The position numbers and the translations under genes are program-made. A DNA stretch of 64,000 bases from an uncultured delta proteobacterium (GTDB lineage Bacteria > Myxococcota_A > Polyangia > Haliangiales > Haliangiaceae). Location of the stretch: NCBI GenBank assembly GCA_963848295.1, contig CAWKDB010000011.1, positions 1 to 64,000 of the forward strand. Direction: 5' to 3'. Shown in pieces: positions 1 through 64,000 of the stretch (its first letter is position 1; each line of letters begins with the position of its first letter). Below the pieces are notes generated by a model. That model did not search any database. It had not been told where the DNA came from and saw only the letters and a list, made by a program, of their open reading frames with translations.

Positions 1-2
1 AG

Positions 3-76
<74 letters not shown>

Positions 77-189
77 TCAAGTTGTCAGTGGCGAACTTTT
101 GGCACGGGGCCGCGGCGGCGTCAAGCGCGGATCTGAGATGATGGCTTTGGGGCGGTCGGATCGGTCAGGTCCCGCCACAGGAGTCGACG

Positions 190-1317
190 ATGGAGCTCGC
201 GACGTTTCGCTATAGCCGTGGCGCGTGGTCGGGGACGTTTCCCGAGCTCGATTCGGCAAATACGATGGTGGTTGCGTTCGCCGCCCCGGCGATGGGCGAG
301 CGCCCCGAGCTGCTCGCGGCCCTCGGCGCGGCCTATCCGCGTAGCGCGGTGATCGGCTGCTCTACGTCGGGCGAGATCGATCGTACGCGCATCGTCGACG
401 AGTCGATCACGGTCGCGGCGGTGCGATTTGCCGGCACGCGGGTGCAACGCGCGATCGCCCGCCTGCAGTCGGCGGCGGATTCGCACGGCGCGGGTGTCGC
501 GATCGCGGAGGCGCTGCTCGCGCCGGATCTGCGCGCGGTGCTCGTGTTGTCCGAGGGGGTGCGCGTCAACGGCAGCGAGCTCGTACGCGGGCTCAACAGT
601 CGGTTGCCGGAGCATGTGGTCGTCACCGGCGGGCTCGCCGGCGATGGCGATCGGTTTGCGAAGACTTGGGTGCTCGCCGATGGCAAGGCAGAGTCGAATG
701 CGGTGGTCGCGATCGGGCTGTACGGCGATCGCGTGCGGGTCAGCCACGGGTCGAAGGGCGGCTGGGACACGTTCGGGCCCGAGCGCGTCGTGACGAAGTC
801 GACGGGCAACGTGCTGTACACGCTCGATGGCAAGCCGGCGCTCGCGCTGTACAAGGAGTATCTCGGCGATCGCGCCGCCGGCCTGCCGGGTTCGGCGCTG
901 CTGTTTCCACTCGCGCTGCGCGGTTCGACCGACGATCAGAACAGCGTCGTGCGCACCGTGCTCGCGGTCGACGAGGAGACGCAGTCGATGACGTTTGCCG
1001 GCGATATTCCGACCGGGCACTACGCGAAGCTGATGCGCGCGAACTTCGATCGACTGATCCTCGGCGCGCAGGCCGCAGGCTCGGCCGCGATCGCGAGCCA
1101 TGGCTCGCCGGCGCTGTCGATCGCGATCAGCTGCGTCGGTCGGCGGCTCGTGCTCGGCGAACGAACGGAAGAAGAGACCGAGGCGGCGCTCGAGGTGCTG
1201 CCGGCGGGCACCGAGCAGATCGGGTTCTACTCGTACGGCGAGATTTCGCCGCACACGTCGGGGCGGTGCGATCTGCACAACCAGACGATGACGCTCACGG
1301 TCCTGAGCGAGGCGTAG
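190..1317 (+). CDS. FIST N/C-domain signal transduction protein (NosP-like)
   Basis: Motifs IGCSTSGEI, GGLAGDG, SCVGRR, GFYSYGEI, LHNQT; first gene of a kinase operon. Confidence 0.9.
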   Translation: MELATFRYSRGAWSGTFPELDSANTMVVAFAAPAMGERPELLAALGAAYPRSAVIGCSTSGEIDRTRIVDESITVAAVRFAGTRVQRAIARLQSAADSHGAGVAIAEALLAPDLRAVLVLSEGVRVNGSELVRGLNSRLPEHVVVTGGLAGDGDRFAKTWVLADGKAESNAVVAIGLYGDRVRVSHGSKGGWDTFGPERVVTKSTGNVLYTLDGKPALALYKEYLGDRAAGLPGSALLFPLALRGSTDDQNSVVRTVLAVDEETQSMTFAGDIPTGHYAKLMRANFDRLILGAQAAGSAAIASHGSPALSIAISCVGRRLVLGERTEEETEAALEVLPAGTEQIGFYSYGEISPHTSGRCDLHNQTMTLTVLSEA

Positions 1318-1322
1318 CGCTG

Positions 1323-2669
1323 GTGGCGACGGGCGCGCATCCCCTGCTTCGCCGCTTGTTACACAAGGTCGACGCGACCGCCGAGACGGCGCCGTCGGTC
1401 GAAGCGTGGCAGCGGATGCTCGCGTTGGTCGCGCGCACGTTTCACGACGCCGATCAGGACCGTTACACGCTCGAACGGTCGATCGAGATCTCGTCGCGCG
1501 AGATGCAGGGTCTGTATCAAGACTTGCAGGAGCGGACCCAGAGCGAGCTCGCGGTCGAGCGCCGGCGCGTCGAGGATGCGAACGCGGTGTTGCGCGCGAC
1601 GCTCGAGTCGACGACCGAAGGCATCATCGTCGTCGATCGCAAGCGCCGGGTGATCGCGGCGAATCGGCGCTACTCCGAGATGTTCGACGTGCCCGAAGAC
1701 CTGGTCGCGAGCGGGGACAACCACGCGACCGCGAGCCGTGCGGCGCGGTTGCGGCGCGATCCGGACGACGCGCTCGACGAGATCGAAGCGATCTACGCGT
1801 CCGACGCGGTGTTTCACGGAGAGGTCGAGATGGCGAACGGCGCGATCATCGACCGGTACAGCGCGCCGGTGCGATTGCCGGACGGCCAGCCGGTCGCGCG
1901 CGTGACGTTCTTTCGCGACGTCACGGCCGAACGAGAGGCGAGCGCACAGATCGAAGCCGCGCTCGAGGCGGCCGAAGCGGCGAGCCAGGCGAAGTCGATG
2001 TTCCTCGCGAACATGAGCCACGAGTTGCGCACGCCGCTCAACGCGGTGATCGGGCTCGCCGATCTGCTGTTGCTCGCGGGTGGAGATCCGGTGACGGCGC
2101 GGCAGCAGGAGTACCTCGAGGGGATCGTGCAGAGCGGACGGCACTTGCTCGCGATGGTCAACGACGTGCTCGACCTCGCGAAGATCGAGGCCGGCAAGCA
2201 CGGCATCGAGCGCGAGCCGCTCGAGGTCTCGAGCGCGCTGGAAGACGCAGCGGTGGTGCTGGCGCCGCTCGCGCGCGGCCGCGGCGTGACGATCGCGACG
2301 CACGTGGCCGAAGGCGTGCCCACGCTGTCCGCCGATCCGATCCGGCTGCGCCAGATTCTCTACAACTTGCTGTCGAATGCGATCAAGTTCACCGATCGCG
2401 GCGGTAGCGTGCAGCTCGACGCGCGGTGCGAAGGCGCGATGGTGGCGATCGCGGTCGCCGATACCGGGATCGGGATCTCGAGTGCGGATCTGTCACGGCT
2501 GTATCGCGCGTTCGAGCAACTCGCCTTGCCGTCCGGCGATCGGCCCGGCGGCACCGGGCTCGGGCTCGCACTCACGAAGCGCCTGGTCGAGATGCACGGT
2601 GGTACGATCGATGTCGCCAGCGAGCTCGGCACGGGGACGACGTTCACCGTTCGATTGCCGGTGGTGTGA
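1323..2669 (+). CDS. PAS-domain sensor histidine kinase
   Basis: H-box FLANMSHELRTPLN, N-box NLLSNAIKFT, DTGIGI and GTGLGL. GTG start inferred at 1323. Confidence 0.9.
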   Translation: MATGAHPLLRRLLHKVDATAETAPSVEAWQRMLALVARTFHDADQDRYTLERSIEISSREMQGLYQDLQERTQSELAVERRRVEDANAVLRATLESTTEGIIVVDRKRRVIAANRRYSEMFDVPEDLVASGDNHATASRAARLRRDPDDALDEIEAIYASDAVFHGEVEMANGAIIDRYSAPVRLPDGQPVARVTFFRDVTAEREASAQIEAALEAAEAASQAKSMFLANMSHELRTPLNAVIGLADLLLLAGGDPVTARQQEYLEGIVQSGRHLLAMVNDVLDLAKIEAGKHGIEREPLEVSSALEDAAVVLAPLARGRGVTIATHVAEGVPTLSADPIRLRQILYNLLSNAIKFTDRGGSVQLDARCEGAMVAIAVADTGIGISSADLSRLYRAFEQLALPSGDRPGGTGLGLALTKRLVEMHGGTIDVASELGTGTTFTVRLPVV

Positions 2670-3040
2670 TGGCGAAGATTCTCGTAGTCGAGGACGATCC
2701 GTGGAGCCAGCGCATCGTGTGCGAGCTGCTCCAGATGCGCGGCCACGAGGTGCTCCCGGCGTTCGACGTGGCCACGGCGCGCACGCTGCTCGCCCGACAG
2801 CCCGAGCTCGTCCTGCTCGACATCCACGTGCCGGGGGGCGGCGGCGAGACGTTGCTGCGCGAGATCCGAGCGACTGCCGGGCTCGCGACGCTGCCGGTGA
2901 TCGCGCTGACCGCGTCGGCGATGTCCGGCGATCGCGAGCGGTTGCTGCGCATCGGGTTCACCGCGTACATGAGCAAGCCGATCGACGTGCGCTCGTTCGG
3001 CGCCACGATTGAGGCGTATGCGAAGCCGAGGCCGGCGTGA
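2669..3040 (+). CDS. single-domain response regulator (DivK/CheY-like)
   Basis: ILVVEDD, LLDIHVP, IALTA, SKP; TGATG overlap with the kinase gene. Confidence 0.9.
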   Translation: MAKILVVEDDPWSQRIVCELLQMRGHEVLPAFDVATARTLLARQPELVLLDIHVPGGGGETLLREIRATAGLATLPVIALTASAMSGDRERLLRIGFTAYMSKPIDVRSFGATIEAYAKPRPA

Positions 3041-4137
3041 GCGAGCGCGAGGTGGTCCTCGTCGTCGACGATTCGCCGCACAACCGGATGGTGGCCGCGG
3101 GCCATCTCGAAGCGGCGGGGTACGAAGTCATCGCGGCCGTGAGCGGCGAGGAGGCGCTCGACCAGCTGCGAGCGCGCGCGGTCGCGCTGGTCGTGCTCGA
3201 CGTCCTGATGCCCGGTATTGGCGGGTTCGAGACGTGTCGGCGGATTCGCGCGACTCGAGAGCTCGCCGACACGCCCGTGCTGTTTCTCACAGCGCTCGGC
3301 GATCGCGACACGACGACCCCGGCGATCGACGCCGGCGGGGACGATCTGCTCGGCAAGCCGTTTGTTCGCGCCGAGCTGCTGTTGCGCGTGCGCGCGCTGA
3401 TCCGTCAACGCCGGATGACCGACGAGCTACGGGCCGCGATCCAGACGCTCGCCGATCAAAACGAACGGCTGCGCCAGGCCGAGCACGACAAGCGCAAGAT
3501 CAGTCAGCTCGTCGTCCACGATCTCAAGGGGCCGCTCGCCGCGATCCTCGGTAACGCGGAGCTGCTGAAGGAGTCGATCACGGACGGCGATCTCGGCGAG
3601 GCGGCGAGCGACATCATCGTCGCGGCGATGCACCTCGACGCCACGACGCGCTCGCTCCTCGACATCTCACGCGCGGAGGACGGCGTGATGGCACCGCGAC
3701 TCGAGTCGTTCGATCTCCCCGCGCTCGCCGCCGAGGTCGCCGCTTCGCTGCGCGGATTCGGGCGCTACACGAACGTCAAGATCGAGGCGGCGGTCACGGT
3801 TGCCACGCTCGTCGCGGATCGCGACCTGACGCGGAGAATCTTGCAGAACCTCGTGCACAACGCGGTCAAGCACGCGCCCGAGAGCTCCGCGGTGCGGATC
3901 GAAGCCGATCGCGACGGCGATGCGGTGACCCTGCGCGTGCTCGATGAAGGCCCGGGGGTGGCCGATGTCGAGGCGGAGCGCTTGTTCGAGCGCTACGTCA
4001 GCCACGATGTCGGCGGCCACGGCCTGGGCCTGGCGTTCTGCCGGCTCGCGGCCGAAGCCCATGGCGGCACGATCTGGGTCGAAGGTCGCAGGCCGCGTGG
4101 CGCGTCGTTCTGCGTGCGACTGCCGCAGCCTACTTAG
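3037..4137 (+). CDS. hybrid receiver-histidine kinase
   Basis: N-terminal receiver (VVDD, LDVLMP, KP), H-box VHDLKGPL, NAVKH, DEGPG, GLGL. Confidence 0.9.
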   Translation: MSEREVVLVVDDSPHNRMVAAGHLEAAGYEVIAAVSGEEALDQLRARAVALVVLDVLMPGIGGFETCRRIRATRELADTPVLFLTALGDRDTTTPAIDAGGDDLLGKPFVRAELLLRVRALIRQRRMTDELRAAIQTLADQNERLRQAEHDKRKISQLVVHDLKGPLAAILGNAELLKESITDGDLGEAASDIIVAAMHLDATTRSLLDISRAEDGVMAPRLESFDLPALAAEVAASLRGFGRYTNVKIEAAVTVATLVADRDLTRRILQNLVHNAVKHAPESSAVRIEADRDGDAVTLRVLDEGPGVADVEAERLFERYVSHDVGGHGLGLAFCRLAAEAHGGTIWVEGRRPRGASFCVRLPQPT

Positions 4138-4702
4138 TCGCGATCGCGAGGTCATGCAGACCGGCTGCCTTCGCCGCCTCCATGACCGTGACGACCGCAC
4201 CGTGCGGAGCGGATGACGAGCTGCGAATCACGACCGTGGTCAGCGGATCAGTGTCGGCCGTTAGCCTGAACAGCTGATCCAGCTCTTCCCGGGTCAGTGT
4301 CCTACCGCCGAAGCTGACCTCGGAGCTCGCGGTCCCGTCGTCTGCGACGTCCACGGTTATCGTTGTGTGCTCGGGCGGCGGTGGCGGCGGGGGGTCGTCG
4401 TTCCTGAGAGCCTCGCGCTCGCGTTGTTCGTCGGGTTCGAGCTGTTTCGCGAGCCAGTCGGTCTGCTTCTCGCTCAGGTCCGAGCTGCAGCGGTGGACGC
4501 GCGAGCGGCGCTCGACCCACTTGAGGCAACGCCGCGCTTCCGCCGACCACGCGTCGCGCTCGCACGCACTGCCGATGGTGCTGGCGATGCTCACGCGGCT
4601 CGATCGCGGCGCGAAGTGGGCGAGCTCTGACGCGACGTCGTCGCAGCTCGGCGCGCCGTGGCACCCGGCGAGCAGCGCGCTCACGATCCACCAACGACGC
4701 AT
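4130..4702 (-). CDS. lipoprotein with C-terminal ExbD/TolR-like domain
   Basis: Lipobox LLAGC, Cys-rich N-terminus, poly-Pro linker, then VVIRSSSSAPHGAVVTVMEAAKAAG. Confidence 0.6.
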   Translation of the reverse strand: MRRWWIVSALLAGCHGAPSCDDVASELAHFAPRSSRVSIASTIGSACERDAWSAEARRCLKWVERRSRVHRCSSDLSEKQTDWLAKQLEPDEQREREALRNDDPPPPPPPEHTTITVDVADDGTASSEVSFGGRTLTREELDQLFRLTADTDPLTTVVIRSSSSAPHGAVVTVMEAAKAAGLHDLAIATK

Positions 4703-4751
4703 CGCCGGGAACGTACTACGCGCGCGCGACGCGTAGTAGGCTGCGCGGGCG

Positions 4752-5606
4752 ATGTCGCTGCTCGTCCTGGACTTCGACGGCACGATGACCGACGCCGAGA
4801 TCGAAGCGCGGCCATTTCGCGCCGGCTATCTCGAAGATCTGTGTGCGCTCGTCGCTCGCCCGGTCGGCGATCCGGAGGTCGCGGCGATCGCCGACCACGT
4901 CGAGGTCGAGCTGGCGCGCGCGCCGGAGCAGCACGCGTTCATGTGGCTCGGTCGCGCCGTCGCGCCCGCGTGCGTCGATCCGTATCTGCGCATGGTGCCG
5001 ATCGCGAGCCGGATCCTCGACCGGTTCGGCGCCCTGATGAATCCGGACGATCGTGCGCGCCTGCTCGGTGGCGTGCTCTACAAGTACAACTATCAGAAGA
5101 CGATCGGCCACCCCGCGTTTCGCGCCGGAGCCGGAGCCGTGCTGCAAGCGCTCGCCGGTACCGCGACGTGGATCGTCACGAACTCGGACAGCCATGCGGT
5201 CGCCGGCAAGATCGCGGCGCTCGATCATTCGGCGCCCGGGGTGGCGTGGCTCACCAGTCGCGTGCGCGGCTACGCGCGCAAGTTCGACGTCGACGACGCG
5301 TGGACCGGCGTGCCCGCGGAGCTCGCCCTGCCCGGCCTCGCGCGGCCGGTGTTGCTGCGCCGCCGCGCCTACCACGACATCCTGCGCGGTCTACTCGACG
5401 AGGCGGGCGCGAAGTTCGCAGACCTCGTGGTGATCGGCGACATCTTCGAGCTCGATCTCGCCATGCCACTCGCGCTCGGCGCCCGGGTCGGCCTCGTCGC
5501 GTCGGCGCATACGCCCGGTTACGAGCGCGCGTACGTCGCGGCGCATCCCCGCGGGCTCGTGATCGACGAGCTGTCGCAGATTCCGGAGTTCGCGCGTCTG
5601 GGGTAG
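4752..5606 (+). CDS. HAD-superfamily hydrolase
   Basis: Motif I LDFDGT, IVTNS, motif IV VIGDIFELD. Confidence 0.75.
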   Translation: MSLLVLDFDGTMTDAEIEARPFRAGYLEDLCALVARPVGDPEVAAIADHVEVELARAPEQHAFMWLGRAVAPACVDPYLRMVPIASRILDRFGALMNPDDRARLLGGVLYKYNYQKTIGHPAFRAGAGAVLQALAGTATWIVTNSDSHAVAGKIAALDHSAPGVAWLTSRVRGYARKFDVDDAWTGVPAELALPGLARPVLLRRRAYHDILRGLLDEAGAKFADLVVIGDIFELDLAMPLALGARVGLVASAHTPGYERAYVAAHPRGLVIDELSQIPEFARLG

Positions 5607-5615
5607 GCTGCGACC

Positions 5616-6471
<856 letters not shown>

Positions 6472-6479
<8 letters not shown>

Positions 6480-7320
6480 GCTCCCTGGCGAAGACGGCGA
6501 GCTCGGCAAGGAGCTCGCGACGGCGTTCGAGCTCGCTCGTGCCGCCGGCCGTGAAGCGGTGCGCCTGCGCGGAGGCGAGCTCGGCGTCGAGATGAAGCCG
6601 GGCGACGAGCCGGTGACGATCGCGGATCGGCGCGCGTCGGAGCTCATCCTCGCCGGGCTCGCGACCGCGTTCCCGAACGATCCGGTGATCTCCGAGGAGC
6701 TCTCGCCGGCGCCCGGCGCGATGTCCGGATCGCGGCTGTGGCTCGTCGATCCGATCGACGGCACGAAGGACTTCATCCGCGGCAGCGATGGGTTCTCGGT
6801 CATGATCGGCCTGGTGCGTGGCGGCCGGCCGGTGCTCGGCGTCGTCCATCAACCGACGACCGGTCGAACGTACTTCGCGACCCCCGATGGCGGCGCGCAT
6901 GTCACCGACGCCGGAGGCACGCGTCCGCTCGCGGTGTCGATCGTCTCGGACGCTCGTGAGGCCCGGCTCGTCGCCTCGGCCTCGCATCGCAGCGCCGACA
7001 TCGATCGCGTGAAGACCGCGCTCGGGATCAGCGACGAACAGAACATCGGGTCGGTCGGGCTCAAGCTCTCGCTGATCGCGACCGGCGTGCGCGATCTCTA
7101 TGTCAACCCGACACCGAAGACCAAGATCTGGGACACCTGCGCGCCGGAGGCGATCCTCGTCCGCGCGGGTGGCCGGATCACCGATCTGTTCGGCGATCCG
7201 CTGCCCTACGACGGGCCGCTCGGGCAGCCCCGGGGGCTCGTCGCCTCGAACGGCGCGGTCCACGCCGACGTGATCGCGAAGCTCGCCCCACTGTTCCGGC
7301 ACTTGCGGGGCCCTGCATGA
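6472..7320 (+). CDS. cysQ: 3'(2'),5'-bisphosphate nucleotidase / inositol monophosphatase family
   Basis: [39 protein letters not shown]. Confidence 0.8.
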
Positions 7321-7332
7321 TAGTATTCTTCA

Positions 7333-8256
7333 ATGGGGTTTCTTCGTCCGACCGCGGCGGTGGTCGCGGCCGCTCTGATCACGACACCGATCATCTCCGT
7401 CGCACAGCCCGCGCCGCCGACCACTAGCCAGAAGACCCAGGTCAGCGAGCTCGTCAAGAAGGCGATCGCGAAGAGCCAGGCCGGCGACCACACGAGCGCG
7501 ATCGACCTCTACCAGGAGGCGTTCATCGTGGTGCCGGTGCCGGTGCTGCTCTCGAACATCGCGACCGAGTATCAGGCTGCGGGCAAGCAGGTCGAGGCAC
7601 TCGACTACTTCTGCAAGTACCTGGCGGCCGACCCGGCCGGCAACAACGTGACGTATGCACTCGCGAAAGCGAAGTCGCTCGCGATCGAGCTGCGGCACAC
7701 GAACGACGTCGACGACAAGAACGTGTGCAAGCCGGCAGAGCCGGAGAAGCCAACGACGACCAATCCCGGCACGACGACCGAGACCGGCGCGGGTTCGGGC
7801 TCCGGATCCGGCGACACGACGACCGGCACCGACGCGATCAAGCACGAGCACCCGACAGCCGTCGAGCCGAGCGGTGATACCGGTGGCACGTTGCGGATCT
7901 CGGGAGCCGCGGTCGCCGGCGTCGGCTTGATCGTCGCGGCGGTCGGCGGTTACTACATCTACAAGAGCAAGCAGCTCAACGACGACGAATCGAACCACTG
8001 TCCGCCAGCGCCCGCCACGTGTCCGGCATGGCCCAGCACGCTCGACGGCGTGAAGCTCGGTGATCTCGCGACCACCGGCGACATGTACAACTCTCGCGCG
8101 TACGAATTTTCGATCGCAGGCGGCGCGGTCGTCGTGCTCGGCGGCGTCTTGCTCTACCTCGGCTATAACCGCAAGGGTTCCTCGGCCGAGCACGCGACGA
8201 TCCAGCCGATCGTCACGACGAGCTCCGCCGGGCTCGCGCTCAGCGGCGGCTTCTGA
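7333..8256 (+). CDS. exported TPR-like protein with C-terminal membrane segments
   Basis: Signal peptide, TPR-like helices, Thr/Gly linker and two hydrophobic segments. Confidence 0.6.
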   Translation: MGFLRPTAAVVAAALITTPIISVAQPAPPTTSQKTQVSELVKKAIAKSQAGDHTSAIDLYQEAFIVVPVPVLLSNIATEYQAAGKQVEALDYFCKYLAADPAGNNVTYALAKAKSLAIELRHTNDVDDKNVCKPAEPEKPTTTNPGTTTETGAGSGSGSGDTTTGTDAIKHEHPTAVEPSGDTGGTLRISGAAVAGVGLIVAAVGGYYIYKSKQLNDDESNHCPPAPATCPAWPSTLDGVKLGDLATTGDMYNSRAYEFSIAGGAVVVLGGVLLYLGYNRKGSSAEHATIQPIVTTSSAGLALSGGF

Positions 8257-8898
8257 TCACTGCTGGACGGTATCGAGCACGAGCTTGACGTTGTCGGCGG
8301 GTAGCGTGACGCGCGCCGAGCCGCTGACGTCGCCCGGCTGATGCGAGATCGCGTCGCCGTCGTGGTCGAACCTCGCGGTGACGACGACCTCACCGGTGAG
8401 CTCGGTCCCGGCGACCATCGCTTGAGCGTCGGTCAGCTCGAACGGCTCGCCATTGGTCCACGCCATCTTCTCGACCGCGAGCGGCGTGCCGACCGGCGCC
8501 CCGTCGGGGCCAGGGCGCTTGACGACGAGGAACACCGCGCCGCCGTCGGTGACGTGACTGGCGGCCTTCGGATCGACGCTGAGCGTGCCGCGGATGTACT
8601 TCGTCGGGTCGATCTTGCGGTTCGGATCGGGGGCGACCAGGCCGAGCTTCGAGACGTCGACGCCGCCGCCCGCGTGAGGATTCGTCGGGTCCCCGCCGAT
8701 CTGGCTCATATCGAGGCCTTCATGCGGGTTGACCGTGCCGGTCGCGCCCGAGTGCGCGGCGAGCGGGCCGGTCTCGTCGTCGGGTGCCATCGTGCCCGGG
8801 TCGGCCGACCAGCTCTCCGCCGGGGCCAAGCCGTCTTGCGTCTTGTGGCTACAGCCGATGGCCATGACGGCCCAAGCGATCGAGATGCAACGCTTCAT
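8257..8898 (-). CDS. lipoprotein with CcmI/CycH C-terminal-like domain
   Basis: Lipobox AIGC; PLAV...FELTDAQAM...VTARFDHDGDA...PGD pattern. Confidence 0.55.
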   Translation of the reverse strand: MKRCISIAWAVMAIGCSHKTQDGLAPAESWSADPGTMAPDDETGPLAAHSGATGTVNPHEGLDMSQIGGDPTNPHAGGGVDVSKLGLVAPDPNRKIDPTKYIRGTLSVDPKAASHVTDGGAVFLVVKRPGPDGAPVGTPLAVEKMAWTNGEPFELTDAQAMVAGTELTGEVVVTARFDHDGDAISHQPGDVSGSARVTLPADNVKLVLDTVQQ

Positions 8899-8917
8899 GG
8901 CGGCCTAGCTTAGCACC

Positions 8918-10696
8918 TCAGACCCACCGCGCCGTCGTCGTAACCGTCGCGAGGACTTGTGCCCCGGGATGCGGCTCGCCGAGCCACATGGCGTACCGCG
9001 CGCCTCCCTCGCCCGGATCGGCATAGCCGGTGATCTCCCACCGGGTCGGCGGTGCCGGCGCGAGCTCGGCGGCGACCTCGATCAGGCGATGGCGGCGGAA
9101 CACCGAGAGCACGACACCGCCGCCGGGTGTGCGCGCACCTAACAGCGAACGCAGATCCCCATCGCCGGTGACGCGGAACCCGTCGATCGCGATGATCTCG
9201 TCGCCGGGTGACAGTCCCGCGGCTTGTGCCGGCGCGCGGTCGAACACGCCGTTGACCTTCGAGCCCGAGGTCACGATGCCGAGCCACACCGCGTGCGCGC
9301 CGTCCGCGACCTGCGCCGGATCGGCAGAGCCTTTGAGCTCGAGCCCGACGTGTGCGAGCTCCCCGGCAAGCTGTGGATCCTCGGTGCCGCGGATCTGGCG
9401 CGCGAACACGTCGTCGAGCGAAAGGCCGGTCGCCTCCTCGAAGATCGGCTGCAAGTCGTCGGGGTGCGGGATCCGCGGTGCGCCGTATCGCGTCCACAAC
9501 ACGCGCAACACGTCGTCGAGCGAACGCGCCCCCTCGGTCCGCCGGCGGATCTCGAGATCCAACGCGAGCATCGCGAGCCCACCCTTCAGGTAGTAGCTGA
9601 CCGTCGTGTTGAGGTTCGACTCGTCGGGCTTGTACAGCTTGATCCACGCATCGAACGACGACTGCTCGAGGCTCTGCCGCGCGCGCCCGGGCGTCGCCTG
9701 CAGCCGCGCCCAATCGTCGAGCACCTTGTCGAGAAAGCTCTTCGCCGTGACGCGATCGCTCGAGCGCAGCGCGAACCGATCGTAGTGCGACGTGATGCCT
9801 TCCATCACCCACAGACACGGCGTGTACGCTTCGTGCGTGTAGTCGAATTCGAGCAGCGGGCGTGGCGCGATCCGCTTGCCGTTCCACGCGTGGAACAGCT
9901 CGTGCGACAGCAGCTCGAGCAGCCCTTCGTACGCCTTGCGCGACGCGCCCCAATGCGGATGGAACAGGTTCACGCTCGACGCGCGATGCTCGAGCCCGCC
10001 GTACGCCTCGTGCGACAGCATCAGGATGAACGTGTAGCGCTCGAACGGCGCCTCGCCGAACCGCGCGACGTGGTTGTCGACGATCGCGGCGAGGTCGCCC
10101 ACCAGCCGCGCTTCGTCGAACATCCCGCCGGGCGCGCGCTCGCCCCAGATCACGAGCTCCACCGGCAGCTTCGCGGGTACGACGTGCCGGCGGACGCGGC
10201 CGAGGTGCATCGGATGATCGTAGAGCTCGTCGATCGAGCCGGCGTGCAGCCGGGTGCCGGCGCCCGCCATCGCGGTCGCGAGCTCCCAGCCCGCGGGCAG
10301 CGTGACGCCGACGTCGACCGCGGCACCGCGTTGCGAGATCGGATAGACGAACGTCGCCGGCCCGTGCAGGAACGCGTGGGCCGCGTCGATGTGGTTCGTG
10401 CGGACGGTGAGGTCGTTGCCATAGACCGCGTAGCACACCGTCAGCTCGCGCGCGCCGTCGGCAGCGATCCGCCAGGTCTGCTTGTCGAGCTTGATGACGT
10501 GACGGGGAGCGCCGCCGTCGTCGACTGCGGTCAGGTCGCGCACGAACCGGGCGTAGTCGCGGATCAGGTAGCTGCCCGGGCACCAGGCGGGCAACGCGAC
10601 GTCGACGTGGTCGCCCTCGGCAGCCAGCGTCAGCGTGATCTGGGCGAGGTGTTGCTCGGGTGCGTCGAGCCGCACCGTGTAGCGGAGAGACGACAT
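8918..10696 (-). CDS. M61 family glycyl aminopeptidase with PDZ domain
   Basis: PAWCPGSY, GGLEH, SHELFHAWN (HExxH), EGITSHY, YYLKG, C-terminal GLSPGDEIIAIDG. Confidence 0.9.
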   Translation of the reverse strand: MSSLRYTVRLDAPEQHLAQITLTLAAEGDHVDVALPAWCPGSYLIRDYARFVRDLTAVDDGGAPRHVIKLDKQTWRIAADGARELTVCYAVYGNDLTVRTNHIDAAHAFLHGPATFVYPISQRGAAVDVGVTLPAGWELATAMAGAGTRLHAGSIDELYDHPMHLGRVRRHVVPAKLPVELVIWGERAPGGMFDEARLVGDLAAIVDNHVARFGEAPFERYTFILMLSHEAYGGLEHRASSVNLFHPHWGASRKAYEGLLELLSHELFHAWNGKRIAPRPLLEFDYTHEAYTPCLWVMEGITSHYDRFALRSSDRVTAKSFLDKVLDDWARLQATPGRARQSLEQSSFDAWIKLYKPDESNLNTTVSYYLKGGLAMLALDLEIRRRTEGARSLDDVLRVLWTRYGAPRIPHPDDLQPIFEEATGLSLDDVFARQIRGTEDPQLAGELAHVGLELKGSADPAQVADGAHAVWLGIVTSGSKVNGVFDRAPAQAAGLSPGDEIIAIDGFRVTGDGDLRSLLGARTPGGGVVLSVFRRHRLIEVAAELAPAPPTRWEITGYADPGEGGARYAMWLGEPHPGAQVLATVTTTARWV

Positions 10697-10719
10697 AGGC
10701 CGTGGGTAGCACAGCTGCT

Positions 10720-11304
10720 ATGATCGGCGCGATGTGGCCGGCGATCGTGATCGCGTGCGCGGCGCTCGGCTCGGTCGCCGAAGCGCGCCCGGGTCGCGTC
10801 GTGCGCGTCGAGCGCCGGGATACCATGGCCGGGCCTCCGGAGTACTGCACCGTGACCTCACCACAGTCGGCGACGTGTCACGGCCGAAGGCCAACGGTGG
10901 GCTCGCAGATCGAGCTGATCGACGACTCGAGCGTGTGGGCCACGTTGCGGGTCCTGGCGGTCGCTCAGGATGCGAGTTGCGAGACGCTGTGGCGCGTCCG
11001 CACCGACCGCATCGTCGCCACCGCGGTCCACGAACGCACGGTCGGCTTGATCGCGGGCGAGCTACCCGCGGAAGGCACGCACCGCATCGCCGGCGATATC
11101 GATCGGACGGCGCCGGGTGGTCGCGATGACGACCAGGTCGAAGCAGCGATCGCGCGCGGCGAACGGCTCGGCGCGCTCGTGATCACGCGCTACGAGTGCG
11201 ATGGCGATGGCGTTCGCGCCGCCGGCGGTCCCGCGGTGTGCTTCGATCTGTGGAACGGGCTCGATCACTCGACCCTCGTCGATCACGTAGTCAGCTGCGA
11301 ATGA
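10720..11304 (+). CDS. hypothetical exported Cys-containing protein
   Basis: Signal peptide; ATGA overlap with the next gene; start uncertain. Confidence 0.5.
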   Translation: MIGAMWPAIVIACAALGSVAEARPGRVVRVERRDTMAGPPEYCTVTSPQSATCHGRRPTVGSQIELIDDSSVWATLRVLAVAQDASCETLWRVRTDRIVATAVHERTVGLIAGELPAEGTHRIAGDIDRTAPGGRDDDQVEAAIARGERLGALVITRYECDGDGVRAAGGPAVCFDLWNGLDHSTLVDHVVSCE

Positions 11305-12845
11305 AGCCGCGCGTCCTCGACCGTCGCGCGTTACTCGCAGCCGAGCGCGGCACGCTCTATAAGGAAGCCGAGACGCGTATCGCGTTGGTCTATCCGAGCC
11401 CGTATCGGGCCGCGATGTCGTCGCTCGGTTATCAGCAGATCTACCGCGCGCTCCACGCGATGCCCGGCGTCGCCGCCGATCGCGCGATGCTCGACGAGTC
11501 GCCCGAACCGTGGCTGACGCTCGAGACCGGCCGGCCGATCGGCAGCTATCCGATGCTCGCGTACTCGGTCGCGTACGAGCTCGAGATCGCCGGGGTCGTG
11601 GCGACGCTCGAGCGCGCGAACATTCCGGTGCTCCGCGACGACCGCGACGATCGCCATCCGCTCGTGATCGCCGGTGGGCCGCTGACGTTCAGCAATCCGG
11701 CGCCGCTCGCGCCGCTGTGCGACGTGATCATCGTCGGCGAAGGCGAGCAGCTGATCGTCGAGCTCGTCGAGCTCGCGCGCGAGGTCGGCTTCGTGCGCGA
11801 TCGGTTATGGACCGCGCTCGCCGGCAAGCCGGGCTACTACTTGCCGCACGTCCACGGCGAGACCGTGCCGCCGGTCGCCGCCGCGGATGATGCGCTACTC
11901 CCTGCGCGCTCGGTGATCGCGACGCCCCACACCGAGCTCGCCGACATGTTCATGACCGAAGCGGCGCGCGGTTGCTCGCGCGGTTGCACCTACTGCGTGA
12001 TGCGGCGCTCGACCAACGGCGGCATGCGCATCGTGCCGCGCGCCGACATCATCGCCGGCATCCCGGCGGGCGCGCGCAAGGTCGGGCTCGTCGGCGCCGC
12101 GGTCACCGATCACCCCGACATCATCGGCATCGTCCGTGCAGTGGTCGACAAGGGCTTGCAGGTCGGCATCTCGTCGCTGCGCGCCGACAAGCTCAGCGAC
12201 GAGCTCGTCGGGTTGCTCGCCCGCGGCGGCTATCGCACGCTGACCGTCGCCGGCGATGGCGCGAGCGAGCGGATGCGCCGCGTGATCGAGCGCTCGACGC
12301 GCGCCGATCACTTGATTCGCTCGGCCGAGCTCGCCGCCGCGCATCGTCTGCACGCGCTCAAGGTCTACATGATGCTCGGCGTGCCGACCGAGACCGACGC
12401 CGACGTCGACGAGCTCGTGCACTTGTCGAAGCAGCTCGCCGCGATCCATCCGAAGGTCGCGTTCGGGTTGGCGCCGTTCGTCGCGAAGCGCAACACGCCG
12501 CTCGACGGCACCGCGTTCGCCGGCATCGAGATCGTCGAGGATCGGCTCGCGCGGTTGCGCGCCGGCCTGGCCGCGGCGGGGCTCGGCGGCAAGGTCGAGG
12601 TTCGGCCGACGTCGGCGCGCTGGGCGTGGGTCGAGTACATGCTCGCGCAGGGCGAGACCCGCGCCGGGCTCGCCGTCGTCGACGCGTATCGCAACGGCGG
12701 GAGCTTCGCCGCGTACAAGAAGGCGTTCGCGGAGCACGACGTGACCCCGACCGGGCCGCGCGCACGCGTGCCTTCGAGCCAAGAGCTGATCGCGCTCAAC
12801 CGGCGGAAGCTGGCTTTGGCGTCCGGACCCGGCGCCACGTCCTGA
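11301..12845 (+). CDS. radical SAM protein with B12-binding-like N-terminal domain
   Basis: RGCSRGCTYC (CxxxCxxC), MSSLGYQ, IAGGP, VGEGE. Confidence 0.85.
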   Translation: MKPRVLDRRALLAAERGTLYKEAETRIALVYPSPYRAAMSSLGYQQIYRALHAMPGVAADRAMLDESPEPWLTLETGRPIGSYPMLAYSVAYELEIAGVVATLERANIPVLRDDRDDRHPLVIAGGPLTFSNPAPLAPLCDVIIVGEGEQLIVELVELAREVGFVRDRLWTALAGKPGYYLPHVHGETVPPVAAADDALLPARSVIATPHTELADMFMTEAARGCSRGCTYCVMRRSTNGGMRIVPRADIIAGIPAGARKVGLVGAAVTDHPDIIGIVRAVVDKGLQVGISSLRADKLSDELVGLLARGGYRTLTVAGDGASERMRRVIERSTRADHLIRSAELAAAHRLHALKVYMMLGVPTETDADVDELVHLSKQLAAIHPKVAFGLAPFVAKRNTPLDGTAFAGIEIVEDRLARLRAGLAAAGLGGKVEVRPTSARWAWVEYMLAQGETRAGLAVVDAYRNGGSFAAYKKAFAEHDVTPTGPRARVPSSQELIALNRRKLALASGPGATS

Positions 12846-14841
12846 GCAGCGGTCGCGACACCGGCCCGAGCCGCAACATCTCGGGCACGCCGTTACCGTC
12901 GACGACGACCCGCCCTGCCCACGCCCCTTTGTCGATCGACAACCGGAGCTGATACGCGCGCTCGGTGTCGCTCGGATCGTCGAGCCTCGTCACGGTCAGC
13001 GAGCCGTGGAGCAAGACCTCGGGTGCGTCGGGATCGGGCTCCGCGATCGAGAGCACGAGCTTCTCGCCGGCATCGAGCGTGAGCGGTGCGACGATCCACA
13101 TCGCGGTCGCCGGCGTGATCGCACCGACGAGCAGCTCGTGCTTGCCCGCATACGCGACGTGGCTCGTGCCCTCCGGTCGCGTGAAGTCGAGCGCGATCGC
13201 GTGATGGCCGGGTGTCAGGGTCGTCCGCGTCGTCACCGCATCGTCCTCGGCGGTCTCCTGCTCGATCAGCCCGCCCGGCAGCCTCGCCATCGCGTACGCG
13301 CCGATCACGACGGTGTTATCGCCGACTTCGTAGTGGACGACGCGTCCCCCCGCGGCGAGCTCGCCGAGATCGATCGGCTGCAAGTACGGCGGCGCGGTGT
13401 AGAGCGCGACGAGCTCGTCGTGGATCGCGCGCAGCCGATCTTCCCCGAGCCACTCGCCGTGGACCATCACGCCGTCGATCTTGTCGAGCGCGCGCAGATC
13501 CGCGAGCGGATCGCCGCCGAGCAGCACGAGATCGGCGTGGGCGCCGACCGCGATCCGGCCGTCGTGCGGATCGCCCAGAAAATCGCCGGCGTCGATCGTC
13601 GCGGCGCGCAGCGCCTCGTACGGTGACAGCCCGGCTTGCCCGAATAGCTCGAGCTCGCGATGCAGGCTCTGTCCCGGCACGACGTACGGATTCGGCGTAT
13701 CGGTGCCGGCGAGCAACGGCGCACCGGCGGCGGACAGCTCGCGAACGAGCGCGAGCTCGGTATCGAGTTGCGGACCGTGCGCGACCTCGGCCGCGGCGCG
13801 GACTCGGGCGAGCACGTGGCGCGGCGACTTCTTCGGATCCCAGCGCGCGCGCCAATCGGGCGAGATGTCGTCGAGCTCGGTCTCGGGCACGTGACCGCGC
13901 CACAGCTCGCTGTAAGTCACCGCGGTCACGAGCGTCGGACAGTTCCACGTCCCCGCGCGCGCGGTCGCGGCGGCGACGTCGGCGAGCTTGTCGGGGTCGG
14001 CGAACATCCACCGCTTGATGTTGCTCGTCGTGTCGTGGCGGTGGCGCAGCGGCGAATCGTCGCGCTCGATCGCCTCGGCGTAGCCCATCAAGTGCTCGAT
14101 CGACGCTTGCCCGGACGCCAGCACGCGGTCGAGCCCGACCGCAAACGGCACGTGGCCGACGAGCCGCAGGTGATGGACCGCGGCGGACGCGACGATCGCG
14201 TCGTACGCCTCGCGCGACAGCCCGTTGTAGATCTTCAGGAAGTCGTAGCCGCCCGCCGCCAGCTCGCTGACCACCGCTTCGGCCTCGGCCGCGTTCGTGA
14301 CCGAGAGCGAGGCTTCCCAGTGCGGCCGCGCGCCGTCGACGAACGGCCCGGTGGTGTAGATCGTCGGGCCGAGCAGCTCGCCGCGCCGGATCTTGTCGCG
14401 GGTCGCGAGTACGCGCGCGTTGCCGGCCATGTTGCGCACCGTCGTCACGCCGGCGGTGACGAACAGCTCGAGCATGCTGCGCGTACCGTCGAGGTGAACG
14501 TGCATGTCGTGCAGGCCTGGGATGAGATACTTGCCGCGGCCGTCGATCGTCTTCGCACCGACCGGCACGGTCACTTGATCGACGGGGCCAAGCGCGACGA
14601 CCGAGCCGTGATCGATGACGACGGTCTGATGCGCGGCGAGCGTCGGTGACTCCATCGTCGCGACCGACACGTCGACGAACGCGACCGCGCCCGACCCCGC
14701 GGCGTCGTATCCGGGACCCGGACGAGCCACCGCGGGCGGACTATCGACCGCGCTCGATCCGTCGACCGCGCCTTGGCCGCACGCAGTCACCGCCGCCGCC
14801 GCGACGCTCATCAGCCCGCGCGCGAGGCAACAGCGGTCCAC
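12796..14841 (-). CDS. amidohydrolase family protein (probable lipoprotein)
   Basis: PGLHDMHVH, GVTTVR, SIEH, AGTD, GAHADLVLL; start at 14841 or 14811. Confidence 0.85.
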   Translation of the reverse strand: MDRCCLARGLMSVAAAAVTACGQGAVDGSSAVDSPPAVARPGPGYDAAGSGAVAFVDVSVATMESPTLAAHQTVVIDHGSVVALGPVDQVTVPVGAKTIDGRGKYLIPGLHDMHVHLDGTRSMLELFVTAGVTTVRNMAGNARVLATRDKIRRGELLGPTIYTTGPFVDGARPHWEASLSVTNAAEAEAVVSELAAGGYDFLKIYNGLSREAYDAIVASAAVHHLRLVGHVPFAVGLDRVLASGQASIEHLMGYAEAIERDDSPLRHRHDTTSNIKRWMFADPDKLADVAAATARAGTWNCPTLVTAVTYSELWRGHVPETELDDISPDWRARWDPKKSPRHVLARVRAAAEVAHGPQLDTELALVRELSAAGAPLLAGTDTPNPYVVPGQSLHRELELFGQAGLSPYEALRAATIDAGDFLGDPHDGRIAVGAHADLVLLGGDPLADLRALDKIDGVMVHGEWLGEDRLRAIHDELVALYTAPPYLQPIDLGELAAGGRVVHYEVGDNTVVIGAYAMARLPGGLIEQETAEDDAVTTRTTLTPGHHAIALDFTRPEGTSHVAYAGKHELLVGAITPATAMWIVAPLTLDAGEKLVLSIAEPDPDAPEVLLHGSLTVTRLDDPSDTERAYQLRLSIDKGAWAGRVVVDGNGVPEMLRLGPVSRPLLRTWRRVRTPKPASAG

Positions 14842-14842
14842 C

Positions 14843-16462
14843 TTAGGGAGTGTAGACGCTGGGTGACGGCCAGTCGAATTCCGCGAGCACCTCGGCCAAG
14901 AAGTCGCTGTGCAGGTCGGTCGGCGGCAGCCATTCCTCCTCGGAATCGCGGGTCCACCACGTGGCGGAGCCGAGGGGCTCGAGGTGGTACACGAACCGCC
15001 GGATCCGGATCCACGCCGGCCGCTTGCCGTGGAACGGATCGACCGCAAACAACTTGCGAACCTCGCGATCACCGTCGAGCAGCTTGTAGACGAGGTGAAA
15101 CACCCACGGGTACGCCTGCCACGCCCGTTCGCGTGACTCCGGCATCGCCGCGAACCACATCAACCAATCGAGCCGGCGGTGGTACGGACCGAGGATGCAC
15201 GGTCGCCGCGCCACGTCGCCGGGATAGCAAGGCAGCTCGTAGGCGTGCCAGGTCGCGGTGGTCGGGTCCGCGTCCAGCGTGCCCTCGATCACCAGCTCGT
15301 GACGCACCATGTCGACCGAGCCGAACGCGCCGTAGGTGTTGACGAGCTCGAGCCGGTCGTACGAGCGGTTCATCGCCTGGTGGTGAGCGCACAGATTCTC
15401 GATCACCGGCACGCTCTTGTACGCGATGATCGCGGCGAGGCACGCGACCCAGATGCGATGCCCGCGACGAGCCGGACGATCATGCAGCAACGACCGCAGC
15501 CAGCCGCGGACCCGACGCGGGATGATCGCGAGCAGCGCGTCGTCATCGAAGCACGCGAGGATCGGCACGAGCGTGAGCCAGTTGAGGAACGCGAGGTTGC
15601 CGCTCGCGATCAGGGTCAGCTGAAATGCCGCCATCGCCGCCGCCGCGATGATCCGGATGCGCCGCGGCCCGAACAGGCAGAACGGGCCGGCGAGCTCGAC
15701 CACGTGATTGAACACGACGCCGAGCGCGTGCACCGCGTGCGGCAGGTGATGGAACACCGCGGACAACGGATTCGGGCTCGGCTGGGTCTCGAAGTGCGCG
15801 TCGAGGCACGTCAGATCGGTCCAGCACGCCGAGCCGCGCAGCTTGATCAGGCCGGCGCCGAGCATGATCCGGAACGTCAGCCAGCGCAGCAGCACGAGCG
15901 CGGTCACCGGCGGCGCGCGCGCGGCGAGCGGGCGCGGATCCCACGGGTGGGCGAGCGCGGCGACGAGCACGGTCGTCTCGAGGAGCTGGATCTCCCAGCC
16001 GAACGCGAACCAGGTCTGCCCCACTCGCTCGAACGAGCCATAGATCGCCCACAGCACGAGCAGCATCGGAAGATTGGCGTAGCCGAGCAGCACCGCGATC
16101 GCGATCGCGAGCCCGATGTACGTCCACGCCAGGATCGCGGTGTCCGACGCGTTCCACATGAACACGCTCGGCACGTCCCAGAACGTCGCGCCCGAAGCGT
16201 GCAGCCGATCGACGTACGTGCCGATCGGCGTGAGGCCGTGCTCGCCGAGCAGCGGCAGCGCTTGATACACCAGGCCCAAGAACGCGAACGCGTAGACCAC
16301 GCCGAGCAAGCGCGTGACGATCCAGCGCGTCAACCGGTAGTCGCGCGTGGGCCCGGCCCAGCGCACGACCACCGCGCCGATCGCGCGCGCGATGCGAACC
16401 GGTCGCCACCCGGCGAACCGCGCCCACGGCGTGGGCACGCGAACATCGGGGACGTCGGTCAC
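14843..16462 (-). CDS. lipase maturation factor family membrane protein
   Basis: FGWEIQLLET, FRIMLGAGLIK, HFETQP, SGNLAFLNWLT, NTYGAFG, PYHRRLDWLMWFAA. Confidence 0.88.
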   Translation of the reverse strand: MTDVPDVRVPTPWARFAGWRPVRIARAIGAVVVRWAGPTRDYRLTRWIVTRLLGVVYAFAFLGLVYQALPLLGEHGLTPIGTYVDRLHASGATFWDVPSVFMWNASDTAILAWTYIGLAIAIAVLLGYANLPMLLVLWAIYGSFERVGQTWFAFGWEIQLLETTVLVAALAHPWDPRPLAARAPPVTALVLLRWLTFRIMLGAGLIKLRGSACWTDLTCLDAHFETQPSPNPLSAVFHHLPHAVHALGVVFNHVVELAGPFCLFGPRRIRIIAAAAMAAFQLTLIASGNLAFLNWLTLVPILACFDDDALLAIIPRRVRGWLRSLLHDRPARRGHRIWVACLAAIIAYKSVPVIENLCAHHQAMNRSYDRLELVNTYGAFGSVDMVRHELVIEGTLDADPTTATWHAYELPCYPGDVARRPCILGPYHRRLDWLMWFAAMPESRERAWQAYPWVFHLVYKLLDGDREVRKLFAVDPFHGKRPAWIRIRRFVYHLEPLGSATWWTRDSEEEWLPPTDLHSDFLAEVLAEFDWPSPSVYTP

Positions 16463-16480
16463 CGCGCTAGTGTAGGACCA

Positions 16481-16704
16481 TCAGCCGAGCGTGTCGCCCA
16501 GGCCCTCGGCGAGCTCGTCGGCGCGATAGCCCCGCGACATCTTCCTGCCGCCCTGGACGAGATAGAAGTAGTGACAGCGATCGCGCTCGCTCCACACGAC
16601 GTGCTCGACCGTCGCATGGTCGCCGGCCCAGTGCCCGGTGAGCACGGTCACCGTCTCGCCCGTCGCGAACCGCGAGCTCCGCGACATCGCGCCGCCCATC
16701 GCGC

Positions 16705-16708
<4 letters not shown>
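16481..16708 (-). CDS. small hypothetical protein (SH3/KOW-like beta pattern)
   Basis: ATGA overlap with the upstream epimerase; [16 protein letters not shown] pattern. Confidence 0.5.
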
Positions 16709-23993
<7,285 letters not shown>

Positions 23994-23994
<1 letters not shown>

Positions 23995-24752
23995 CAAGTT
24001 CTCCGAATCGATCGGGGCGGGCGAGCCAACCCCTGCGGGCGACGTGCGGCGGAGCGAGCCGGGGCTTCGTCGAGGTCGAGCACCGGCCAGTCGTAGCTGC
24101 GTGCGAGCGAGCGCAGCCTGAAGTCGGGATTGCACACGGTCGGATGGCCGACCACGGCGAGCATCGGGTAGTCCGAGAAGCTATCGGTGTACGCCCACGA
24201 CTCGCCGAGATCGATCGCATGCTGCTTCGCGTACGCGCGCATGATGTCGGCCTTGGTCGCGCCGGCGACGAACGGCTTCTTGAGCTTGCCGGTCGCGTAG
24301 TGGTCGACGAACTCCAAGCTATTCGCGATCAGATCGTCGGCACCGAGGTAACGCGCTAACGGCCGCATCGTGAAGTCGAGCGCGCCGGAGATCAAGACTT
24401 GCCGAACGCCGGCGCGCCGGCTCTCCGCGATCAGCTCCTTCGCGCGCGGGTAGATGTTCGGCAGGATCACGTCCTCGAACAGCTCCTCGGCGAGCACGAC
24501 GAGCCGATCCTCGCTCTGGCCCTGGTACGAGCGATAGAACAACTCGTTGAACCATTTGCGCGACAGCTTGTCGGCGGCCCAGAACAACGGCAGCGACGCC
24601 GCGGTCTGCACCGTGCGCAACGCGCTCTCTTTGAGCGACGCGTGGCGCGCTGCATAGAACGCGAACGCGTGCACGATGTTGATCTTGATGAGCGTCCCGT
24701 CGACGTCGTAAAACGCCGCGGAATTGTTGTACTTAGCCTGGGCCCGGCTCAT
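23994..24752 (-). CDS. HAD-IB phosphatase (ElbB-like)
   Basis: [27 protein letters not shown]. Confidence 0.85.
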
Positions 24753-24811
24753 CGGGAGTCGGGCGACTCTGGCCCAGGCGTGGAGGGGTGTCAACGTGGT
24801 AAGCACCCGGC

Positions 24812-25057
24812 GTGAGAATCCCGCCCTGGCTCACGATCCTGATCGCCGTCGTCGTGCTCGGCTTCGGCGCGTTTCGCATTTCGCTCGCGGTGCGCAAACG
24901 CGTTCCCGGCGAAGAAGGCGTAGCACCTCGCGGCGGTCTGTTCGGCAGCGGCCTGTACCGGATGAACCCGCGCACCCACCTGCTGGTCGGCGTCGTGTAC
25001 TTGATCCTCGGCATCGCGCTGGTCGCGACGACGTTCGGGTTCAACCCCTTCGGCTAG
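24812..25057 (+). CDS. small two-TM membrane protein
   Basis: Two hydrophobic helices; fills the intergenic gap. Confidence 0.6.
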
Positions 25058-25093
25058 CGTCCGGTCACCGGCGTTAGGCCGATAGCACCCTCG

Positions 25094-26689
25094 TTAGAGG
25101 ATCTGCAGGCGGCGGCTGGTCTCGGCGTGCTCGCCGATATATTCGAGCACGTGCGGGTGGGTCATGATCACTTCGCGGAACACCGCGGCCGGTAAGCACA
25201 GTGCCAGGCTCTTGCCGCGCGCGACGACGTCGCTCTTGAACACGCCGCCCGAGAGCAGCGCGGTCTCGCCGATCAGCTCACCGGGGCCGAGCTGCGCGAC
25301 CGGCGCACCGGCGCGGCGGACCTCGAAGGTGCCCGCGAGCACGATGTACAACCCGTCGGGTTTATGGCCCGCGTCGATCAGCTTCGTGTTCGCTTCGATC
25401 TCGAGGAACTTGAAGCGCGAAGCGAGCTCGGCGCGTTCCTCGTCGCCGAACGGGCGAAACAGCGGGCTCGTGCGCGTCCAGCGATCGACGAGGCGGTCGC
25501 GGACGAACCGCAGCAGCGCGCTCAACACCTCGCCGTGGCTCGCCAGGACGGTCGATAGCGTCTGGCGGTCGATGCGCAACAGCTCGGTGTCGGTGACCGC
25601 GGAGACAGTCGCCGACCGCGGCTGATCGGTCATCAGCGCGACCTCGCCGATGAACGCGCTCGGCCCGAGCCGCGCCATCTCGACGCGCGGCGGCCCTTCG
25701 GCCAAGACCGCGACTTCACCCTCGACGACGACGTACAGCGCATCGCCTGGATCGCCCTCGTGGAACAGCACCTCGCCAGCCGGCAGCGGCACGAGCTCGA
25801 GCTCGGCGACGAGTGCTTCGAGCGCCTCGCTCGGCAGGCCCGCGAACAACGGGGTCGAGGCGAGCGCGCGTGCCGCGACCACGCCCATCGCGCGCGGCTC
25901 GGGGAGCGGAATCTCCTCGATGTCGTTGAGCTCGAGCTCGGTCGACTCGTCGACATCCTGAGGCTCCAGATCGATGACGTCGTCGGCCTCGTCGATCTCG
26001 ATGACCGGCACCGACGGGCGCACCGGCTCGTCTTCGAGCTCGAGCTCGGCGTCCAGCGGGATGACGTACACGCCGGGCTGGTTGTCGACCCGCAGCGCCG
26101 CGTTCGGCATCTCGCGCTTGAGGCTGACCGAGACGATGCCGGAGCCGGGCTCGAGCGAGATCGGCTTGCTCTTCGTGCGCGACATCGCAATCGGCGGCGC
26201 ACCGGTCGGAGGCGTGCGCGTGCGCGGGATGTTCTGCGGCGGATGCGTCGTCGGCTTCTTTGGCCGGATCGCCGGCACCGAGCCCGTGCCGCGCAGCGCC
26301 GCGACCGAGGCGTTCTCGGCGAGCGTCGGGTTGTTGTCGGCCATCGTCGACGCGCGGGTCGGCCCGGCGCCGATCTGCTCGTTCATCGACGACGTGCGAT
26401 GCAACGCGTCGGCGTTCCTCGGATCGATCTGGAGGATCAACTTGCACACCGCCATCGCCTGGACGAGAAAGCCGCCCGACGCGTAGCGATCCGCCGCCCG
26501 GGCGTACGCGGCGATCGCGTCCTTGTCCTTGCCGAGCTTGCGATAGATCTCGGCCGCGCGTTTCGACCACTGCGCGTCGCGCGGCTCGACGCGCTCGAGC
26601 TCGAGGTAAGCAGCAAGCGCGCGCTTGTGCTTGCCGGAGGCCGCAGCCTCCGCGGCTTCTTCGCGCAACTGGCGGAGGTCTCTCGCCAT
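25094..26689 (-). CDS. TPR protein with tandem cyclic-nucleotide-binding domains
   Basis: N-terminal TPR helices; LFHEGDPGDALYVV..GEVAL..PRSATV and a second GLYIVL..GETAL domain. Confidence 0.85.
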   Translation of the reverse strand: MARDLRQLREEAAEAAASGKHKRALAAYLELERVEPRDAQWSKRAAEIYRKLGKDKDAIAAYARAADRYASGGFLVQAMAVCKLILQIDPRNADALHRTSSMNEQIGAGPTRASTMADNNPTLAENASVAALRGTGSVPAIRPKKPTTHPPQNIPRTRTPPTGAPPIAMSRTKSKPISLEPGSGIVSVSLKREMPNAALRVDNQPGVYVIPLDAELELEDEPVRPSVPVIEIDEADDVIDLEPQDVDESTELELNDIEEIPLPEPRAMGVVAARALASTPLFAGLPSEALEALVAELELVPLPAGEVLFHEGDPGDALYVVVEGEVAVLAEGPPRVEMARLGPSAFIGEVALMTDQPRSATVSAVTDTELLRIDRQTLSTVLASHGEVLSALLRFVRDRLVDRWTRTSPLFRPFGDEERAELASRFKFLEIEANTKLIDAGHKPDGLYIVLAGTFEVRRAGAPVAQLGPGELIGETALLSGGVFKSDVVARGKSLALCLPAAVFREVIMTHPHVLEYIGEHAETSRRLQIL

Positions 26690-26700
26690 CCAGTGAGCGA

Positions 26701-27567
26701 CTATAGCAGCCCGGGCGCGCCGAACGCCCCCATGAGCTGGACGTAACGCTCTGCAATTCGTGTCGTGACCGGCCCGACCGGAAGCCCCCGCTCGTCCAGA
26801 CGGGTTACCCCGACGACACCTCGCAGCGCGCTGGTGACGAAGATCTCGTCGGCCGCGAGCACCTCGCTCACGGTGACAAGCCGCTGTGCGACGACGAGCG
26901 CGAGGTCGGCGGCACACTCGAGCGCGCGGCCACGGGTCACCCCAGGCAGCGCGCCGTCGACGAGCCCGGGCGTCGCCAGCTCGCCGCGACCGACGATGAA
27001 CACGTTGCACGTCGCGCCCTCGACGACCGTGCCGTCGGCGCCGAGCCGCAGCGCCTCGTCGACGCCAGCCGCCGCCGCGAGCTCGTGCGCGACGAGGTGG
27101 TCGAGATAGGCGAGCGTCTTGTGGCCGGCGCCCGGCCGGCGCGGCAAAGGCCAGTCGACGATCGCGGCGGAGATCGCTCGCGGTTGCGGCGGGAGCGGCT
27201 CCACGATCACGATCGCTCGCCCGGGCCCGAGCTCGGCGAAGCGAGCCGCGAGCCCGCCCTCGCCTCGCGTCGCGATGACGCGGATCCGGTGCTCGCCGGC
27301 GCCGGCGGCCACGAGCGCAGCGCCGACCGAGGACCGCAACGTCGCACGCGGCACCACGCGCAGCTCGAGCGCGCGCGCCGAGGCGTACAGACGATCGAGG
27401 TGGCGATCGAGGTCGATCGGAACGCCATGCCAGGTCCGCAGCACCTCGAACACGCCGTCGCCGTACAGCACCCCGCGATCGAGCACCGAGATCACGGCGC
27501 GCTCGGCCGGAACGATGACGCCGTCGATCGAGATGACCACGCGGAGATCGTGCACGTGCGCGTGCAC
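26701..27567 (-). CDS. class IV aminotransferase / 4-amino-4-deoxychorismate lyase family
   Basis: DRGVLYGDGVFE, HLDRL, HKTLAYL, EGATCNVF, LPGVTR; start approximate. Confidence 0.85.
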   Translation of the reverse strand: MHAHVHDLRVVISIDGVIVPAERAVISVLDRGVLYGDGVFEVLRTWHGVPIDLDRHLDRLYASARALELRVVPRATLRSSVGAALVAAGAGEHRIRVIATRGEGGLAARFAELGPGRAIVIVEPLPPQPRAISAAIVDWPLPRRPGAGHKTLAYLDHLVAHELAAAAGVDEALRLGADGTVVEGATCNVFIVGRGELATPGLVDGALPGVTRGRALECAADLALVVAQRLVTVSEVLAADEIFVTSALRGVVGVTRLDERGLPVGPVTTRIAERYVQLMGAFGAPGLL

Positions 27568-27590
27568 GTGTCACGTCCACGTGGACGATT

Positions 27591-28569
27591 TCAGGGCGCG
27601 CCGCCGTTGGTCGCGCTCAGCACGTCGAGCGCTGCGCGCAGGTCGATCGCCGCCGCTCGCCGCCACGGCTCGCCGCCATCGACCTCGTCATCGCTCTGCG
27701 CTGCGCGATACGCGGCGACCGCCTTCTTCAAGTTCTCGATCGTCCGGCTGCTCAACGTTCGACGCAACACGGCGGCGGCCGACGGATCGAGCTCGGGCGG
27801 CAGATCGAACACTAGGCCGAGCGCGAGGTCGTGATAGAGGCTGCCGATCCGATAATCGGCCGCGAGCTTCGCGAGCCCGCCGGCCGCGGCGACGACGCGA
27901 TACTTCGCCACCGCGTCCTCGGTGGCATCTTGTTTCGCGCGGACCGACGACGACAGCGTGAACAGGAACGGTCGCGGATGCATGCGATGGACCGCTTCGA
28001 GCGCGGCTTCGGCCGTGCGAAACGCGATGGCCGTCTTCGCATCGACGGCCGCGAGCACCGCGCGAGCTTCGACGCCCCCGACGCTGGGCCCGCGGATGTC
28101 GTTCGCCCCGCGCAGACCGAGCTCGACTTGCGCCGCGCCCTCGGCGATCTCGAGGTCGGTCGGGGCGAGCGACGTCGCGCGTGCGATCGAGATCGCGCGC
28201 GCGTCCGCTCTTGCCGGTGCGGGCCTCGAGCTGCGCGAGGTGGAGCGCGGCGCGCGCTGCGACGGGAGCCGGGACGTTCGAGCCCGCGAGCACCGCGTCG
28301 AACGCGAGCCGTGCGTCGCCGTCGCGGCCGGCGAGCTCGGCGATCAGCCCCTCGCCGAATCGCGGCGCGGCGGTGTCGAGCTCGGTCGTGACGCCGGCGG
28401 CCGGATCGGCTGCAACGCGGCTCGCGGCCACCGGCGTGGTCGCCGGCGGAGGTGGCTTCGCCTCGTCGCCGCAGCCCAGCACGAACGCGAGCGCGACCAG
28501 GCAACTCGGCTTGGCGCCGGCACCCGAGCTGATCCCACCGGATAAGTGGAGCTCTGATGCCGGCGCCAT
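27591..28569 (-). CDS. TPR-like lipoprotein, frameshifted (near 28185 and 28065)
   Basis: Lipobox VLGC; the Ala-rich helical reading continues across three frames; start uncertain. Confidence 0.45.
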
Positions 28570-28685
28570 CGCCTCGCCCACATCATTGGTATCAACTCCG
28601 CGGTGCGCGCGCGTCTTCTGTTCGCTGCGCGCCGTCACGCTCTCGCAAAACGTTGTCACGATCTTGTCATCGGCGCTCGTGAGCG

Positions 28686-29420
28686 TCATCGCGGGGCGCC
28701 GGGATCGCGCCAGCGCACCGCGTCCTTCGCGACATCGAGCTTGTAGCCGGCGCCGTGGACCGTGATCAGCCAGCGCGGCCGGTCGGGCTCGGCCTCGAGC
28801 GCCTTGCGCAGCTTCACGAGGTGGTTGTCGACGGTGCGCGTGTTCGGATAGTCCTCGTAGCCCCAGGCCTCGTCGAGCAGCGTGTCGCGGCTGACGACCT
28901 CACCGGTACGCTTCGCGAACACCTTCAGGATCGCGAACGCGCGGCTCGGCAGCTCGAGCCGCTTGCCGGCGCGGGTCGCGACTTGGCCGACGAGGTCGAT
29001 CGCGATGTCGCCGAGCTGGAGCGCGACCGGCTCGGCGGCCTGTTCGCCTTGAGCGCGGCGCAGCACCGACGCCACGCGCGCGAGCAGCTCCATCAACGAG
29101 AACGGCTTGGTGACGTAGTCGTCGGCGCCGAGCTCGAGCCCGCGCACGCGATCGAGCTCCGCGCCCCGCGCCGACAGAAAGATCACCGGTACGCGCCGCG
29201 CCGACCCCTTCGCCGCGCGGATCCGCCGGCACACCTCGAAGCCGTCGAGGTCGGGCAGCATCACGTCGAGCACGACCAGATCGTAGCGTCCGGTCGCCGC
29301 GCGCTCGGCGCCATCCGCGCCCTTGCCGACGACGTCGACCTCGTAGCCCTTCGCGATCAACGTGTCCTCGAGGCCCATCCGGATCGACGGATCGTCTTCG
29401 ACGACGAGGATCCGGGTCAT
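28686..29420 (-). CDS. OmpR-family response regulator
   Basis: ILVVEDD, LDVMLP, GADDYVTKPF, RTVDNHL, TVHGAGY. Confidence 0.92.
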   Translation of the reverse strand: MTRILVVEDDPSIRMGLEDTLIAKGYEVDVVGKGADGAERAATGRYDLVVLDVMLPDLDGFEVCRRIRAAKGSARRVPVIFLSARGAELDRVRGLELGADDYVTKPFSLMELLARVASVLRRAQGEQAAEPVALQLGDIAIDLVGQVATRAGKRLELPSRAFAILKVFAKRTGEVVSRDTLLDEAWGYEDYPNTRTVDNHLVKLRKALEAEPDRPRWLITVHGAGYKLDVAKDAVRWRDPGAPR

Positions 29421-31514
29421 GCGGGCTCCTGGACGCGCGGAAAGCGAATCGTGAACGTCGCGCCCTCGCCGACCGTCGACTCGACCTCGACCGCGCCGCC
29501 GAGCGCCTCGACGTGGCGCTTGACGAGCGCGAGCCCGAGCCCCGTGCCCTCGACGCCGGAGCGATACGCTTCGGGCGCGCGATAGAACTCGCGGAAGATC
29601 CGAGCGTGCTCGTGCGCCGGGATCCCAGGGCCGTGGTCGCGCACGGCGATCCACGCCGCGTTGGGATCAGCGCCGACCTCGACCTCGATCGGCCGCTCCG
29701 CCCCGCCGTACTTCACCGCGTTGTTCATGAGGTTGAGCACGGCCTGGACGACGACATCGCGATCGACCTCGACCTCCGCGGTCTTCGCGGCAGAGGACAC
29801 CACGAGCGCGATGGGATTGCGCGGGGTCGCCGCCGGTTCTCCCTCACTCCGCGTCGCCTCGGGCTCGCGCAGGGTCTCGAACGTCGCGACCGCGAGGTCG
29901 GCAATAGGGCCCACGAGCTGGCGGTTCGGTGCGTAGCGGCGCGTGCCGCGCTCGATCTGGGCGTAGTCCAATAGATTTGCGATCAGCAGGCCGAGCCGCT
30001 GGCTCTCCTGGACGATCACGCTGTGGTAGCGCGCGGCCTTTTCGCGGGTCGCCGCGCGCCACGCCTTGCTCGAGCATCTCGGCGAACATCCGGATCGAGG
30101 TCAACGGCGTCTTGAGCTCGTGCGACACGGTCGACACGAACTCGCTCTTCAGCTGCGCGAGCTCGCGCGCGCGCGCCGCGCCGCGGATCGTGGCGAGTAG
30201 GCCCAACCCGAGCGCGAGCGCGAGCACCGAGGTCAGCTCGACGTGACGACGCGCGCGCGTGCGAATCACTTCGTCGAGTGGATCCGGATCGGCGATCGGG
30301 TTGACGAGCGCGATCGCGAGGTGCGCCCCGAATGGAATCTGCTGGATCGTGCGCAGGTCCTTGGGCGGCGCGGCGTCGGCCGGTAGCACGAGCGCGCGAA
30401 CATGGGGCGCGACATCATCGCTCGGCTCGTGCCCCGCGGCTGATTCGAGCATCGGCGCGTCGACCGCGATCCCGACGATGCCGTTCGCGGTGCGGCGATA
30501 GATCAACGTGCGCCCCGGCTCGCGCGACGCGGGCCGGCCGTGCCATTCGGTGCCGGCGTCGCGGATGATCTCTTCCTTGTCCGCAGCGAGCCCGGCGGCT
30601 GCTCGCGCTTCCGTGCGCAGTCCCGCGATCCGCTCGTCGATCGCGGACCGCCGCGCCGCGAGCTCGGGTGGGAGGTGGTCGGCGAGGTGCGCGCGCACGC
30701 TCGCGACGATGCCGAACGCGGTGACCGCATCGATCGTGTACCGTCCAGCCACGATCGCTTCGGCGAGCTCGAGCTTAGCCGCGGGCGCGCCTCGCTCGGC
30801 GCGCACTTCTTCGACGACAAGCGCGATCGGCAAGCCATCGACCACCGCGCCGTGCGCGAACCGGTGCGCATAGGCGGAGATCGCCTCGTCGGTCTCCATG
30901 GTCGGGTTCGCCGACTCGGCGGTCGCTTCGAGACGGGCGAGCCCGACGATCGCCGCGGGCCCGGTATCTTCGAAGCTGGCGAGGTGCGCGTAGCGGGTGC
31001 GCGCTGCATTCCAGGCGTCGGCGCAGGAAGCGCTCGCGGTCGCGACACAGCCCTCGTCGTGCCGAGCCGCGCGCAAGATCCCGACGCGCTCCGGCCGGGT
31101 CGAGAGCTCACGCAAGCAGTCCTCGAGCTGGCCACCGCACGACGCGCCGCGGTCGAGCCCCGAGGCCGCAGATCCCGGTAAGGTCACGCCGCGCGGCACG
31201 CGCATCCGGCCATCGCCGTCGATCCAGAACCAGTAGCGCGCGAGCCCGGGCAGCGCGCGCGCCTCGTTGCTATCGCCGCGCGCGATCGGAGCGGCAGCGC
31301 GCTCGACGTCGCCGATCGCCGCATCGATCGCGTGGTCGACGCGCCCCGCGATCGCGAGTGCTACCTGGCGCTGGCGATCGTCCTGCGCCGAGACCGCGCC
31401 CTTCTCGAAGCGATACGACACGGCGCCGAGGTACGCGATGCCGCCAGCGGGCACGAGCAGCGCCGCCACCGACAGCACGTAGATCCATGCGCGCACCGAG
31501 CGCAGAGGCCGCAT
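29417..31514 (-). CDS. membrane sensor histidine kinase, frameshift near 30043
   Basis: Two TM segments; [12 protein letters not shown], then NAVKY, DHGPGI and GTGLGL in a second frame. Confidence 0.85.
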
Positions 31515-31565
31515 CGCCCCAACTGTAGCGCGCGCGGCCTGGGGTTGCGCTATCGTCTGCGACCC

Positions 31566-32273
31566 GTGGCCAAGGCGCTGATCGTCGTCCCCACCTACAA
31601 CGAGCGCGAGAATGCGCCGGGCATCGCGGCTCGCCTGCTCGAGGCGCTGCCCGGTGTCGAGGTCCTGTTCGTCGACGATAACTCGCCCGACGGCACGGGG
31701 GAGCTACTCGACGAGCTCGCCGCCCGCGATCCGCGCGTCCACGTGATGCACCGGGCCGGCAAGCTCGGCTTGGGCACCGCATACGTCGAAGGCTTCACGT
31801 GGGGGCTCGCCCGCGCCTACGACTACCTGTTCGAGATGGACGCCGACGGTAGCCACGACCCGCGCTACCTGCGCGACATGCTCGCGCTCGCCGAGGACGG
31901 CGCCGACGTCGTGATCGGCTCGCGCTACGTGCCGGGCGGCGGCACGGAGAACTGGGGCCTCGGGCGCCAGATGATCTCGCGCGGCGCGGGGCTCTACGCC
32001 CGCACGATCCTGGGCTTCGACGTCCGCGACATGACCGCCGGCTTCATCTGCTGGCGACGCTCGGCGCTCGAGGTGATCGATCTGCCGACGATCAGCTCGA
32101 ACGGCTACAGCTTCCAGATCGAGATGAAGTACCGCGCTCACAACTGCGGCCTGCGGCTGGTCGAGACGCCGATCGTGTTCGTCGACCGCCGCGTGGGACA
32201 GTCGAAGATGTCGCGCGCGATCTTTGCCGAGGCGTTATTGAAGGTGTGGGCGTTGCGCTTCGGCCGCCGTTGA
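31566..32273 (+). CDS. polyprenol monophosphomannose synthase (GT2, DPM1-like)
   Basis: [42 protein letters not shown]. Confidence 0.9.
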
Positions 32274-32319
32274 ACACGGTCCGAGGTGGCGCCGAGCCCA
32301 AAGGTCTTGCTACGGTGGC

Positions 32320-32946
32320 GTGCGGATGGTGATCCTGAAGCTACGGCTCAAGACGGCGGACGAGTGGCGCGAGCTAGCTCCGAGCGAAACCGTCATGGAG
32401 CCGCTGTTCGTGCCGACCACCGACGCTCTCGAAGCGGGCCAGGCCGTGATCGTCGAGGTCGCCTCGAACCTGCTCCCCAACAAGGTGCTGATCCGCGGAG
32501 TGGTCCAGAGCTGGCGGCCGGCCCTGCCTCGGATGCGCGTGCGCGCGGGCGCGACGATCCAGCTCGACAGCGAAGAGCAGACCAAGCTGACGTTCCTGCA
32601 CGAGGTCCTGTCCGGCAAGCGGACCGATGTCGCGCGCCGTCGCCATCACCGGCTGCCGGTCTCGGTGCCGTGTCGCTACCGGCTCACGAACAGCTCTGCG
32701 TTCGTCGACTCGGCGATCTCGGAGATCGGCGTCGGCGGTGCGTTGCTCACGACGACCACGCCGATTCCGATCGAGACCGAGCTGACCCTCGAGGTCACGC
32801 CGCCGGGTGGCGCGGCGCCGATCGCGATCGCGGGTCGCGTCTCGTATCACGTGCCGTCGGGTGGATCCGGGTTGCGGTTCGTCAGTCGCGATGGCGATGG
32901 CGATCGCCGACTGCGCGAGCTCATTCGGCGGCTACGAGCGTCGTGA
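32320..32946 (+). CDS. PilZ-domain protein
   Basis: RRRHHRLPV (RxxxR) and EIGVGG (D/NxSxGG-like). Confidence 0.75.
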   Translation: MRMVILKLRLKTADEWRELAPSETVMEPLFVPTTDALEAGQAVIVEVASNLLPNKVLIRGVVQSWRPALPRMRVRAGATIQLDSEEQTKLTFLHEVLSGKRTDVARRRHHRLPVSVPCRYRLTNSSAFVDSAISEIGVGGALLTTTTPIPIETELTLEVTPPGGAAPIAIAGRVSYHVPSGGSGLRFVSRDGDGDRRLRELIRRLRAS

Positions 32947-33449
32947 AGCGCACAGGCCGGCGGGGCCCTCCGCGCGCGCTCGAGACCCGTAGCGCCGGCG
33001 CGGCGCTCGCAGACGTGCTCCAGTTGCGCGGGATCTCCGACGATATCCGCGCGCGCCGAGTGATCGTCGAGTGGAGCGAGCTCGTCGGTCCGCGCATCGC
33101 GCAACGCACGCGTCCCGATCGGATCGACGACCGCGTGCTGATCATCGAGGTCGCGAGCTCGGCGTGGCTCCACGAGCTGAACCTGCTGCGCGCGCAGATC
33201 CTCGAGGGCCTGCTCGGACGCATCGGCGAGCCGCGGTTGTTCGACGACCTCAAGCTCCGGCTCGCCGGGCGGTCGCGGCGAGAGCCGATCGTCGCCCCGA
33301 GACCGCGCCCGCGTGGCCCGGCGAAGCGCGCGGCGAGCACGCCGGCGACCGGCGCTGCCAGAGAGGCGATCGTGCGCGAGACCTCGCAGATCGACGACGA
33401 CGAGCTGCGCGAGCTGATCGCGCGCGTGCGGATCGCGCACGGCCGCTAG
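32943..33449 (+). CDS. dciA: DUF721 / DciA family protein
   Basis: WSELVGPRIAQRTRP...LIIEVASSAWLHELNL. Confidence 0.75.
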   Translation: MKRTGRRGPPRALETRSAGAALADVLQLRGISDDIRARRVIVEWSELVGPRIAQRTRPDRIDDRVLIIEVASSAWLHELNLLRAQILEGLLGRIGEPRLFDDLKLRLAGRSRREPIVAPRPRPRGPAKRAASTPATGAAREAIVRETSQIDDDELRELIARVRIAHGR

Positions 33450-33482
33450 GACGGCGTCGCGCGGCGCCCGTACTATCGCGCC

Positions 33483-34505
33483 ATGCACGCGTGCATTCTC
33501 GACGGCGACAAGATCCGCACCTCGACCGACCCGCTAGCGATTCGCGCCGCGATCGACGCCGGAACGCCGATCTGGGTCGAGCTCGAGCGGCACGATCACG
33601 AGTGCGACAAGCTGCTCGCCGATACGCTGCACCTCCACCCGCTGACGATCGAGGACATCTGGTCCGAGCGCTCGGCCCCTAAGCTCGAGGACTACGGCAG
33701 CTACCTCTACATCATCATCCACGGGATCCGCACCGCGCAGCGCGACGCGTTCGACCTCGTCGAGCTCGACATCGTGCTCGGCAAGACGTTCGTCATCACT
33801 CACGATCCGAATCGGCTGGTCGAAGATGTTCGCGCCGACCTCGAGCGTACGCCGCGGTTGCTCGCGAAGGGTCCGGCGTGGCTCGCGCACGCGCTCCTCG
33901 ATCACGCGGTCGACAAGTACCTGCCGGTGATCGACGACCTCGACCGCGAGATCGAGGAGCTCGAGAACCAGGTGCTGCGCTACGCCGGCACGAAGCAAGG
34001 GCCGCCGATCCTGCGCCGGATCTTGAAGTTCAAGCGCATGCTGCTCGAGCTGCGTCGGATGAGCATCCACCAGCGCGAGATCCTGCTGCGGCTCGCGCGC
34101 GGCGAGCTGCCGGAGATTCCGCCCGACGCGACGCCGTTCTTCCGCGATGTCTACGATCACTTCCTGCGGGTCAACGATCTGGTCGAGAGCTACCGCGACC
34201 TCGTGACCAGCGCGCTCGAGGCGTACCTCAGCGTGCAGAGCAATCGCATGAACGACATCATGAAGACGCTGACGCTGATCGCGACCGTGATGTTGCCGAT
34301 CACCTTCATCGCGGGCGTGTACGGCATGAACTTCGACCACATGCCGGAGCTCCACACGACCTGGGGCTATCCCGCCGCGCTCGGGCTCATGCTGGTCGTC
34401 GCCGCCGGCTGCCTGTGGTGGTTCCGCCGCAAAGGCTGGATCGGCTCGCGCGAGCTCGACGTGCCGGAGGATCTCGACGCCCGCGACCCCGCTCCAAAAG
34501 CGTGA
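33483..34505 (+). CDS. corA: Mg/Co transporter CorA
   Basis: HPLTIED, PITFIAGVYGMNF, MPEL, WGYP. Confidence 0.93.
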   Translation: MHACILDGDKIRTSTDPLAIRAAIDAGTPIWVELERHDHECDKLLADTLHLHPLTIEDIWSERSAPKLEDYGSYLYIIIHGIRTAQRDAFDLVELDIVLGKTFVITHDPNRLVEDVRADLERTPRLLAKGPAWLAHALLDHAVDKYLPVIDDLDREIEELENQVLRYAGTKQGPPILRRILKFKRMLLELRRMSIHQREILLRLARGELPEIPPDATPFFRDVYDHFLRVNDLVESYRDLVTSALEAYLSVQSNRMNDIMKTLTLIATVMLPITFIAGVYGMNFDHMPELHTTWGYPAALGLMLVVAAGCLWWFRRKGWIGSRELDVPEDLDARDPAPKA

Positions 34506-34550
34506 TCGGTTCTTGCCCGCACCGGTGCTTTCGTTGCAGAGTCGGGTTCG

Positions 34551-35030
34551 ATGCGTCGGTTCGCGGTGATCGTCCTTGTCGTCTGCGCCAGCGGCGTGGC
34601 GACCGCACGGACCGGAGCCGGCTACGTCGATGGCGAGAAGATGACGGTCAAGCTCACCGACGTCAACGGCAAGGACGTCGAGGTCCGCACCGCGAAGGCC
34701 TTCCGCGCGATGCAACGCGCCGCGCGCAAGGCCGGGGTCCATCTCGCGATCGGCAGTGGGTTTCGCAGCTACGCGAAGCAAGCGAAGCTCTACAAGGACT
34801 ATTGCCGCGGCAAGGGCAACCTCGCCGCGCCGCCAGGCTACTCGAACCACGAGAGCGGGCGCGCGCTCGATCTCGTACTGACCGACCCCGACGCCTATAA
34901 GTGGCTACAGAAGCACGGCGCGAGCTACGGCTTTCACCGCACGGTTCCGGGTGAGGCGTGGCACTGGGAATACCTCGGGGATGAGGCGCGCCCGGTCTCC
35001 CATTCAAAGCACGACAAGCCTCAATCCTAA
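34551..35030 (+). CDS. M15 (VanY-like) D-Ala-D-Ala carboxypeptidase
   Basis: SGFRS, SNHESGRALD (SxHxxGxAxD), EAWH. Confidence 0.85.
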   Translation: MRRFAVIVLVVCASGVATARTGAGYVDGEKMTVKLTDVNGKDVEVRTAKAFRAMQRAARKAGVHLAIGSGFRSYAKQAKLYKDYCRGKGNLAAPPGYSNHESGRALDLVLTDPDAYKWLQKHGASYGFHRTVPGEAWHWEYLGDEARPVSHSKHDKPQS

Positions 35031-35062
35031 GAGGTGGTGCGCCGCTGCGCGGCGCTCCTTGT

Positions 35063-36688
35063 CTACTTCGCAGCACCCGCCAGAGCTGATCCTCCGACCG
35101 CCAGCAGCGCGGCCAGATCCTCGTCGTTGAACTTCAGCATCGCGCCGAAGAAGTAGTCCCGCCCGTAGTGGAACGTGCCGAAGTCGACCGGCACGCCCGA
35201 GTCGCCGCTCGCGATCGGCAGGGTCTCGGGCTTGTTCAACAGCTCGTCGACACCACCGAGCACGTAGATGTGACGGAACAGCTCGTAGGCGGCCGCGAGC
35301 TTCACCCGCGGATACGTGTCCCAGCTCGCGTCGAACACGTCGGCGCTGAACTTGAGGTCGTGATCCCACCAGTTGAAATCGGCATCGGCGCCGACGCCGC
35401 CAGTCGACTCTTTGACGCCGTAGCGCAAGGTCAGCCAGCGGAACCGCTTCGCGAATTGGAACGTGAACCGCACGGTGTCCGAGATGACGGCTTTACGGAT
35501 CCAGTGATTCGGATCGACGGTCGGGTCGTAGGTCAGCGTGATATCGGGGTAGTTACCGCGCGGGCCCTTCTCGACCTCGATCAGGTAGAACTTGTCGGGT
35601 CGGGTGTGGAGCTCGACCGTGACGTAGTTGTTCAGGCCCTGGGCCTTGATGTCGTACTCGCTGCGCAGCCCGACGTAGGCCTTCATCGTGAATAGCGTGC
35701 CGAGGAAGCCCTTCGCGTCGTCGGTGATCTGCTCGACGTTGTCGGCGATCGTCGGATCGTTGACGAGCCGACCGAGCGTGCCTTTGTCGTCGTCGATCTT
35801 CTCGGTGATCGACCGGGTGTTGTCGAGCACGCCGTCGAGCTTGTCGAGCTTGCTGCGCAGCGCCGTCCCGGTCTGCTGCAGCTCGGACTTCGCGGTCGCG
35901 ACGAGATCCTTCGCGTCGGCCGAGGCCGCGTCGAGGTTGTCGAGCATGGTCTTGATTCGGGGATCGGAGGACTTCGAGATCTCGCGCAAGTCGTTCGTGA
36001 TCTGCTCGATCCGCGCCATAGACCGATCGGCGCGCTCGATGATGTCTTGCACGTTGCCGGCTTCGCGCTGGACCAAGCCATCGACGCGTTGCGCGACCGA
36101 GTTCAGCGGTCCATTGACCACGCGCCGCATGTCCTCGGACAGATCGCGCACGCTCTCGAGCACGCGATCGACGTTCGGCAGCGTCTGCTCGATCCGGTGC
36201 AACAGCTGATCGGTCGTCGTTGCTTCGACGACGTTCTGGACCTGCCGGCACGCATCGCGCTTGGCGGTGTCCTCGGATTCGTAATCCGCGCAGGCCTTGC
36301 CGAGCCGGGTGAACGTGCGCGCGGTGCCGTCCGGCGCCTGCCGGGTTTGCTCGCCCGGATCGATCTCGAGATAGTTCTCGCCGAGCAGCGACGTGGCCTT
36401 CTTGATCACGACCGCGCTCGTCCACACGGGAATGTCGTCGCTGAGCTTGAACGTGACCTTCGCGTAGCGACCTACGACCTGGAGCTCGGTGACCTCGCCT
36501 TTACCGAGACCAGCGACGACGACCTTGCTGCCCTTCGGCAAGCCCGACGCGTCGCGGAACATCGCGAACAGCATCTGCACGTTCTTGCCCGCGGGGTTCT
36601 GGCCGAGGCTCTTCCACACGACGTAGCCGCCGACGGTGAGCAGGATGAACAGCACGGCGACGCGGACGCCGGCCGATAACCGCTTCAC
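35063..36688 (-). CDS. mlaD: MCE/MlaD family protein
   Basis: N-terminal TM, FRDASGL...G.V, LLGENYLEI, long helical region, GTLGRLVND. Confidence 0.85.
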   Translation of the reverse strand: MKRLSAGVRVAVLFILLTVGGYVVWKSLGQNPAGKNVQMLFAMFRDASGLPKGSKVVVAGLGKGEVTELQVVGRYAKVTFKLSDDIPVWTSAVVIKKATSLLGENYLEIDPGEQTRQAPDGTARTFTRLGKACADYESEDTAKRDACRQVQNVVEATTTDQLLHRIEQTLPNVDRVLESVRDLSEDMRRVVNGPLNSVAQRVDGLVQREAGNVQDIIERADRSMARIEQITNDLREISKSSDPRIKTMLDNLDAASADAKDLVATAKSELQQTGTALRSKLDKLDGVLDNTRSITEKIDDDKGTLGRLVNDPTIADNVEQITDDAKGFLGTLFTMKAYVGLRSEYDIKAQGLNNYVTVELHTRPDKFYLIEVEKGPRGNYPDITLTYDPTVDPNHWIRKAVISDTVRFTFQFAKRFRWLTLRYGVKESTGGVGADADFNWWDHDLKFSADVFDASWDTYPRVKLAAAYELFRHIYVLGGVDELLNKPETLPIASGDSGVPVDFGTFHYGRDYFFGAMLKFNDEDLAALLAVGGSALAGAAK

Positions 36689-37515
36689 GCGCGGCCTCCG
36701 GCTTCTTCGCTCGCCTTTTGCACCGCGCCGACGCCCGACGCGCGCAAGAACTCGTAGACGTACGGATCGGTGCTCGCCGCGATCGTATCCGTCGGCCCGG
36801 CGACGAGGATCCGCTTGTTGTGCAACATCGCGATCCGATCCGCGACGCGGAACACGGATGCCATGTCATGCGAGATCACCACCGAGGTCACCTTATAACG
36901 CTCGCAGGTCGACAGGATCATCTCGTCGACGTTCCGGGTCGCCAGGGGATCGAGCCCGGTCGTCGGCTCGTCGTACATCAAGATCTCGGGCTCGAGGACG
37001 AGGGCGCGCGCGAGGCCGACGCGCTTGCGCATACCACCGGACAGCTCGCCCGGAAACTTCCGCTGGGTCCCGGCGAGCCCGAGCGCCCCGAGCCGGTCCG
37101 CGACGATCGCGCGAATCTCGGAGCTCGACTTGTTGGTGTGCTCGCGCAACGGAAACGCGCAGTTCTCCTCGACGTTGAGCGAATCGAATAGCGCCGCGAA
37201 CTGGAACACCAAGCCGAACTTGCGGCGGAACGTCGCGAGGTCCTTGGGCGACAGCGCCATCACATCCGTGCCATCGACCCAGATGTGGCCAGAGTCCGGC
37301 CGGAGCAGGCACATGAAGTGCTTGATCAAGACGCTCTTGCCGGCACCCGACGCGCCCAGGATGACGTTGACCTTGTAGCGCTCGATGTCGAGGTCGAGCT
37401 TGTCGAGGACGAGGTTCGTACCGAATGACTTCGTGAGCTGGCGGACCCGAATGTGCCACCGCGGATCGACCTGATCGGCCGGCGACTCGCCGATGATCTC
37501 GTTGAGCACGCTCAT
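36685..37515 (-). CDS. mlaF: MlaF/Mkl ABC ATPase
   Basis: GASGAGKS, FQFAALFDS, LSGGMRKRVGLARAL, DEPTTGLDP, SHD. Confidence 0.9.
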   Translation of the reverse strand: MSVLNEIIGESPADQVDPRWHIRVRQLTKSFGTNLVLDKLDLDIERYKVNVILGASGAGKSVLIKHFMCLLRPDSGHIWVDGTDVMALSPKDLATFRRKFGLVFQFAALFDSLNVEENCAFPLREHTNKSSSEIRAIVADRLGALGLAGTQRKFPGELSGGMRKRVGLARALVLEPEILMYDEPTTGLDPLATRNVDEMILSTCERYKVTSVVISHDMASVFRVADRIAMLHNKRILVAGPTDTIAASTDPYVYEFLRASGVGAVQKASEEAGGRA

Positions 37516-38445
37516 CCGCCTCGCACGTTCGGCATGAGGGTGAGCAGGATGTCCGACAGGAAGTAGTCCATGACCAGCGTCGACACCGATGCGATCACGA
37601 CGGCGCGCGTCGTGCCGATGCCAACGCCGCGCCCACCGCCGGTCGCGTGGAAGCCCTGATAGCAACCGACGAGCGCGACCATGAAGCCGAAGAACACGGC
37701 CTTGATCAGCCCCTGCACGACGTCCTGGGTGTGGACGATGTTCTGGAAGTTCGCATACCACTGCCCCTGATCGACGTGGAGCAGCACGACCGCGACGAGG
37801 TACGCCCCGCCCATCCCGACGACGAAGAACAGCAGCGCGAGGATCGGAGCGACGACCATCGCGGAGATCAACCGCGGCAACACGAGGTACTGGACGGGAT
37901 TGACCGCCATCGATTCGAGCGCATCGATCTGCTCGGTGATCCGCATCGTGCCTAGCTCGGTCGCGATGCCGGCGCCGGCTCGGCCCGCGAGCATCAGCGA
38001 CGTCATCACCGGCCCGAGCTCGACCGCGAGCGCCTTGCCGGTCGTGCCGCCGGCGAACGACTCGAGGCCGAACTGGCGGAACGCGTTGACCGATTGCAGC
38101 GATAACACCATGCCGGTGAACGCCCCGACGAGCAGCACGATCGGCAAGCTGCCGAACCCGATGTACTCGGCGCCGTCGAGGTAGTTGCCCATCCGAAACG
38201 GCCGGCGCGGCAGCCACGACAGCGCGCGTCCGACGAGGATCAGGTGCCCGCCCACCATGTCGAGAAACCGGCCGACCGGAGCGCCCGCGTCCTTGACCCC
38301 GACCCAGATCGCGCCGCGCACGCCGAGCTTCGGCCCGCCGTCGTCGTCGCTCGGGCGGCGGTGGTGGCGGCGGCGGTCCGCCGGGCTTGACCTGGGTCGG
38401 CTCCTCATCGGGTCCCGGGGCGACCGGCGGAATCGTCGGATTCAC
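37512..38445 (-). CDS. mlaE: MlaE ABC permease (probable frameshift near 38355 in the Pro-rich N-terminus)
   Basis: ELGPVM, GRAGAGIATELGTMRITEQIDAL, GGGRGVG; the GTG at 38445 overlaps the alr stop. Confidence 0.88.
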
Positions 38446-39582
38446 GCGGCGTCTCCGACGTAGGTGCGCGGCACGCGCTTGCTCATGCCGCACGTGACCT
38501 CGTATTCGGACAGGCCCGACCAACCGCCGTACTCGGCCGCGGTGATCGTCGCCCCGTCGCTCGCCCGCCCGAGCAACACCGCCGCATCACCGACCGCGAC
38601 TCCGTCGAGCCCGGTGACGTCGGCGAGCGCGATGTCCATGCTGACGAGCCCCACGAGCGGGCACGCGTCTGCCGCGAATCGCGACCTCCGCGTGGCCGCT
38701 CGCGCGCCGCGGCAAGCCATCGGCATAGCCCACCGGGAGGATCGCGATCCGGCTGTCGCGTTCAGCGCGCCAGGTCGCGCCGTAACCGACCGAGCTGCCC
38801 TTGCCGATCGAGCGGAGCTGCGCGATCGCGGTGACCAGCCGCATCGCCTGCTGGCGCGGCTTGGCGAGGCGAACGTCGCTTGCCCAGGTTGCGTTGCCGT
38901 AGATCGCGATGCCGCAGCGCACGAGATCGAAGCGCGCCTCGGGGAACAGCATCGCAGCCGAGCTGTTCGCGGCGTGGCGCACCCGTAGCGCGCGCTCCGG
39001 CCGCGGTGACTGCGCGATCGGCCTCGGCGAAGCGGCGCAGCTGGTCACGCGTCATCGACCGCGGATCGGCCGGGTCATCGGTGTCGGCGCACGCGAAGTG
39101 CGTCATCAGGCCGACGATCGCGATGCCGTTGTGGGCGGCGGCGGCGACGAGCTCGGGCGCGTCACCGACCGCGGACGCCGAGCCTGCCCATCCCGGTGTC
39201 GACCTTGAGGTGAGCCTCGATCGTCACGCCGCGGCGGCGCGGCGACCTGTGCGAGCTCGGCGACCTCGCCGCGAGATGACACGACAGGCGTCAGCCGGTT
39301 CGCGACGACCTCGTCCTCGCCGCCGAGCTGGCTCGGGCCCATGACGAGCACCGGGGCGGTGATCCCGGCTTCGCGCAGCGCGACGCCCTCCTCGACCAAG
39401 CTGACACAGAAACCATCGGCGGCGCGCGCCCGCTCGAGCGCGCGCGCGACCTCGATCGCGCCGTGGCCGTAGCCGTCGGCCTTGACCACCGCGTACAGCG
39501 CGGTCGCGGCAAGCTCTCGAACCGCGCGAGCGTTGCTGACGATCGCCGCGAGGTCGATTTCGACTCGCGTACGTCGGATCAT
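38442..39582 (-). CDS. alr: alanine racemase, multiple frameshifts
   Basis: AVVKADGYGHG, HLKVDTGMGRLG, MTHFA, HAANS, GYADG, VSMD, YEVTC spread over several frames. Confidence 0.88.
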
Positions 39583-39632
39583 CGCGCGATCGGCCACCGG
39601 GGCGAATTTACGCGATCCGCACCGGAAAACCG

Positions 39633-40409
39633 TTATGCGGCCTTCTTCTTTTCGGCGCGCTCGATCAGAGCCGGCGTCACGACCAGCGACCGGCCGCGCG
39701 GAATGATCAGGCCATCGCGCGCGAGCTGGTTGAACGCGCGCGAGATCGTCTCGCGGCAGCTGCCGATCATGTTCGCCAGCTCTTGCTGGGTCGGGCGGCG
39801 GCGAACGACGAGCCCATCGGGGCCCGACGCGCCCTCTTCGCGAGCGAGGCCGACCAGGCGATGGATCAGGCGCTCGTTGACGTCGCACAGCGCGAGCTGC
39901 GCGATCGTTTCATCGGCGCGGCGCAGCCGGCGAGCCATCTCGCCGAGCAAGTTCATCGCGGTACGCGGGTGCGCCTGCATGTGGCGCATCAGATCCTCGC
40001 GCGACAGCACGAGCAGCGTCGTGGGCTCGATCGCGAGACAGTGCGCCGAGCGCGGGCCCTGGTCGAACAGCGACATCTCGCCGAACGAATCGCCGGCGCG
40101 GAGCAGCGACAGCGTGACCTCACGGCCGCTCTCGCCGAACATCACGACCTTCACGCGGCCGGACATGATCACGAACATCGAGTCGCCGGGCTCGTCCTGC
40201 GTGACGACCGCGGCGCCGACCGCGACCTTGCGGATCGCGATCCGCGCGGTGAGGTCCTCGATCGCCGAGATCGGGAGCGCAGCAAACAGCGGCGCGCGCG
40301 CGATCGTGGCGCGGATCCGAGCGGGGTCTTCGCCTCCGCGCAGCTCCGCCATGGGGCGAACTGGGATCGCAGGCGAAACTGATGGGCGAGCGATTCCAAC
40401 GAGCGTCAT
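39633..40409 (-). CDS. Crp/Fnr family transcriptional regulator
   Basis: [14 protein letters not shown] (cNMP pocket) and [18 protein letters not shown] (HTH). Confidence 0.92.
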
Positions 40410-40680
40410 AAGTAAGGCTCCTCGAGGTCGGGGATGGTCGACCTCGACTGCGTCGTATTGCGAGGGTCGTGCCCGTGACCGAGATCGCGTTCCCCGGGCA
40501 TGGTTCCGACCAGTTGCCGGTATGACCCCTCAGAGAACCGTGACGGTTGCTTCACATTTTCGAGGCTCACCGTGGCGCGGATGTCGCGGTCGTCACACGC
40601 GGCTTCACGCGTCATTGACAACGAACGGATCGTTCCCCCGGGGCGAGCCACCCCGGACCTGCGTGGTACGGTCCGCAGCG

Positions 40681-40895
40681 ATGTCCGCGAGCATCGACAT
40701 CGTCATCAACGGACAGACCCGCACCGTCGTACAAGGTACGACCGTTGCCATGCTGATCGCCGAGCTTGGCCTCGGCGACCGACGCGGTGGCGGTCGAGCG
40801 CAATCGCACGGTGGTGCCGCGCGCGGAACACGCGTCGACCCAGCTGACGCGCTGGCGATCGGGTCGAGCTCGTCACCTTCGTCGGCGGAGGATAG
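40681..40895 (+). CDS. thiS: sulfur carrier ThiS, frameshifted
   Basis: [24 protein letters not shown] across frames. Confidence 0.85.
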
Positions 40896-40897
40896 CC

Positions 40898-41677
<780 letters not shown>

Positions 41678-42313
41678 CTGCACGTCGTCGTCATCACCGA
41701 TCGCCGGTTGTGGGCCGGCGAAGAGCTCGCGAGTCGGGTCGAGCTGATCCTGCGCGCGGTGCCGCGCGGCTCGGTCGCGATCCAGGTGCGCGAGAAGGAT
41801 CTCGATGGCGGCCCGTTGCTGCGGCTCGCCAGGGAGATCGTCGAGGTCGCACATCCAGCGGGCGCGCCGGTGTGGATCAACGGGCGCGTCGATGTCGCGC
41901 TGATCGCGGGCGCGGATGGTGTCCACCTGCCGGAGCGCGGCATCTCGATCGCCGACGCGCGCGCGGTCGGCCCGAAGTTGCTCGTCGGCGCGTCTCGCCA
42001 CACGCCGCCGGCGACCGAACGCGCCGGTGCGGCCGGGTTCGATGTCGTCCAGCTCGGCCCGATCTGGGCGGTGCCGGACAAGGCCGCGCCGATCGGCGTC
42101 GTGGCGCTCGCGATCCGGCGTTCACTTCCGGAGACGACGACGCTCGTCGCGGTCGGCGGCATCGACTCTCCCGAGCGTGCACGCGCGGCCGCCGCCGCCG
42201 GCGCGGATGCGGTCGCGGTGGTGCGCGCCGCGTGGCTGAGCCCCGATCCGGGCGCGGCGCTCGCCGCGCTCGTGGCGGCGGTCGACGCCGGCATGGCCGA
42301 TCGCCATCGTTGA
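41678..42313 (+). CDS. thiE: thiamine-phosphate synthase (ThiE/TenI family)
   Basis: VITDR, IQVREK, WINGR.DVA..GADGVHL, GASRH, AVGGI; start unclear. Confidence 0.8.
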   Translation: MHVVVITDRRLWAGEELASRVELILRAVPRGSVAIQVREKDLDGGPLLRLAREIVEVAHPAGAPVWINGRVDVALIAGADGVHLPERGISIADARAVGPKLLVGASRHTPPATERAGAAGFDVVQLGPIWAVPDKAAPIGVVALAIRRSLPETTTLVAVGGIDSPERARAAAAAGADAVAVVRAAWLSPDPGAALAALVAAVDAGMADRHR

Positions 42314-42396
42314 ACCGCGCGCGTTCCGGATCCCGGCGGGTCACCGTCGTCGCGTTGTTGCTTGACCTGCGCGGCGCGTCGCACTAAGCCAGGCGC

Positions 42397-43770
42397 ATGT
42401 CTTGGCCGCTGATCGTCGTGCTCGCACTGGTCGGGCTGATCGCGATCGTCCCGGTGACCCGGCGCGCGGTCGTGCTGTGGTTCGTGTTCTCGCGCCGGTT
42501 GCTGCCGGTGCTCGGCCGCAAGCTCCACCTCGTCGATCGCGAGTACACGACCGCGCGCGCGTTGCGCCTCGCGTTCGAGGACCTCGGACCCGCGTACATC
42601 AAGTTCGGCCAGATGATCGCGTCGAGCCCGACCGCGTTCTCGAAGGCCACCACGGAGGAGTTCGCGCGCTGCCTCGACAACGTCCGCCAGATCCCGAACG
42701 CGCGCGTGTGGCGGACGCTCGAGCAAGAGCTCGGCAAGCCGCCGGCCGAGATCTTCGCGACGATCGACGCGGCGCCGCTCGCGTCCGCCTCGATCGCGCA
42801 GGTCCACACCGCGACCCTGCCGGACGGTGCCGAGGTCGTCCTCAAGGTCCAGCGCCCGGGCGTGCGCGGCCGGATCGAGCAAGACCTCGCGTTGATGGGG
42901 ATCGTCGCGTCGATCGGCAGCGCGGCGAGCAAGCTGCTGCGGCGCGCGAACCTGCGCGGCATCGTCGCCGACTTCCGCACGACGATTCGCGAGGAGCTCG
43001 ACTTCGAGCTCGAGGCCGATCACATCGAGGAGTTTGGCGCGCTACTCGAGCGCGAAGGCCTGACGAAGCTCGCGACCGTGCCGCGGGTCTATCGCGAGCT
43101 GACGACCAAGCGCGTGCTCGTCATGCAGCGGTTCTACGGCTGTCGGATCGACGACAAGGCGGGCGTCGACCAGCGCGTCGCCGAGGTGATCGAGACGATG
43201 CGCGCCACCAGCGAGGTGTTCTGGACCTGCGTGTTCCTCGGCGGGTTCTTCCACGGGGACATCCACGCCGGCAACATCATGATCCTCGACGATGGCCGGC
43301 TCGGCTATCTCGACTTCGGCATCTTCGGGCGATTCTCCGACGTCCATCGCGCGGCGCTCGCGGATTGGGTCGGCGCGCTCGTCTCGGGGAGCGGCGAGCA
43401 GATGGCGCGCGCCCTCGTCGCGATGGGCGCGGTCGGCGAACACGTTGACTGGGACGCCTTCGTCCGCGACTGCACCGAGGCGTTCATTCCACTGCGCGCG
43501 ATGACCGTCGACAACCCCGAGATGCTCGAGGCGTTCTTCCCGAAGCTGCTCGCGATGGCGCGGCGCCACGATCTCAACTTGCCCTCGCAGTTCGCGCTGA
43601 TCTTGAAGCAGCTGACCTATTTCGGCCGCTACGTGATGATCCACGCGCCGCACTACAACGAGAACCTCGATCCGAAATCGCAGCAGACCTTCGTCAAGAT
43701 CTTCTTGAAGTTCAATGCCTGGCGCCAGGGTCGCGGCGATACGGCGATCGAGATCCGGCCGGCGGCGTGA
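42397..43770 (+). CDS. ABC1/UbiB/AarF atypical kinase
   Basis: LGPAYIKFGQ, LASASIAQVH, KVQRPG, ELDF, FHGDIHAGN, LDFG. Confidence 0.9.
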   Translation: MSWPLIVVLALVGLIAIVPVTRRAVVLWFVFSRRLLPVLGRKLHLVDREYTTARALRLAFEDLGPAYIKFGQMIASSPTAFSKATTEEFARCLDNVRQIPNARVWRTLEQELGKPPAEIFATIDAAPLASASIAQVHTATLPDGAEVVLKVQRPGVRGRIEQDLALMGIVASIGSAASKLLRRANLRGIVADFRTTIREELDFELEADHIEEFGALLEREGLTKLATVPRVYRELTTKRVLVMQRFYGCRIDDKAGVDQRVAEVIETMRATSEVFWTCVFLGGFFHGDIHAGNIMILDDGRLGYLDFGIFGRFSDVHRAALADWVGALVSGSGEQMARALVAMGAVGEHVDWDAFVRDCTEAFIPLRAMTVDNPEMLEAFFPKLLAMARRHDLNLPSQFALILKQLTYFGRYVMIHAPHYNENLDPKSQQTFVKIFLKFNAWRQGRGDTAIEIRPAA

Positions 43771-44450
43771 TACGACAAGGTATGCGCTTCGCCGCCGCCG
43801 CGCTGCCCGTGATCGTCGCCGCGTGCTGGACCGACGCGAAGCTACCGCCGCAGACTCCGATCGGCGCGGTCGAACCGACCGCGAAGCGCAAGATCGCCGA
43901 GCCACCCGCGGACGACAGCCCGCCACCTGTCGCGGAGATCACCGGCACCGACGACGGCATTTTTGATCTCGACGACACCAACATCTACGGCGGCCTCGTC
44001 GGCAACCTCAACGGCGGTGCGATCATCAGCGGCGGCACCGGCGCGACGGTGGCCGGCGGCGGCGCGGTGTTCGGCGGGGGCGGCGCCGGCCAGGGCTACG
44101 GGCTGTCGAACACGCAGCCCGGCGCCAAGCCGCTCGTGAAGCTCGGCGTCCCGATGATCTCCGGCCTGTACCTGCCCGAGGTCCTCCGCCGGTTCATCCA
44201 TCGCCAAGTCGCCGCGATGGAGTTTTGCTACGAGCAGCAGCTCGTCGTCATGCCGACGCTGAGCGGAACGATCACGCTGCGGTTCACGATCGGCGCCGAC
44301 GGCAAGATCGCCGGTGCCGCGGCCGACAGTCCGCCCGCGATGCACGTGCTCGCGCAGTGCGTGCAACGCCAGATCAGCGTGATCCAGCTGCCAAGCCCGA
44401 CCGCCGGCGCGGTGCAAGTCATCTATCCGGTCATGTTCTCCGCGCCCTAG
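43767..44450 (+). CDS. lipoprotein with AgmX/TonB C-terminal-like domain
   Basis: Lipobox VAAC, Gly-rich linker, FCYE..L...LSG...FTIGADG...C...YP. Confidence 0.7.
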   Translation: MIRQGMRFAAAALPVIVAACWTDAKLPPQTPIGAVEPTAKRKIAEPPADDSPPPVAEITGTDDGIFDLDDTNIYGGLVGNLNGGAIISGGTGATVAGGGAVFGGGGAGQGYGLSNTQPGAKPLVKLGVPMISGLYLPEVLRRFIHRQVAAMEFCYEQQLVVMPTLSGTITLRFTIGADGKIAGAAADSPPAMHVLAQCVQRQISVIQLPSPTAGAVQVIYPVMFSAP

Positions 44451-45451
44451 CCGCGCGCGATCGCTTCGACGAGGCACGGCAAGCTCGCATCGTAGCGGTA
44501 CGCGATCGCCATGTGGCCGTCGTCGAACTCCTCGTGCCGCACGGCGAGCCCGTGGGCGCGCAGCTTGGTGACGAGCGCACGCGCCCCCCAATGCAGCGCG
44601 AACTCGTCGCTCGTCCCACAATCGATGTAGATCGCGGCGAGCCGGCGGAGGTTCGCCGCGTTCGCCTCGACCATGTTGACCGGATCGACCGCGCGCCAGC
44701 GATCCCAGACCGCCGCGCGAAACTCACCGGTCTCGAGATCGAACGGCCAGTCTATGTGCGCGTGGGCCGCCGGCGCCGCGGCGTTCGGCGAGTAGTGCGT
44801 CGCCATCCCGATCACGTTGAGCGGCTTCATGTGCCGCGTGCGATGGCGATTGTCGTCGGCCCAGTAGCGATCGAGCCATGCCGCTGGTCCACCGGCAGCG
44901 CGATACGCATCGAGTGCGGCGGGGAAGTCCGGGATGTAGCAGAGCTCGAACCCGGCATCGCCCGAGTGATCGGCGAGCGCGCAGAACACGTCGGGCCGGC
45001 GCATGCCGAGCACGATCGAGCCGTAGCCGCCCGACGACTTGCCGAACACGCCCCACCGGCCGCGCGGGACCGTCCGGTACGTCGCATCGACGAACGGAAT
45101 GATCTCGTCGACGAGGTAGTCTTCGTAGCAGCCGGTCCCCGCGCTGTTGAAGTACTGGTTGCCGCCGACGCGGGTAAAGCAGTCCGGCGCGGCGACGATG
45201 CACGGCGGGCACGCGCCGGCCGCGATCAACCGATCGAGGCGACGATCGAGCGGTTCGGCGAGCCGATCGACGTTGAACAGCGAGCCACCGGTTCCGGTGA
45301 AGCCGACGATCGCGAGCAGCGTCGGATAGCGCCGATGCGCGTCCCCATCGTAGCCCGGGGGCACGTAGACGTAGAGGTCGCGCTCGATCGGATCGCCGAG
45401 CGGGTTACCGACGAGCACCCGGCTCGTCAGGCGATGGCGAATAACGGGCAT
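44447..45451 (-). CDS. alpha/beta-hydrolase esterase (Fes-like putative esterase family)
   Basis: NPLGDP, VYVPPGY, GKSSGG nucleophile, IDCG..DEF, FDDGH. Confidence 0.85.
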   Translation of the reverse strand: MPVIRHRLTSRVLVGNPLGDPIERDLYVYVPPGYDGDAHRRYPTLLAIVGFTGTGGSLFNVDRLAEPLDRRLDRLIAAGACPPCIVAAPDCFTRVGGNQYFNSAGTGCYEDYLVDEIIPFVDATYRTVPRGRWGVFGKSSGGYGSIVLGMRRPDVFCALADHSGDAGFELCYIPDFPAALDAYRAAGGPAAWLDRYWADDNRHRTRHMKPLNVIGMATHYSPNAAAPAAHAHIDWPFDLETGEFRAAVWDRWRAVDPVNMVEANAANLRRLAAIYIDCGTSDEFALHWGARALVTKLRAHGLAVRHEEFDDGHMAIAYRYDASLPCLVEAIARG

Positions 45452-45520
45452 GCCCCGAGCATCGCTTTTCGGGCCGCGCTTGCAATCGCCGGGCGTGTCG
45501 GTTACGAGATAGCCCCTACC

Positions 45521-45592
45521 GCCGCTGTAGCTCAGTGGTAGAGCAATGGTTTCGTAAACCATAGGTCCCCGGTTCAAACCCGGGCAGCGGCT
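45521..45592 (+). tRNA. tRNA-Thr (anticodon CGT)
   Basis: Acceptor stem GCCGCTG/CAGCGGC, anticodon arm ATGGT-TTCGTAA-ACCAT, T-arm CCCGG-TTCAAAC-CCGGG. Confidence 0.96.
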
Positions 45593-45683
45593 CGGAACAA
45601 GGTTGCTCGTGCGGCCGGCGACCTCGCATTAAGCTTCGATCGGGACGGGCCGCACTCGCGCAGCGCGATGTTACGGTGGCGCG

Positions 45684-46403
45684 ATGTGGCGGCAACTCGC
45701 GGTGGCAATCGCCTTCGTAGGTGTGACGTCCCCCACCGAATCGTTCGCGTACCGGCCGTTCGATCAGACCGACGCCGATACGGCCGAGGACCACACGATC
45801 GAGCTCGAGCTCGGGCCGCTCCGACTGGACCGCGGCCACGGCTACACCGAGTACGAGCCCGGCCTGGTGTTCAACTACGGATTCTCGCCAGGCTGGGAGC
45901 TCGTGGTCGAGGTCGATGACTTCTCGCCGCTCGTCCGCGGCGCCGACCCGTACGTCCAGGCGGACGTGCTCGTCAAATGCGTCGTGCGCTCGGGGAGTTT
46001 GCAAGACAAGGCAGGTCCGAGCGTCGCGATCGAGCTCGGGCCACTGCTGCCGACCGTGCCGCAGTTGTCCGACGAAGCCGGCTGGTCGACCGCGTTGATC
46101 GTGTCGCAGCGTTGGGCGCCCCTCACCGTGCACGTCAACGCGCAGGTCGAGTACACGCGCGACCGAACCGTCGAGCTCGTCGGCGGCGCGATCGTCGAGG
46201 GCCCTGATCGCTGGCGCGTTCGGCCGGTCGCCGAGGCGTACCTCGAACGAAACGAGGGTGTGAACCTCGAGTCGGGGTTGGTCGGCGCGATCTGGCGGGA
46301 GCGCAAGACGCTGTCGTTCGATGCCGCGGTGCGCGTGTTCCGCGAGAGCGGCGCGACCACCGGCGAATTGCGCGTCGGCGCGACGTGGGTGTTACCGACG
46401 TAG
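45684..46403 (+). CDS. putative outer-membrane beta-barrel protein
   Basis: Signal peptide, YRPFDQTDA, alternating beta-strand pattern, C-terminal RVGATW. Confidence 0.55.
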   Translation: MWRQLAVAIAFVGVTSPTESFAYRPFDQTDADTAEDHTIELELGPLRLDRGHGYTEYEPGLVFNYGFSPGWELVVEVDDFSPLVRGADPYVQADVLVKCVVRSGSLQDKAGPSVAIELGPLLPTVPQLSDEAGWSTALIVSQRWAPLTVHVNAQVEYTRDRTVELVGGAIVEGPDRWRVRPVAEAYLERNEGVNLESGLVGAIWRERKTLSFDAAVRVFRESGATTGELRVGATWVLPT

Positions 46404-46421
46404 CAGCCGCGCCCGCGGTCC

Positions 46422-46472
46422 TTCGTGACCCCAAGAGGAATCGAACCTCTGGCCTACGCTTTAGGAAAGCGC
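46422..46472. repeat. att site (duplicated 3' part of tRNA-Arg, integrase-proximal)
   Basis: TTCGTGACCCCAAGAGGAATCGAACCTCTGGCCTACGCTTTAGGAAAGCGC, identical to 58101-58151. Confidence 0.96.
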
Positions 46473-46544
46473 GGGGCGCGCTCGTTCGGTTAGTTGCCAT
46501 GATATGGCACGGCATGTTTTCTCGACGGCGGCCGGTGGTTTATA

Positions 46545-46597
46545 GGTGACTAGACATGGCGTGATATGCGACGATTGGTGACTAGAATGGTGACTAA
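46545..46597 (+). repeat. integrase arm-type repeats (left): GGTGACTAG, TGGTGACTAG, TGGTGACTAA
   Basis: Copies at 46545-46553, 46576-46585 and 46588-46597; the same motif recurs at the right end. Confidence 0.75.
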
Positions 46598-46618
46598 TCA
46601 CCGCCATCGGAGGTCGCC

Positions 46619-47959
46619 ATGAAGCGAAGGTTCAACGAGAAGTCGGTCGCCGCTCTCGCGCTGCCGCCGGGCAAGGCGCAGCTCGTCGTCTGGGACACCG
46701 AGGTCACCGGGTTTGGCCTCGTGATCGGCAAGGAAACGCGGACGTTCATCGCCGAAGACCGCATCGACGGCGTGAAGGTCCGCCGCAAGGTCGGGACACT
46801 CGGCCGCGTTCGCGACGACGGGTTGCCGTGGAGCGTCCAGCTCGCCCGAGAGCGCGCAAAGGAGCTGCTCGGCGGCATGGCGGGCGGCATGGCGCCGAAC
46901 GGCCTACGCACGCGCGCAGGCGGCCCGACGCTGCGCGAGGCGCTCGACTTCCACGTCTCCAAGATGGAGCGAGGCGAGAACCGCCGCGGTAAGGTTTGCT
47001 CCCCTCGATCGATCGCTACGCTGCGCGGGTGCGTCGAGCTCCATCTCGCTGACTACCTCGGTCGGCCCCTTCTCGGCCTCACTGCCGATGTGCTCGACGA
47101 CATTCGCATGGCGATCGAGCGAGAAGCCGAGCGGATGGGCGGATCGAATCCGGCGAACCCGCCGGGACGTGCGACGTCGAATCGCATTCTCGCCAACGTG
47201 TCGGCGATCTGGCGCTCGTGGCATCGACGGCATGGGCTTCCGGCATCAAACCCCACCGAGCGGTTGATCGCCGGCGCGCTCAAGCCGCGCAACAACCGGA
47301 TCGCGAATAGCGCCCTACCCGCGTGGCACGCGAAGGTGCTCGCGATGAAGAACCACGTCCGTCGCGACCTGCAGCTCGTCGCGCTGTTCACCGGCGTGCG
47401 AACCGACGGCGTGCGCAACCTGCGATGGGACGATATCAACTTCGACGAAGATCAGCTCCACGTCGCGCGAGCGAAGGGCGACCGACCGTACACACTGCCG
47501 TTGGTCGGAACCGTGCGCGCAATCCTCGAAGCGCGGCGTAAGGAGAACGCGAAGAAATTCAAGGAAGACGGTGGCGACCGCGGGTTCGTTTTCCCGACGT
47601 GGGCGCGTGACGGTAAGAAGGTGATCGCGACGGCCGAGGCGAAAGAGCGCTGTAATGTCCTCGACGCGCGCGGGAACCCGAAGCGCACCGAAGACGGCGA
47701 CTACGTGCGCGAGACGTACCTGCCGGGGATCCAGGCGACGCGTAAGACGTTCAACAGCGTGGCGATCGAGATTGGCGTACCGCTCGAAGCGCGTGAGGCG
47801 CTGATGAATCACGAGGGTCACGGCGTGAACGTGAAATCGTACGGCTTCCCGCAGAACTGGGACTACCTCGCCGAGCAAGCCGCTTTGATCGAGGCCGCGC
47901 TCTGGAAGCGGTTGAAGGCGGACCCGAAGGCGAAGCGCGCGAAGCTGCGTGCGGTATGA
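46619..47959 (+). CDS. int: tyrosine integrase with N-terminal arm-DNA-binding domain (P4-like)
   Basis: GGAGG RBS; VWDTEVTGFGL...ARERA arm domain; FTGVR (R), AKG (K), QATR, LMNH, SY. Confidence 0.9.
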   Translation: MKRRFNEKSVAALALPPGKAQLVVWDTEVTGFGLVIGKETRTFIAEDRIDGVKVRRKVGTLGRVRDDGLPWSVQLARERAKELLGGMAGGMAPNGLRTRAGGPTLREALDFHVSKMERGENRRGKVCSPRSIATLRGCVELHLADYLGRPLLGLTADVLDDIRMAIEREAERMGGSNPANPPGRATSNRILANVSAIWRSWHRRHGLPASNPTERLIAGALKPRNNRIANSALPAWHAKVLAMKNHVRRDLQLVALFTGVRTDGVRNLRWDDINFDEDQLHVARAKGDRPYTLPLVGTVRAILEARRKENAKKFKEDGGDRGFVFPTWARDGKKVIATAEAKERCNVLDARGNPKRTEDGDYVRETYLPGIQATRKTFNSVAIEIGVPLEAREALMNHEGHGVNVKSYGFPQNWDYLAEQAALIEAALWKRLKADPKAKRAKLRAV

Positions 47960-47973
47960 GCACATACCGCATC

Positions 47974-48006
47974 ATGTCTTGACATATCGTCAATCCTTGT
48001 TAAGAT
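47974..48006 (+). promoter_or_regulatory. sigma70-like promoter with overlapping palindromic operator(s) for the TA operon
   Basis: TTGACA (47979-47984), 16 nt, TAAGAT (48001-48006); palindromes ATGTC-TT-GACAT and TTGAC-ATATC-GTCAA. Confidence 0.65.
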
Positions 48007-48298
48007 GGACTCGACGATGAGGGAGCCGCTCCCACCGAGTACGGTCAAGCGGCTGCTCGTCGCCATCCTGGCGGGGGGCATACTCGCGTTCACGAAACAT
48101 GCGTACGAGGAGATGGCAAAGGACAACCTGACGGAGATCGACGTGCGCAACACGCTACGCGCCGGCACGGCGAGTCCGGGCGAGCTCGAGCGAGGCACCT
48201 ACCGCTACCGCGTCAGGACGTCGCGCATGGCCGCCGTCGTCGCGTTCCGGTCGGAGTCACATGCGGTCGTCGTCACGGCGTGGAGATTCAAGAGCTAG
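48005..48298 (+). CDS. DUF4258-like (RelE/BrnT-fold) putative toxin
   Basis: FTKHAYEEM..DNLT..DV...L..G...YRYRV...VVVTAW; lies upstream of an antitoxin-like gene; the true start may be ATG 48017. Confidence 0.7.
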   Translation: MDSTMREPLPPSTVKRLLVAILAGGILAFTKHAYEEMAKDNLTEIDVRNTLRAGTASPGELERGTYRYRVRTSRMAAVVAFRSESHAVVVTAWRFKS

Positions 48299-48336
48299 AT
48301 CCCAAACAGCGGACGTAACCCGCGGAGGGAAACAAG

Positions 48337-48882
48337 ATGAAGTGCTTGCCGTGCGGTCACGCGATGACCACCAAACGAGAGAACGTGCCGTACACGGCCC
48401 TTCCGGGGGCCGTGCTGGTCGGCGTGCCTGTGAGCCGTTGCCCGAGCTGCGGCGAGTACGAGGTTGCCATCCCGGCGATCGACGAATTGAACCGCGTGCT
48501 CGCTGCCGCGGTGGTACGCAAGCCGACGCGACTGAGTGGCGGTGAGGTTCGTTTTCTGCGTACGTACCTCGGCTATTCGGGCGCGGACTTCGCCAAGTTG
48601 ATCGGCAGCGATCCGGCCACGGTCTCGCGATGGGAAGGCGACAAACAGCCGCTCGGCCATCACACTGATCTGCTCTTGCGCGCGCTCGTGGTGCTCGACA
48701 AGAAGGTCGACCAATACCCGATTACCAAATTCGCCGAGATCGGCGACGCCGCGGCCGCCACGCTGCGCTACGCGTTCAAGCCCGCGGCTAAGAAGTGGAA
48801 GCCGACGGAATTGCTCGGCCGCGTGAGCAGGCCGTTGTTAGCACTCGCGCCCGATCCCGCCGCTGTCAGGGTGTTGCGGTAG
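48337..48882 (+). CDS. MqsA/YgiT-type zinc finger + XRE-HTH antitoxin
   Basis: CLPC...CPSCGE; LSGGEVRFLRTYLGYSGADFAKLIG...TVSRWE. Confidence 0.8.
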   Translation: MKCLPCGHAMTTKRENVPYTALPGAVLVGVPVSRCPSCGEYEVAIPAIDELNRVLAAAVVRKPTRLSGGEVRFLRTYLGYSGADFAKLIGSDPATVSRWEGDKQPLGHHTDLLLRALVVLDKKVDQYPITKFAEIGDAAAATLRYAFKPAAKKWKPTELLGRVSRPLLALAPDPAAVRVLR

Positions 48883-48998
48883 GGTCTTCGTGTCGCACTC
48901 GGAGGTCTGATCCACCGACGAGCCGGTTCCAACTACCTCGCTGGGCCGGGCGCGGCACCCTTTCAAGGGTCGAGCGCCGAGGGTGAAGCGAGGCACCT

Positions 48999-49637
48999 TT
49001 GGCAGTTCTGAGACCGCCCGAACGACCCGACGCACGACAACCGATCGCTAACAGGCGAAGCGCGACGATCGAGACGCGGCATTGGTGGGACAAGTTCACG
49101 ATGGAGTGGGCGTGGCTCGCAGTGCTGCCAATGGCACAACGACTCGTCGACGAGCGCGCGCGGCACATTCGCGTGTGGAACTATCGCAACGAGCTCGCGG
49201 ACGCGTGCAACGCTGTCGCCGCGTTTCATGGTGACGCCGCGATCCGCGAGCCAGTATTCGTCGAGCTTCATCGCGAATTCCTCAAGGCGGATGCGGAGGC
49301 TGCCCCGTACACGGCGAAGCACTCTGGGCTCGAGACATTTCGCGAGCGAGCGTTCGACGAAGACGACACCGTCGAGAAAGCAGCGCGCACGTTGCTCGCC
49401 CAGCACGGCTTTAGCCCAGCGCGGCTTAGGCGTGGTGCCGAGCGCGACAAGACCGCAGAGCGGCACTCCGTGGCCCTGCGCGAGAAATACGAGGACGAGC
49501 GCGCCGTATGGCAGGGACTTCTTGGTGAGGTGACAGCCGGTCGGCGCTACAACGCGGGCGGCGTCCCATTGACGTCAGCACGAATCGAAAAAATGATCGT
49601 CGCGCTCGATGCAAAGCTAAACGCGCTGCCTGCCTAA
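48999..49637 (+). CDS. hypothetical protein (element cargo)
   Basis: Open frame with natural-looking composition; start uncertain (possibly ATG near 49100). Confidence 0.5.
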   Translation: MAVLRPPERPDARQPIANRRSATIETRHWWDKFTMEWAWLAVLPMAQRLVDERARHIRVWNYRNELADACNAVAAFHGDAAIREPVFVELHREFLKADAEAAPYTAKHSGLETFRERAFDEDDTVEKAARTLLAQHGFSPARLRRGAERDKTAERHSVALREKYEDERAVWQGLLGEVTAGRRYNAGGVPLTSARIEKMIVALDAKLNALPA

Positions 49638-49721
49638 TCAAAAAGGCGGATAGCGAACCGGGGACAGATCTCGATCCTCGCTGTCCGTAGTTCGGATCAC
49701 GCGACTGCCCGACAAAAGGGC

Positions 49722-49952
49722 ATGTCCAAGCGTCAGACCGACGAAGAACCAACGCCGCTAGACCTCGAGCGAGCGGTCGACATCCATGAGGTGTCGGAGC
49801 TGCTCGGTCTCGCCGAGATCACGATCCGGCAACAGCACGCGCGCGGCGTGGGGCCGCGGGCATTCCGCATCGGCCGCGCGATCCGGTGGCGCCTTGCCGA
49901 CGTCCTCGCTTTCCGCGACGCGCGCATGGTCGGAAAGCGAGTGGCGCCGTGA
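49722..49952 (+). CDS. AlpA/excisionase-family HTH protein
   Basis: VDIHEVSELLGLAEITIR....RGVGPRAFRIGRAIRWRLADV. Confidence 0.85.
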   Translation: MSKRQTDEEPTPLDLERAVDIHEVSELLGLAEITIRQQHARGVGPRAFRIGRAIRWRLADVLAFRDARMVGKRVAP

Positions 49953-50158
49953 CCTCGCTCGGTCCGCTCGCGACGATGCTGATCGAGCGTTTGCGTTGCG
50001 CGCTTGCGCTCGTCGACGATCTTGATCCCGCCGAGCAAGATGCGGTGATCGGTGCGCTCGTCAGCGATCTGCGCGCTCGTCGCCCGGTTGCCGTCGCGCC
50101 GCTCGGGGTTCTTCCACCGCCGACGGATCCGATTCGAGACCCGCGAGGTGTGCGATGA
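49949..50158 (+). CDS. hypothetical protein
   Basis: GTGA and ATGA overlaps on both sides. Confidence 0.55.
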   Translation: MTSLGPLATMLIERLRCALALVDDLDPAEQDAVIGALVSDLRARRPVAVAPLGVLPPPTDPIRDPRGVR

Positions 50159-50631
50159 GCAACGACGACGATATCCCGTGGCCGACGCACACCGAGGTCG
50201 ACGAGATCAGTCGCCGCAACGTCGCCGAGGCGGTCGCCGAGGCGGAGCAAGAGCGAGCCGAGTTGATCGACGACGATATGGCCGAGCTGTCGATCGCCGT
50301 CGCCGCGCTCAAGGAGCTGCGCGAGATGGACATGTCGGCGTTTGCGCCGGAAACGCTTGTCGCGATCCTCAAACTCGCTCAAGAGACAATCGATGTCGCC
50401 GGTAGCGTGCGCCTCGATGGGCTGCGAGGACTCGGTGGGTGCCTCGAAGATCTGACACCACGCGAGATGTCTCGCCTCGACGTCTCGAGGCGAGACGAAT
50501 CGACGGCGCGTCAGATGGCCGAGATGCCCGATGATCTCTACGAGCAGGTCAAGACGGGCGCGATGAAGCCGCGCCGCGCACAGCAACTCATCAACCGCGC
50601 TCGCATCCGCGCGATGTACGGGACGCCGTGA
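50155..50631 (+). CDS. hypothetical acidic helical protein (possible C-terminal HTH)
   Basis: Coupled to its neighbours within the replication operon. Confidence 0.6.
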   Translation: MSNDDDIPWPTHTEVDEISRRNVAEAVAEAEQERAELIDDDMAELSIAVAALKELREMDMSAFAPETLVAILKLAQETIDVAGSVRLDGLRGLGGCLEDLTPREMSRLDVSRRDESTARQMAEMPDDLYEQVKTGAMKPRRAQQLINRARIRAMYGTP

Positions 50632-51683
50632 CCATCAACGTCGACGCCATCCGCGCGGCGCTCGCGCCGATCGCGATCTTCGAGTCGCAAGGCGTCGACG
50701 TTCTCGATCGCGGCGCTGAGCTGCGCACGAACCTCTGTCCGATCTGCGGCGAGCGTTCGCGCCGCGCGGTCAAGGTGAACACTGAAACCGGCGCGTGGAA
50801 GGATCACGCGAAGGGTTGCAAGGGCGACATCTTCCGGTTGCTCGCGGGCTACGCCGGGCTCGACGTTGCTCGCGAGTATCCGCGCGTCCTCGAGCTTGCG
50901 GCGCAGATCGCCGGCATCGCGAATATCACCAGCCCTGAGATCGAGAAGCTCGTTGCCGAGCGGCGTCGCACGTCCGCCGAGCGGCGTGAACGCAACGAAG
51001 TCGCGCGTGCCGCAGCTCGAGCTCGCATGCCCGGGGTCTGGGCCTCGCTCGCGACCCGTCACGCCGGCGGCGAGGCGTACCTGCGCGACGATCGCGGCAT
51101 CAACCCTGCGACGTTGCGCGATCACGGCGACGTCGTGCGGTACTCGTCGCGCGGCGAGCCCGCGGTAGCGCTTCGCGACCTCGAGAGCGGCGACGTCGTC
51201 GGCGTGCAGTACCGCCGCGTGCTGCCCGGCGATCCGAAGACCCCAGCTGAGACCGGCTCCCAGTTCGCCGGCTCGTGTCTCTACGGGCGGATCGCCGACC
51301 TCGATCCGGACGGCGTCGACGTTGCGGTTGTCGTCGAAGGTCTCGCCGACACGCTCGCGGCGCGGCTGGCGTTCCCGGGCTGCGCGATCTTCGGCGCGCC
51401 TGGTGCTGGCCAGCTCGAGACGGTTACGGCGGCGGTTGCCGCGCGCGTCGCCGAGTGTCGCGGTTGGCTGCTGATCGTGCCGGACGACGACGACGCAGGC
51501 GCGGACCACACAGCGGCGGCGATCGTCGCCGCGCGAGACGCTGGCCTCACTCTCGCTGCCGACAACGCCGGACTCGAAGGCGCATCGACGGTTCGACTCG
51601 TCGACCTCGGCGAGCACCACGATCTTGCCGATGCATGGCGCCATCCCGGTTGGTGCTGGCAGTGGCCACGGAGAACGACATGA
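50628..51683 (+). CDS. DNA primase (zinc finger + TOPRIM)
   Basis: CPIC...H..GC.GDIF zinc finger, YLRDDRGI, VVEGLAD, IVPDDDDAG. Confidence 0.82.
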   Translation: MTINVDAIRAALAPIAIFESQGVDVLDRGAELRTNLCPICGERSRRAVKVNTETGAWKDHAKGCKGDIFRLLAGYAGLDVAREYPRVLELAAQIAGIANITSPEIEKLVAERRRTSAERRERNEVARAAARARMPGVWASLATRHAGGEAYLRDDRGINPATLRDHGDVVRYSSRGEPAVALRDLESGDVVGVQYRRVLPGDPKTPAETGSQFAGSCLYGRIADLDPDGVDVAVVVEGLADTLAARLAFPGCAIFGAPGAGQLETVTAAVAARVAECRGWLLIVPDDDDAGADHTAAAIVAARDAGLTLAADNAGLEGASTVRLVDLGEHHDLADAWRHPGWCWQWPRRTT

Positions 51684-52999
51684 GTGGAGCGAAGCGATCG
51701 CGTGCGCGTCTCGAAGTCATCGAGGCCGACGACCGGCCGACGATCACGCCTCAGCAACGCGACGAGGACTTCCGACGCGACGACAAAGGGCGGATCTACA
51801 CGACGCAAGCCAACATCGCGCTTGCGATGAGAAAGCTCGGTGTGACCGTTCGCTACGATCGGTTCGCCGGCCACGAGCTCGTCGCTGGTCTGCCGGGATT
51901 CGGACCGCGCCTCGACGACGCCGCGATGAACCGACTGCGCCTCGCGATCGACTCCGAATTCACGTTTCGGATCACAAAGGATTTCTTCTACGACGTGGTC
52001 TCTGATCGCGCGCGGCAGAATTCATTTCACCCCGTCGTCGAATACCTCGCCGCTCGCACGTGGGACAAGGTCGAGCGGATCTCCACATGGCTTAGCGACT
52101 ACGCCAGCGCCGAGAATTCGCCTTACGTGCGCGCAGTGTCGCGACTGAGTCTCGTCGCAGCCGCGCGGCGCGTGCGTGACCCAGGCTGCAAATTCGACGA
52201 GATGCTCGTGCTCGAGTCGGCGCAGGGTACGAACAAGTCGACCGCGCTGCGCACGCTCGCGGTGCGTGACGAGTGGTTCGTCGACGATCTCCCGCTCGGC
52301 GCCGACACGAAACGGCTCATGGAGGCGACCGCCGGCCGCTGGATCGTCGAAGCCGGCGAACTCAAGGGCATGAGCAAAGGCGATGTCGCGACGCTCAAGG
52401 CGTACCTGTCGCGCCAGACCGATCAAGCTCGGCTTTCATACGGTCGCAAAGAAACGATCGCGCCACGGCAATTCGTCATCATTGGCACGACGAACGAGAC
52501 CGAGGGCTACCTCAAAGACTCGACCGGCAACCGTCGATTCTGGCCAATCCGCGTCAAAGCGTTCGACCTCGACAAGTTACGGCGCGACCGCGATCAACTC
52601 TGGGCTGAGGCTGCGAAGGCCGAAGCCGACGGCGAGAGTATCCGGCTCGATCCGGCGCTGTATCAGCATGCCGAGGTCGAGCAAGACGCGCGGCGCGCCG
52701 ATGACCCGATGGTGATCTTGCTGAGCGAGCACCTCGGCGACGTGTGCGGCAAGTTGCGGACGCTCGATGCCTGGAAGGTTATCGGCGTCGAGCCCGGCAA
52801 GGCGACGCAAGATCAGAACGTCCGCCTCGGCGCAGCCATGCGCGAGCTCGGGTGGGAACGCAAGCAACGGCGGTTCAACGGCGGCGTGGAGTGGGCCTAC
52901 GTCCGAGGATCGGACGCCGAGCGCGAAGTACCGATCGAGGTTGAAGTCGAAATCGGCTTCGACAAGCAACAGCGAGTGAAGGTGCGCCGCCATGCGTAA
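51680..52999 (+). CDS. VapE/VirE-family helicase-like ATPase
   Basis: FHPV..YL...WD..ERI, PGCKFDEMLVLESAQGTNKST, WIVEAGEL, GTTN, LKDSTGNRRFWPI, RDQLWAEA. Confidence 0.88.
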   Translation: MSGAKRSRARLEVIEADDRPTITPQQRDEDFRRDDKGRIYTTQANIALAMRKLGVTVRYDRFAGHELVAGLPGFGPRLDDAAMNRLRLAIDSEFTFRITKDFFYDVVSDRARQNSFHPVVEYLAARTWDKVERISTWLSDYASAENSPYVRAVSRLSLVAAARRVRDPGCKFDEMLVLESAQGTNKSTALRTLAVRDEWFVDDLPLGADTKRLMEATAGRWIVEAGELKGMSKGDVATLKAYLSRQTDQARLSYGRKETIAPRQFVIIGTTNETEGYLKDSTGNRRFWPIRVKAFDLDKLRRDRDQLWAEAAKAEADGESIRLDPALYQHAEVEQDARRADDPMVILLSEHLGDVCGKLRTLDAWKVIGVEPGKATQDQNVRLGAAMRELGWERKQRRFNGGVEWAYVRGSDAEREVPIEVEVEIGFDKQQRVKVRRHA

Positions 53000-53176
53000 C
53001 CCCGTAACCCCCGTCAAGGGCCGTCACCCCTATCTCTACGAGTGCCCGCGAGCGGTTCTTAGCAGCTGCTATTTCTTTCTTTCTAAAAAAGGGGAGTTAC
53101 GGGGATTACGGAGCGGATCGTCGACGGGGAACGCCGTAACCAGCGGGGGTACGGCGCCCGGGTACGGGGATTACGC
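52995..53176. repeat. putative replication origin: CGTAACC / GGTTACG-type iterons around an AT-rich core
   Basis: CGTAACCCC twice and CCGTCACCCC; ATTTCTTTCTTTCTAAAAAA (53071-53090); then inverted GGAGTTACGGGGATTACGG, CCGTAACC, GGGGTACGG, GGTACGGGGATTACG. Confidence 0.65.
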
Positions 53177-53257
53177 CGGATACCTCACAGCAGCAGAGCA
53201 GCAGGACCGCGGTGTAAATCGACCCGCCCAGCCGTCGCCCTCAAGCTGCAAAGCTGT

Positions 53258-53692
53258 ATGAGCGAACAGCGTCGTAAGCCGCCAAGCCGACTCGGCATGG
53301 GTCCGACGCCGGGCTCGTTCACCGCAGGCGATCCGCGGATCAACCGCAACGGTCGCCCGCGCAGCGGACTGGCGTTCGCCGAGCGCGTGCGCGAGCGGAT
53401 CGATCCCGACATGATGATCGACCTCGCGATGCGCGTCGCCGAAGACACGGGGATGACGCCTGCGGAGCGTTTGGCTGCGCTGTGGCCGCTGATCGACCGC
53501 GGATTCATCAAACCACCGGCGCAGCTCGAAGCGCACGTCACAGGCAACGCTACGCCGTCCTATGACCTATCGAAGCTGCCGCTCGACGAGCGCCGCGCGT
53601 TGCTCGAGAAGCTGCGCGCGTTGCGCACCACCTCACCAGACGAAGACCCGCGGTTACCGGAACCAGCGGTCTCCGACGACGTTAGCGAATAG
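53258..53692 (+). CDS. DUF5681-like putative terminase small subunit
   Basis: GSFTAGDPRINRNGRPR motif, LIDRGF.KP, YDLSKL..DE; lies upstream of terL. Confidence 0.6.
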   Translation: MSEQRRKPPSRLGMGPTPGSFTAGDPRINRNGRPRSGLAFAERVRERIDPDMMIDLAMRVAEDTGMTPAERLAALWPLIDRGFIKPPAQLEAHVTGNATPSYDLSKLPLDERRALLEKLRALRTTSPDEDPRLPEPAVSDDVSE

Positions 53693-53750
53693 TCACCACG
53701 ATAGTCGCCACACGAACCCGCAACGACTTCCAACCCAGCGAGAACACACG

Positions 53751-54062
53751 ATGTCCGTTGTTAAAGCCGCACCCCGTGACGCGCGCGCCAATCACTGGCG
53801 CCCTGACGTCGACGGCGCAACCGGCATCACACGCCGGCGCTACCGCGGCCGACTGCGGCGTGGCCACCCGACCGCAGCGAGCGACGACGCGGTCGACGTG
53901 CGGCTCGCGATCGCCGAGCTCCAGGCCGCGCACGAGATGCTCGTGCGCTGTGACGACGCGTCCGACATCGAGCGCGAGCAGCTCAAGCGCACCGCCTTCG
54001 CCAAGATCGCGCTCGCTGGGCGCGCCGTTGACGAGGTGACGTTGCGCCGGGGTGTCCGATGA
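53751..54062 (+). CDS. hypothetical protein
   Basis: ATG at 53751; ATGA overlap with the next gene. Confidence 0.55.
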   Translation: MSVVKAAPRDARANHWRPDVDGATGITRRRYRGRLRRGHPTAASDDAVDVRLAIAELQAAHEMLVRCDDASDIEREQLKRTAFAKIALAGRAVDEVTLRRGVR

Positions 54063-54307
54063 CGTTCCCTGTCACCATCGAGCGTGACGAGCGCGGCTGT
54101 CTGTTCCGCATGTCCGCCAAGGCTTGGGCCGCGGGTTGGCACATCGGTGACCGCGTGATCGTCGAGCTCGACAGCGGCGACGACGCAGGGGACGTGGTCG
54201 TGTGCGAGCTCGAGTGCGGTCCCGCCGACGAGCCGATCGCGCGGCCGTTCGCACCGCACGGGATCAAGCGCACAACCGGCGTCGTCCGGCAACCGAGGGC
54301 CGCATGA
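54059..54307 (+). CDS. hypothetical protein
   Basis: Coupled ORF of 82 aa. Confidence 0.5.
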   Translation: MTFPVTIERDERGCLFRMSAKAWAAGWHIGDRVIVELDSGDDAGDVVVCELECGPADEPIARPFAPHGIKRTTGVVRQPRAA

Positions 54308-54372
54308 TCGCCGCTCGTCTGCCGCGACTGCTCGCCGCGCTGGCGTTCTTGTTGTTGTCGAGGTGCGTGTGA
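54304..54372 (+). CDS. 22-aa hydrophobic micro-ORF MIAARLPRLLAALAFLLLSRCV
   Basis: ATGA overlap upstream and GTGA overlap with the terL start. Confidence 0.4.
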   Translation: MIAARLPRLLAALAFLLLSRCV

Positions 54373-55913
54373 GCGACGACCTCGCACAGCTCGAGCGCGA
54401 GCTGTGGAATAGCTTGTGGCGCGACGATCCGCACAAGCGGTTTCTCATGTTCGTCGAGCGCTACTGGCCGGTCGTTACCGGTACGGCGTACGTCGCGAAC
54501 CGCGTCACGACCGCGATCATCGCCGCGCTGCAAGACGTTCTCGACGGTACGACGAGCCGGCTCGTCATCGCCAAGCCGCCAGGCTGCGGCGTGTCGACAC
54601 TGCTCGTGCTGTTCGAGGGCTGTCGCACCGCGATCGACCCGTCGTGGCGCACGATCGCCGCGAGCCACAGCTACGAGCTCGCCGCGACCGCGAGTCGTCG
54701 CGTCCGGCGCTTGGTGACGTCGCCCGAGTTTCGCCAGAGCTTCGAGGTCACGCTGCGCGACGACGCGGCGCAGGTCTCGCTCTGGGAGACGTCCGCCGGC
54801 GGTCACTTCATCGCGGTCGGTCGCGAGAGCCACGTCACCGGCCGCCGCGCCAACGAGATCGTGTGCGACGACTTGAACGCCGCCGCGGATCGTCACAGCA
54901 AGGCCGCACTCGAGCACGCCTGGACGTTCTTCGCCGAGACGCTGTCGACGCGCATCGACAACGACCGCAGCGCGATGGTCGTCTGTGCGCAGCGGACCGC
55001 CGTCGACGACGTGCCCGGCCGACTCGTGGAGCAGGGTGGTTGGACCGTGCTCGAGCTGCCGGCCGAAGACGAGCACGGCGAGCCGACGGCGCCTAACGTG
55101 CTGCCCCGCGAACGCCTCGACGCCTTGAAAGCGCAGATCGGCTCGCTCGCCTACGCGACGCAGTACCTGCAACGCCCGAGCGACGACAGCGAGGCCGTGA
55201 TCCGCCGCGTGTGGTGGCGGTTCTACCGCGCGCCGCACGTCTCCGAGCAAGCGCCGCGACCGGCGGGTTGCGACACCGAGCAACCGGCGATTGCATTGCC
55301 CGAGACGTTCGATCGCGTCGTGATCGCGTGCGACTTGACGTTCGGCTCGCTGACCGGCGACTACGCGGCGGTGCAAGCGTGGGCCGCGAAGGGCGGTGCG
55401 CGCTACCTGCTCGAACAGTGGCGCGCGCGGGCTGGATTCGAGGCGCAGGTCTCGGCGATCGCCGCGATCGCGTCACGCTATCCAGGCTGCAAGGTGCTGA
55501 TCGAGCGAGCGGCGAACGGCGCCGCCGTGATCGAGCAGCTGCGCACCGTCATCCCCGGCGTCGTCGCGGTGCGCCCGCAAGGCCCGAAGCTCGCGCGCAT
55601 CGCCGCCATGGCGCCGACGGTCGAAAGCGGCGCCTGTCTGCTGCCGCTCGGCGCGTCGTGGCTAGGCGACTTCGTCGAAGAGCTAGCCGGCGCGACGAAG
55701 CACGACGACATGGCGGACGCCGCCGCGTACGCGATCGCCGACCTGACGCGCGACTCGATCGACAACGAAGAGCCGTTCGGCGGCTACCTGTTCACCGCCG
55801 ACCAGGGCGACGCGCCGCCGGCTCCCACCGCGTCGGACGATCGCCACCACAGCGCCTTCGATTCCTTTCGTTCGCGCCGCTGCCTCGTCGGCGGCTTCGT
55901 CCCCGACGAGTAA
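54369..55913 (+). CDS. terL: terminase large subunit (Terminase_6/6C type) with degenerate Walker A
   Basis: LVIAKPPGCGVST, SHSYELA, TGRRANEIVCDD, AQRTAVDD, QYLQRP; nuclease IACDLTF, LIERAANG, HDDMADA. Confidence 0.85.
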   Translation: MSDDLAQLERELWNSLWRDDPHKRFLMFVERYWPVVTGTAYVANRVTTAIIAALQDVLDGTTSRLVIAKPPGCGVSTLLVLFEGCRTAIDPSWRTIAASHSYELAATASRRVRRLVTSPEFRQSFEVTLRDDAAQVSLWETSAGGHFIAVGRESHVTGRRANEIVCDDLNAAADRHSKAALEHAWTFFAETLSTRIDNDRSAMVVCAQRTAVDDVPGRLVEQGGWTVLELPAEDEHGEPTAPNVLPRERLDALKAQIGSLAYATQYLQRPSDDSEAVIRRVWWRFYRAPHVSEQAPRPAGCDTEQPAIALPETFDRVVIACDLTFGSLTGDYAAVQAWAAKGGARYLLEQWRARAGFEAQVSAIAAIASRYPGCKVLIERAANGAAVIEQLRTVIPGVVAVRPQGPKLARIAAMAPTVESGACLLPLGASWLGDFVEELAGATKHDDMADAAAYAIADLTRDSIDNEEPFGGYLFTADQGDAPPAPTASDDRHHSAFDSFRSRRCLVGGFVPDE

Positions 55914-55976
55914 ATCGACCCACCTAGCCAACCTTGCAAACCTAGTCTCACCGCCAATGTTATCCGCCACCATTTC

Positions 55977-56049
55977 TGACGTCGCGCCCACAACCCAAGC
56001 TCTTGGCGGTGCTTGCGTTGGCAGACTCCTGCGCTCGGGCGCGACGTCA
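55977..56049 (+). ncRNA. C4/CI-like antisense RNA (three-way junction)
   Basis: Perfect 13-bp closing stem, a 9/10-bp stem with a TCTTGGCGGT loop, and a GCAG-ACTC-CTGC hairpin; complementary sites lie upstream and over the downstream RBS. Confidence 0.7.
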
Positions 56050-56072
56050 CTTCTTGTTTCAGGAGCACCGTC

Positions 56073-57719
56073 ATGAAGAAGAGCCCGTTTTCCCTCCGTC
56101 TGAAATCCCTCCGGTTCTTGTCCGCCGTTGACAGCCCGGCGCAGTCCGCGATCGCGCACGCGCTGATCTTCAAGCGCGACAGCGGCGAGGTCACGCTCAC
56201 CGCGAAGGTCGCGAAGCTGTCCGACGAGCTCGGGCTCGTGTTCGGCTACGCGTTCGCGTCATCGCTCGATGGCGGCACGACACCGTACGTCGACGCGCAG
56301 AACGACGCGATCGATCCGGACTTCCTGAAAGCCGCGATGGACTTCGTCGCAGGCGGCGGCGCGACCGACATAAACCACGACGGTCACCAAGACGGCCGCG
56401 TGATCTTTGCGTGGCCGTTGCTGCCCGACATCAACATGGCGCTCGGCATCGAGTCGAAGACCGTCGGGCTCGCCGTGGCGATCAAGCCGAGCGCGGCGAC
56501 GTTCGCGAAGTTCAAGAGCGGCGAGCTCACCGGGTTCAGCATCGAGGGCACCGGCGCTCGCGAGCCGCTCGCCAAGAGCGACGTCACGAAGCAGCCGAAG
56601 CACGTCGTGTGTTCGAAGTGTGAGAAGTCCACCGCGCCGCTGTCGTACTGCTCGAACTGCGGCAGCGCGCTGAGCGGTGACGAGAAGCCGCCGGTGGCCG
56701 CGTCTGGCGCGAGCGCCGACGAGCTCGAGGACCAGGCCGACAAGGCGATCGCCCACAAGCTGTGGGTCGCGAAGCAACTCGCCGAGCACCTCGACTACCT
56801 CGACGGCATCGCGGCTAGCAGCGGCGTCGACGCGGCGCGCACCGTCGCCGAGCGCAACGTGAGCAGCGTCGGCAACTGGGGTGCGGTGTGGCTCGAGAAG
56901 CGCGGCATCGCGTCGCAGGCTGGCGACGCGTCGTTCGCTCAGATCGTCAAGGCCGCGTTCGCCGTCAACGAAACGGCTCGCAAGGGCCACCGCGAGAAGG
57001 TCGCCGCGGCCCAAAGGACGTTCGACGGCGCGGTCGCCGAGCTCGCCACCAAGCGCGGCATCACGAACGACGCCGCGCGGGCCATCGCGATGAACTTCCC
57101 GACAATCAAGGCGCTGCACGCAGACTGGCAGGAGCTCGACCAGTCGGTGCCCGAGGGCCTCGTCGACATCGCTCAGCCGTACACGAAGGCCATCGACGAC
57201 AAGATCGGCGCACTGCAACGCGAGCGCGTCTCCCACATCGAGGCGACCGCCGCGGCTCGAAACCTCGGCATTTACGAAGCCGAGCTCGCCTTGGTGAAAG
57301 GCAAGACGGCCGACGCGGCGCACGGTCGCGAGTCTCAGCTCGGCCGACTCGAGCGCGAGATCGCCGAAGCGCAGGACGAGCGGTCGACGATTCGCACGGG
57401 CATCACCGAACGCGTCGCGGCCCTGTCGCCGCATCACATCGCCACCGATGCCGCGCAGTCCGCGCTGTTGGCCAAGCGCGCCGAGCTCGCGACCATCGTG
57501 AACGAGAGCCCGGGCGGCCGGCTGTTGCGCAAGGCCGTCGAGCGGTTCCAGAAAGAGCACAAGGTCCCGACGTACGCGCAAGCGATGGCCCGCGCGCTCG
57601 TCGACGACGAGGTCGTGCGCGAGCTGTGGCCGATGCGCGACGAGATGCCGGCAACCGCCGACATCGTCGCGGCACGCAAGGCGCTGGCCGAGCTCGACCG
57701 CGAGCAGACGAGCGCGTAA
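56073..57719 (+). CDS. XkdF-like prohead serine protease fused to a double zinc ribbon and a long helical (scaffold-like) region
   Basis: AGGAG RBS; LSAVDSPAQ, GLVFGYA, VDAQND, DINH, KSGELTGFSIEG; CSKC..CSNCG; Ala/Glu/Arg-rich helices. Confidence 0.72.
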   Translation: MKKSPFSLRLKSLRFLSAVDSPAQSAIAHALIFKRDSGEVTLTAKVAKLSDELGLVFGYAFASSLDGGTTPYVDAQNDAIDPDFLKAAMDFVAGGGATDINHDGHQDGRVIFAWPLLPDINMALGIESKTVGLAVAIKPSAATFAKFKSGELTGFSIEGTGAREPLAKSDVTKQPKHVVCSKCEKSTAPLSYCSNCGSALSGDEKPPVAASGASADELEDQADKAIAHKLWVAKQLAEHLDYLDGIAASSGVDAARTVAERNVSSVGNWGAVWLEKRGIASQAGDASFAQIVKAAFAVNETARKGHREKVAAAQRTFDGAVAELATKRGITNDAARAIAMNFPTIKALHADWQELDQSVPEGLVDIAQPYTKAIDDKIGALQRERVSHIEATAAARNLGIYEAELALVKGKTADAAHGRESQLGRLEREIAEAQDERSTIRTGITERVAALSPHHIATDAAQSALLAKRAELATIVNESPGGRLLRKAVERFQKEHKVPTYAQAMARALVDDEVVRELWPMRDEMPATADIVAARKALAELDREQTSA

Positions 57720-57940
57720 TGCGCGACGAGTGGAGCATCGGTTTCGGCGACGCGGTCGACCTGCGCCACTCGGTCGCCGCACGCGAGCGGCTGCTCGTCA
57801 CCGTTGCTCCCTCGTGGTCGCGCGAGCGGCTCGATGGCTTCCTGCACGCGCACGAGCTCGCGCTCAACGCCCAGCGGTGCACGTGCTCGAGCTGTCCGCT
57901 TCACTCATCTTCGGGGACCGCAGGGCCTGACCTCCTGTAG
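57719..57940 (+). CDS. small hypothetical protein (CxCxxC near the C-terminus)
   Basis: TAATG overlap with the upstream gene. Confidence 0.45.
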   Translation: MRDEWSIGFGDAVDLRHSVAARERLLVTVAPSWSRERLDGFLHAHELALNAQRCTCSSCPLHSSSGTAGPDLL

Positions 57941-58049
57941 CGCGTGAATGGAAGGCTCGCTCCCCAACTTTTCGACGGACGGCGAGTAGCGTTGCTACAA
58001 CGCGGCCGTCGAGCAAGCGCGCAAGACGAAGCGATGACCGACGTCGGGT

Positions 58050-58070
58050 TGGTGACTAACTGGTGACTAG
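58050..58070 (+). repeat. integrase arm-type repeats (right): TGGTGACTAA-C-TGGTGACTAG
   Basis: Same motif as 46576-46597, 30 bp inside the right att. Confidence 0.75.
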
Positions 58071-58100
58071 CGATACGTCGCCAGTAAATTCTTCAATCAT

Positions 58101-58151
58101 TTCGTGACCCCAAGAGGAATCGAACCTCTGGCCTACGCTTTAGGAAAGCGC
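58101..58151. repeat. att site within the intact tRNA-Arg
   Basis: Identical to 46422-46472. Confidence 0.96.
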
Positions 58152-58178
58152 CGCTCTATCCGGCTGAGCTATGGGGTC
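58105..58178 (-). tRNA. tRNA-Arg (anticodon CCT)
   Basis: Reverse complement GACCCCATAGCTCAGCCGGATAGAGCGGCGCTTTCCTAAAGCGTAGGCCAGAGGTTCGATTCCTCTTGGGGTCA. Confidence 0.96.
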
Positions 58179-58292
58179 GCGTCGTCGGACGGTGCCCGAC
58201 GGCGCGCCACACGTCAAGTCTGCCTCGGACCGCCGTTTTTCGCCGTACGAACCGCGACCCTAGGCCGGCGCTCAACTAGACTTGGAGGGCAG

Positions 58293-59549
58293 ATGGACGA
58301 GGCCGACACCATTGGCGGGCGGTATGCCCTCGACGGTCGCCTCGGCGAGGGCGGGATGGGCATGGTCTATCGCGCCCGTCACCTGCAGCTCGGCAAGCCC
58401 TTCGCGCTGAAGATCATCTCGCCTGCGTTCGCACTCGATGCCGTTGCGCGCGAGCGGTTCAACCTCGAGGCGAAGCTCGCGAGCGAGATCTCGCACCCGA
58501 ACATCGTGTCGGTCGTCGATTTCGGCGAGGACGCGAAGTACGGCGCGTACATGGTGATGGAGCTGGTCGAGGGCGAGCCACTCGTTTCCGAGGGCTCCCT
58601 GCCGATGTCGATCAAGCGCGCATGCGACGTGCTCGGTCAGATCGCCGACGCGCTCGACCACATCCACAAGCGCAGCATCATCCATGGCGACGTCAAAGCC
58701 GATAACATCATGCTCGCGGTCGAGAGCGACACGAGCAGTGGTGGGCGGCGCCGTCGGGTCGCTCGGTTGCTCGATTTCGGGCTCGCGCGCCGGCCGGGCG
58801 GCCACAATCACAACGAAGAGGAGTCGGTCAGCGGCAGCCCGCACTACCTCGCGCCCGAACGCGCCGCCGGCGGCCCTGCGACGGTCGCGACCGACGTGTA
58901 CGCGCTCGGCGTGCTCGGCTACTTGCTGATCACCGGCACGCTGCCGTTCGATGGCGAGGTCGTCGACATCCTGACCGCACAGATCAACCAGCAGCCCGAA
59001 TCGCTCACGCAGCGACGCGGCGGCGAGATCGATCAAGCGGTCGAAGCGCTGATCCTGCGCGCGCTCGCGAAGGATCCGGCGAATCGCCACAGCAGCGCGG
59101 CGCAGTTCCGCTACGAGCTCAACACCGTGATGGACATGCTCGACATGGGCAGGCGCACGCGGCGGACCGGGCTGATGGCGATCGAAGGATCGCGCGAGAC
59201 GATCGCGGCCTCGCTGTTCGCGACCTCGCGCCTGCCCCAAGCGGTGCTCTCGACCGACGGTGTCGTCAAGCTGGCGAACCGCGCGTTCGCGACGCTGCTC
59301 GGTCAGGAAGACGGCTCGGTCGAGGGCATGCCGGTCGGCGAGACGGCGCTCGCGAAGTACATCCCGGGCCTCGTCCGCGCGTTGCGCGCTGCCCATCTCG
59401 ACGGCAACACGACCGAGCGCCGCGCGCGAGTGTTCCGCGGCGCCGATCAACCGCCGCTCGAGCTCGTGTCGTGGCTGTCGCCGCTGCCGATCGGCGGCGA
59501 CATCCACATGATCGTGCGTGTCGACGAACCCGCTCGCGACGATCGCTGA
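58293..59549 (+). CDS. Ser/Thr protein kinase with C-terminal PAS-like domain
   Basis: GEGGMGMVY, ALK, HPNIV, HGDVKADN, DFG, YLAPE, DVYALG. Confidence 0.9.
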   Translation: MDEADTIGGRYALDGRLGEGGMGMVYRARHLQLGKPFALKIISPAFALDAVARERFNLEAKLASEISHPNIVSVVDFGEDAKYGAYMVMELVEGEPLVSEGSLPMSIKRACDVLGQIADALDHIHKRSIIHGDVKADNIMLAVESDTSSGGRRRRVARLLDFGLARRPGGHNHNEEESVSGSPHYLAPERAAGGPATVATDVYALGVLGYLLITGTLPFDGEVVDILTAQINQQPESLTQRRGGEIDQAVEALILRALAKDPANRHSSAAQFRYELNTVMDMLDMGRRTRRTGLMAIEGSRETIAASLFATSRLPQAVLSTDGVVKLANRAFATLLGQEDGSVEGMPVGETALAKYIPGLVRALRAAHLDGNTTERRARVFRGADQPPLELVSWLSPLPIGGDIHMIVRVDEPARDDR

Positions 59550-59555
59550 GCGCCT

Positions 59556-59957
59556 CTACGACTTGGGATTGATGTTCTCGAGGCACGCGAGCATCGGCTC
59601 GCACGCGGTCTCCGCCGCCGGACAAACCTCGAGCACCCGGACTTGGCGCGACGAGTACGAATGTGACTCGCAGTCCTTGATGAACTCGGACGAGTTCTTG
59701 CGCTGGACCGCGGGCGCGGCGTCCTTGTCGAACTGCGCTTGGGTCACCTTGCCGGCGGCGACGTCCTTCTTCGCGTCCTCGACCGCACAGGCGGTGATCC
59801 GCGGTCCGAGGGCCTCGCAGGCGACGTCGCGCCGCTTCTCGATCGCGGAGCGGTGATCGACAGGCTTCGCGGGCACCGGATCGGGATCCGGGGCCGGCTT
59901 CTGGGTGCTGCCGCACGCGGCGACAACGGCGAGGGTGAGGGCGAGCTTCATCATCAT
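59556..59957 (-). CDS. Cys-rich lipoprotein
   Basis: Lipobox VAAC and paired Cys residues. Confidence 0.65.
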   Translation of the reverse strand: MMMKLALTLAVVAACGSTQKPAPDPDPVPAKPVDHRSAIEKRRDVACEALGPRITACAVEDAKKDVAAGKVTQAQFDKDAAPAVQRKNSSEFIKDCESHSYSSRQVRVLEVCPAAETACEPMLACLENINPKS

Positions 59958-60319
59958 TGGGGGGACACCTGTGGCGGCGTCGGTTTGCGCCCGAGCGCGT
60001 CACCTTCGCTGCCTTCGTCGTCGAGCGGGATCAAGCAGCGCTGCTCGAGGTCGCTGACGCTGTTGGCGCCGTCCATGCACGCCGCGAGCTTCGCGGGATC
60101 CTTGGCGCAGTCGACCATCGCCATGTGGACGTTGTCGGCGGTCTCCGTGTCGACGCGGGCCGGCTGTTGCTGCTGCGCCTCGGCGCGGTACAGGGCTTCG
60201 ACCTTCGCGCGCACGCTATCGCAGGTCGCGGCGGTCACGCCGATGGCGAGCTTGGCCGCCGGCTTCGGCGGCGGACAGCAACCGGCGAGCACCGCGACCG
60301 CGACGAGCCACAACCGCAT
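59954..60319 (-). CDS. Cys-rich lipoprotein
   Basis: MRLWLVAVAVLAGC lipobox; coupled to the next gene. Confidence 0.65.
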   Translation of the reverse strand: MRLWLVAVAVLAGCCPPPKPAAKLAIGVTAATCDSVRAKVEALYRAEAQQQQPARVDTETADNVHMAMVDCAKDPAKLAACMDGANSVSDLEQRCLIPLDDEGSEGDALGRKPTPPQVSPQ

Positions 60320-60327
60320 CGTGCTGG

Positions 60328-61089
60328 TTATACACCGGCGTGGACGCGGAACCCGGGCAGCTGCCACGGCGGTCGCGAGATCCGGTCGCGATCGGTCAGG
60401 TCGAGGTGCATCGGCGTCAGGCTGCTGTGACCGCGCGCGATCGCGACGCAGTCGGTGCCCGGGATGTCGTCGTGACCGCTCGGGCCGCCGCCGACCCAGT
60501 AGTACGGGCGTCCGCGAGGATCGGCTCGCTCGGCGACATCGTCGGCGTAGATTCGCCGGCCGAGCGCGGTCCATTCGTACGCGTCGCTCTCGCCGCCGGG
60601 CATGTTGACGTTCAGCACCGAGCCGCGCGGCATCGGCTCGGCGATCGTGGCTGCGATGACCGCCGCCGCGAAGTCGAGGGCGCGGTCGGGAAACCGCGCG
60701 CGAGTGCCGAGCGAGCACGCGATGCCCGCAGAGCCACGCAGCGCACCTTCGACCGCCGCGGCGACCGTGCCGGAGTAGAACACGTCGCTGCCGAGGTTGT
60801 AGCCATCGTTGACGCCGGACACGACGACCGCCGGCGGGCGATCGCATAGCTTCAACATCGCGAGGTACACGCAATCCACCGGCGTCCCCGACAGCGAGTA
60901 CCGGCGCGCGCGGACCTCGGTCAGCCGGAGTGGCTTGTGCAACGTGATCGCGTGCGACGCGGCCGATCGCTGGCGCTCGGGTGCGACGACGAGCACGTCG
61001 GCGAAGCTCTCGATCCGCAGCGCGAGCGCCTCGAGGTGCGGGGCATCGATGCCGTCGTCGTTCGAGCACAGCACGAGCGGACGCGACAT
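60328..61089 (-). CDS. surE: 5'/3'-nucleotidase SurE
   Basis: SNDDGI, VVAP, SGTPVDCV, VVSGVN.G.NLG.DVFYSGTVAAA.EG. Confidence 0.93.
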   Translation of the reverse strand: MSRPLVLCSNDDGIDAPHLEALALRIESFADVLVVAPERQRSAASHAITLHKPLRLTEVRARRYSLSGTPVDCVYLAMLKLCDRPPAVVVSGVNDGYNLGSDVFYSGTVAAAVEGALRGSAGIACSLGTRARFPDRALDFAAAVIAATIAEPMPRGSVLNVNMPGGESDAYEWTALGRRIYADDVAERADPRGRPYYWVGGGPSGHDDIPGTDCVAIARGHSSLTPMHLDLTDRDRISRPPWQLPGFRVHAGV

Positions 61090-61103
61090 CGTGGCGGACT
61101 GTA

Positions 61104-62231
61104 TCAGAACAGCTGATCGATGGCCGGCGACGTGGTCGCGCCCGGAATGACGCCGCCCGGCGCAGAGACGTTCGTGTCGATCGTGCCGGGCGATCCACCG
61201 CCGCCGCCCCCGCCCGCAGTGTTCGAGCTCGCGCCGAACGTCGCTTGCGTCGTGCCCGCGAAGCCGTTGCCGCCCCTGCCGCCTCCCGTGCCGCCCAGCG
61301 CCGGAGTCAGCGGCGTCACCGGATTTGGATCGAAGCCGTTGCTGGCGCCGCCGCTCGCGTTGCCCCCGGCGCCGCCCCCGCCGCCGTTCGCGATCAGCGT
61401 CGCCCCGGTCGCGGAGATCGTCGGCGTGTAGATCAAGATCGTGCCACCGCTGCCGGCGCCACCGCCGCCGGAAACGTCGTGACCGGCCGCCCCGCCGGCG
61501 CCCGACGCATTGATCGTTCCGGAGATCGTCACGGAGCCAGTCGCTACGATGAAGACCGCACCGCCGCCCGCACCGAAGGCGCCTTCGTCGCCCGCGGTTT
61601 TGATCCCGCCGGTCTGCCCGGGACAGCCGCCGAGCAGCGTGTCCGGCACCGGCAGCGATGCCCCGACGGTGCCGCCGGTCCCACCCAGGGCGCCGGCACC
61701 GCCGCCGCCGCCGGCACTCGTGAAGCTACCGCCGGCCCCACCGCCAGCGCCAATCAGGCCGTTGACCGGCGCCGTCGCGAACGGATTGCACGCCGTGCGC
61801 GCGCCCGCGCCGACCGTGCCGCCGACGTGGCTCGCGATGTCGAGCGTGCCCGCGATGTCGACCGTGTCGGACACGAGGACGAGCGGTCGTGCGCCGGTCG
61901 CGACGAACGTGCCGGTCACCACGATCGTCGAGCCGGCGACGACACAGGCCGGCGGTTGCGCAGAGCTCGTCCACGGATTGCCCGGCGCGCACGCCGCATC
62001 GGTGTCGGTGTCGAGCGTGCCGGCCACGAGGTCGACCACACCGGCCGGCGCCGTCGCGAAGCACAGCTGCCAACCGGTCGGGCCGTAGCACGCGTCCGCG
62101 CTGTCGCTCGCGCTGGCGGCATCGGCGGCAACACCATCGCCGCCCGCATCGCCGAGCCGGAAGTTGTCGATGCCGAGGAGGTTGCCGCACCCCGAGGCGC
62201 AAGCGACCAATGCCCCGAGGACGACCCGCAC
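61104..62231 (-). CDS. glycine-rich exported lipoprotein
   Basis: Lipobox ASGC; repeated GGGAGGS/GGGGG motifs. Confidence 0.65.
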   Translation of the reverse strand: MRVVLGALVACASGCGNLLGIDNFRLGDAGGDGVAADAASASDSADACYGPTGWQLCFATAPAGVVDLVAGTLDTDTDAACAPGNPWTSSAQPPACVVAGSTIVVTGTFVATGARPLVLVSDTVDIAGTLDIASHVGGTVGAGARTACNPFATAPVNGLIGAGGGAGGSFTSAGGGGGAGALGGTGGTVGASLPVPDTLLGGCPGQTGGIKTAGDEGAFGAGGGAVFIVATGSVTISGTINASGAGGAAGHDVSGGGGAGSGGTILIYTPTISATGATLIANGGGGGAGGNASGGASNGFDPNPVTPLTPALGGTGGGRGGNGFAGTTQATFGASSNTAGGGGGGGSPGTIDTNVSAPGGVIPGATTSPAIDQLF

Positions 62232-62358
62232 GACTCCACCGTAACACGACACGCCTATCGGCTCGAACAACGATCGCCTGGCCGGAGCCGCGCCGGTGCG
62301 GGCGGTTTCTCGTCGAGCTCGACGCGCCCGAGCGCGGTCGAACACGTATCCTCATGCC

Positions 62359-63144
62359 TTGCCGTTCACGCCCGCGCATCCGATGGCCGTGCTGCCGATC
62401 GTGCGCGTGCGATGGCTCGATCCCACGTGCCTCGTGATCGGCTCGATGGCTCCGGACTTCGAGTATTTCATCCACGGACAGCTCGAAGGCCGGTTCGGTC
62501 ACACGTGGCCGGGCTTGGTCGGTTGGTGTCTCCCGGTCACGCTGGTGCTCGCCGCGCTGTGGCACTTCGTTGTCAAGCGACCGCTCGCGCTCGTCGCGCC
62601 CGACGCGATCGCTCGCAGGTTGCCCGTGGAGCGGCGCTGGCCCCCGTCGATCGTCGCCTGCGGGATCTCGGCGCTCGTCGGCGGCGCGACGCACCTCGTG
62701 TGGGATGGCATGACGCACGCCCAAGGTTGGGCGCAGCGCTGGTTCCCGCACACGTTCAACCATCTGTATACCGTGCCGGTGCTCGGGCCGATTCCGCTGT
62801 TCCGGGTGTGTCAGCACGTCAGCACGGCGATCGGGCTCGCGGTCGTCGCGTACTTCATCGTGCGCGCGCTACGGCGCGGCAAGCTGCGGGCGATCGAGCT
62901 GCGCGATGGCCAGGCCAGCAGCGCCGGCACCGCACAAGCCGGTGCGCTCGATCGACGCGGGCCGCGCGCGATCTTCATCGGGTGCACGCTCGCCGCGATC
63001 GCCGCGTTGTTCGGCCGCGCCTGGTTCGTGCTCGAATCGCGCGACCCGGGCACGCTCGTCGTCGCTCCGATCTCGGGCTTGCTCGCCGGTACGCTCGTCG
63101 CCGCGGTGATCGTGCGGCTCGCGTACCCCGAGCGTGTGTGCTGA
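62359..63144 (+). CDS. DUF4184 family membrane protein
   Basis: PFTPAHP, GSMAPD, GHT, THLVWDGMTH, QHVST. Confidence 0.8.
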   Translation: MPFTPAHPMAVLPIVRVRWLDPTCLVIGSMAPDFEYFIHGQLEGRFGHTWPGLVGWCLPVTLVLAALWHFVVKRPLALVAPDAIARRLPVERRWPPSIVACGISALVGGATHLVWDGMTHAQGWAQRWFPHTFNHLYTVPVLGPIPLFRVCQHVSTAIGLAVVAYFIVRALRRGKLRAIELRDGQASSAGTAQAGALDRRGPRAIFIGCTLAAIAALFGRAWFVLESRDPGTLVVAPISGLLAGTLVAAVIVRLAYPERVC

Positions 63145-63196
63145 CGTTTCGGCGATAACTCGCGCACCTCAGGCGCATTCGACGTACGATCGCGAC

Positions 63197-64000
63197 GTGC
63201 GCGGGTCGAGCACGTCAAGCTTGCGGCTAACGGCTGGGCTCCTCGCCGCGCTCGGTAGCCGCGCCCTCGCCGCGCCGGCGACCGAAGCCGACGAGGCGTT
63301 CAAGCAAGGACGCGCCTTGCTCAAGGCCGGAAAGTTCGCCGAGGCAAGTGCGCAGTTCGAACGCAGCGAAGCGCTCGACCCGCAGCTCGGCACGACGTTC
63401 AACATCGCCGAATGCGATGCCCACATCGGCAAGCTCGCTTCGGCGCTCGCCGCCTATCGCGAGGTCGTGGCGCGCGACGCCAACACCGAGCGCCGTGCGA
63501 CCGCAGATGATCGCGCGAGACAGCTCGAGCCCCGCGTCCCGAAGTTGGTCGTCGAGATCGCGACCCCGCCCGCCGGCCTCGCGATCACGCTCGACGGCCG
63601 ACCGATCGAAGTGAACCATCCGATCGACCTCGACTTCGGGGACTACGCACTCGTCGTGCGCGCGACCGCGATCCGGTCGTATGCCCGCACGATCAAGATG
63701 CACGACGAGGGGCTCACGACCACGGTGAACGTCCCGCTGGTGCCCGACCGACCACCTGCCCCCGTGGGCGTCCCCGAGCCGATGCGGATCAGCACGCCGA
63801 CCCTCGTGGCGCCCGCCGGCTCGCACCGCAGGCGCTATGCCGTCGTCGCGGCTGCGAGCGGCGGCGCGGTCGTGGTTGCCGGGCTCGTCGTCGGCGTGCT
63901 CGCCCGCAACCAATGGAGCGATGCGAAGGCGGTGTGCGGCGGCACCGTGTGCGCGACCCAGGACGAGCTCGATCGCGCGACGGCGCTCGGCGATCGGGCG
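63197..64000 (+). CDS. exported TPR/PEGA-like protein, partial (runs off the window)
   Basis: AFKQGRALLKAGKFAEA..FERS..LDP..GT.FNIAEC...GKLASA; no stop before the end of the window. Confidence 0.7.
   Translation, partial: MRGSSTSSLRLTAGLLAALGSRALAAPATEADEAFKQGRALLKAGKFAEASAQFERSEALDPQLGTTFNIAECDAHIGKLASALAAYREVVARDANTERRATADDRARQLEPRVPKLVVEIATPPAGLAITLDGRPIEVNHPIDLDFGDYALVVRATAIRSYARTIKMHDEGLTTTVNVPLVPDRPPAPVGVPEPMRISTPTLVAPAGSHRRRYAVVAAASGGAVVVAGLVVGVLARNQWSDAKAVCGGTVCATQDELDRATALGDRA

Follow-up and report, generated by a model that had tools for sequence, protein, structure and literature searches.

The DNA analysed here (the window) is a stretch of 64,000 nucleotides from an uncultured delta proteobacterium, and it carries an island of 11,679 bp (about 11.7 kb, measured as the spacing from repeat to repeat) bounded by a 51-nt direct repeat whose two copies are 100% identical. 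A tRNA-Arg(CCT) gene overlaps the right copy on the minus strand, and this repeat therefore consists of the 48 nt of the tRNA 3' end plus 3 nt. The features, with the evidence for each, are the following.

46422..46472: attL, the left-hand 51-bp repeat (100% identity with 58101-58151)
46619..47959, plus strand: tyrosine integrase int, 446 aa (Phage_integrase 3.3e-7; phrog_1 6.1e-22)
48005..48298, plus strand: DUF4258 protein, toxin-like partner of the MqsA-family gene (PF14076 1.2e-7)
48337..48882, plus strand: MqsA-family zinc-ribbon/HTH antitoxin (TIGR03830 66.2 bits, cut-off 61.8; MqsA_antitoxin, HTH_31)
48999..49637, plus strand: hypothetical protein, 212 aa, TTG start uncertain (no family or Atlas match)
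49722..49952, plus strand: AlpA/excisionase-type HTH regulator (HTH_17 2.6e-4; phrog_66 1.6e-7)
50155..50631, plus strand: hypothetical protein, 158 aa (no Pfam, PHROG or NCBIfam match)
50628..51683, plus strand: Toprim DNA primase (phrog_510 4.6e-16; phrog_47 8.2e-15; Toprim_3 1.2e-3)
51680..52999, plus strand: VapE-type helicase (PF05272 1.9e-69; phrog_256 1.4e-85)
52995..53175: iteron cluster, predicted replication origin, surrounding an AT-rich stretch (53060-53090)
53258..53692, plus strand: TerS-like (DUF5681-like) protein, 144 aa (homology to pre-TerL genes of related islands)
53751..54062, plus strand: small ORF, 103 aa (no Pfam or PHROG match)
54059..54307, plus strand: small ORF, 82 aa (no Pfam or PHROG match)
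54363..55913, plus strand: large terminase TerL, 516 aa (phrog_38 1.6e-78; Terminase_6C 1.3e-14)
56073..57719, plus strand: XkdF-type prohead protease, 548 aa (PF14550 1.9e-4; phrog_3017 head maturation protease 9e-7)
57719..57940, plus strand: small ORF, 73 aa (gene caller; no Pfam or PHROG match)
58101..58151: attR, the right-hand 51-bp repeat, within the tRNA (direct-repeat comparison)
58104..58178, minus strand: tRNA-Arg(CCT), integration target (ARAGORN; Rfam tRNA 58105-58178, 68.2 bits)

The 14 credible genes of the island all lie on the plus strand, in the order int, DUF4258/MqsA pair, AlpA, primase, VapE, iteron cluster, TerS-like, TerL and XkdF-type protease. The GC3-based gene caller also proposed ORFs of 52 and 83 aa on the minus strand; both overlap better plus-strand candidates and have no family match. 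A first-pass annotation made from the sequence had described both a unit of this size between perfect repeats of the tRNA-Arg(CCT) 3' part and a one-way gene set running from int to an XkdF-like gene, and both descriptions were borne out, the former by repeat comparison, ARAGORN and Rfam, the latter by Pfam, PHROG and NCBIfam matches and ORF calls.

The iteron cluster is formed by the motif CGTAAYCCC, which, allowing at most one mismatch, has 21 matches in the window; seven of them, including all four exact ones, fall within 52995-53175, where the shuffled mean of 15.4 per 64 kb predicts about 0.04. Their arrangement is inverted, three matches of one orientation and four of the opposite one flanking the AT-rich stretch. 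Downstream of the TerS-like gene, the 103-aa ORF weakly matches (1.8e-4) a 240-aa ORF which precedes TerS in another of the loci compared below (L166).

Portal and capsid genes had been noted as absent at first reading, and their absence was upheld: no ORF of the island has a Pfam, PHROG or NCBIfam match to either, and no head-tail adaptor or connector was matched in the 14-15 ORFs. The largest ORFs left without assignment encode 212 and 158 aa, a search of the element for a hidden portal or HK97 capsid found none, and the only large unexplained stretch, the C-terminal part of the protease, is predicted to be all-helical and not of the HK97 fold.

The TerS-like protein itself has no Pfam or PHROG match. 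It is 31-40% identical to the genes preceding TerL in related islands, DUF5681 is matched by seven of 11 such pre-TerL homologues, and its Atlas features score 0.95 to DUF5681 clusters. In a PDB search with the TerS-like profile the best two matches were small terminase subunits (8.5e-4 and 5.9e-3), and the match of one homologous gene (L162) to phrog_2538 also points towards a TerS-like identity.

TerL is encoded by a full-length ORF whose third-position GC is 0.89. Its nuclease domain scores 54.9 bits with Terminase_6C (cut-off 22.6), and the nuclease residues D324, E381, D448, D449 and D452 are invariant or kept. The canonical Walker A motif GK[ST] is absent, as V77 (codon 54591-54593) stands in place of the lysine; in the profile, the Walker-A consensus 'Gvgks' is aligned with the 'GIGKS' present in a solved large terminase. 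Among 11 aligned TerLs and 26 further recovered relatives this loss is private to the protein of the window, the lysine being kept in the 10 other aligned sequences and in all 26 relatives. The replacement requires two base substitutions (from an AAG-type codon to GTG), and it is accompanied by W87C and R91I at columns otherwise invariant; 15 of the 16 private changes fall in the ATPase domain. Such a pattern, with the nuclease residues kept, is what would be seen if the island belonged to a group of satellites and its own motor were dead, the K77V TerL hydrolysing no ATP and the island either using a helper's TerL, with its own serving as a nuclease or adaptor, or being immobile. We consider this rather unlikely in view of the full-length ORF with its high third-position GC and of a lysine unique to this TerL, K71 (54573-54575), which lies six residues upstream of V77 and gives KxxxxGxS, the same spacing as is read in residues 76-83 of lambda gpA, whose K76 we take to be the P-loop lysine. 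The TerL of the window may represent a natural case of the Walker-A lysine having moved to the lambda-type position.

The 548-aa protein encoded downstream comprises a protease domain (residues 1-165), a CxxC..CxxC linker and a scaffold-like part of about 330 residues (215-547), predicted to consist of long helices throughout. Its score with PF14550 (Peptidase_S78_2), 21.9 bits, is below the Pfam cut-off of 24, and homologues at 45-75% identity to its N-domain do match this family. The N-domain is predicted with confidence, and among solved structures it best matches the T4 prohead protease gp21 (Z 7.7, rmsd 2.9, 109 residues), and 41 matches at E<=0.001 in BFVD, a library of predicted viral protein structures, are to prohead protease and XkdF proteins. 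The family residues His102 and Ser156, invariant in 42 sequences, are kept. XkdF-type proteins of phages have in common with it the N-terminal protease fold, these two residues, the helical body and a conserved C-terminal module, and their genes likewise lie after TerL in head-gene direction; the island protein differs in an extra tail of about 30 aa and in its CxxC..CxxC linker, where most homologues carry His-rich repeats. Phage homologues measure about 440-560 aa, and the length of the island protein therefore gives no pointer to smaller capsids.

The position of the gene is a further difference. XkdF homologues elsewhere lie almost all within complete head modules, with the order TerL, portal, MuF, XkdF-like and major head protein in three annotated public loci. 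XkdF-type phage genes thus sit between MuF and the capsid gene, whereas the gene of the island stands directly after TerL and is followed by attR. The gap between TerL and XkdF is at least 3.5 kb in 27 of the 28 public loci in which both genes were detected, and ranges from 3.5 to 8 kb in the head modules of real phages, three of which belong to the genus; XkdF there adjoins the capsid gene.

On a broader scale, 25 of the 138 genomes of the family, counting G000, have a TerL match at E<=1e-20, as do 23 of 90 congeners; for comparison, 14 loci were retrieved, which come from 12 genomes. In the congeners, the TerL relatives are 30-58% identical and lie in islands of 10-14 kb. Six of the 14 loci are bounded by tRNA-derived repeats (11.5, 10.9, 14.3, 10.0, 10.1 and 11.3 kb), and these six have intact int, primase and TerL genes together with differing tRNA sites, integrases and replication modules; the finding of related islands in different species, at six distinct tRNA genes, implies horizontal movement. 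The 238 ORFs of the 14 loci, searched against PHROGs (E<=1e-4), and 59 of the ORFs of these loci, searched against Pfam, matched integrases, primases/helicases, TerL and DUF2213/phrog_530 prohead proteases (L172 and L164), with no match to a portal or major head protein.

The synteny which the first-pass annotation had pointed to was recovered in part. In a second, diverged island, from a congener (L009), the TerL is 58% identical and an XkdF-scaffold gene follows it directly, with 36% identity over 404 aa, the helical part included, before unrelated small genes begin; shared at only these identities, the TerL-XkdF adjacency must be old. However, the common core of the group is only TerS and TerL, with the XkdF protease-scaffold in only two islands (perhaps three), a different protease, DUF2213, in two others and a scaffold-only gene in another (L168).

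A single supported clade (SH-aLRT 95) unites the TerLs of the islands, which show dN/dS of 0.18-0.46. Weighing against a satellite are the TerL of a real phage locus (L013), which nests inside this clade, a TerL with three stops and tail assembly genes downstream (L165), and a tail-fibre-like gene (L171). L013 is the nearest full phage relative of both the TerL (34%) and the XkdF N-domain (61%), and internal deletions in a temperate phage of this type (TerS, TerL, portal, MuF, XkdF, capsid, tail) could have left a decayed prophage in which the genes for terminase and protease-scaffold would be relics that no longer serve a purpose, a history with which the broken TerL beside tail genes in L165 and the three residues lost from the TerL of the window would agree. 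Nevertheless, it would need two separate precise deletions, each sparing every flanking ORF, and it accords poorly with the perfect att repeats, with the dN/dS values, with an old adjacency in which both genes stayed open and with six more islands of 10-14 kb at different sites; moreover, no complete prophage with a TerL of the clade is found among the 14 loci. Decay therefore appears unlikely. Had the homologues always been larger complete prophages, the idea of a satellite would have failed, but relatives with at least 40% TerL identity lie in islands of 10-14 kb and, as far as such comparison of sequences goes, the island is not a lone deletion remnant.

Known satellites share parts of this gene set. 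SaPIs encode CpmB, a scaffold acting as a capsid-morphogenesis factor, and the scaffold-like part of the island protein would resemble it as a satellite-encoded scaffold; among the satellites of Streptomyces, MiniFlayer is not known to integrate. Gram-negative PICIs and SaPIs have the same order of int, accessory genes, AlpA, primase-replicase, origin and packaging module, and a small terminase gene, for which the island has a TerS-like candidate; the island has, in addition, a TerL of full length and a prohead protease domain. PMC10085698 gives a median PICI size of 9.5 kb, compared with 11.7 kb for the island, and defines the PICI core used by SatelliteFinder as integrase, AlpA/MerR/Stl regulator, primase-replicase and small terminase. 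Integrase, AlpA-type regulator and primase-replicase (Toprim primase and VapE) are all present in the island, and its TerS-like gene, which points to DUF5681 and to solved TerS proteins through its profile and homologues, is a candidate for the small terminase; PICIs are further expected to have no other packaging or structural genes and to use the helper's TerL, whereas the island has a TerL and a prohead protease domain. The cf-PICIs (PMC10085698; Alqurainy et al., bioRxiv 10.1101/2022.09.08.507074) encode their own capsid protein and portal as well as a head-tail adaptor/connector, so that tails are all they steal; they are like the island in int, AlpA-type regulator, primase-replicase, own TerS (TerS-like in the island) and TerL, and prohead protease, but no gene for capsid protein, portal or head-tail adaptor/connector is present in the 11.7-kb island. 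The Streptomyces satellites MulchRoom and MiniFlayer (PMC10690885) have TerS, TerL and a scaffolding protein, as the island does with its TerS-like, TerL and scaffold-like products, and add a portal, a major capsid protein plus a head-to-tail adaptor. P4-type Sid, Psu, Delta and alpha primase-helicase have no Pfam or PHROG match in the island, whose replication genes are a Toprim primase and VapE. The early remark that the element fits none of PICI, cf-PICI and P4 cleanly agrees with this gene content, and literature searches found no published description of a capsid-less satellite with its own terminase.

A resident helper prophage, which the first reading had proposed to look for, was not found: in the 85% complete assembly of the host genome, searches for capsid and portal families gave no match to PF05065, PF04860, phrog_1005 or phrog_113 (the controls of the two PHROG searches matched no genome), and the genome has a single Terminase_6C. 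Prophages with a full head module do exist in the genus (L180, L181 and L182), with XkdF N-domains 36-44% identical to that of the island; the TerLs of these candidate helper types are only 25-27% identical to the island TerL, so that compatibility with their portals would be conjectural. Junctions of attP or attB were likewise missing from the one run found to hold the island, as low-depth contigs. The island might instead serve interference or defence, its TerL, TerS-like protein and protease-scaffold being decoys which poison the assembly and packaging of infecting phages, with spread only vertical or by other routes. The phage-like C-terminal module of the scaffold, a TerL which may be ATPase-defective and the toxin-antitoxin pair could be read in this way; yet PADLOC gave no match for any of the 14 island proteins, and a full excision and replication set with an origin, as in transferable satellites, together with the horizontal movement of related islands, makes such a function very improbable.

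We favour, with a probability of roughly 55%, the reading that this integrative island functions as a satellite of phages, whose TerS-like protein and TerL would package it into capsids built from the portal and capsid protein of a helper; it is likely a satellite of a kind without published description. This reading draws on the complete bounded unit with intact genes and an iteron cluster, on the tRNA-bounded congener islands which share TerS-like and TerL genes without portal or capsid matches, and on the TerL-XkdF adjacency kept in L009, unlike the wide gap of the public loci. The full-module prophages of the genus, the protease fold and C-terminal module, the TerS-like identity, and the TerL clade with its dN/dS point in the same direction. 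From these we infer helper dependence, packaging and capsid hijack.

In the proposed cycle, excision of the island would fall to Int and AlpA, its replication from the iteron origin to primase and VapE, and recognition and packaging of its DNA to TerS-TerL. The protease-scaffold, whose homologue stands immediately ahead of the capsid gene in real phages, including three prophages of the genus, would co-assemble with the helper capsid protein, possibly into capsids of a size suited to 11.7 kb. A helper which is not resident in the assembly would supply the portal and capsid protein and the functions of head completion, tail and lysis. More tentatively, at slightly less than even odds, the islands would constitute an undescribed satellite lineage in which a fixed TerS and TerL core is joined to a helper-matched protease/scaffold cassette (XkdF-scaffold in the window island and L009, DUF2213 in L172 and L164, scaffold-only in L168) and takes over the capsid protein and portal of the helper, a mode of hijacking between those of PICIs (TerS only) and cf-PICIs (whole head).

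To our knowledge, known satellites either borrow the helper motor (PICI, P4, PLE) or build the whole head (cf-PICI, Mulch/Flayer). If our reading is true, an island which brings motor and scaffold-protease, and neither shell protein nor portal, would be an intermediate solution, raising the questions of how a foreign TerL docks on a helper portal and whether a satellite-encoded protease-scaffold can re-size a helper capsid. It would also provide a first entry point to satellite-helper systems in a soil lineage of large genomes and high GC with, as far as we know, almost no phage biology to date, and from the exchange of cassettes beside a constant TerS-TerL core one could read a record of helper switching.

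A 51-nt direct repeat, 100% identical between its copies at 46422-46472 (attL) and 58101-58151 (attR), bounds the island, the copies being spaced 11,679 bp apart, as the first-pass annotation had described, and its right copy consists of the 3' 48 nt of a tRNA-Arg(CCT) gene plus 3 nt. The genes had also been said to run one way, and between the repeats all ORFs with the host codon pattern (68% GC genome) do lie on the plus strand. The GC content is 0.664 in the island and 0.685-0.704 in its flanks. Gene assignments were obtained from Pfam, PHROGs and NCBIfam.

Genes of the island, in order, and the tRNA gene at its right end
+ strand: int, tyrosine integrase
+ strand: DUF4258 protein, paired with an MqsA-family antitoxin (TIGR03830 above its cut-off for the antitoxin)
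+ strand: 212-aa protein without assignment
+ strand: AlpA/excisionase HTH protein
+ strand: 158-aa protein without assignment
+ strand: Toprim primase
+ strand: VapE helicase (1.9e-69)
+ strand: 144-aa TerS-like protein
+ strand: two small ORFs (103 aa, 82 aa) between the TerS-like gene and TerL, without assignment
+ strand: TerL (phrog_38, 1.6e-78; Terminase_6C above its cut-off)
56073-57719, + strand: 548-aa protein with XkdF-type N-domain
+ strand: 73-aa ORF, last of the island, without assignment
58104-58178, minus strand: tRNA-Arg(CCT)

The 260-bp non-coding stretch after vapE holds 7 of the 21 matches to CGTAAYCCC (at most one mismatch) in the window, all 4 exact ones included, with copies in inverted arrangement flanking an AT-rich stretch; judged by its sequence, this repeat cluster has the anatomy of a putative iteron origin. 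Three sigma-70-like promoter matches (0.8 expected), called by consensus only, lie immediately 5' of int, the DUF4258 gene and alpA (46561-46588, 47979-48006 and 49569-49597). PADLOC returned no match for 14 island proteins, and an Atlas search with the 212-aa ORF gave no usable match. Only 830 bp to the left of attL, a tRNA-Thr(cgt) gene (45521-45593) appears unoccupied in the window; in two congeners, related TerL islands (loci L161 and L163) have integrated at this tRNA-Thr gene. ARAGORN also calls a 93-nt tRNA-Arg(ccg) at 40230-40322, where the Rfam tRNA model has no hit at gathering score (scan of 39000-60000); the call may be spurious, or the tRNA unusual.

The element had been proposed to carry a terminase and a protease/scaffold without shell genes, and no island ORF has a capsid, portal, adaptor or tail match in Pfam, PHROGs or NCBIfam. 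A portal or HK97 capsid hidden among the hypothetical ORFs was also looked for; the unassigned ORFs measure only 212, 158, 103, 82 and 73 aa, and none matches. Only the 330 C-terminal residues of the 548-aa protein form a stretch big enough for a hidden capsid. In an AlphaFold2 model of this protein, built from a 42-sequence alignment (mean pLDDT 67), residues 1-165 form a confident beta-rich N-domain, residues 169-212 a disordered linker containing CxxC..CxxC, and residues 215-547 long helices only. As modelled, the C-terminal part has a scaffold-like architecture and not an HK97 fold, and a protease-capsid fusion was rejected because this part has no beta structure.

Compared with 48,161 solved chains, the N-domain is closest to the T4 prohead protease gp21 (Z 7.7, rmsd 2.9, 109 residues). 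Its 41 matches at E<=0.001 among the predicted viral structures of BFVD are prohead protease and XkdF proteins, headed by a 542-aa prohead protease, and a Foldseek search of the 548-aa model in the PDB gave nothing at E<=0.001. His102 and Ser156 are invariant across the 42 homologues. Homology to relatives is limited to the N-terminal 30-40% of the query; the last ~45 residues of phage XkdF proteins constitute a conserved module, which is kept in the window's protein (pLDDT 93-95) and followed there by a private tail of ~30 aa. The linker carries His-rich GHxH repeats in most homologues, residues 171-215 of the window's protein (56583-56720) are zinc-ribbon-like CxxC..CxxC instead, and the protein of L009, a 4-kb contig from a congener, is without the stretch.

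In public contigs, TerL and XkdF were both detectable at 28 loci (some entries being one contig present in two collections), with at least 3.5 kb between them in 27, L009 being the exception. The three annotated loci show the order TerL, portal (phrog_113), MuF-type head morphogenesis protein, XkdF-like protein, small ORF, major head protein (phrog_1005), neck and tail. At seven further loci a capsid gene lies 0.5-1.5 kb after the XkdF gene, which is not so in the window, L009 or the related locus L165. With a capsid gene just downstream in phages, the XkdF gene therefore fills the protease/scaffold position immediately ahead of that gene. Among the cultured-phage matches, Roseobacter RDJL and Rhizobium phages have the XkdF-like domain annotated as fused to a DNA methyltransferase, so that its setting is not invariably that of a head protease. 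In L009, the end of a TerL (58% identity) is followed after a 0.2 kb gap by an XkdF-scaffold gene, whose product shares 36% identity with the window's protein along 404 residues, and then by a small ORF, an IrrE/M78-like gene and others, with no capsid gene.

Relatives of the window TerL (E<=1e-20) are present in 25 of the 138 family genomes, the window's own included, and in 23 of 90 congeners, one of which, the unpublished genome G088, is counted by its match row alone. Fourteen loci from 12 genomes were examined as relatives of the TerL island; repeats of a tRNA 3' part bound six of them, and the remaining eight run to contig ends or show no such repeat.

Related loci flanked by repeats derived from the 3' part of a tRNA gene (repeat, tRNA gene, length)
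L160: 26-bp repeat, tRNA-Glu, 11.5 kb
L163: 46-bp repeat, tRNA-Thr, 10.9 kb
L164: 17-bp repeat, tRNA-Ala, 14.3 kb
L169: 24-bp repeat, tRNA-Asp, 10.0 kb
L170: 47-48 bp repeat in three copies (2540-18610), tRNA-Phe, tandem islands of 5.9 kb and 10.1 kb
L172: 24-bp repeat, tRNA-Glu, 11.3 kb

The 5.9-kb member of the L170 tandem carries an AAA-type ATPase (phrog_10401), and the 10.1-kb one is the TerL island. The fourteen loci encode integrases, AlpA/Xis, several kinds of primase-helicase, a TerS-like gene and TerL. The relatives might have turned out to be complete prophages, and the same searches (238 ORFs in PHROGs at E<=1e-4, 59 ORFs in Pfam) gave 0 portal or major head protein matches. After TerL, L172 and L164 carry another type of prohead protease (DUF2213, phrog_530). 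A 243-aa protein of L168 has a 49-residue segment in common with the helical part of the L009 XkdF protein (43% identity, E 2e-8) and no significant direct similarity to the window's scaffold part, the link being via L009 only. The post-TerL proteins of other islands (200-270 aa) have a helix-favouring composition, which is a lead only, because the genomes are GC-rich. Three loci count against a tidy island picture. In L165 (9325-16549), a TerS-like gene and a TerL interrupted by 3 stops (1 TAG, 2 TGA) precede the gene of a 387-aa protein whose C-terminal end is of XkdF type, and lambda-like genes for tail assembly and the tail tip come next; this locus is a prophage in decay or else an island that carries tail genes. 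In L171, TerL is followed by a tail-fibre-like gene, and L166 stops 0.7 kb past TerL. Besides a tyrosine integrase, two of the more distant TerL islands have a small serine recombinase/invertase gene next to TerS-TerL (L172, 8984-9676; L173, 385-1625).

Across 11 loci, the products of the gene preceding TerL share 21-40% identity (five of the ten relatives being at 31-40%) and an N-terminal GNPxGRP-type motif. Seven of the 11, the window's own not among them, match DUF5681, and one matches phrog_2538 (terminase small subunit). In the Atlas, the window's protein groups with DUF5681 clusters, mostly viral (score 0.95), and a profile of the 11 proteins has two small terminase subunits as its top PDB matches (E 8.5e-4 and 5.9e-3). 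AlphaFold2 (pLDDT 67.9) places confident helices at 37-80 (three) and 109-125 (one). The protein is accordingly called TerS-like, with a putative DNA-binding role.

In a tree of 49 TerLs, computed by a quick method with no bootstrap from hand-picked rows, 11 island TerLs form a clade (SH-aLRT 95) with two of no known context, the full phage locus L013 and one IMG/VR contig, and the TerLs of XkdF-bearing phages, including two prophages of the same genus, fall outside it. Pairwise dN/dS ranges from 0.18 to 0.46, at dS values close to saturation. In IMG/VR and among cultured phages, no TerL exceeds 34% identity to the window's, and the phylum sample has matches in 5 of ~395 non-genus genomes, all at <=36%. 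The window TerL keeps the nuclease residues and Walker B, and it alone deviates at three columns in which the other ten TerLs show no variation (K77V, W87C, R91I). K77 is the Walker-A lysine, the family profile 'Gvgks' aligning with 'GIGKS' in a solved T7-type TerL, and it is kept in all 26 further relatives in which the segment was recovered, the other half of the L009 TerL included. The window TerL alone has a lysine 6 residues upstream, giving KxxxxGxS with the spacing of lambda gpA residues 76-83. Lambda gpA presumably uses its upstream lysine as the Walker-A lysine; the literature searched yielded nothing on the lambda Walker-A motif or K76. Two readings fit these residues: the P-loop lysine has moved, or the ATPase is dead.

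The window's own assembly (85% complete, 11 contigs) contains a single TerL and no PF05065 capsid, PF04860 portal, phrog_1005 or phrog_113 match, the last two blanks being weak because the controls for these searches matched in no genome. A phrog_1005 capsid gene occurs in 4 of 90 congeners, and three of these loci are full modules of TerL, portal, MuF, XkdF-like and capsid genes; their XkdF N-domains are 36-44% identical to the window's and their TerLs only 25-27%. Contigs that carry modules of this kind measure 40-70 kb. A helper type therefore exists in the genus, as a type and not as a specific phage. In one soil-metagenome run, low-depth contigs contain 0.40 of the words sampled and show no joints, so that the run bears on neither excision nor empty sites; none of the runs listed as containing the element is an RNA run.

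According to the portions of the cited papers available to us, PICIs carry int, a regulator, pri-rep, a capsid-morphogenesis gene and TerS, and what distinguishes cf-PICIs is terL together with head-tail adaptor/connector genes; their components include a capsid and a prohead serine protease (PMC10085698) and a portal (PMC10690885). The same portions list TerS, TerL, portal, capsid, scaffold and adaptor for MulchRoom and MiniFlayer (PMC10690885), TerS, adaptor, scaffold, capsid protein and tape measure for EPIPs (PMC12822802), and TerS at most for VEIMEs (10.1101/2022.07.26.501625). In the available main text of the literature searched, no description was found of a satellite with TerS and TerL, with or without a protease-scaffold, that is without capsid and portal.

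The best-supported reading, to which we assign slightly better than even odds (about 0.55), is that the island is a putative phage satellite. Int and AlpA would excise it, primase and VapE would replicate it from the iterons, and TerS-TerL would package its DNA. Its protease-scaffold would join procapsids of helper capsid protein and portal, via the conserved C-terminal module as a putative contact, and may bias them to a size fitting 11.7 kb. Alternatively, several island copies may fill a normal head, as the available text describes for PICMIs and VEIMEs (PMC10803314; 10.1101/2022.07.26.501625).

Follow-up and report, generated by a model that had tools for sequence, protein, structure and literature searches.

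The closest described counterparts of the locus considered here are the antisense RNAs C4, of phages P1 and P7, and CI, of the satellite P4. In the portions of the literature available to us, C4 and CI RNAs control early lysis–lysogeny genes, mostly in phages of beta- and gammaproteobacteria, and both are described as RNase P substrates that lack a T-loop (PMC5499578, available in part). According to the accessible part of PMC4825925, P4 CI has complementary sites on both sides, seqA and seqC, and the Gifsy-1 IsrK/orf45/STnc1160 system contains a short open reading frame (ORF) that extends through a CI-like RNA and is coupled to the gene that follows it. The C4 features used for comparison below are those given in the accessible text of PMC5320573, with further C4 and CI material from PMC2864571 and PMC8198154, likewise available in part.

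We analyzed a 64,000-nucleotide stretch of DNA from an uncultured delta proteobacterium of the family Haliangiaceae (contig CAWKDB010000011.1, positions 1 to 64,000; hereafter the window), in which a 71-base folded segment lies between a large terminase gene (terL) and a protease-scaffold gene. The original prediction took this segment for a C4/CI-like antisense RNA directly ahead of a gene of the protease-scaffold family; both the position of the fold and the family of the gene held up, and every pairing drawn in that prediction sits where it had been placed. Like P1/P7 C4 (Rfam RF01695), the predicted RNA is about 75 nt long, with a long closing stem that begins at a G, a U-rich leader, an AC(C/U)U tail (ACUU in the window, not ACCA) and two inner hairpins, and it has candidate targets upstream and downstream in its own transcript, with the large loop facing the site nearest the start codon. 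Like P4 CI, which scores as RF01695, it is probably satellite-borne and has complements on both sides; however, P4 CI silences a replication operon by premature termination, whereas the present fold lies in a late packaging region after terL. Unlike C4, the closing stem has 12–14 bp rather than about 17; the large-loop hairpin comes first and the small one second, whereas C4 runs from P1 through a tetraloop hairpin and a large-loop hairpin to an unpaired a′; the junction is 0–4 nt, without the single-stranded 7-nt a′ segment; no c4-a1b1/IsrK structure lies upstream; and the gene downstream is a scaffold gene, not icd/ant. Gifsy-1 differs as well, in that the window locus has no IsrK match and its short ORFs are not conserved.

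In family searches, the Rfam C4 and c4-a1b1 models gave no match at E ≤ 10 within 55700–56300, RF01695 gave none at E ≤ 5 in the copies of the fold from two related genomes (G061 and G066, described below), and Rfam at gathering threshold returned tRNAs only; the gathering threshold of RF01695 (clan CL00128) is 45 bits, and the P4 and P1 controls scored 74.9 and 68.8 bits. Upstream of the fold there is no match to c4-a1b1 (RF03163), and only the first letters of its consensus resemble 55942–55955; in P1, the stretch matching those letters is the −10 box. Judged from sequence, the fold is C4/CI-like in its layout and end signatures and is not a member of the family, and a C4-like function is plausible. 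What survives of the original assignment is a covarying fold with flanking complements and with C4-like size, G+1, leader and tail, but not membership in the C4 family.

Table 1. Features of the integrated element and of the structured RNA, in window coordinates.
Feature	Position	Strand	Details
attL	46422..46472		50–51 bp direct repeat of tRNA-Arg(CCU) 3′ end
Tyrosine integrase	46619..47959	+	PF00589 E 3e-7, phrog_1
DUF4258 gene and MqsA-like HTH gene	48005..48882	+	likely toxin–antitoxin pair; MqsA match under curated cut-off
AlpA/excisionase-like HTH	49722..49952	+	phrog_66 E 1.6e-7
Primase (Toprim) and VapE-like helicase	50628..52999	+	family matches
Phage-type late promoter motif ahead of putative terS (predicted promoter)	53217..53247	+	
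Putative small terminase (terS)	53258..53692	+	no family match; assigned by its position and because homologues precede terL in related elements
Large terminase (terL)	54363..55913	+	phrog_38 E 1.6e-78, PF17289
Phage-type late promoter motif ahead of RNA	55913..55943	+	−35 TCGACC 55915–55920, 17-nt spacer, −10 AAACCT 55938–55943
Upstream anti-loop, 9-bp complement of large loop	55949..55957	+	weaker 6-bp copy at 55964–55969
39-codon ORF through fold	55957..56076	+	stop overlaps scaffold ATG; may be chance
Structured RNA	55978..56052	+	P1 55978–55989/56037–56048; P2 55991–56000/56011–56020; P3 56021–56032; tail ACUU 56049–56052
SD CAGGAG (56060–56065) and downstream loop target up to A of ATG	56060..56073	+	
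Protease-scaffold gene, 548 aa	56073..57719	+	XkdF-like protease domain fused to satellite-type helical scaffold region
attR and intact tRNA-Arg(CCU)	58102..58178	−	

The element that carries the fold (Table 1) spans 46422–58151 (11.7 kb), is integrated at tRNA-Arg and is flanked by a 50-bp repeat of the tRNA-Arg(CCU) 3′ end. None of its 15 scanned ORFs matches a capsid, portal or tail family (6 of the 15 have no family match of any kind), and because there is no capsid or portal match the element is probably a phage satellite of the PICI-like type. PICI-like satellites combine att repeats, an integrase, an AlpA-like regulator, a primase/helicase and a size of about 10–15 kb with the absence of capsid and tail genes, and the window's element shows this entire set, a satellite-sized setting that the original prediction does not mention. 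It further encodes a putative terS, a terL and a protease-scaffold gene of its own, and phage-type late promoter motifs precede two of these genes. Repeats of TGGTGACTA, likely integrase arm-type sites, occur at 46566–46597 ahead of the integrase and near attR (approximately 58049–58070). Related integrases carry repeats of their own; a second related integrase is present in the host genome (G000:C10:49191–50471), and the RNA was not found in the 17 kb downstream of it. Genes related to terL occur in 22 of 147 genomes of the order, including the window's, all within the genus (21 other genomes), and outside the genus a search of 401 class-level genomes gave one weak match only.

The N-terminal third of the 548-aa protein encoded downstream of the fold shares 45–75% identity with phage XkdF-type protease-scaffold proteins (17 of 41 homologues are annotated PF14550); the protein matches phrog_3017 at E 8e-7 and PF14550 at E 1.8e-4 and 22 bits, under the curated cut-off of 24 bits. 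Its helical remainder aligns with proteins of G033, G061, G066 and P0005. A C-terminal motif of phage scaffolds occurs once in the window protein (aa 482–520) and at least twice in the proteins of G033, G066 and P0005, and was found neither in the G061 protein nor in reversed-sequence controls. Counted separately, the satellite-type proteins at L080:12219–13382 and L083:750–2195 and that of P0005 carry the motif two to five times, and the six phage versions tested carry it once. At L270 and L273, XkdF-type genes lie ahead of apparent head genes, as judged by eye from ORF maps. The AlphaFold model of the 548-aa protein is poor (pLDDT 56.9), and Foldseek gave no PDB match. We infer that the protein competes with the helper scaffold and redirects capsid assembly in a CpmB/Rcm-like manner. 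SaPI CpmB and PICI Rcm are satellite proteins that redirect capsid assembly, according to the accessible part of PMC12409344. Like them, the protein is a predicted competitor of the helper scaffold, and the putatively gated proteins bear the phage-scaffold C-terminal motif; unlike them, the gene here is a whole or partial protease-scaffold homologue beside the element's own terS and terL.

The closing pairing of the fold is perfect over 13 bp (55977–55989 with 56037–56049), and the inner stem has nine pairs and one C·C mismatch. The surrounding 151-nt region folds modestly (z −1.76, with 12 of 200 shuffles equally good); for the 71-nt core, z is −4.5 with 0 of 200 shuffles as good, a value that is inflated, since the core was picked for its stem. 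The same fold, in different letters, lies directly upstream of three of the four satellite-type scaffold genes (those of the window, G061 and G066) in 91 genus genomes; the satellite-scaffold profile was built from those four genes, so the outcome is that no fifth was found. The remaining gene, that of G033, has no fold ahead of it; the spacer at the corresponding place (L083:624–749) is C-rich, repetitive and poorly folding. A second copy in the G061 element (G061b, besides G061a) brings the total to four. G061b (L081:14043–14108) is followed by a 16-codon ORF and a fragment of a tail protein, and G066 has tail-tip genes downstream (L080:14405–17049). The terL frame is broken in both G066 and G061, so decay of these elements is possible. 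Of the 21 distinct terL loci with sequence beyond the stop (one of them, from G038, which is flagged unpublished, used only in this denominator), the remaining 18 have no fold at that stop, and none was seen ahead of phage protease genes at the loci checked.

Two covariance models connect the four copies. With a model built from the window alone (R1), the other three rank first to third in 98,864 bases, in the order G061a, G066, G061b. A model built from those three with the window excluded (R2) scores the window at 50.3 bits, on the + strand only, with the next best match at 18.2 bits, a test that is partly circular, the three copies having been aligned to R1. The copies are 66–76 nt long with approximately 45–57% pairwise identity. 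The 12 bp of P1 are paired in 48 of 48 cells (one bulge set aside), and 9 of the 12 positions have changed on both sides; G+1, the pyrimidine leader and the AC(C/U)U tail are found in 4/4 copies, a set of only four chosen partly by fit to the model. We regard the fold as a real structured RNA-type element and as a small new RNA family in myxobacterial satellites.

Wider searches yielded candidates that we did not accept. BLAST of the RNA region in the 147 order genomes gave short matches only, and the seven inspected looked like coding sequence. R1 gave weak matches in 35 of the 147 genomes; 12 of the 17 inspected lay inside long ORFs, and none was accepted. When run across whole genomes, R2 failed to recover the copy in the window, which means that absence cannot be concluded from these scans. 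Over sets of 77, 10 and 13 loci, R2 returned doubtful matches only (L088 at 26.8 bits, L218 at 19.3, L270 at 18.1), and L235 (25.3 bits) is antisense within an ORF; none of these was counted. A hand-made descriptor gave two extra matches in 3.8 Mb, one of them in G038, likewise not counted; its background of eight matches in the 15.6-Mb host genome means that about two are expected by chance in 3.8 Mb. Scans of viral contigs with single proteins or with A9 found nothing. In one full phage (L270:6280–6363), a fold closed by 13 bp lies 17 nt ahead of an apparent minor head gene and scores 18 bits with R2; it may be a relative or chance.

The large loop of the window (10 nt, 56001–56010) is complementary to sequence on both sides of the fold. 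Upstream, TTGGCGGTG (56003–56011) forms nine Watson–Crick pairs with CACCGCCAA (55949–55957), and AGACT is complementary to AGTCT (55944–55948). Downstream, UGGCGGUG pairs with 56066–56073 with one G-U, and this duplex can be extended to 11 bp (56004–56014 with 56063–56073), covering the last three SD bases up to the scaffold ATG at 56073–56075. CTCCTG is complementary to CAGGAG of the SD, a pairing that competes with the 11-bp duplex and would need a 4-bp hairpin opened. Of the two antisense loops originally proposed, the large one matches the start region; the second "loop" is that same hairpin, which would have to melt. Complements of the P3 strand downstream amount to 6 bp in the window and 7 bp in G061a, both needing the hairpin melted, and the upstream half lies within the promoter.

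As controls, we used 86 two-hairpin structures with a perfect closing stem of at least 12 bp from both strands of the host genome. Loop complementarity of at least 9 bp upstream and at least 8 bp downstream, thresholds taken from this case, is reached by 1 of the 86, the window's own structure, and 7/7 complementarity by 4 of the 86. Taken alone, the downstream match is unremarkable (the window loop is matched equally well or better by 96 of 1284 host start-region proxies), and the cis upstream target ranks only 11th among the loop's sites in the element. The four loops are unrelated in sequence, and in 8/8 rows the best partner of each is its own upstream or own start region; loops were delimited by hand with the targets already seen. 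Pairing is individually significant in only two of the four copies: the window (p = 0.002 upstream, 0.018 downstream) and G061a (0.016 and 0.014), with no significance for G061b (0.11, 0.11) or G066 (0.26, 0.18). Of 1285 host start proxies, 570 match the G066 loop equally well; the loop of G061a also pairs with the start region of the window (p = 0.004), and the cis targets of G061a rank only 8th and 10th among sites in its element.

The promoter motif ahead of the RNA belongs to a pattern, TCG(A/C/T)CC, 17–18 nt, xAxxxT, followed by a start codon 5–6 nt on, that is present at 15 of 17 protease-gene loci (two pairs redundant) and is probably a late promoter for leaderless phage messages. Loci with the motif ahead of the protease gene are L005, L008, L012, L019, L020, L023, L025, L269, L270 and L273, and it occurs also at L082:10126; its 10-base core has 15 occurrences in 15.6 Mb of host sequence. 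Some protease-scaffold genes contain the core internally as well (L270:9839, L014:8530), where it may drive a separate message for the scaffold. We infer that the RNA's transcript starts at the anti-loop, near position 55950. This leaves AGTCT between the −10 box and the start, so that only read-through transcripts from terL would carry it; given this location at a phage-type late promoter, AGTCT is unlikely to serve as a target of the RNA. The bipartite target layout of the original prediction is accordingly reduced: complements flank the fold on both sides, but the upstream one is probably not bipartite. None of the other three RNA copies is preceded by the motif. We considered a sigma-70 promoter (TTGCAA-N18-TGTTAT) but did not call it, which counts against an antisense reading, as an immunity RNA needs a constitutive one; no terminator was called on the + strand.

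The reading that we favor, with slightly less than even weight, is that of an antisense RNA in the style of C4/CI, in which the large loop would mask the ribosome site and start codon of the scaffold gene. With a start near 55950 from the phage-type promoter, the anti-loop would be the first part of each new transcript; it would capture the large loop ahead of SD synthesis, and the scaffold gene would stay on. Cleavage of the RNase P type at G55978 would then detach the leader, and the large loop, no longer held, could pair with 56063–56073, in cis or as a released RNA of approximately 75 nt, switching the gene off. The purpose of such a switch would be to limit or time the dose of the predicted capsid-redirecting scaffold protein. 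More tentatively, the copies may be antisense RNAs processed by RNase P, an independent family with hairpins reversed relative to C4 that gates a capsid-hijacking scaffold gene and whose loops and targets change together.

The short ORFs that cross the fold would fit a different gate, which we consider unlikely: translational coupling purely in cis and without processing, in which the fold masks the SD until a ribosome on a short ORF unfolds it, so that scaffold synthesis would depend on translation of terL or the leader. An ORF of 39–44 codons crosses the fold in 3/3 terL-adjacent copies, with its stop no more than 25 nt away from the scaffold start, two such ORFs start in a GTGA overlap with the terL stop, and there is precedent in Gifsy-1 orf45/anrP (accessible part of PMC4825925). 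However, shuffles yield such an ORF in 37%, 16% and 21% of cases, the peptides look unrelated, G061b has no such ORF, and the conserved G+1, tail and upstream anti-loop are left unexplained. A second reading, to which we give similarly low credence, takes the fold for an element of mRNA processing or stability, a tRNA-like RNase P site at which the scaffold message would be separated from that of terL and left with a stem capping its 5′ end; the loop complements would be incidental. The features kept in 4/4 copies are P1, G+1, leader and tail, and the pairing of loops with targets is individually significant only in the two copies named above. Against it stand two unrelated loops that each have an upstream and a start-region complement, a combination seen in 1 of the 86 controls. 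The antisense, cis-coupling and processing-only readings are not mutually exclusive, and antisense action and cis coupling can coexist.

It is very improbable that the RNA acts in trans mainly on other messages, those of the element's integrase or of a helper phage. The window loop's best + strand site in the element (46599–46612, −18.9 kcal/mol) does overlap the integrase SD, but its margin over the next site is 0.2 kcal/mol, no such site was seen ahead of 13 related integrase genes, and the top sites of G061a exclude its integrase start. Very improbable, too, is a small inverted-repeat insertion or a signal at the DNA level (a hairpin of single-stranded DNA, or a site for packaging or recombination), for which the adjoining terL, the perfect inverted repeat of the window's P1 and an R1 match on the minus strand (21.7 bits) would speak, set against the G-U pairs in the G061a fold, the one-sided conservation of leader and tail, the R2 match on the + strand only and the lack of a second copy in the host genome.

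In the literature searched, in which subscription papers are thinly covered, we found nothing on this RNA or these satellites, no RNA gate on a capsid-redirection gene of the CpmB/Rcm type, and no account of an element class with its own terS/terL and a scaffold homologue (and, in the window copy, phage late promoters). The available part of PMC12360218 held nothing relevant, and the motif files of PMC2864571 could bear on novelty. If the antisense reading is true, the logic of C4 and CI would be at work on a late head-assembly gene in a Myxococcota satellite, carried out by a structurally different RNA, and the design would either have evolved twice or have spread and been rearranged far beyond Rfam detection. 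It would also provide a testable explanation of how the dose of capsid-redirecting proteins is set in satellites, with RNA controlling satellite capsid piracy rather than lysogeny.
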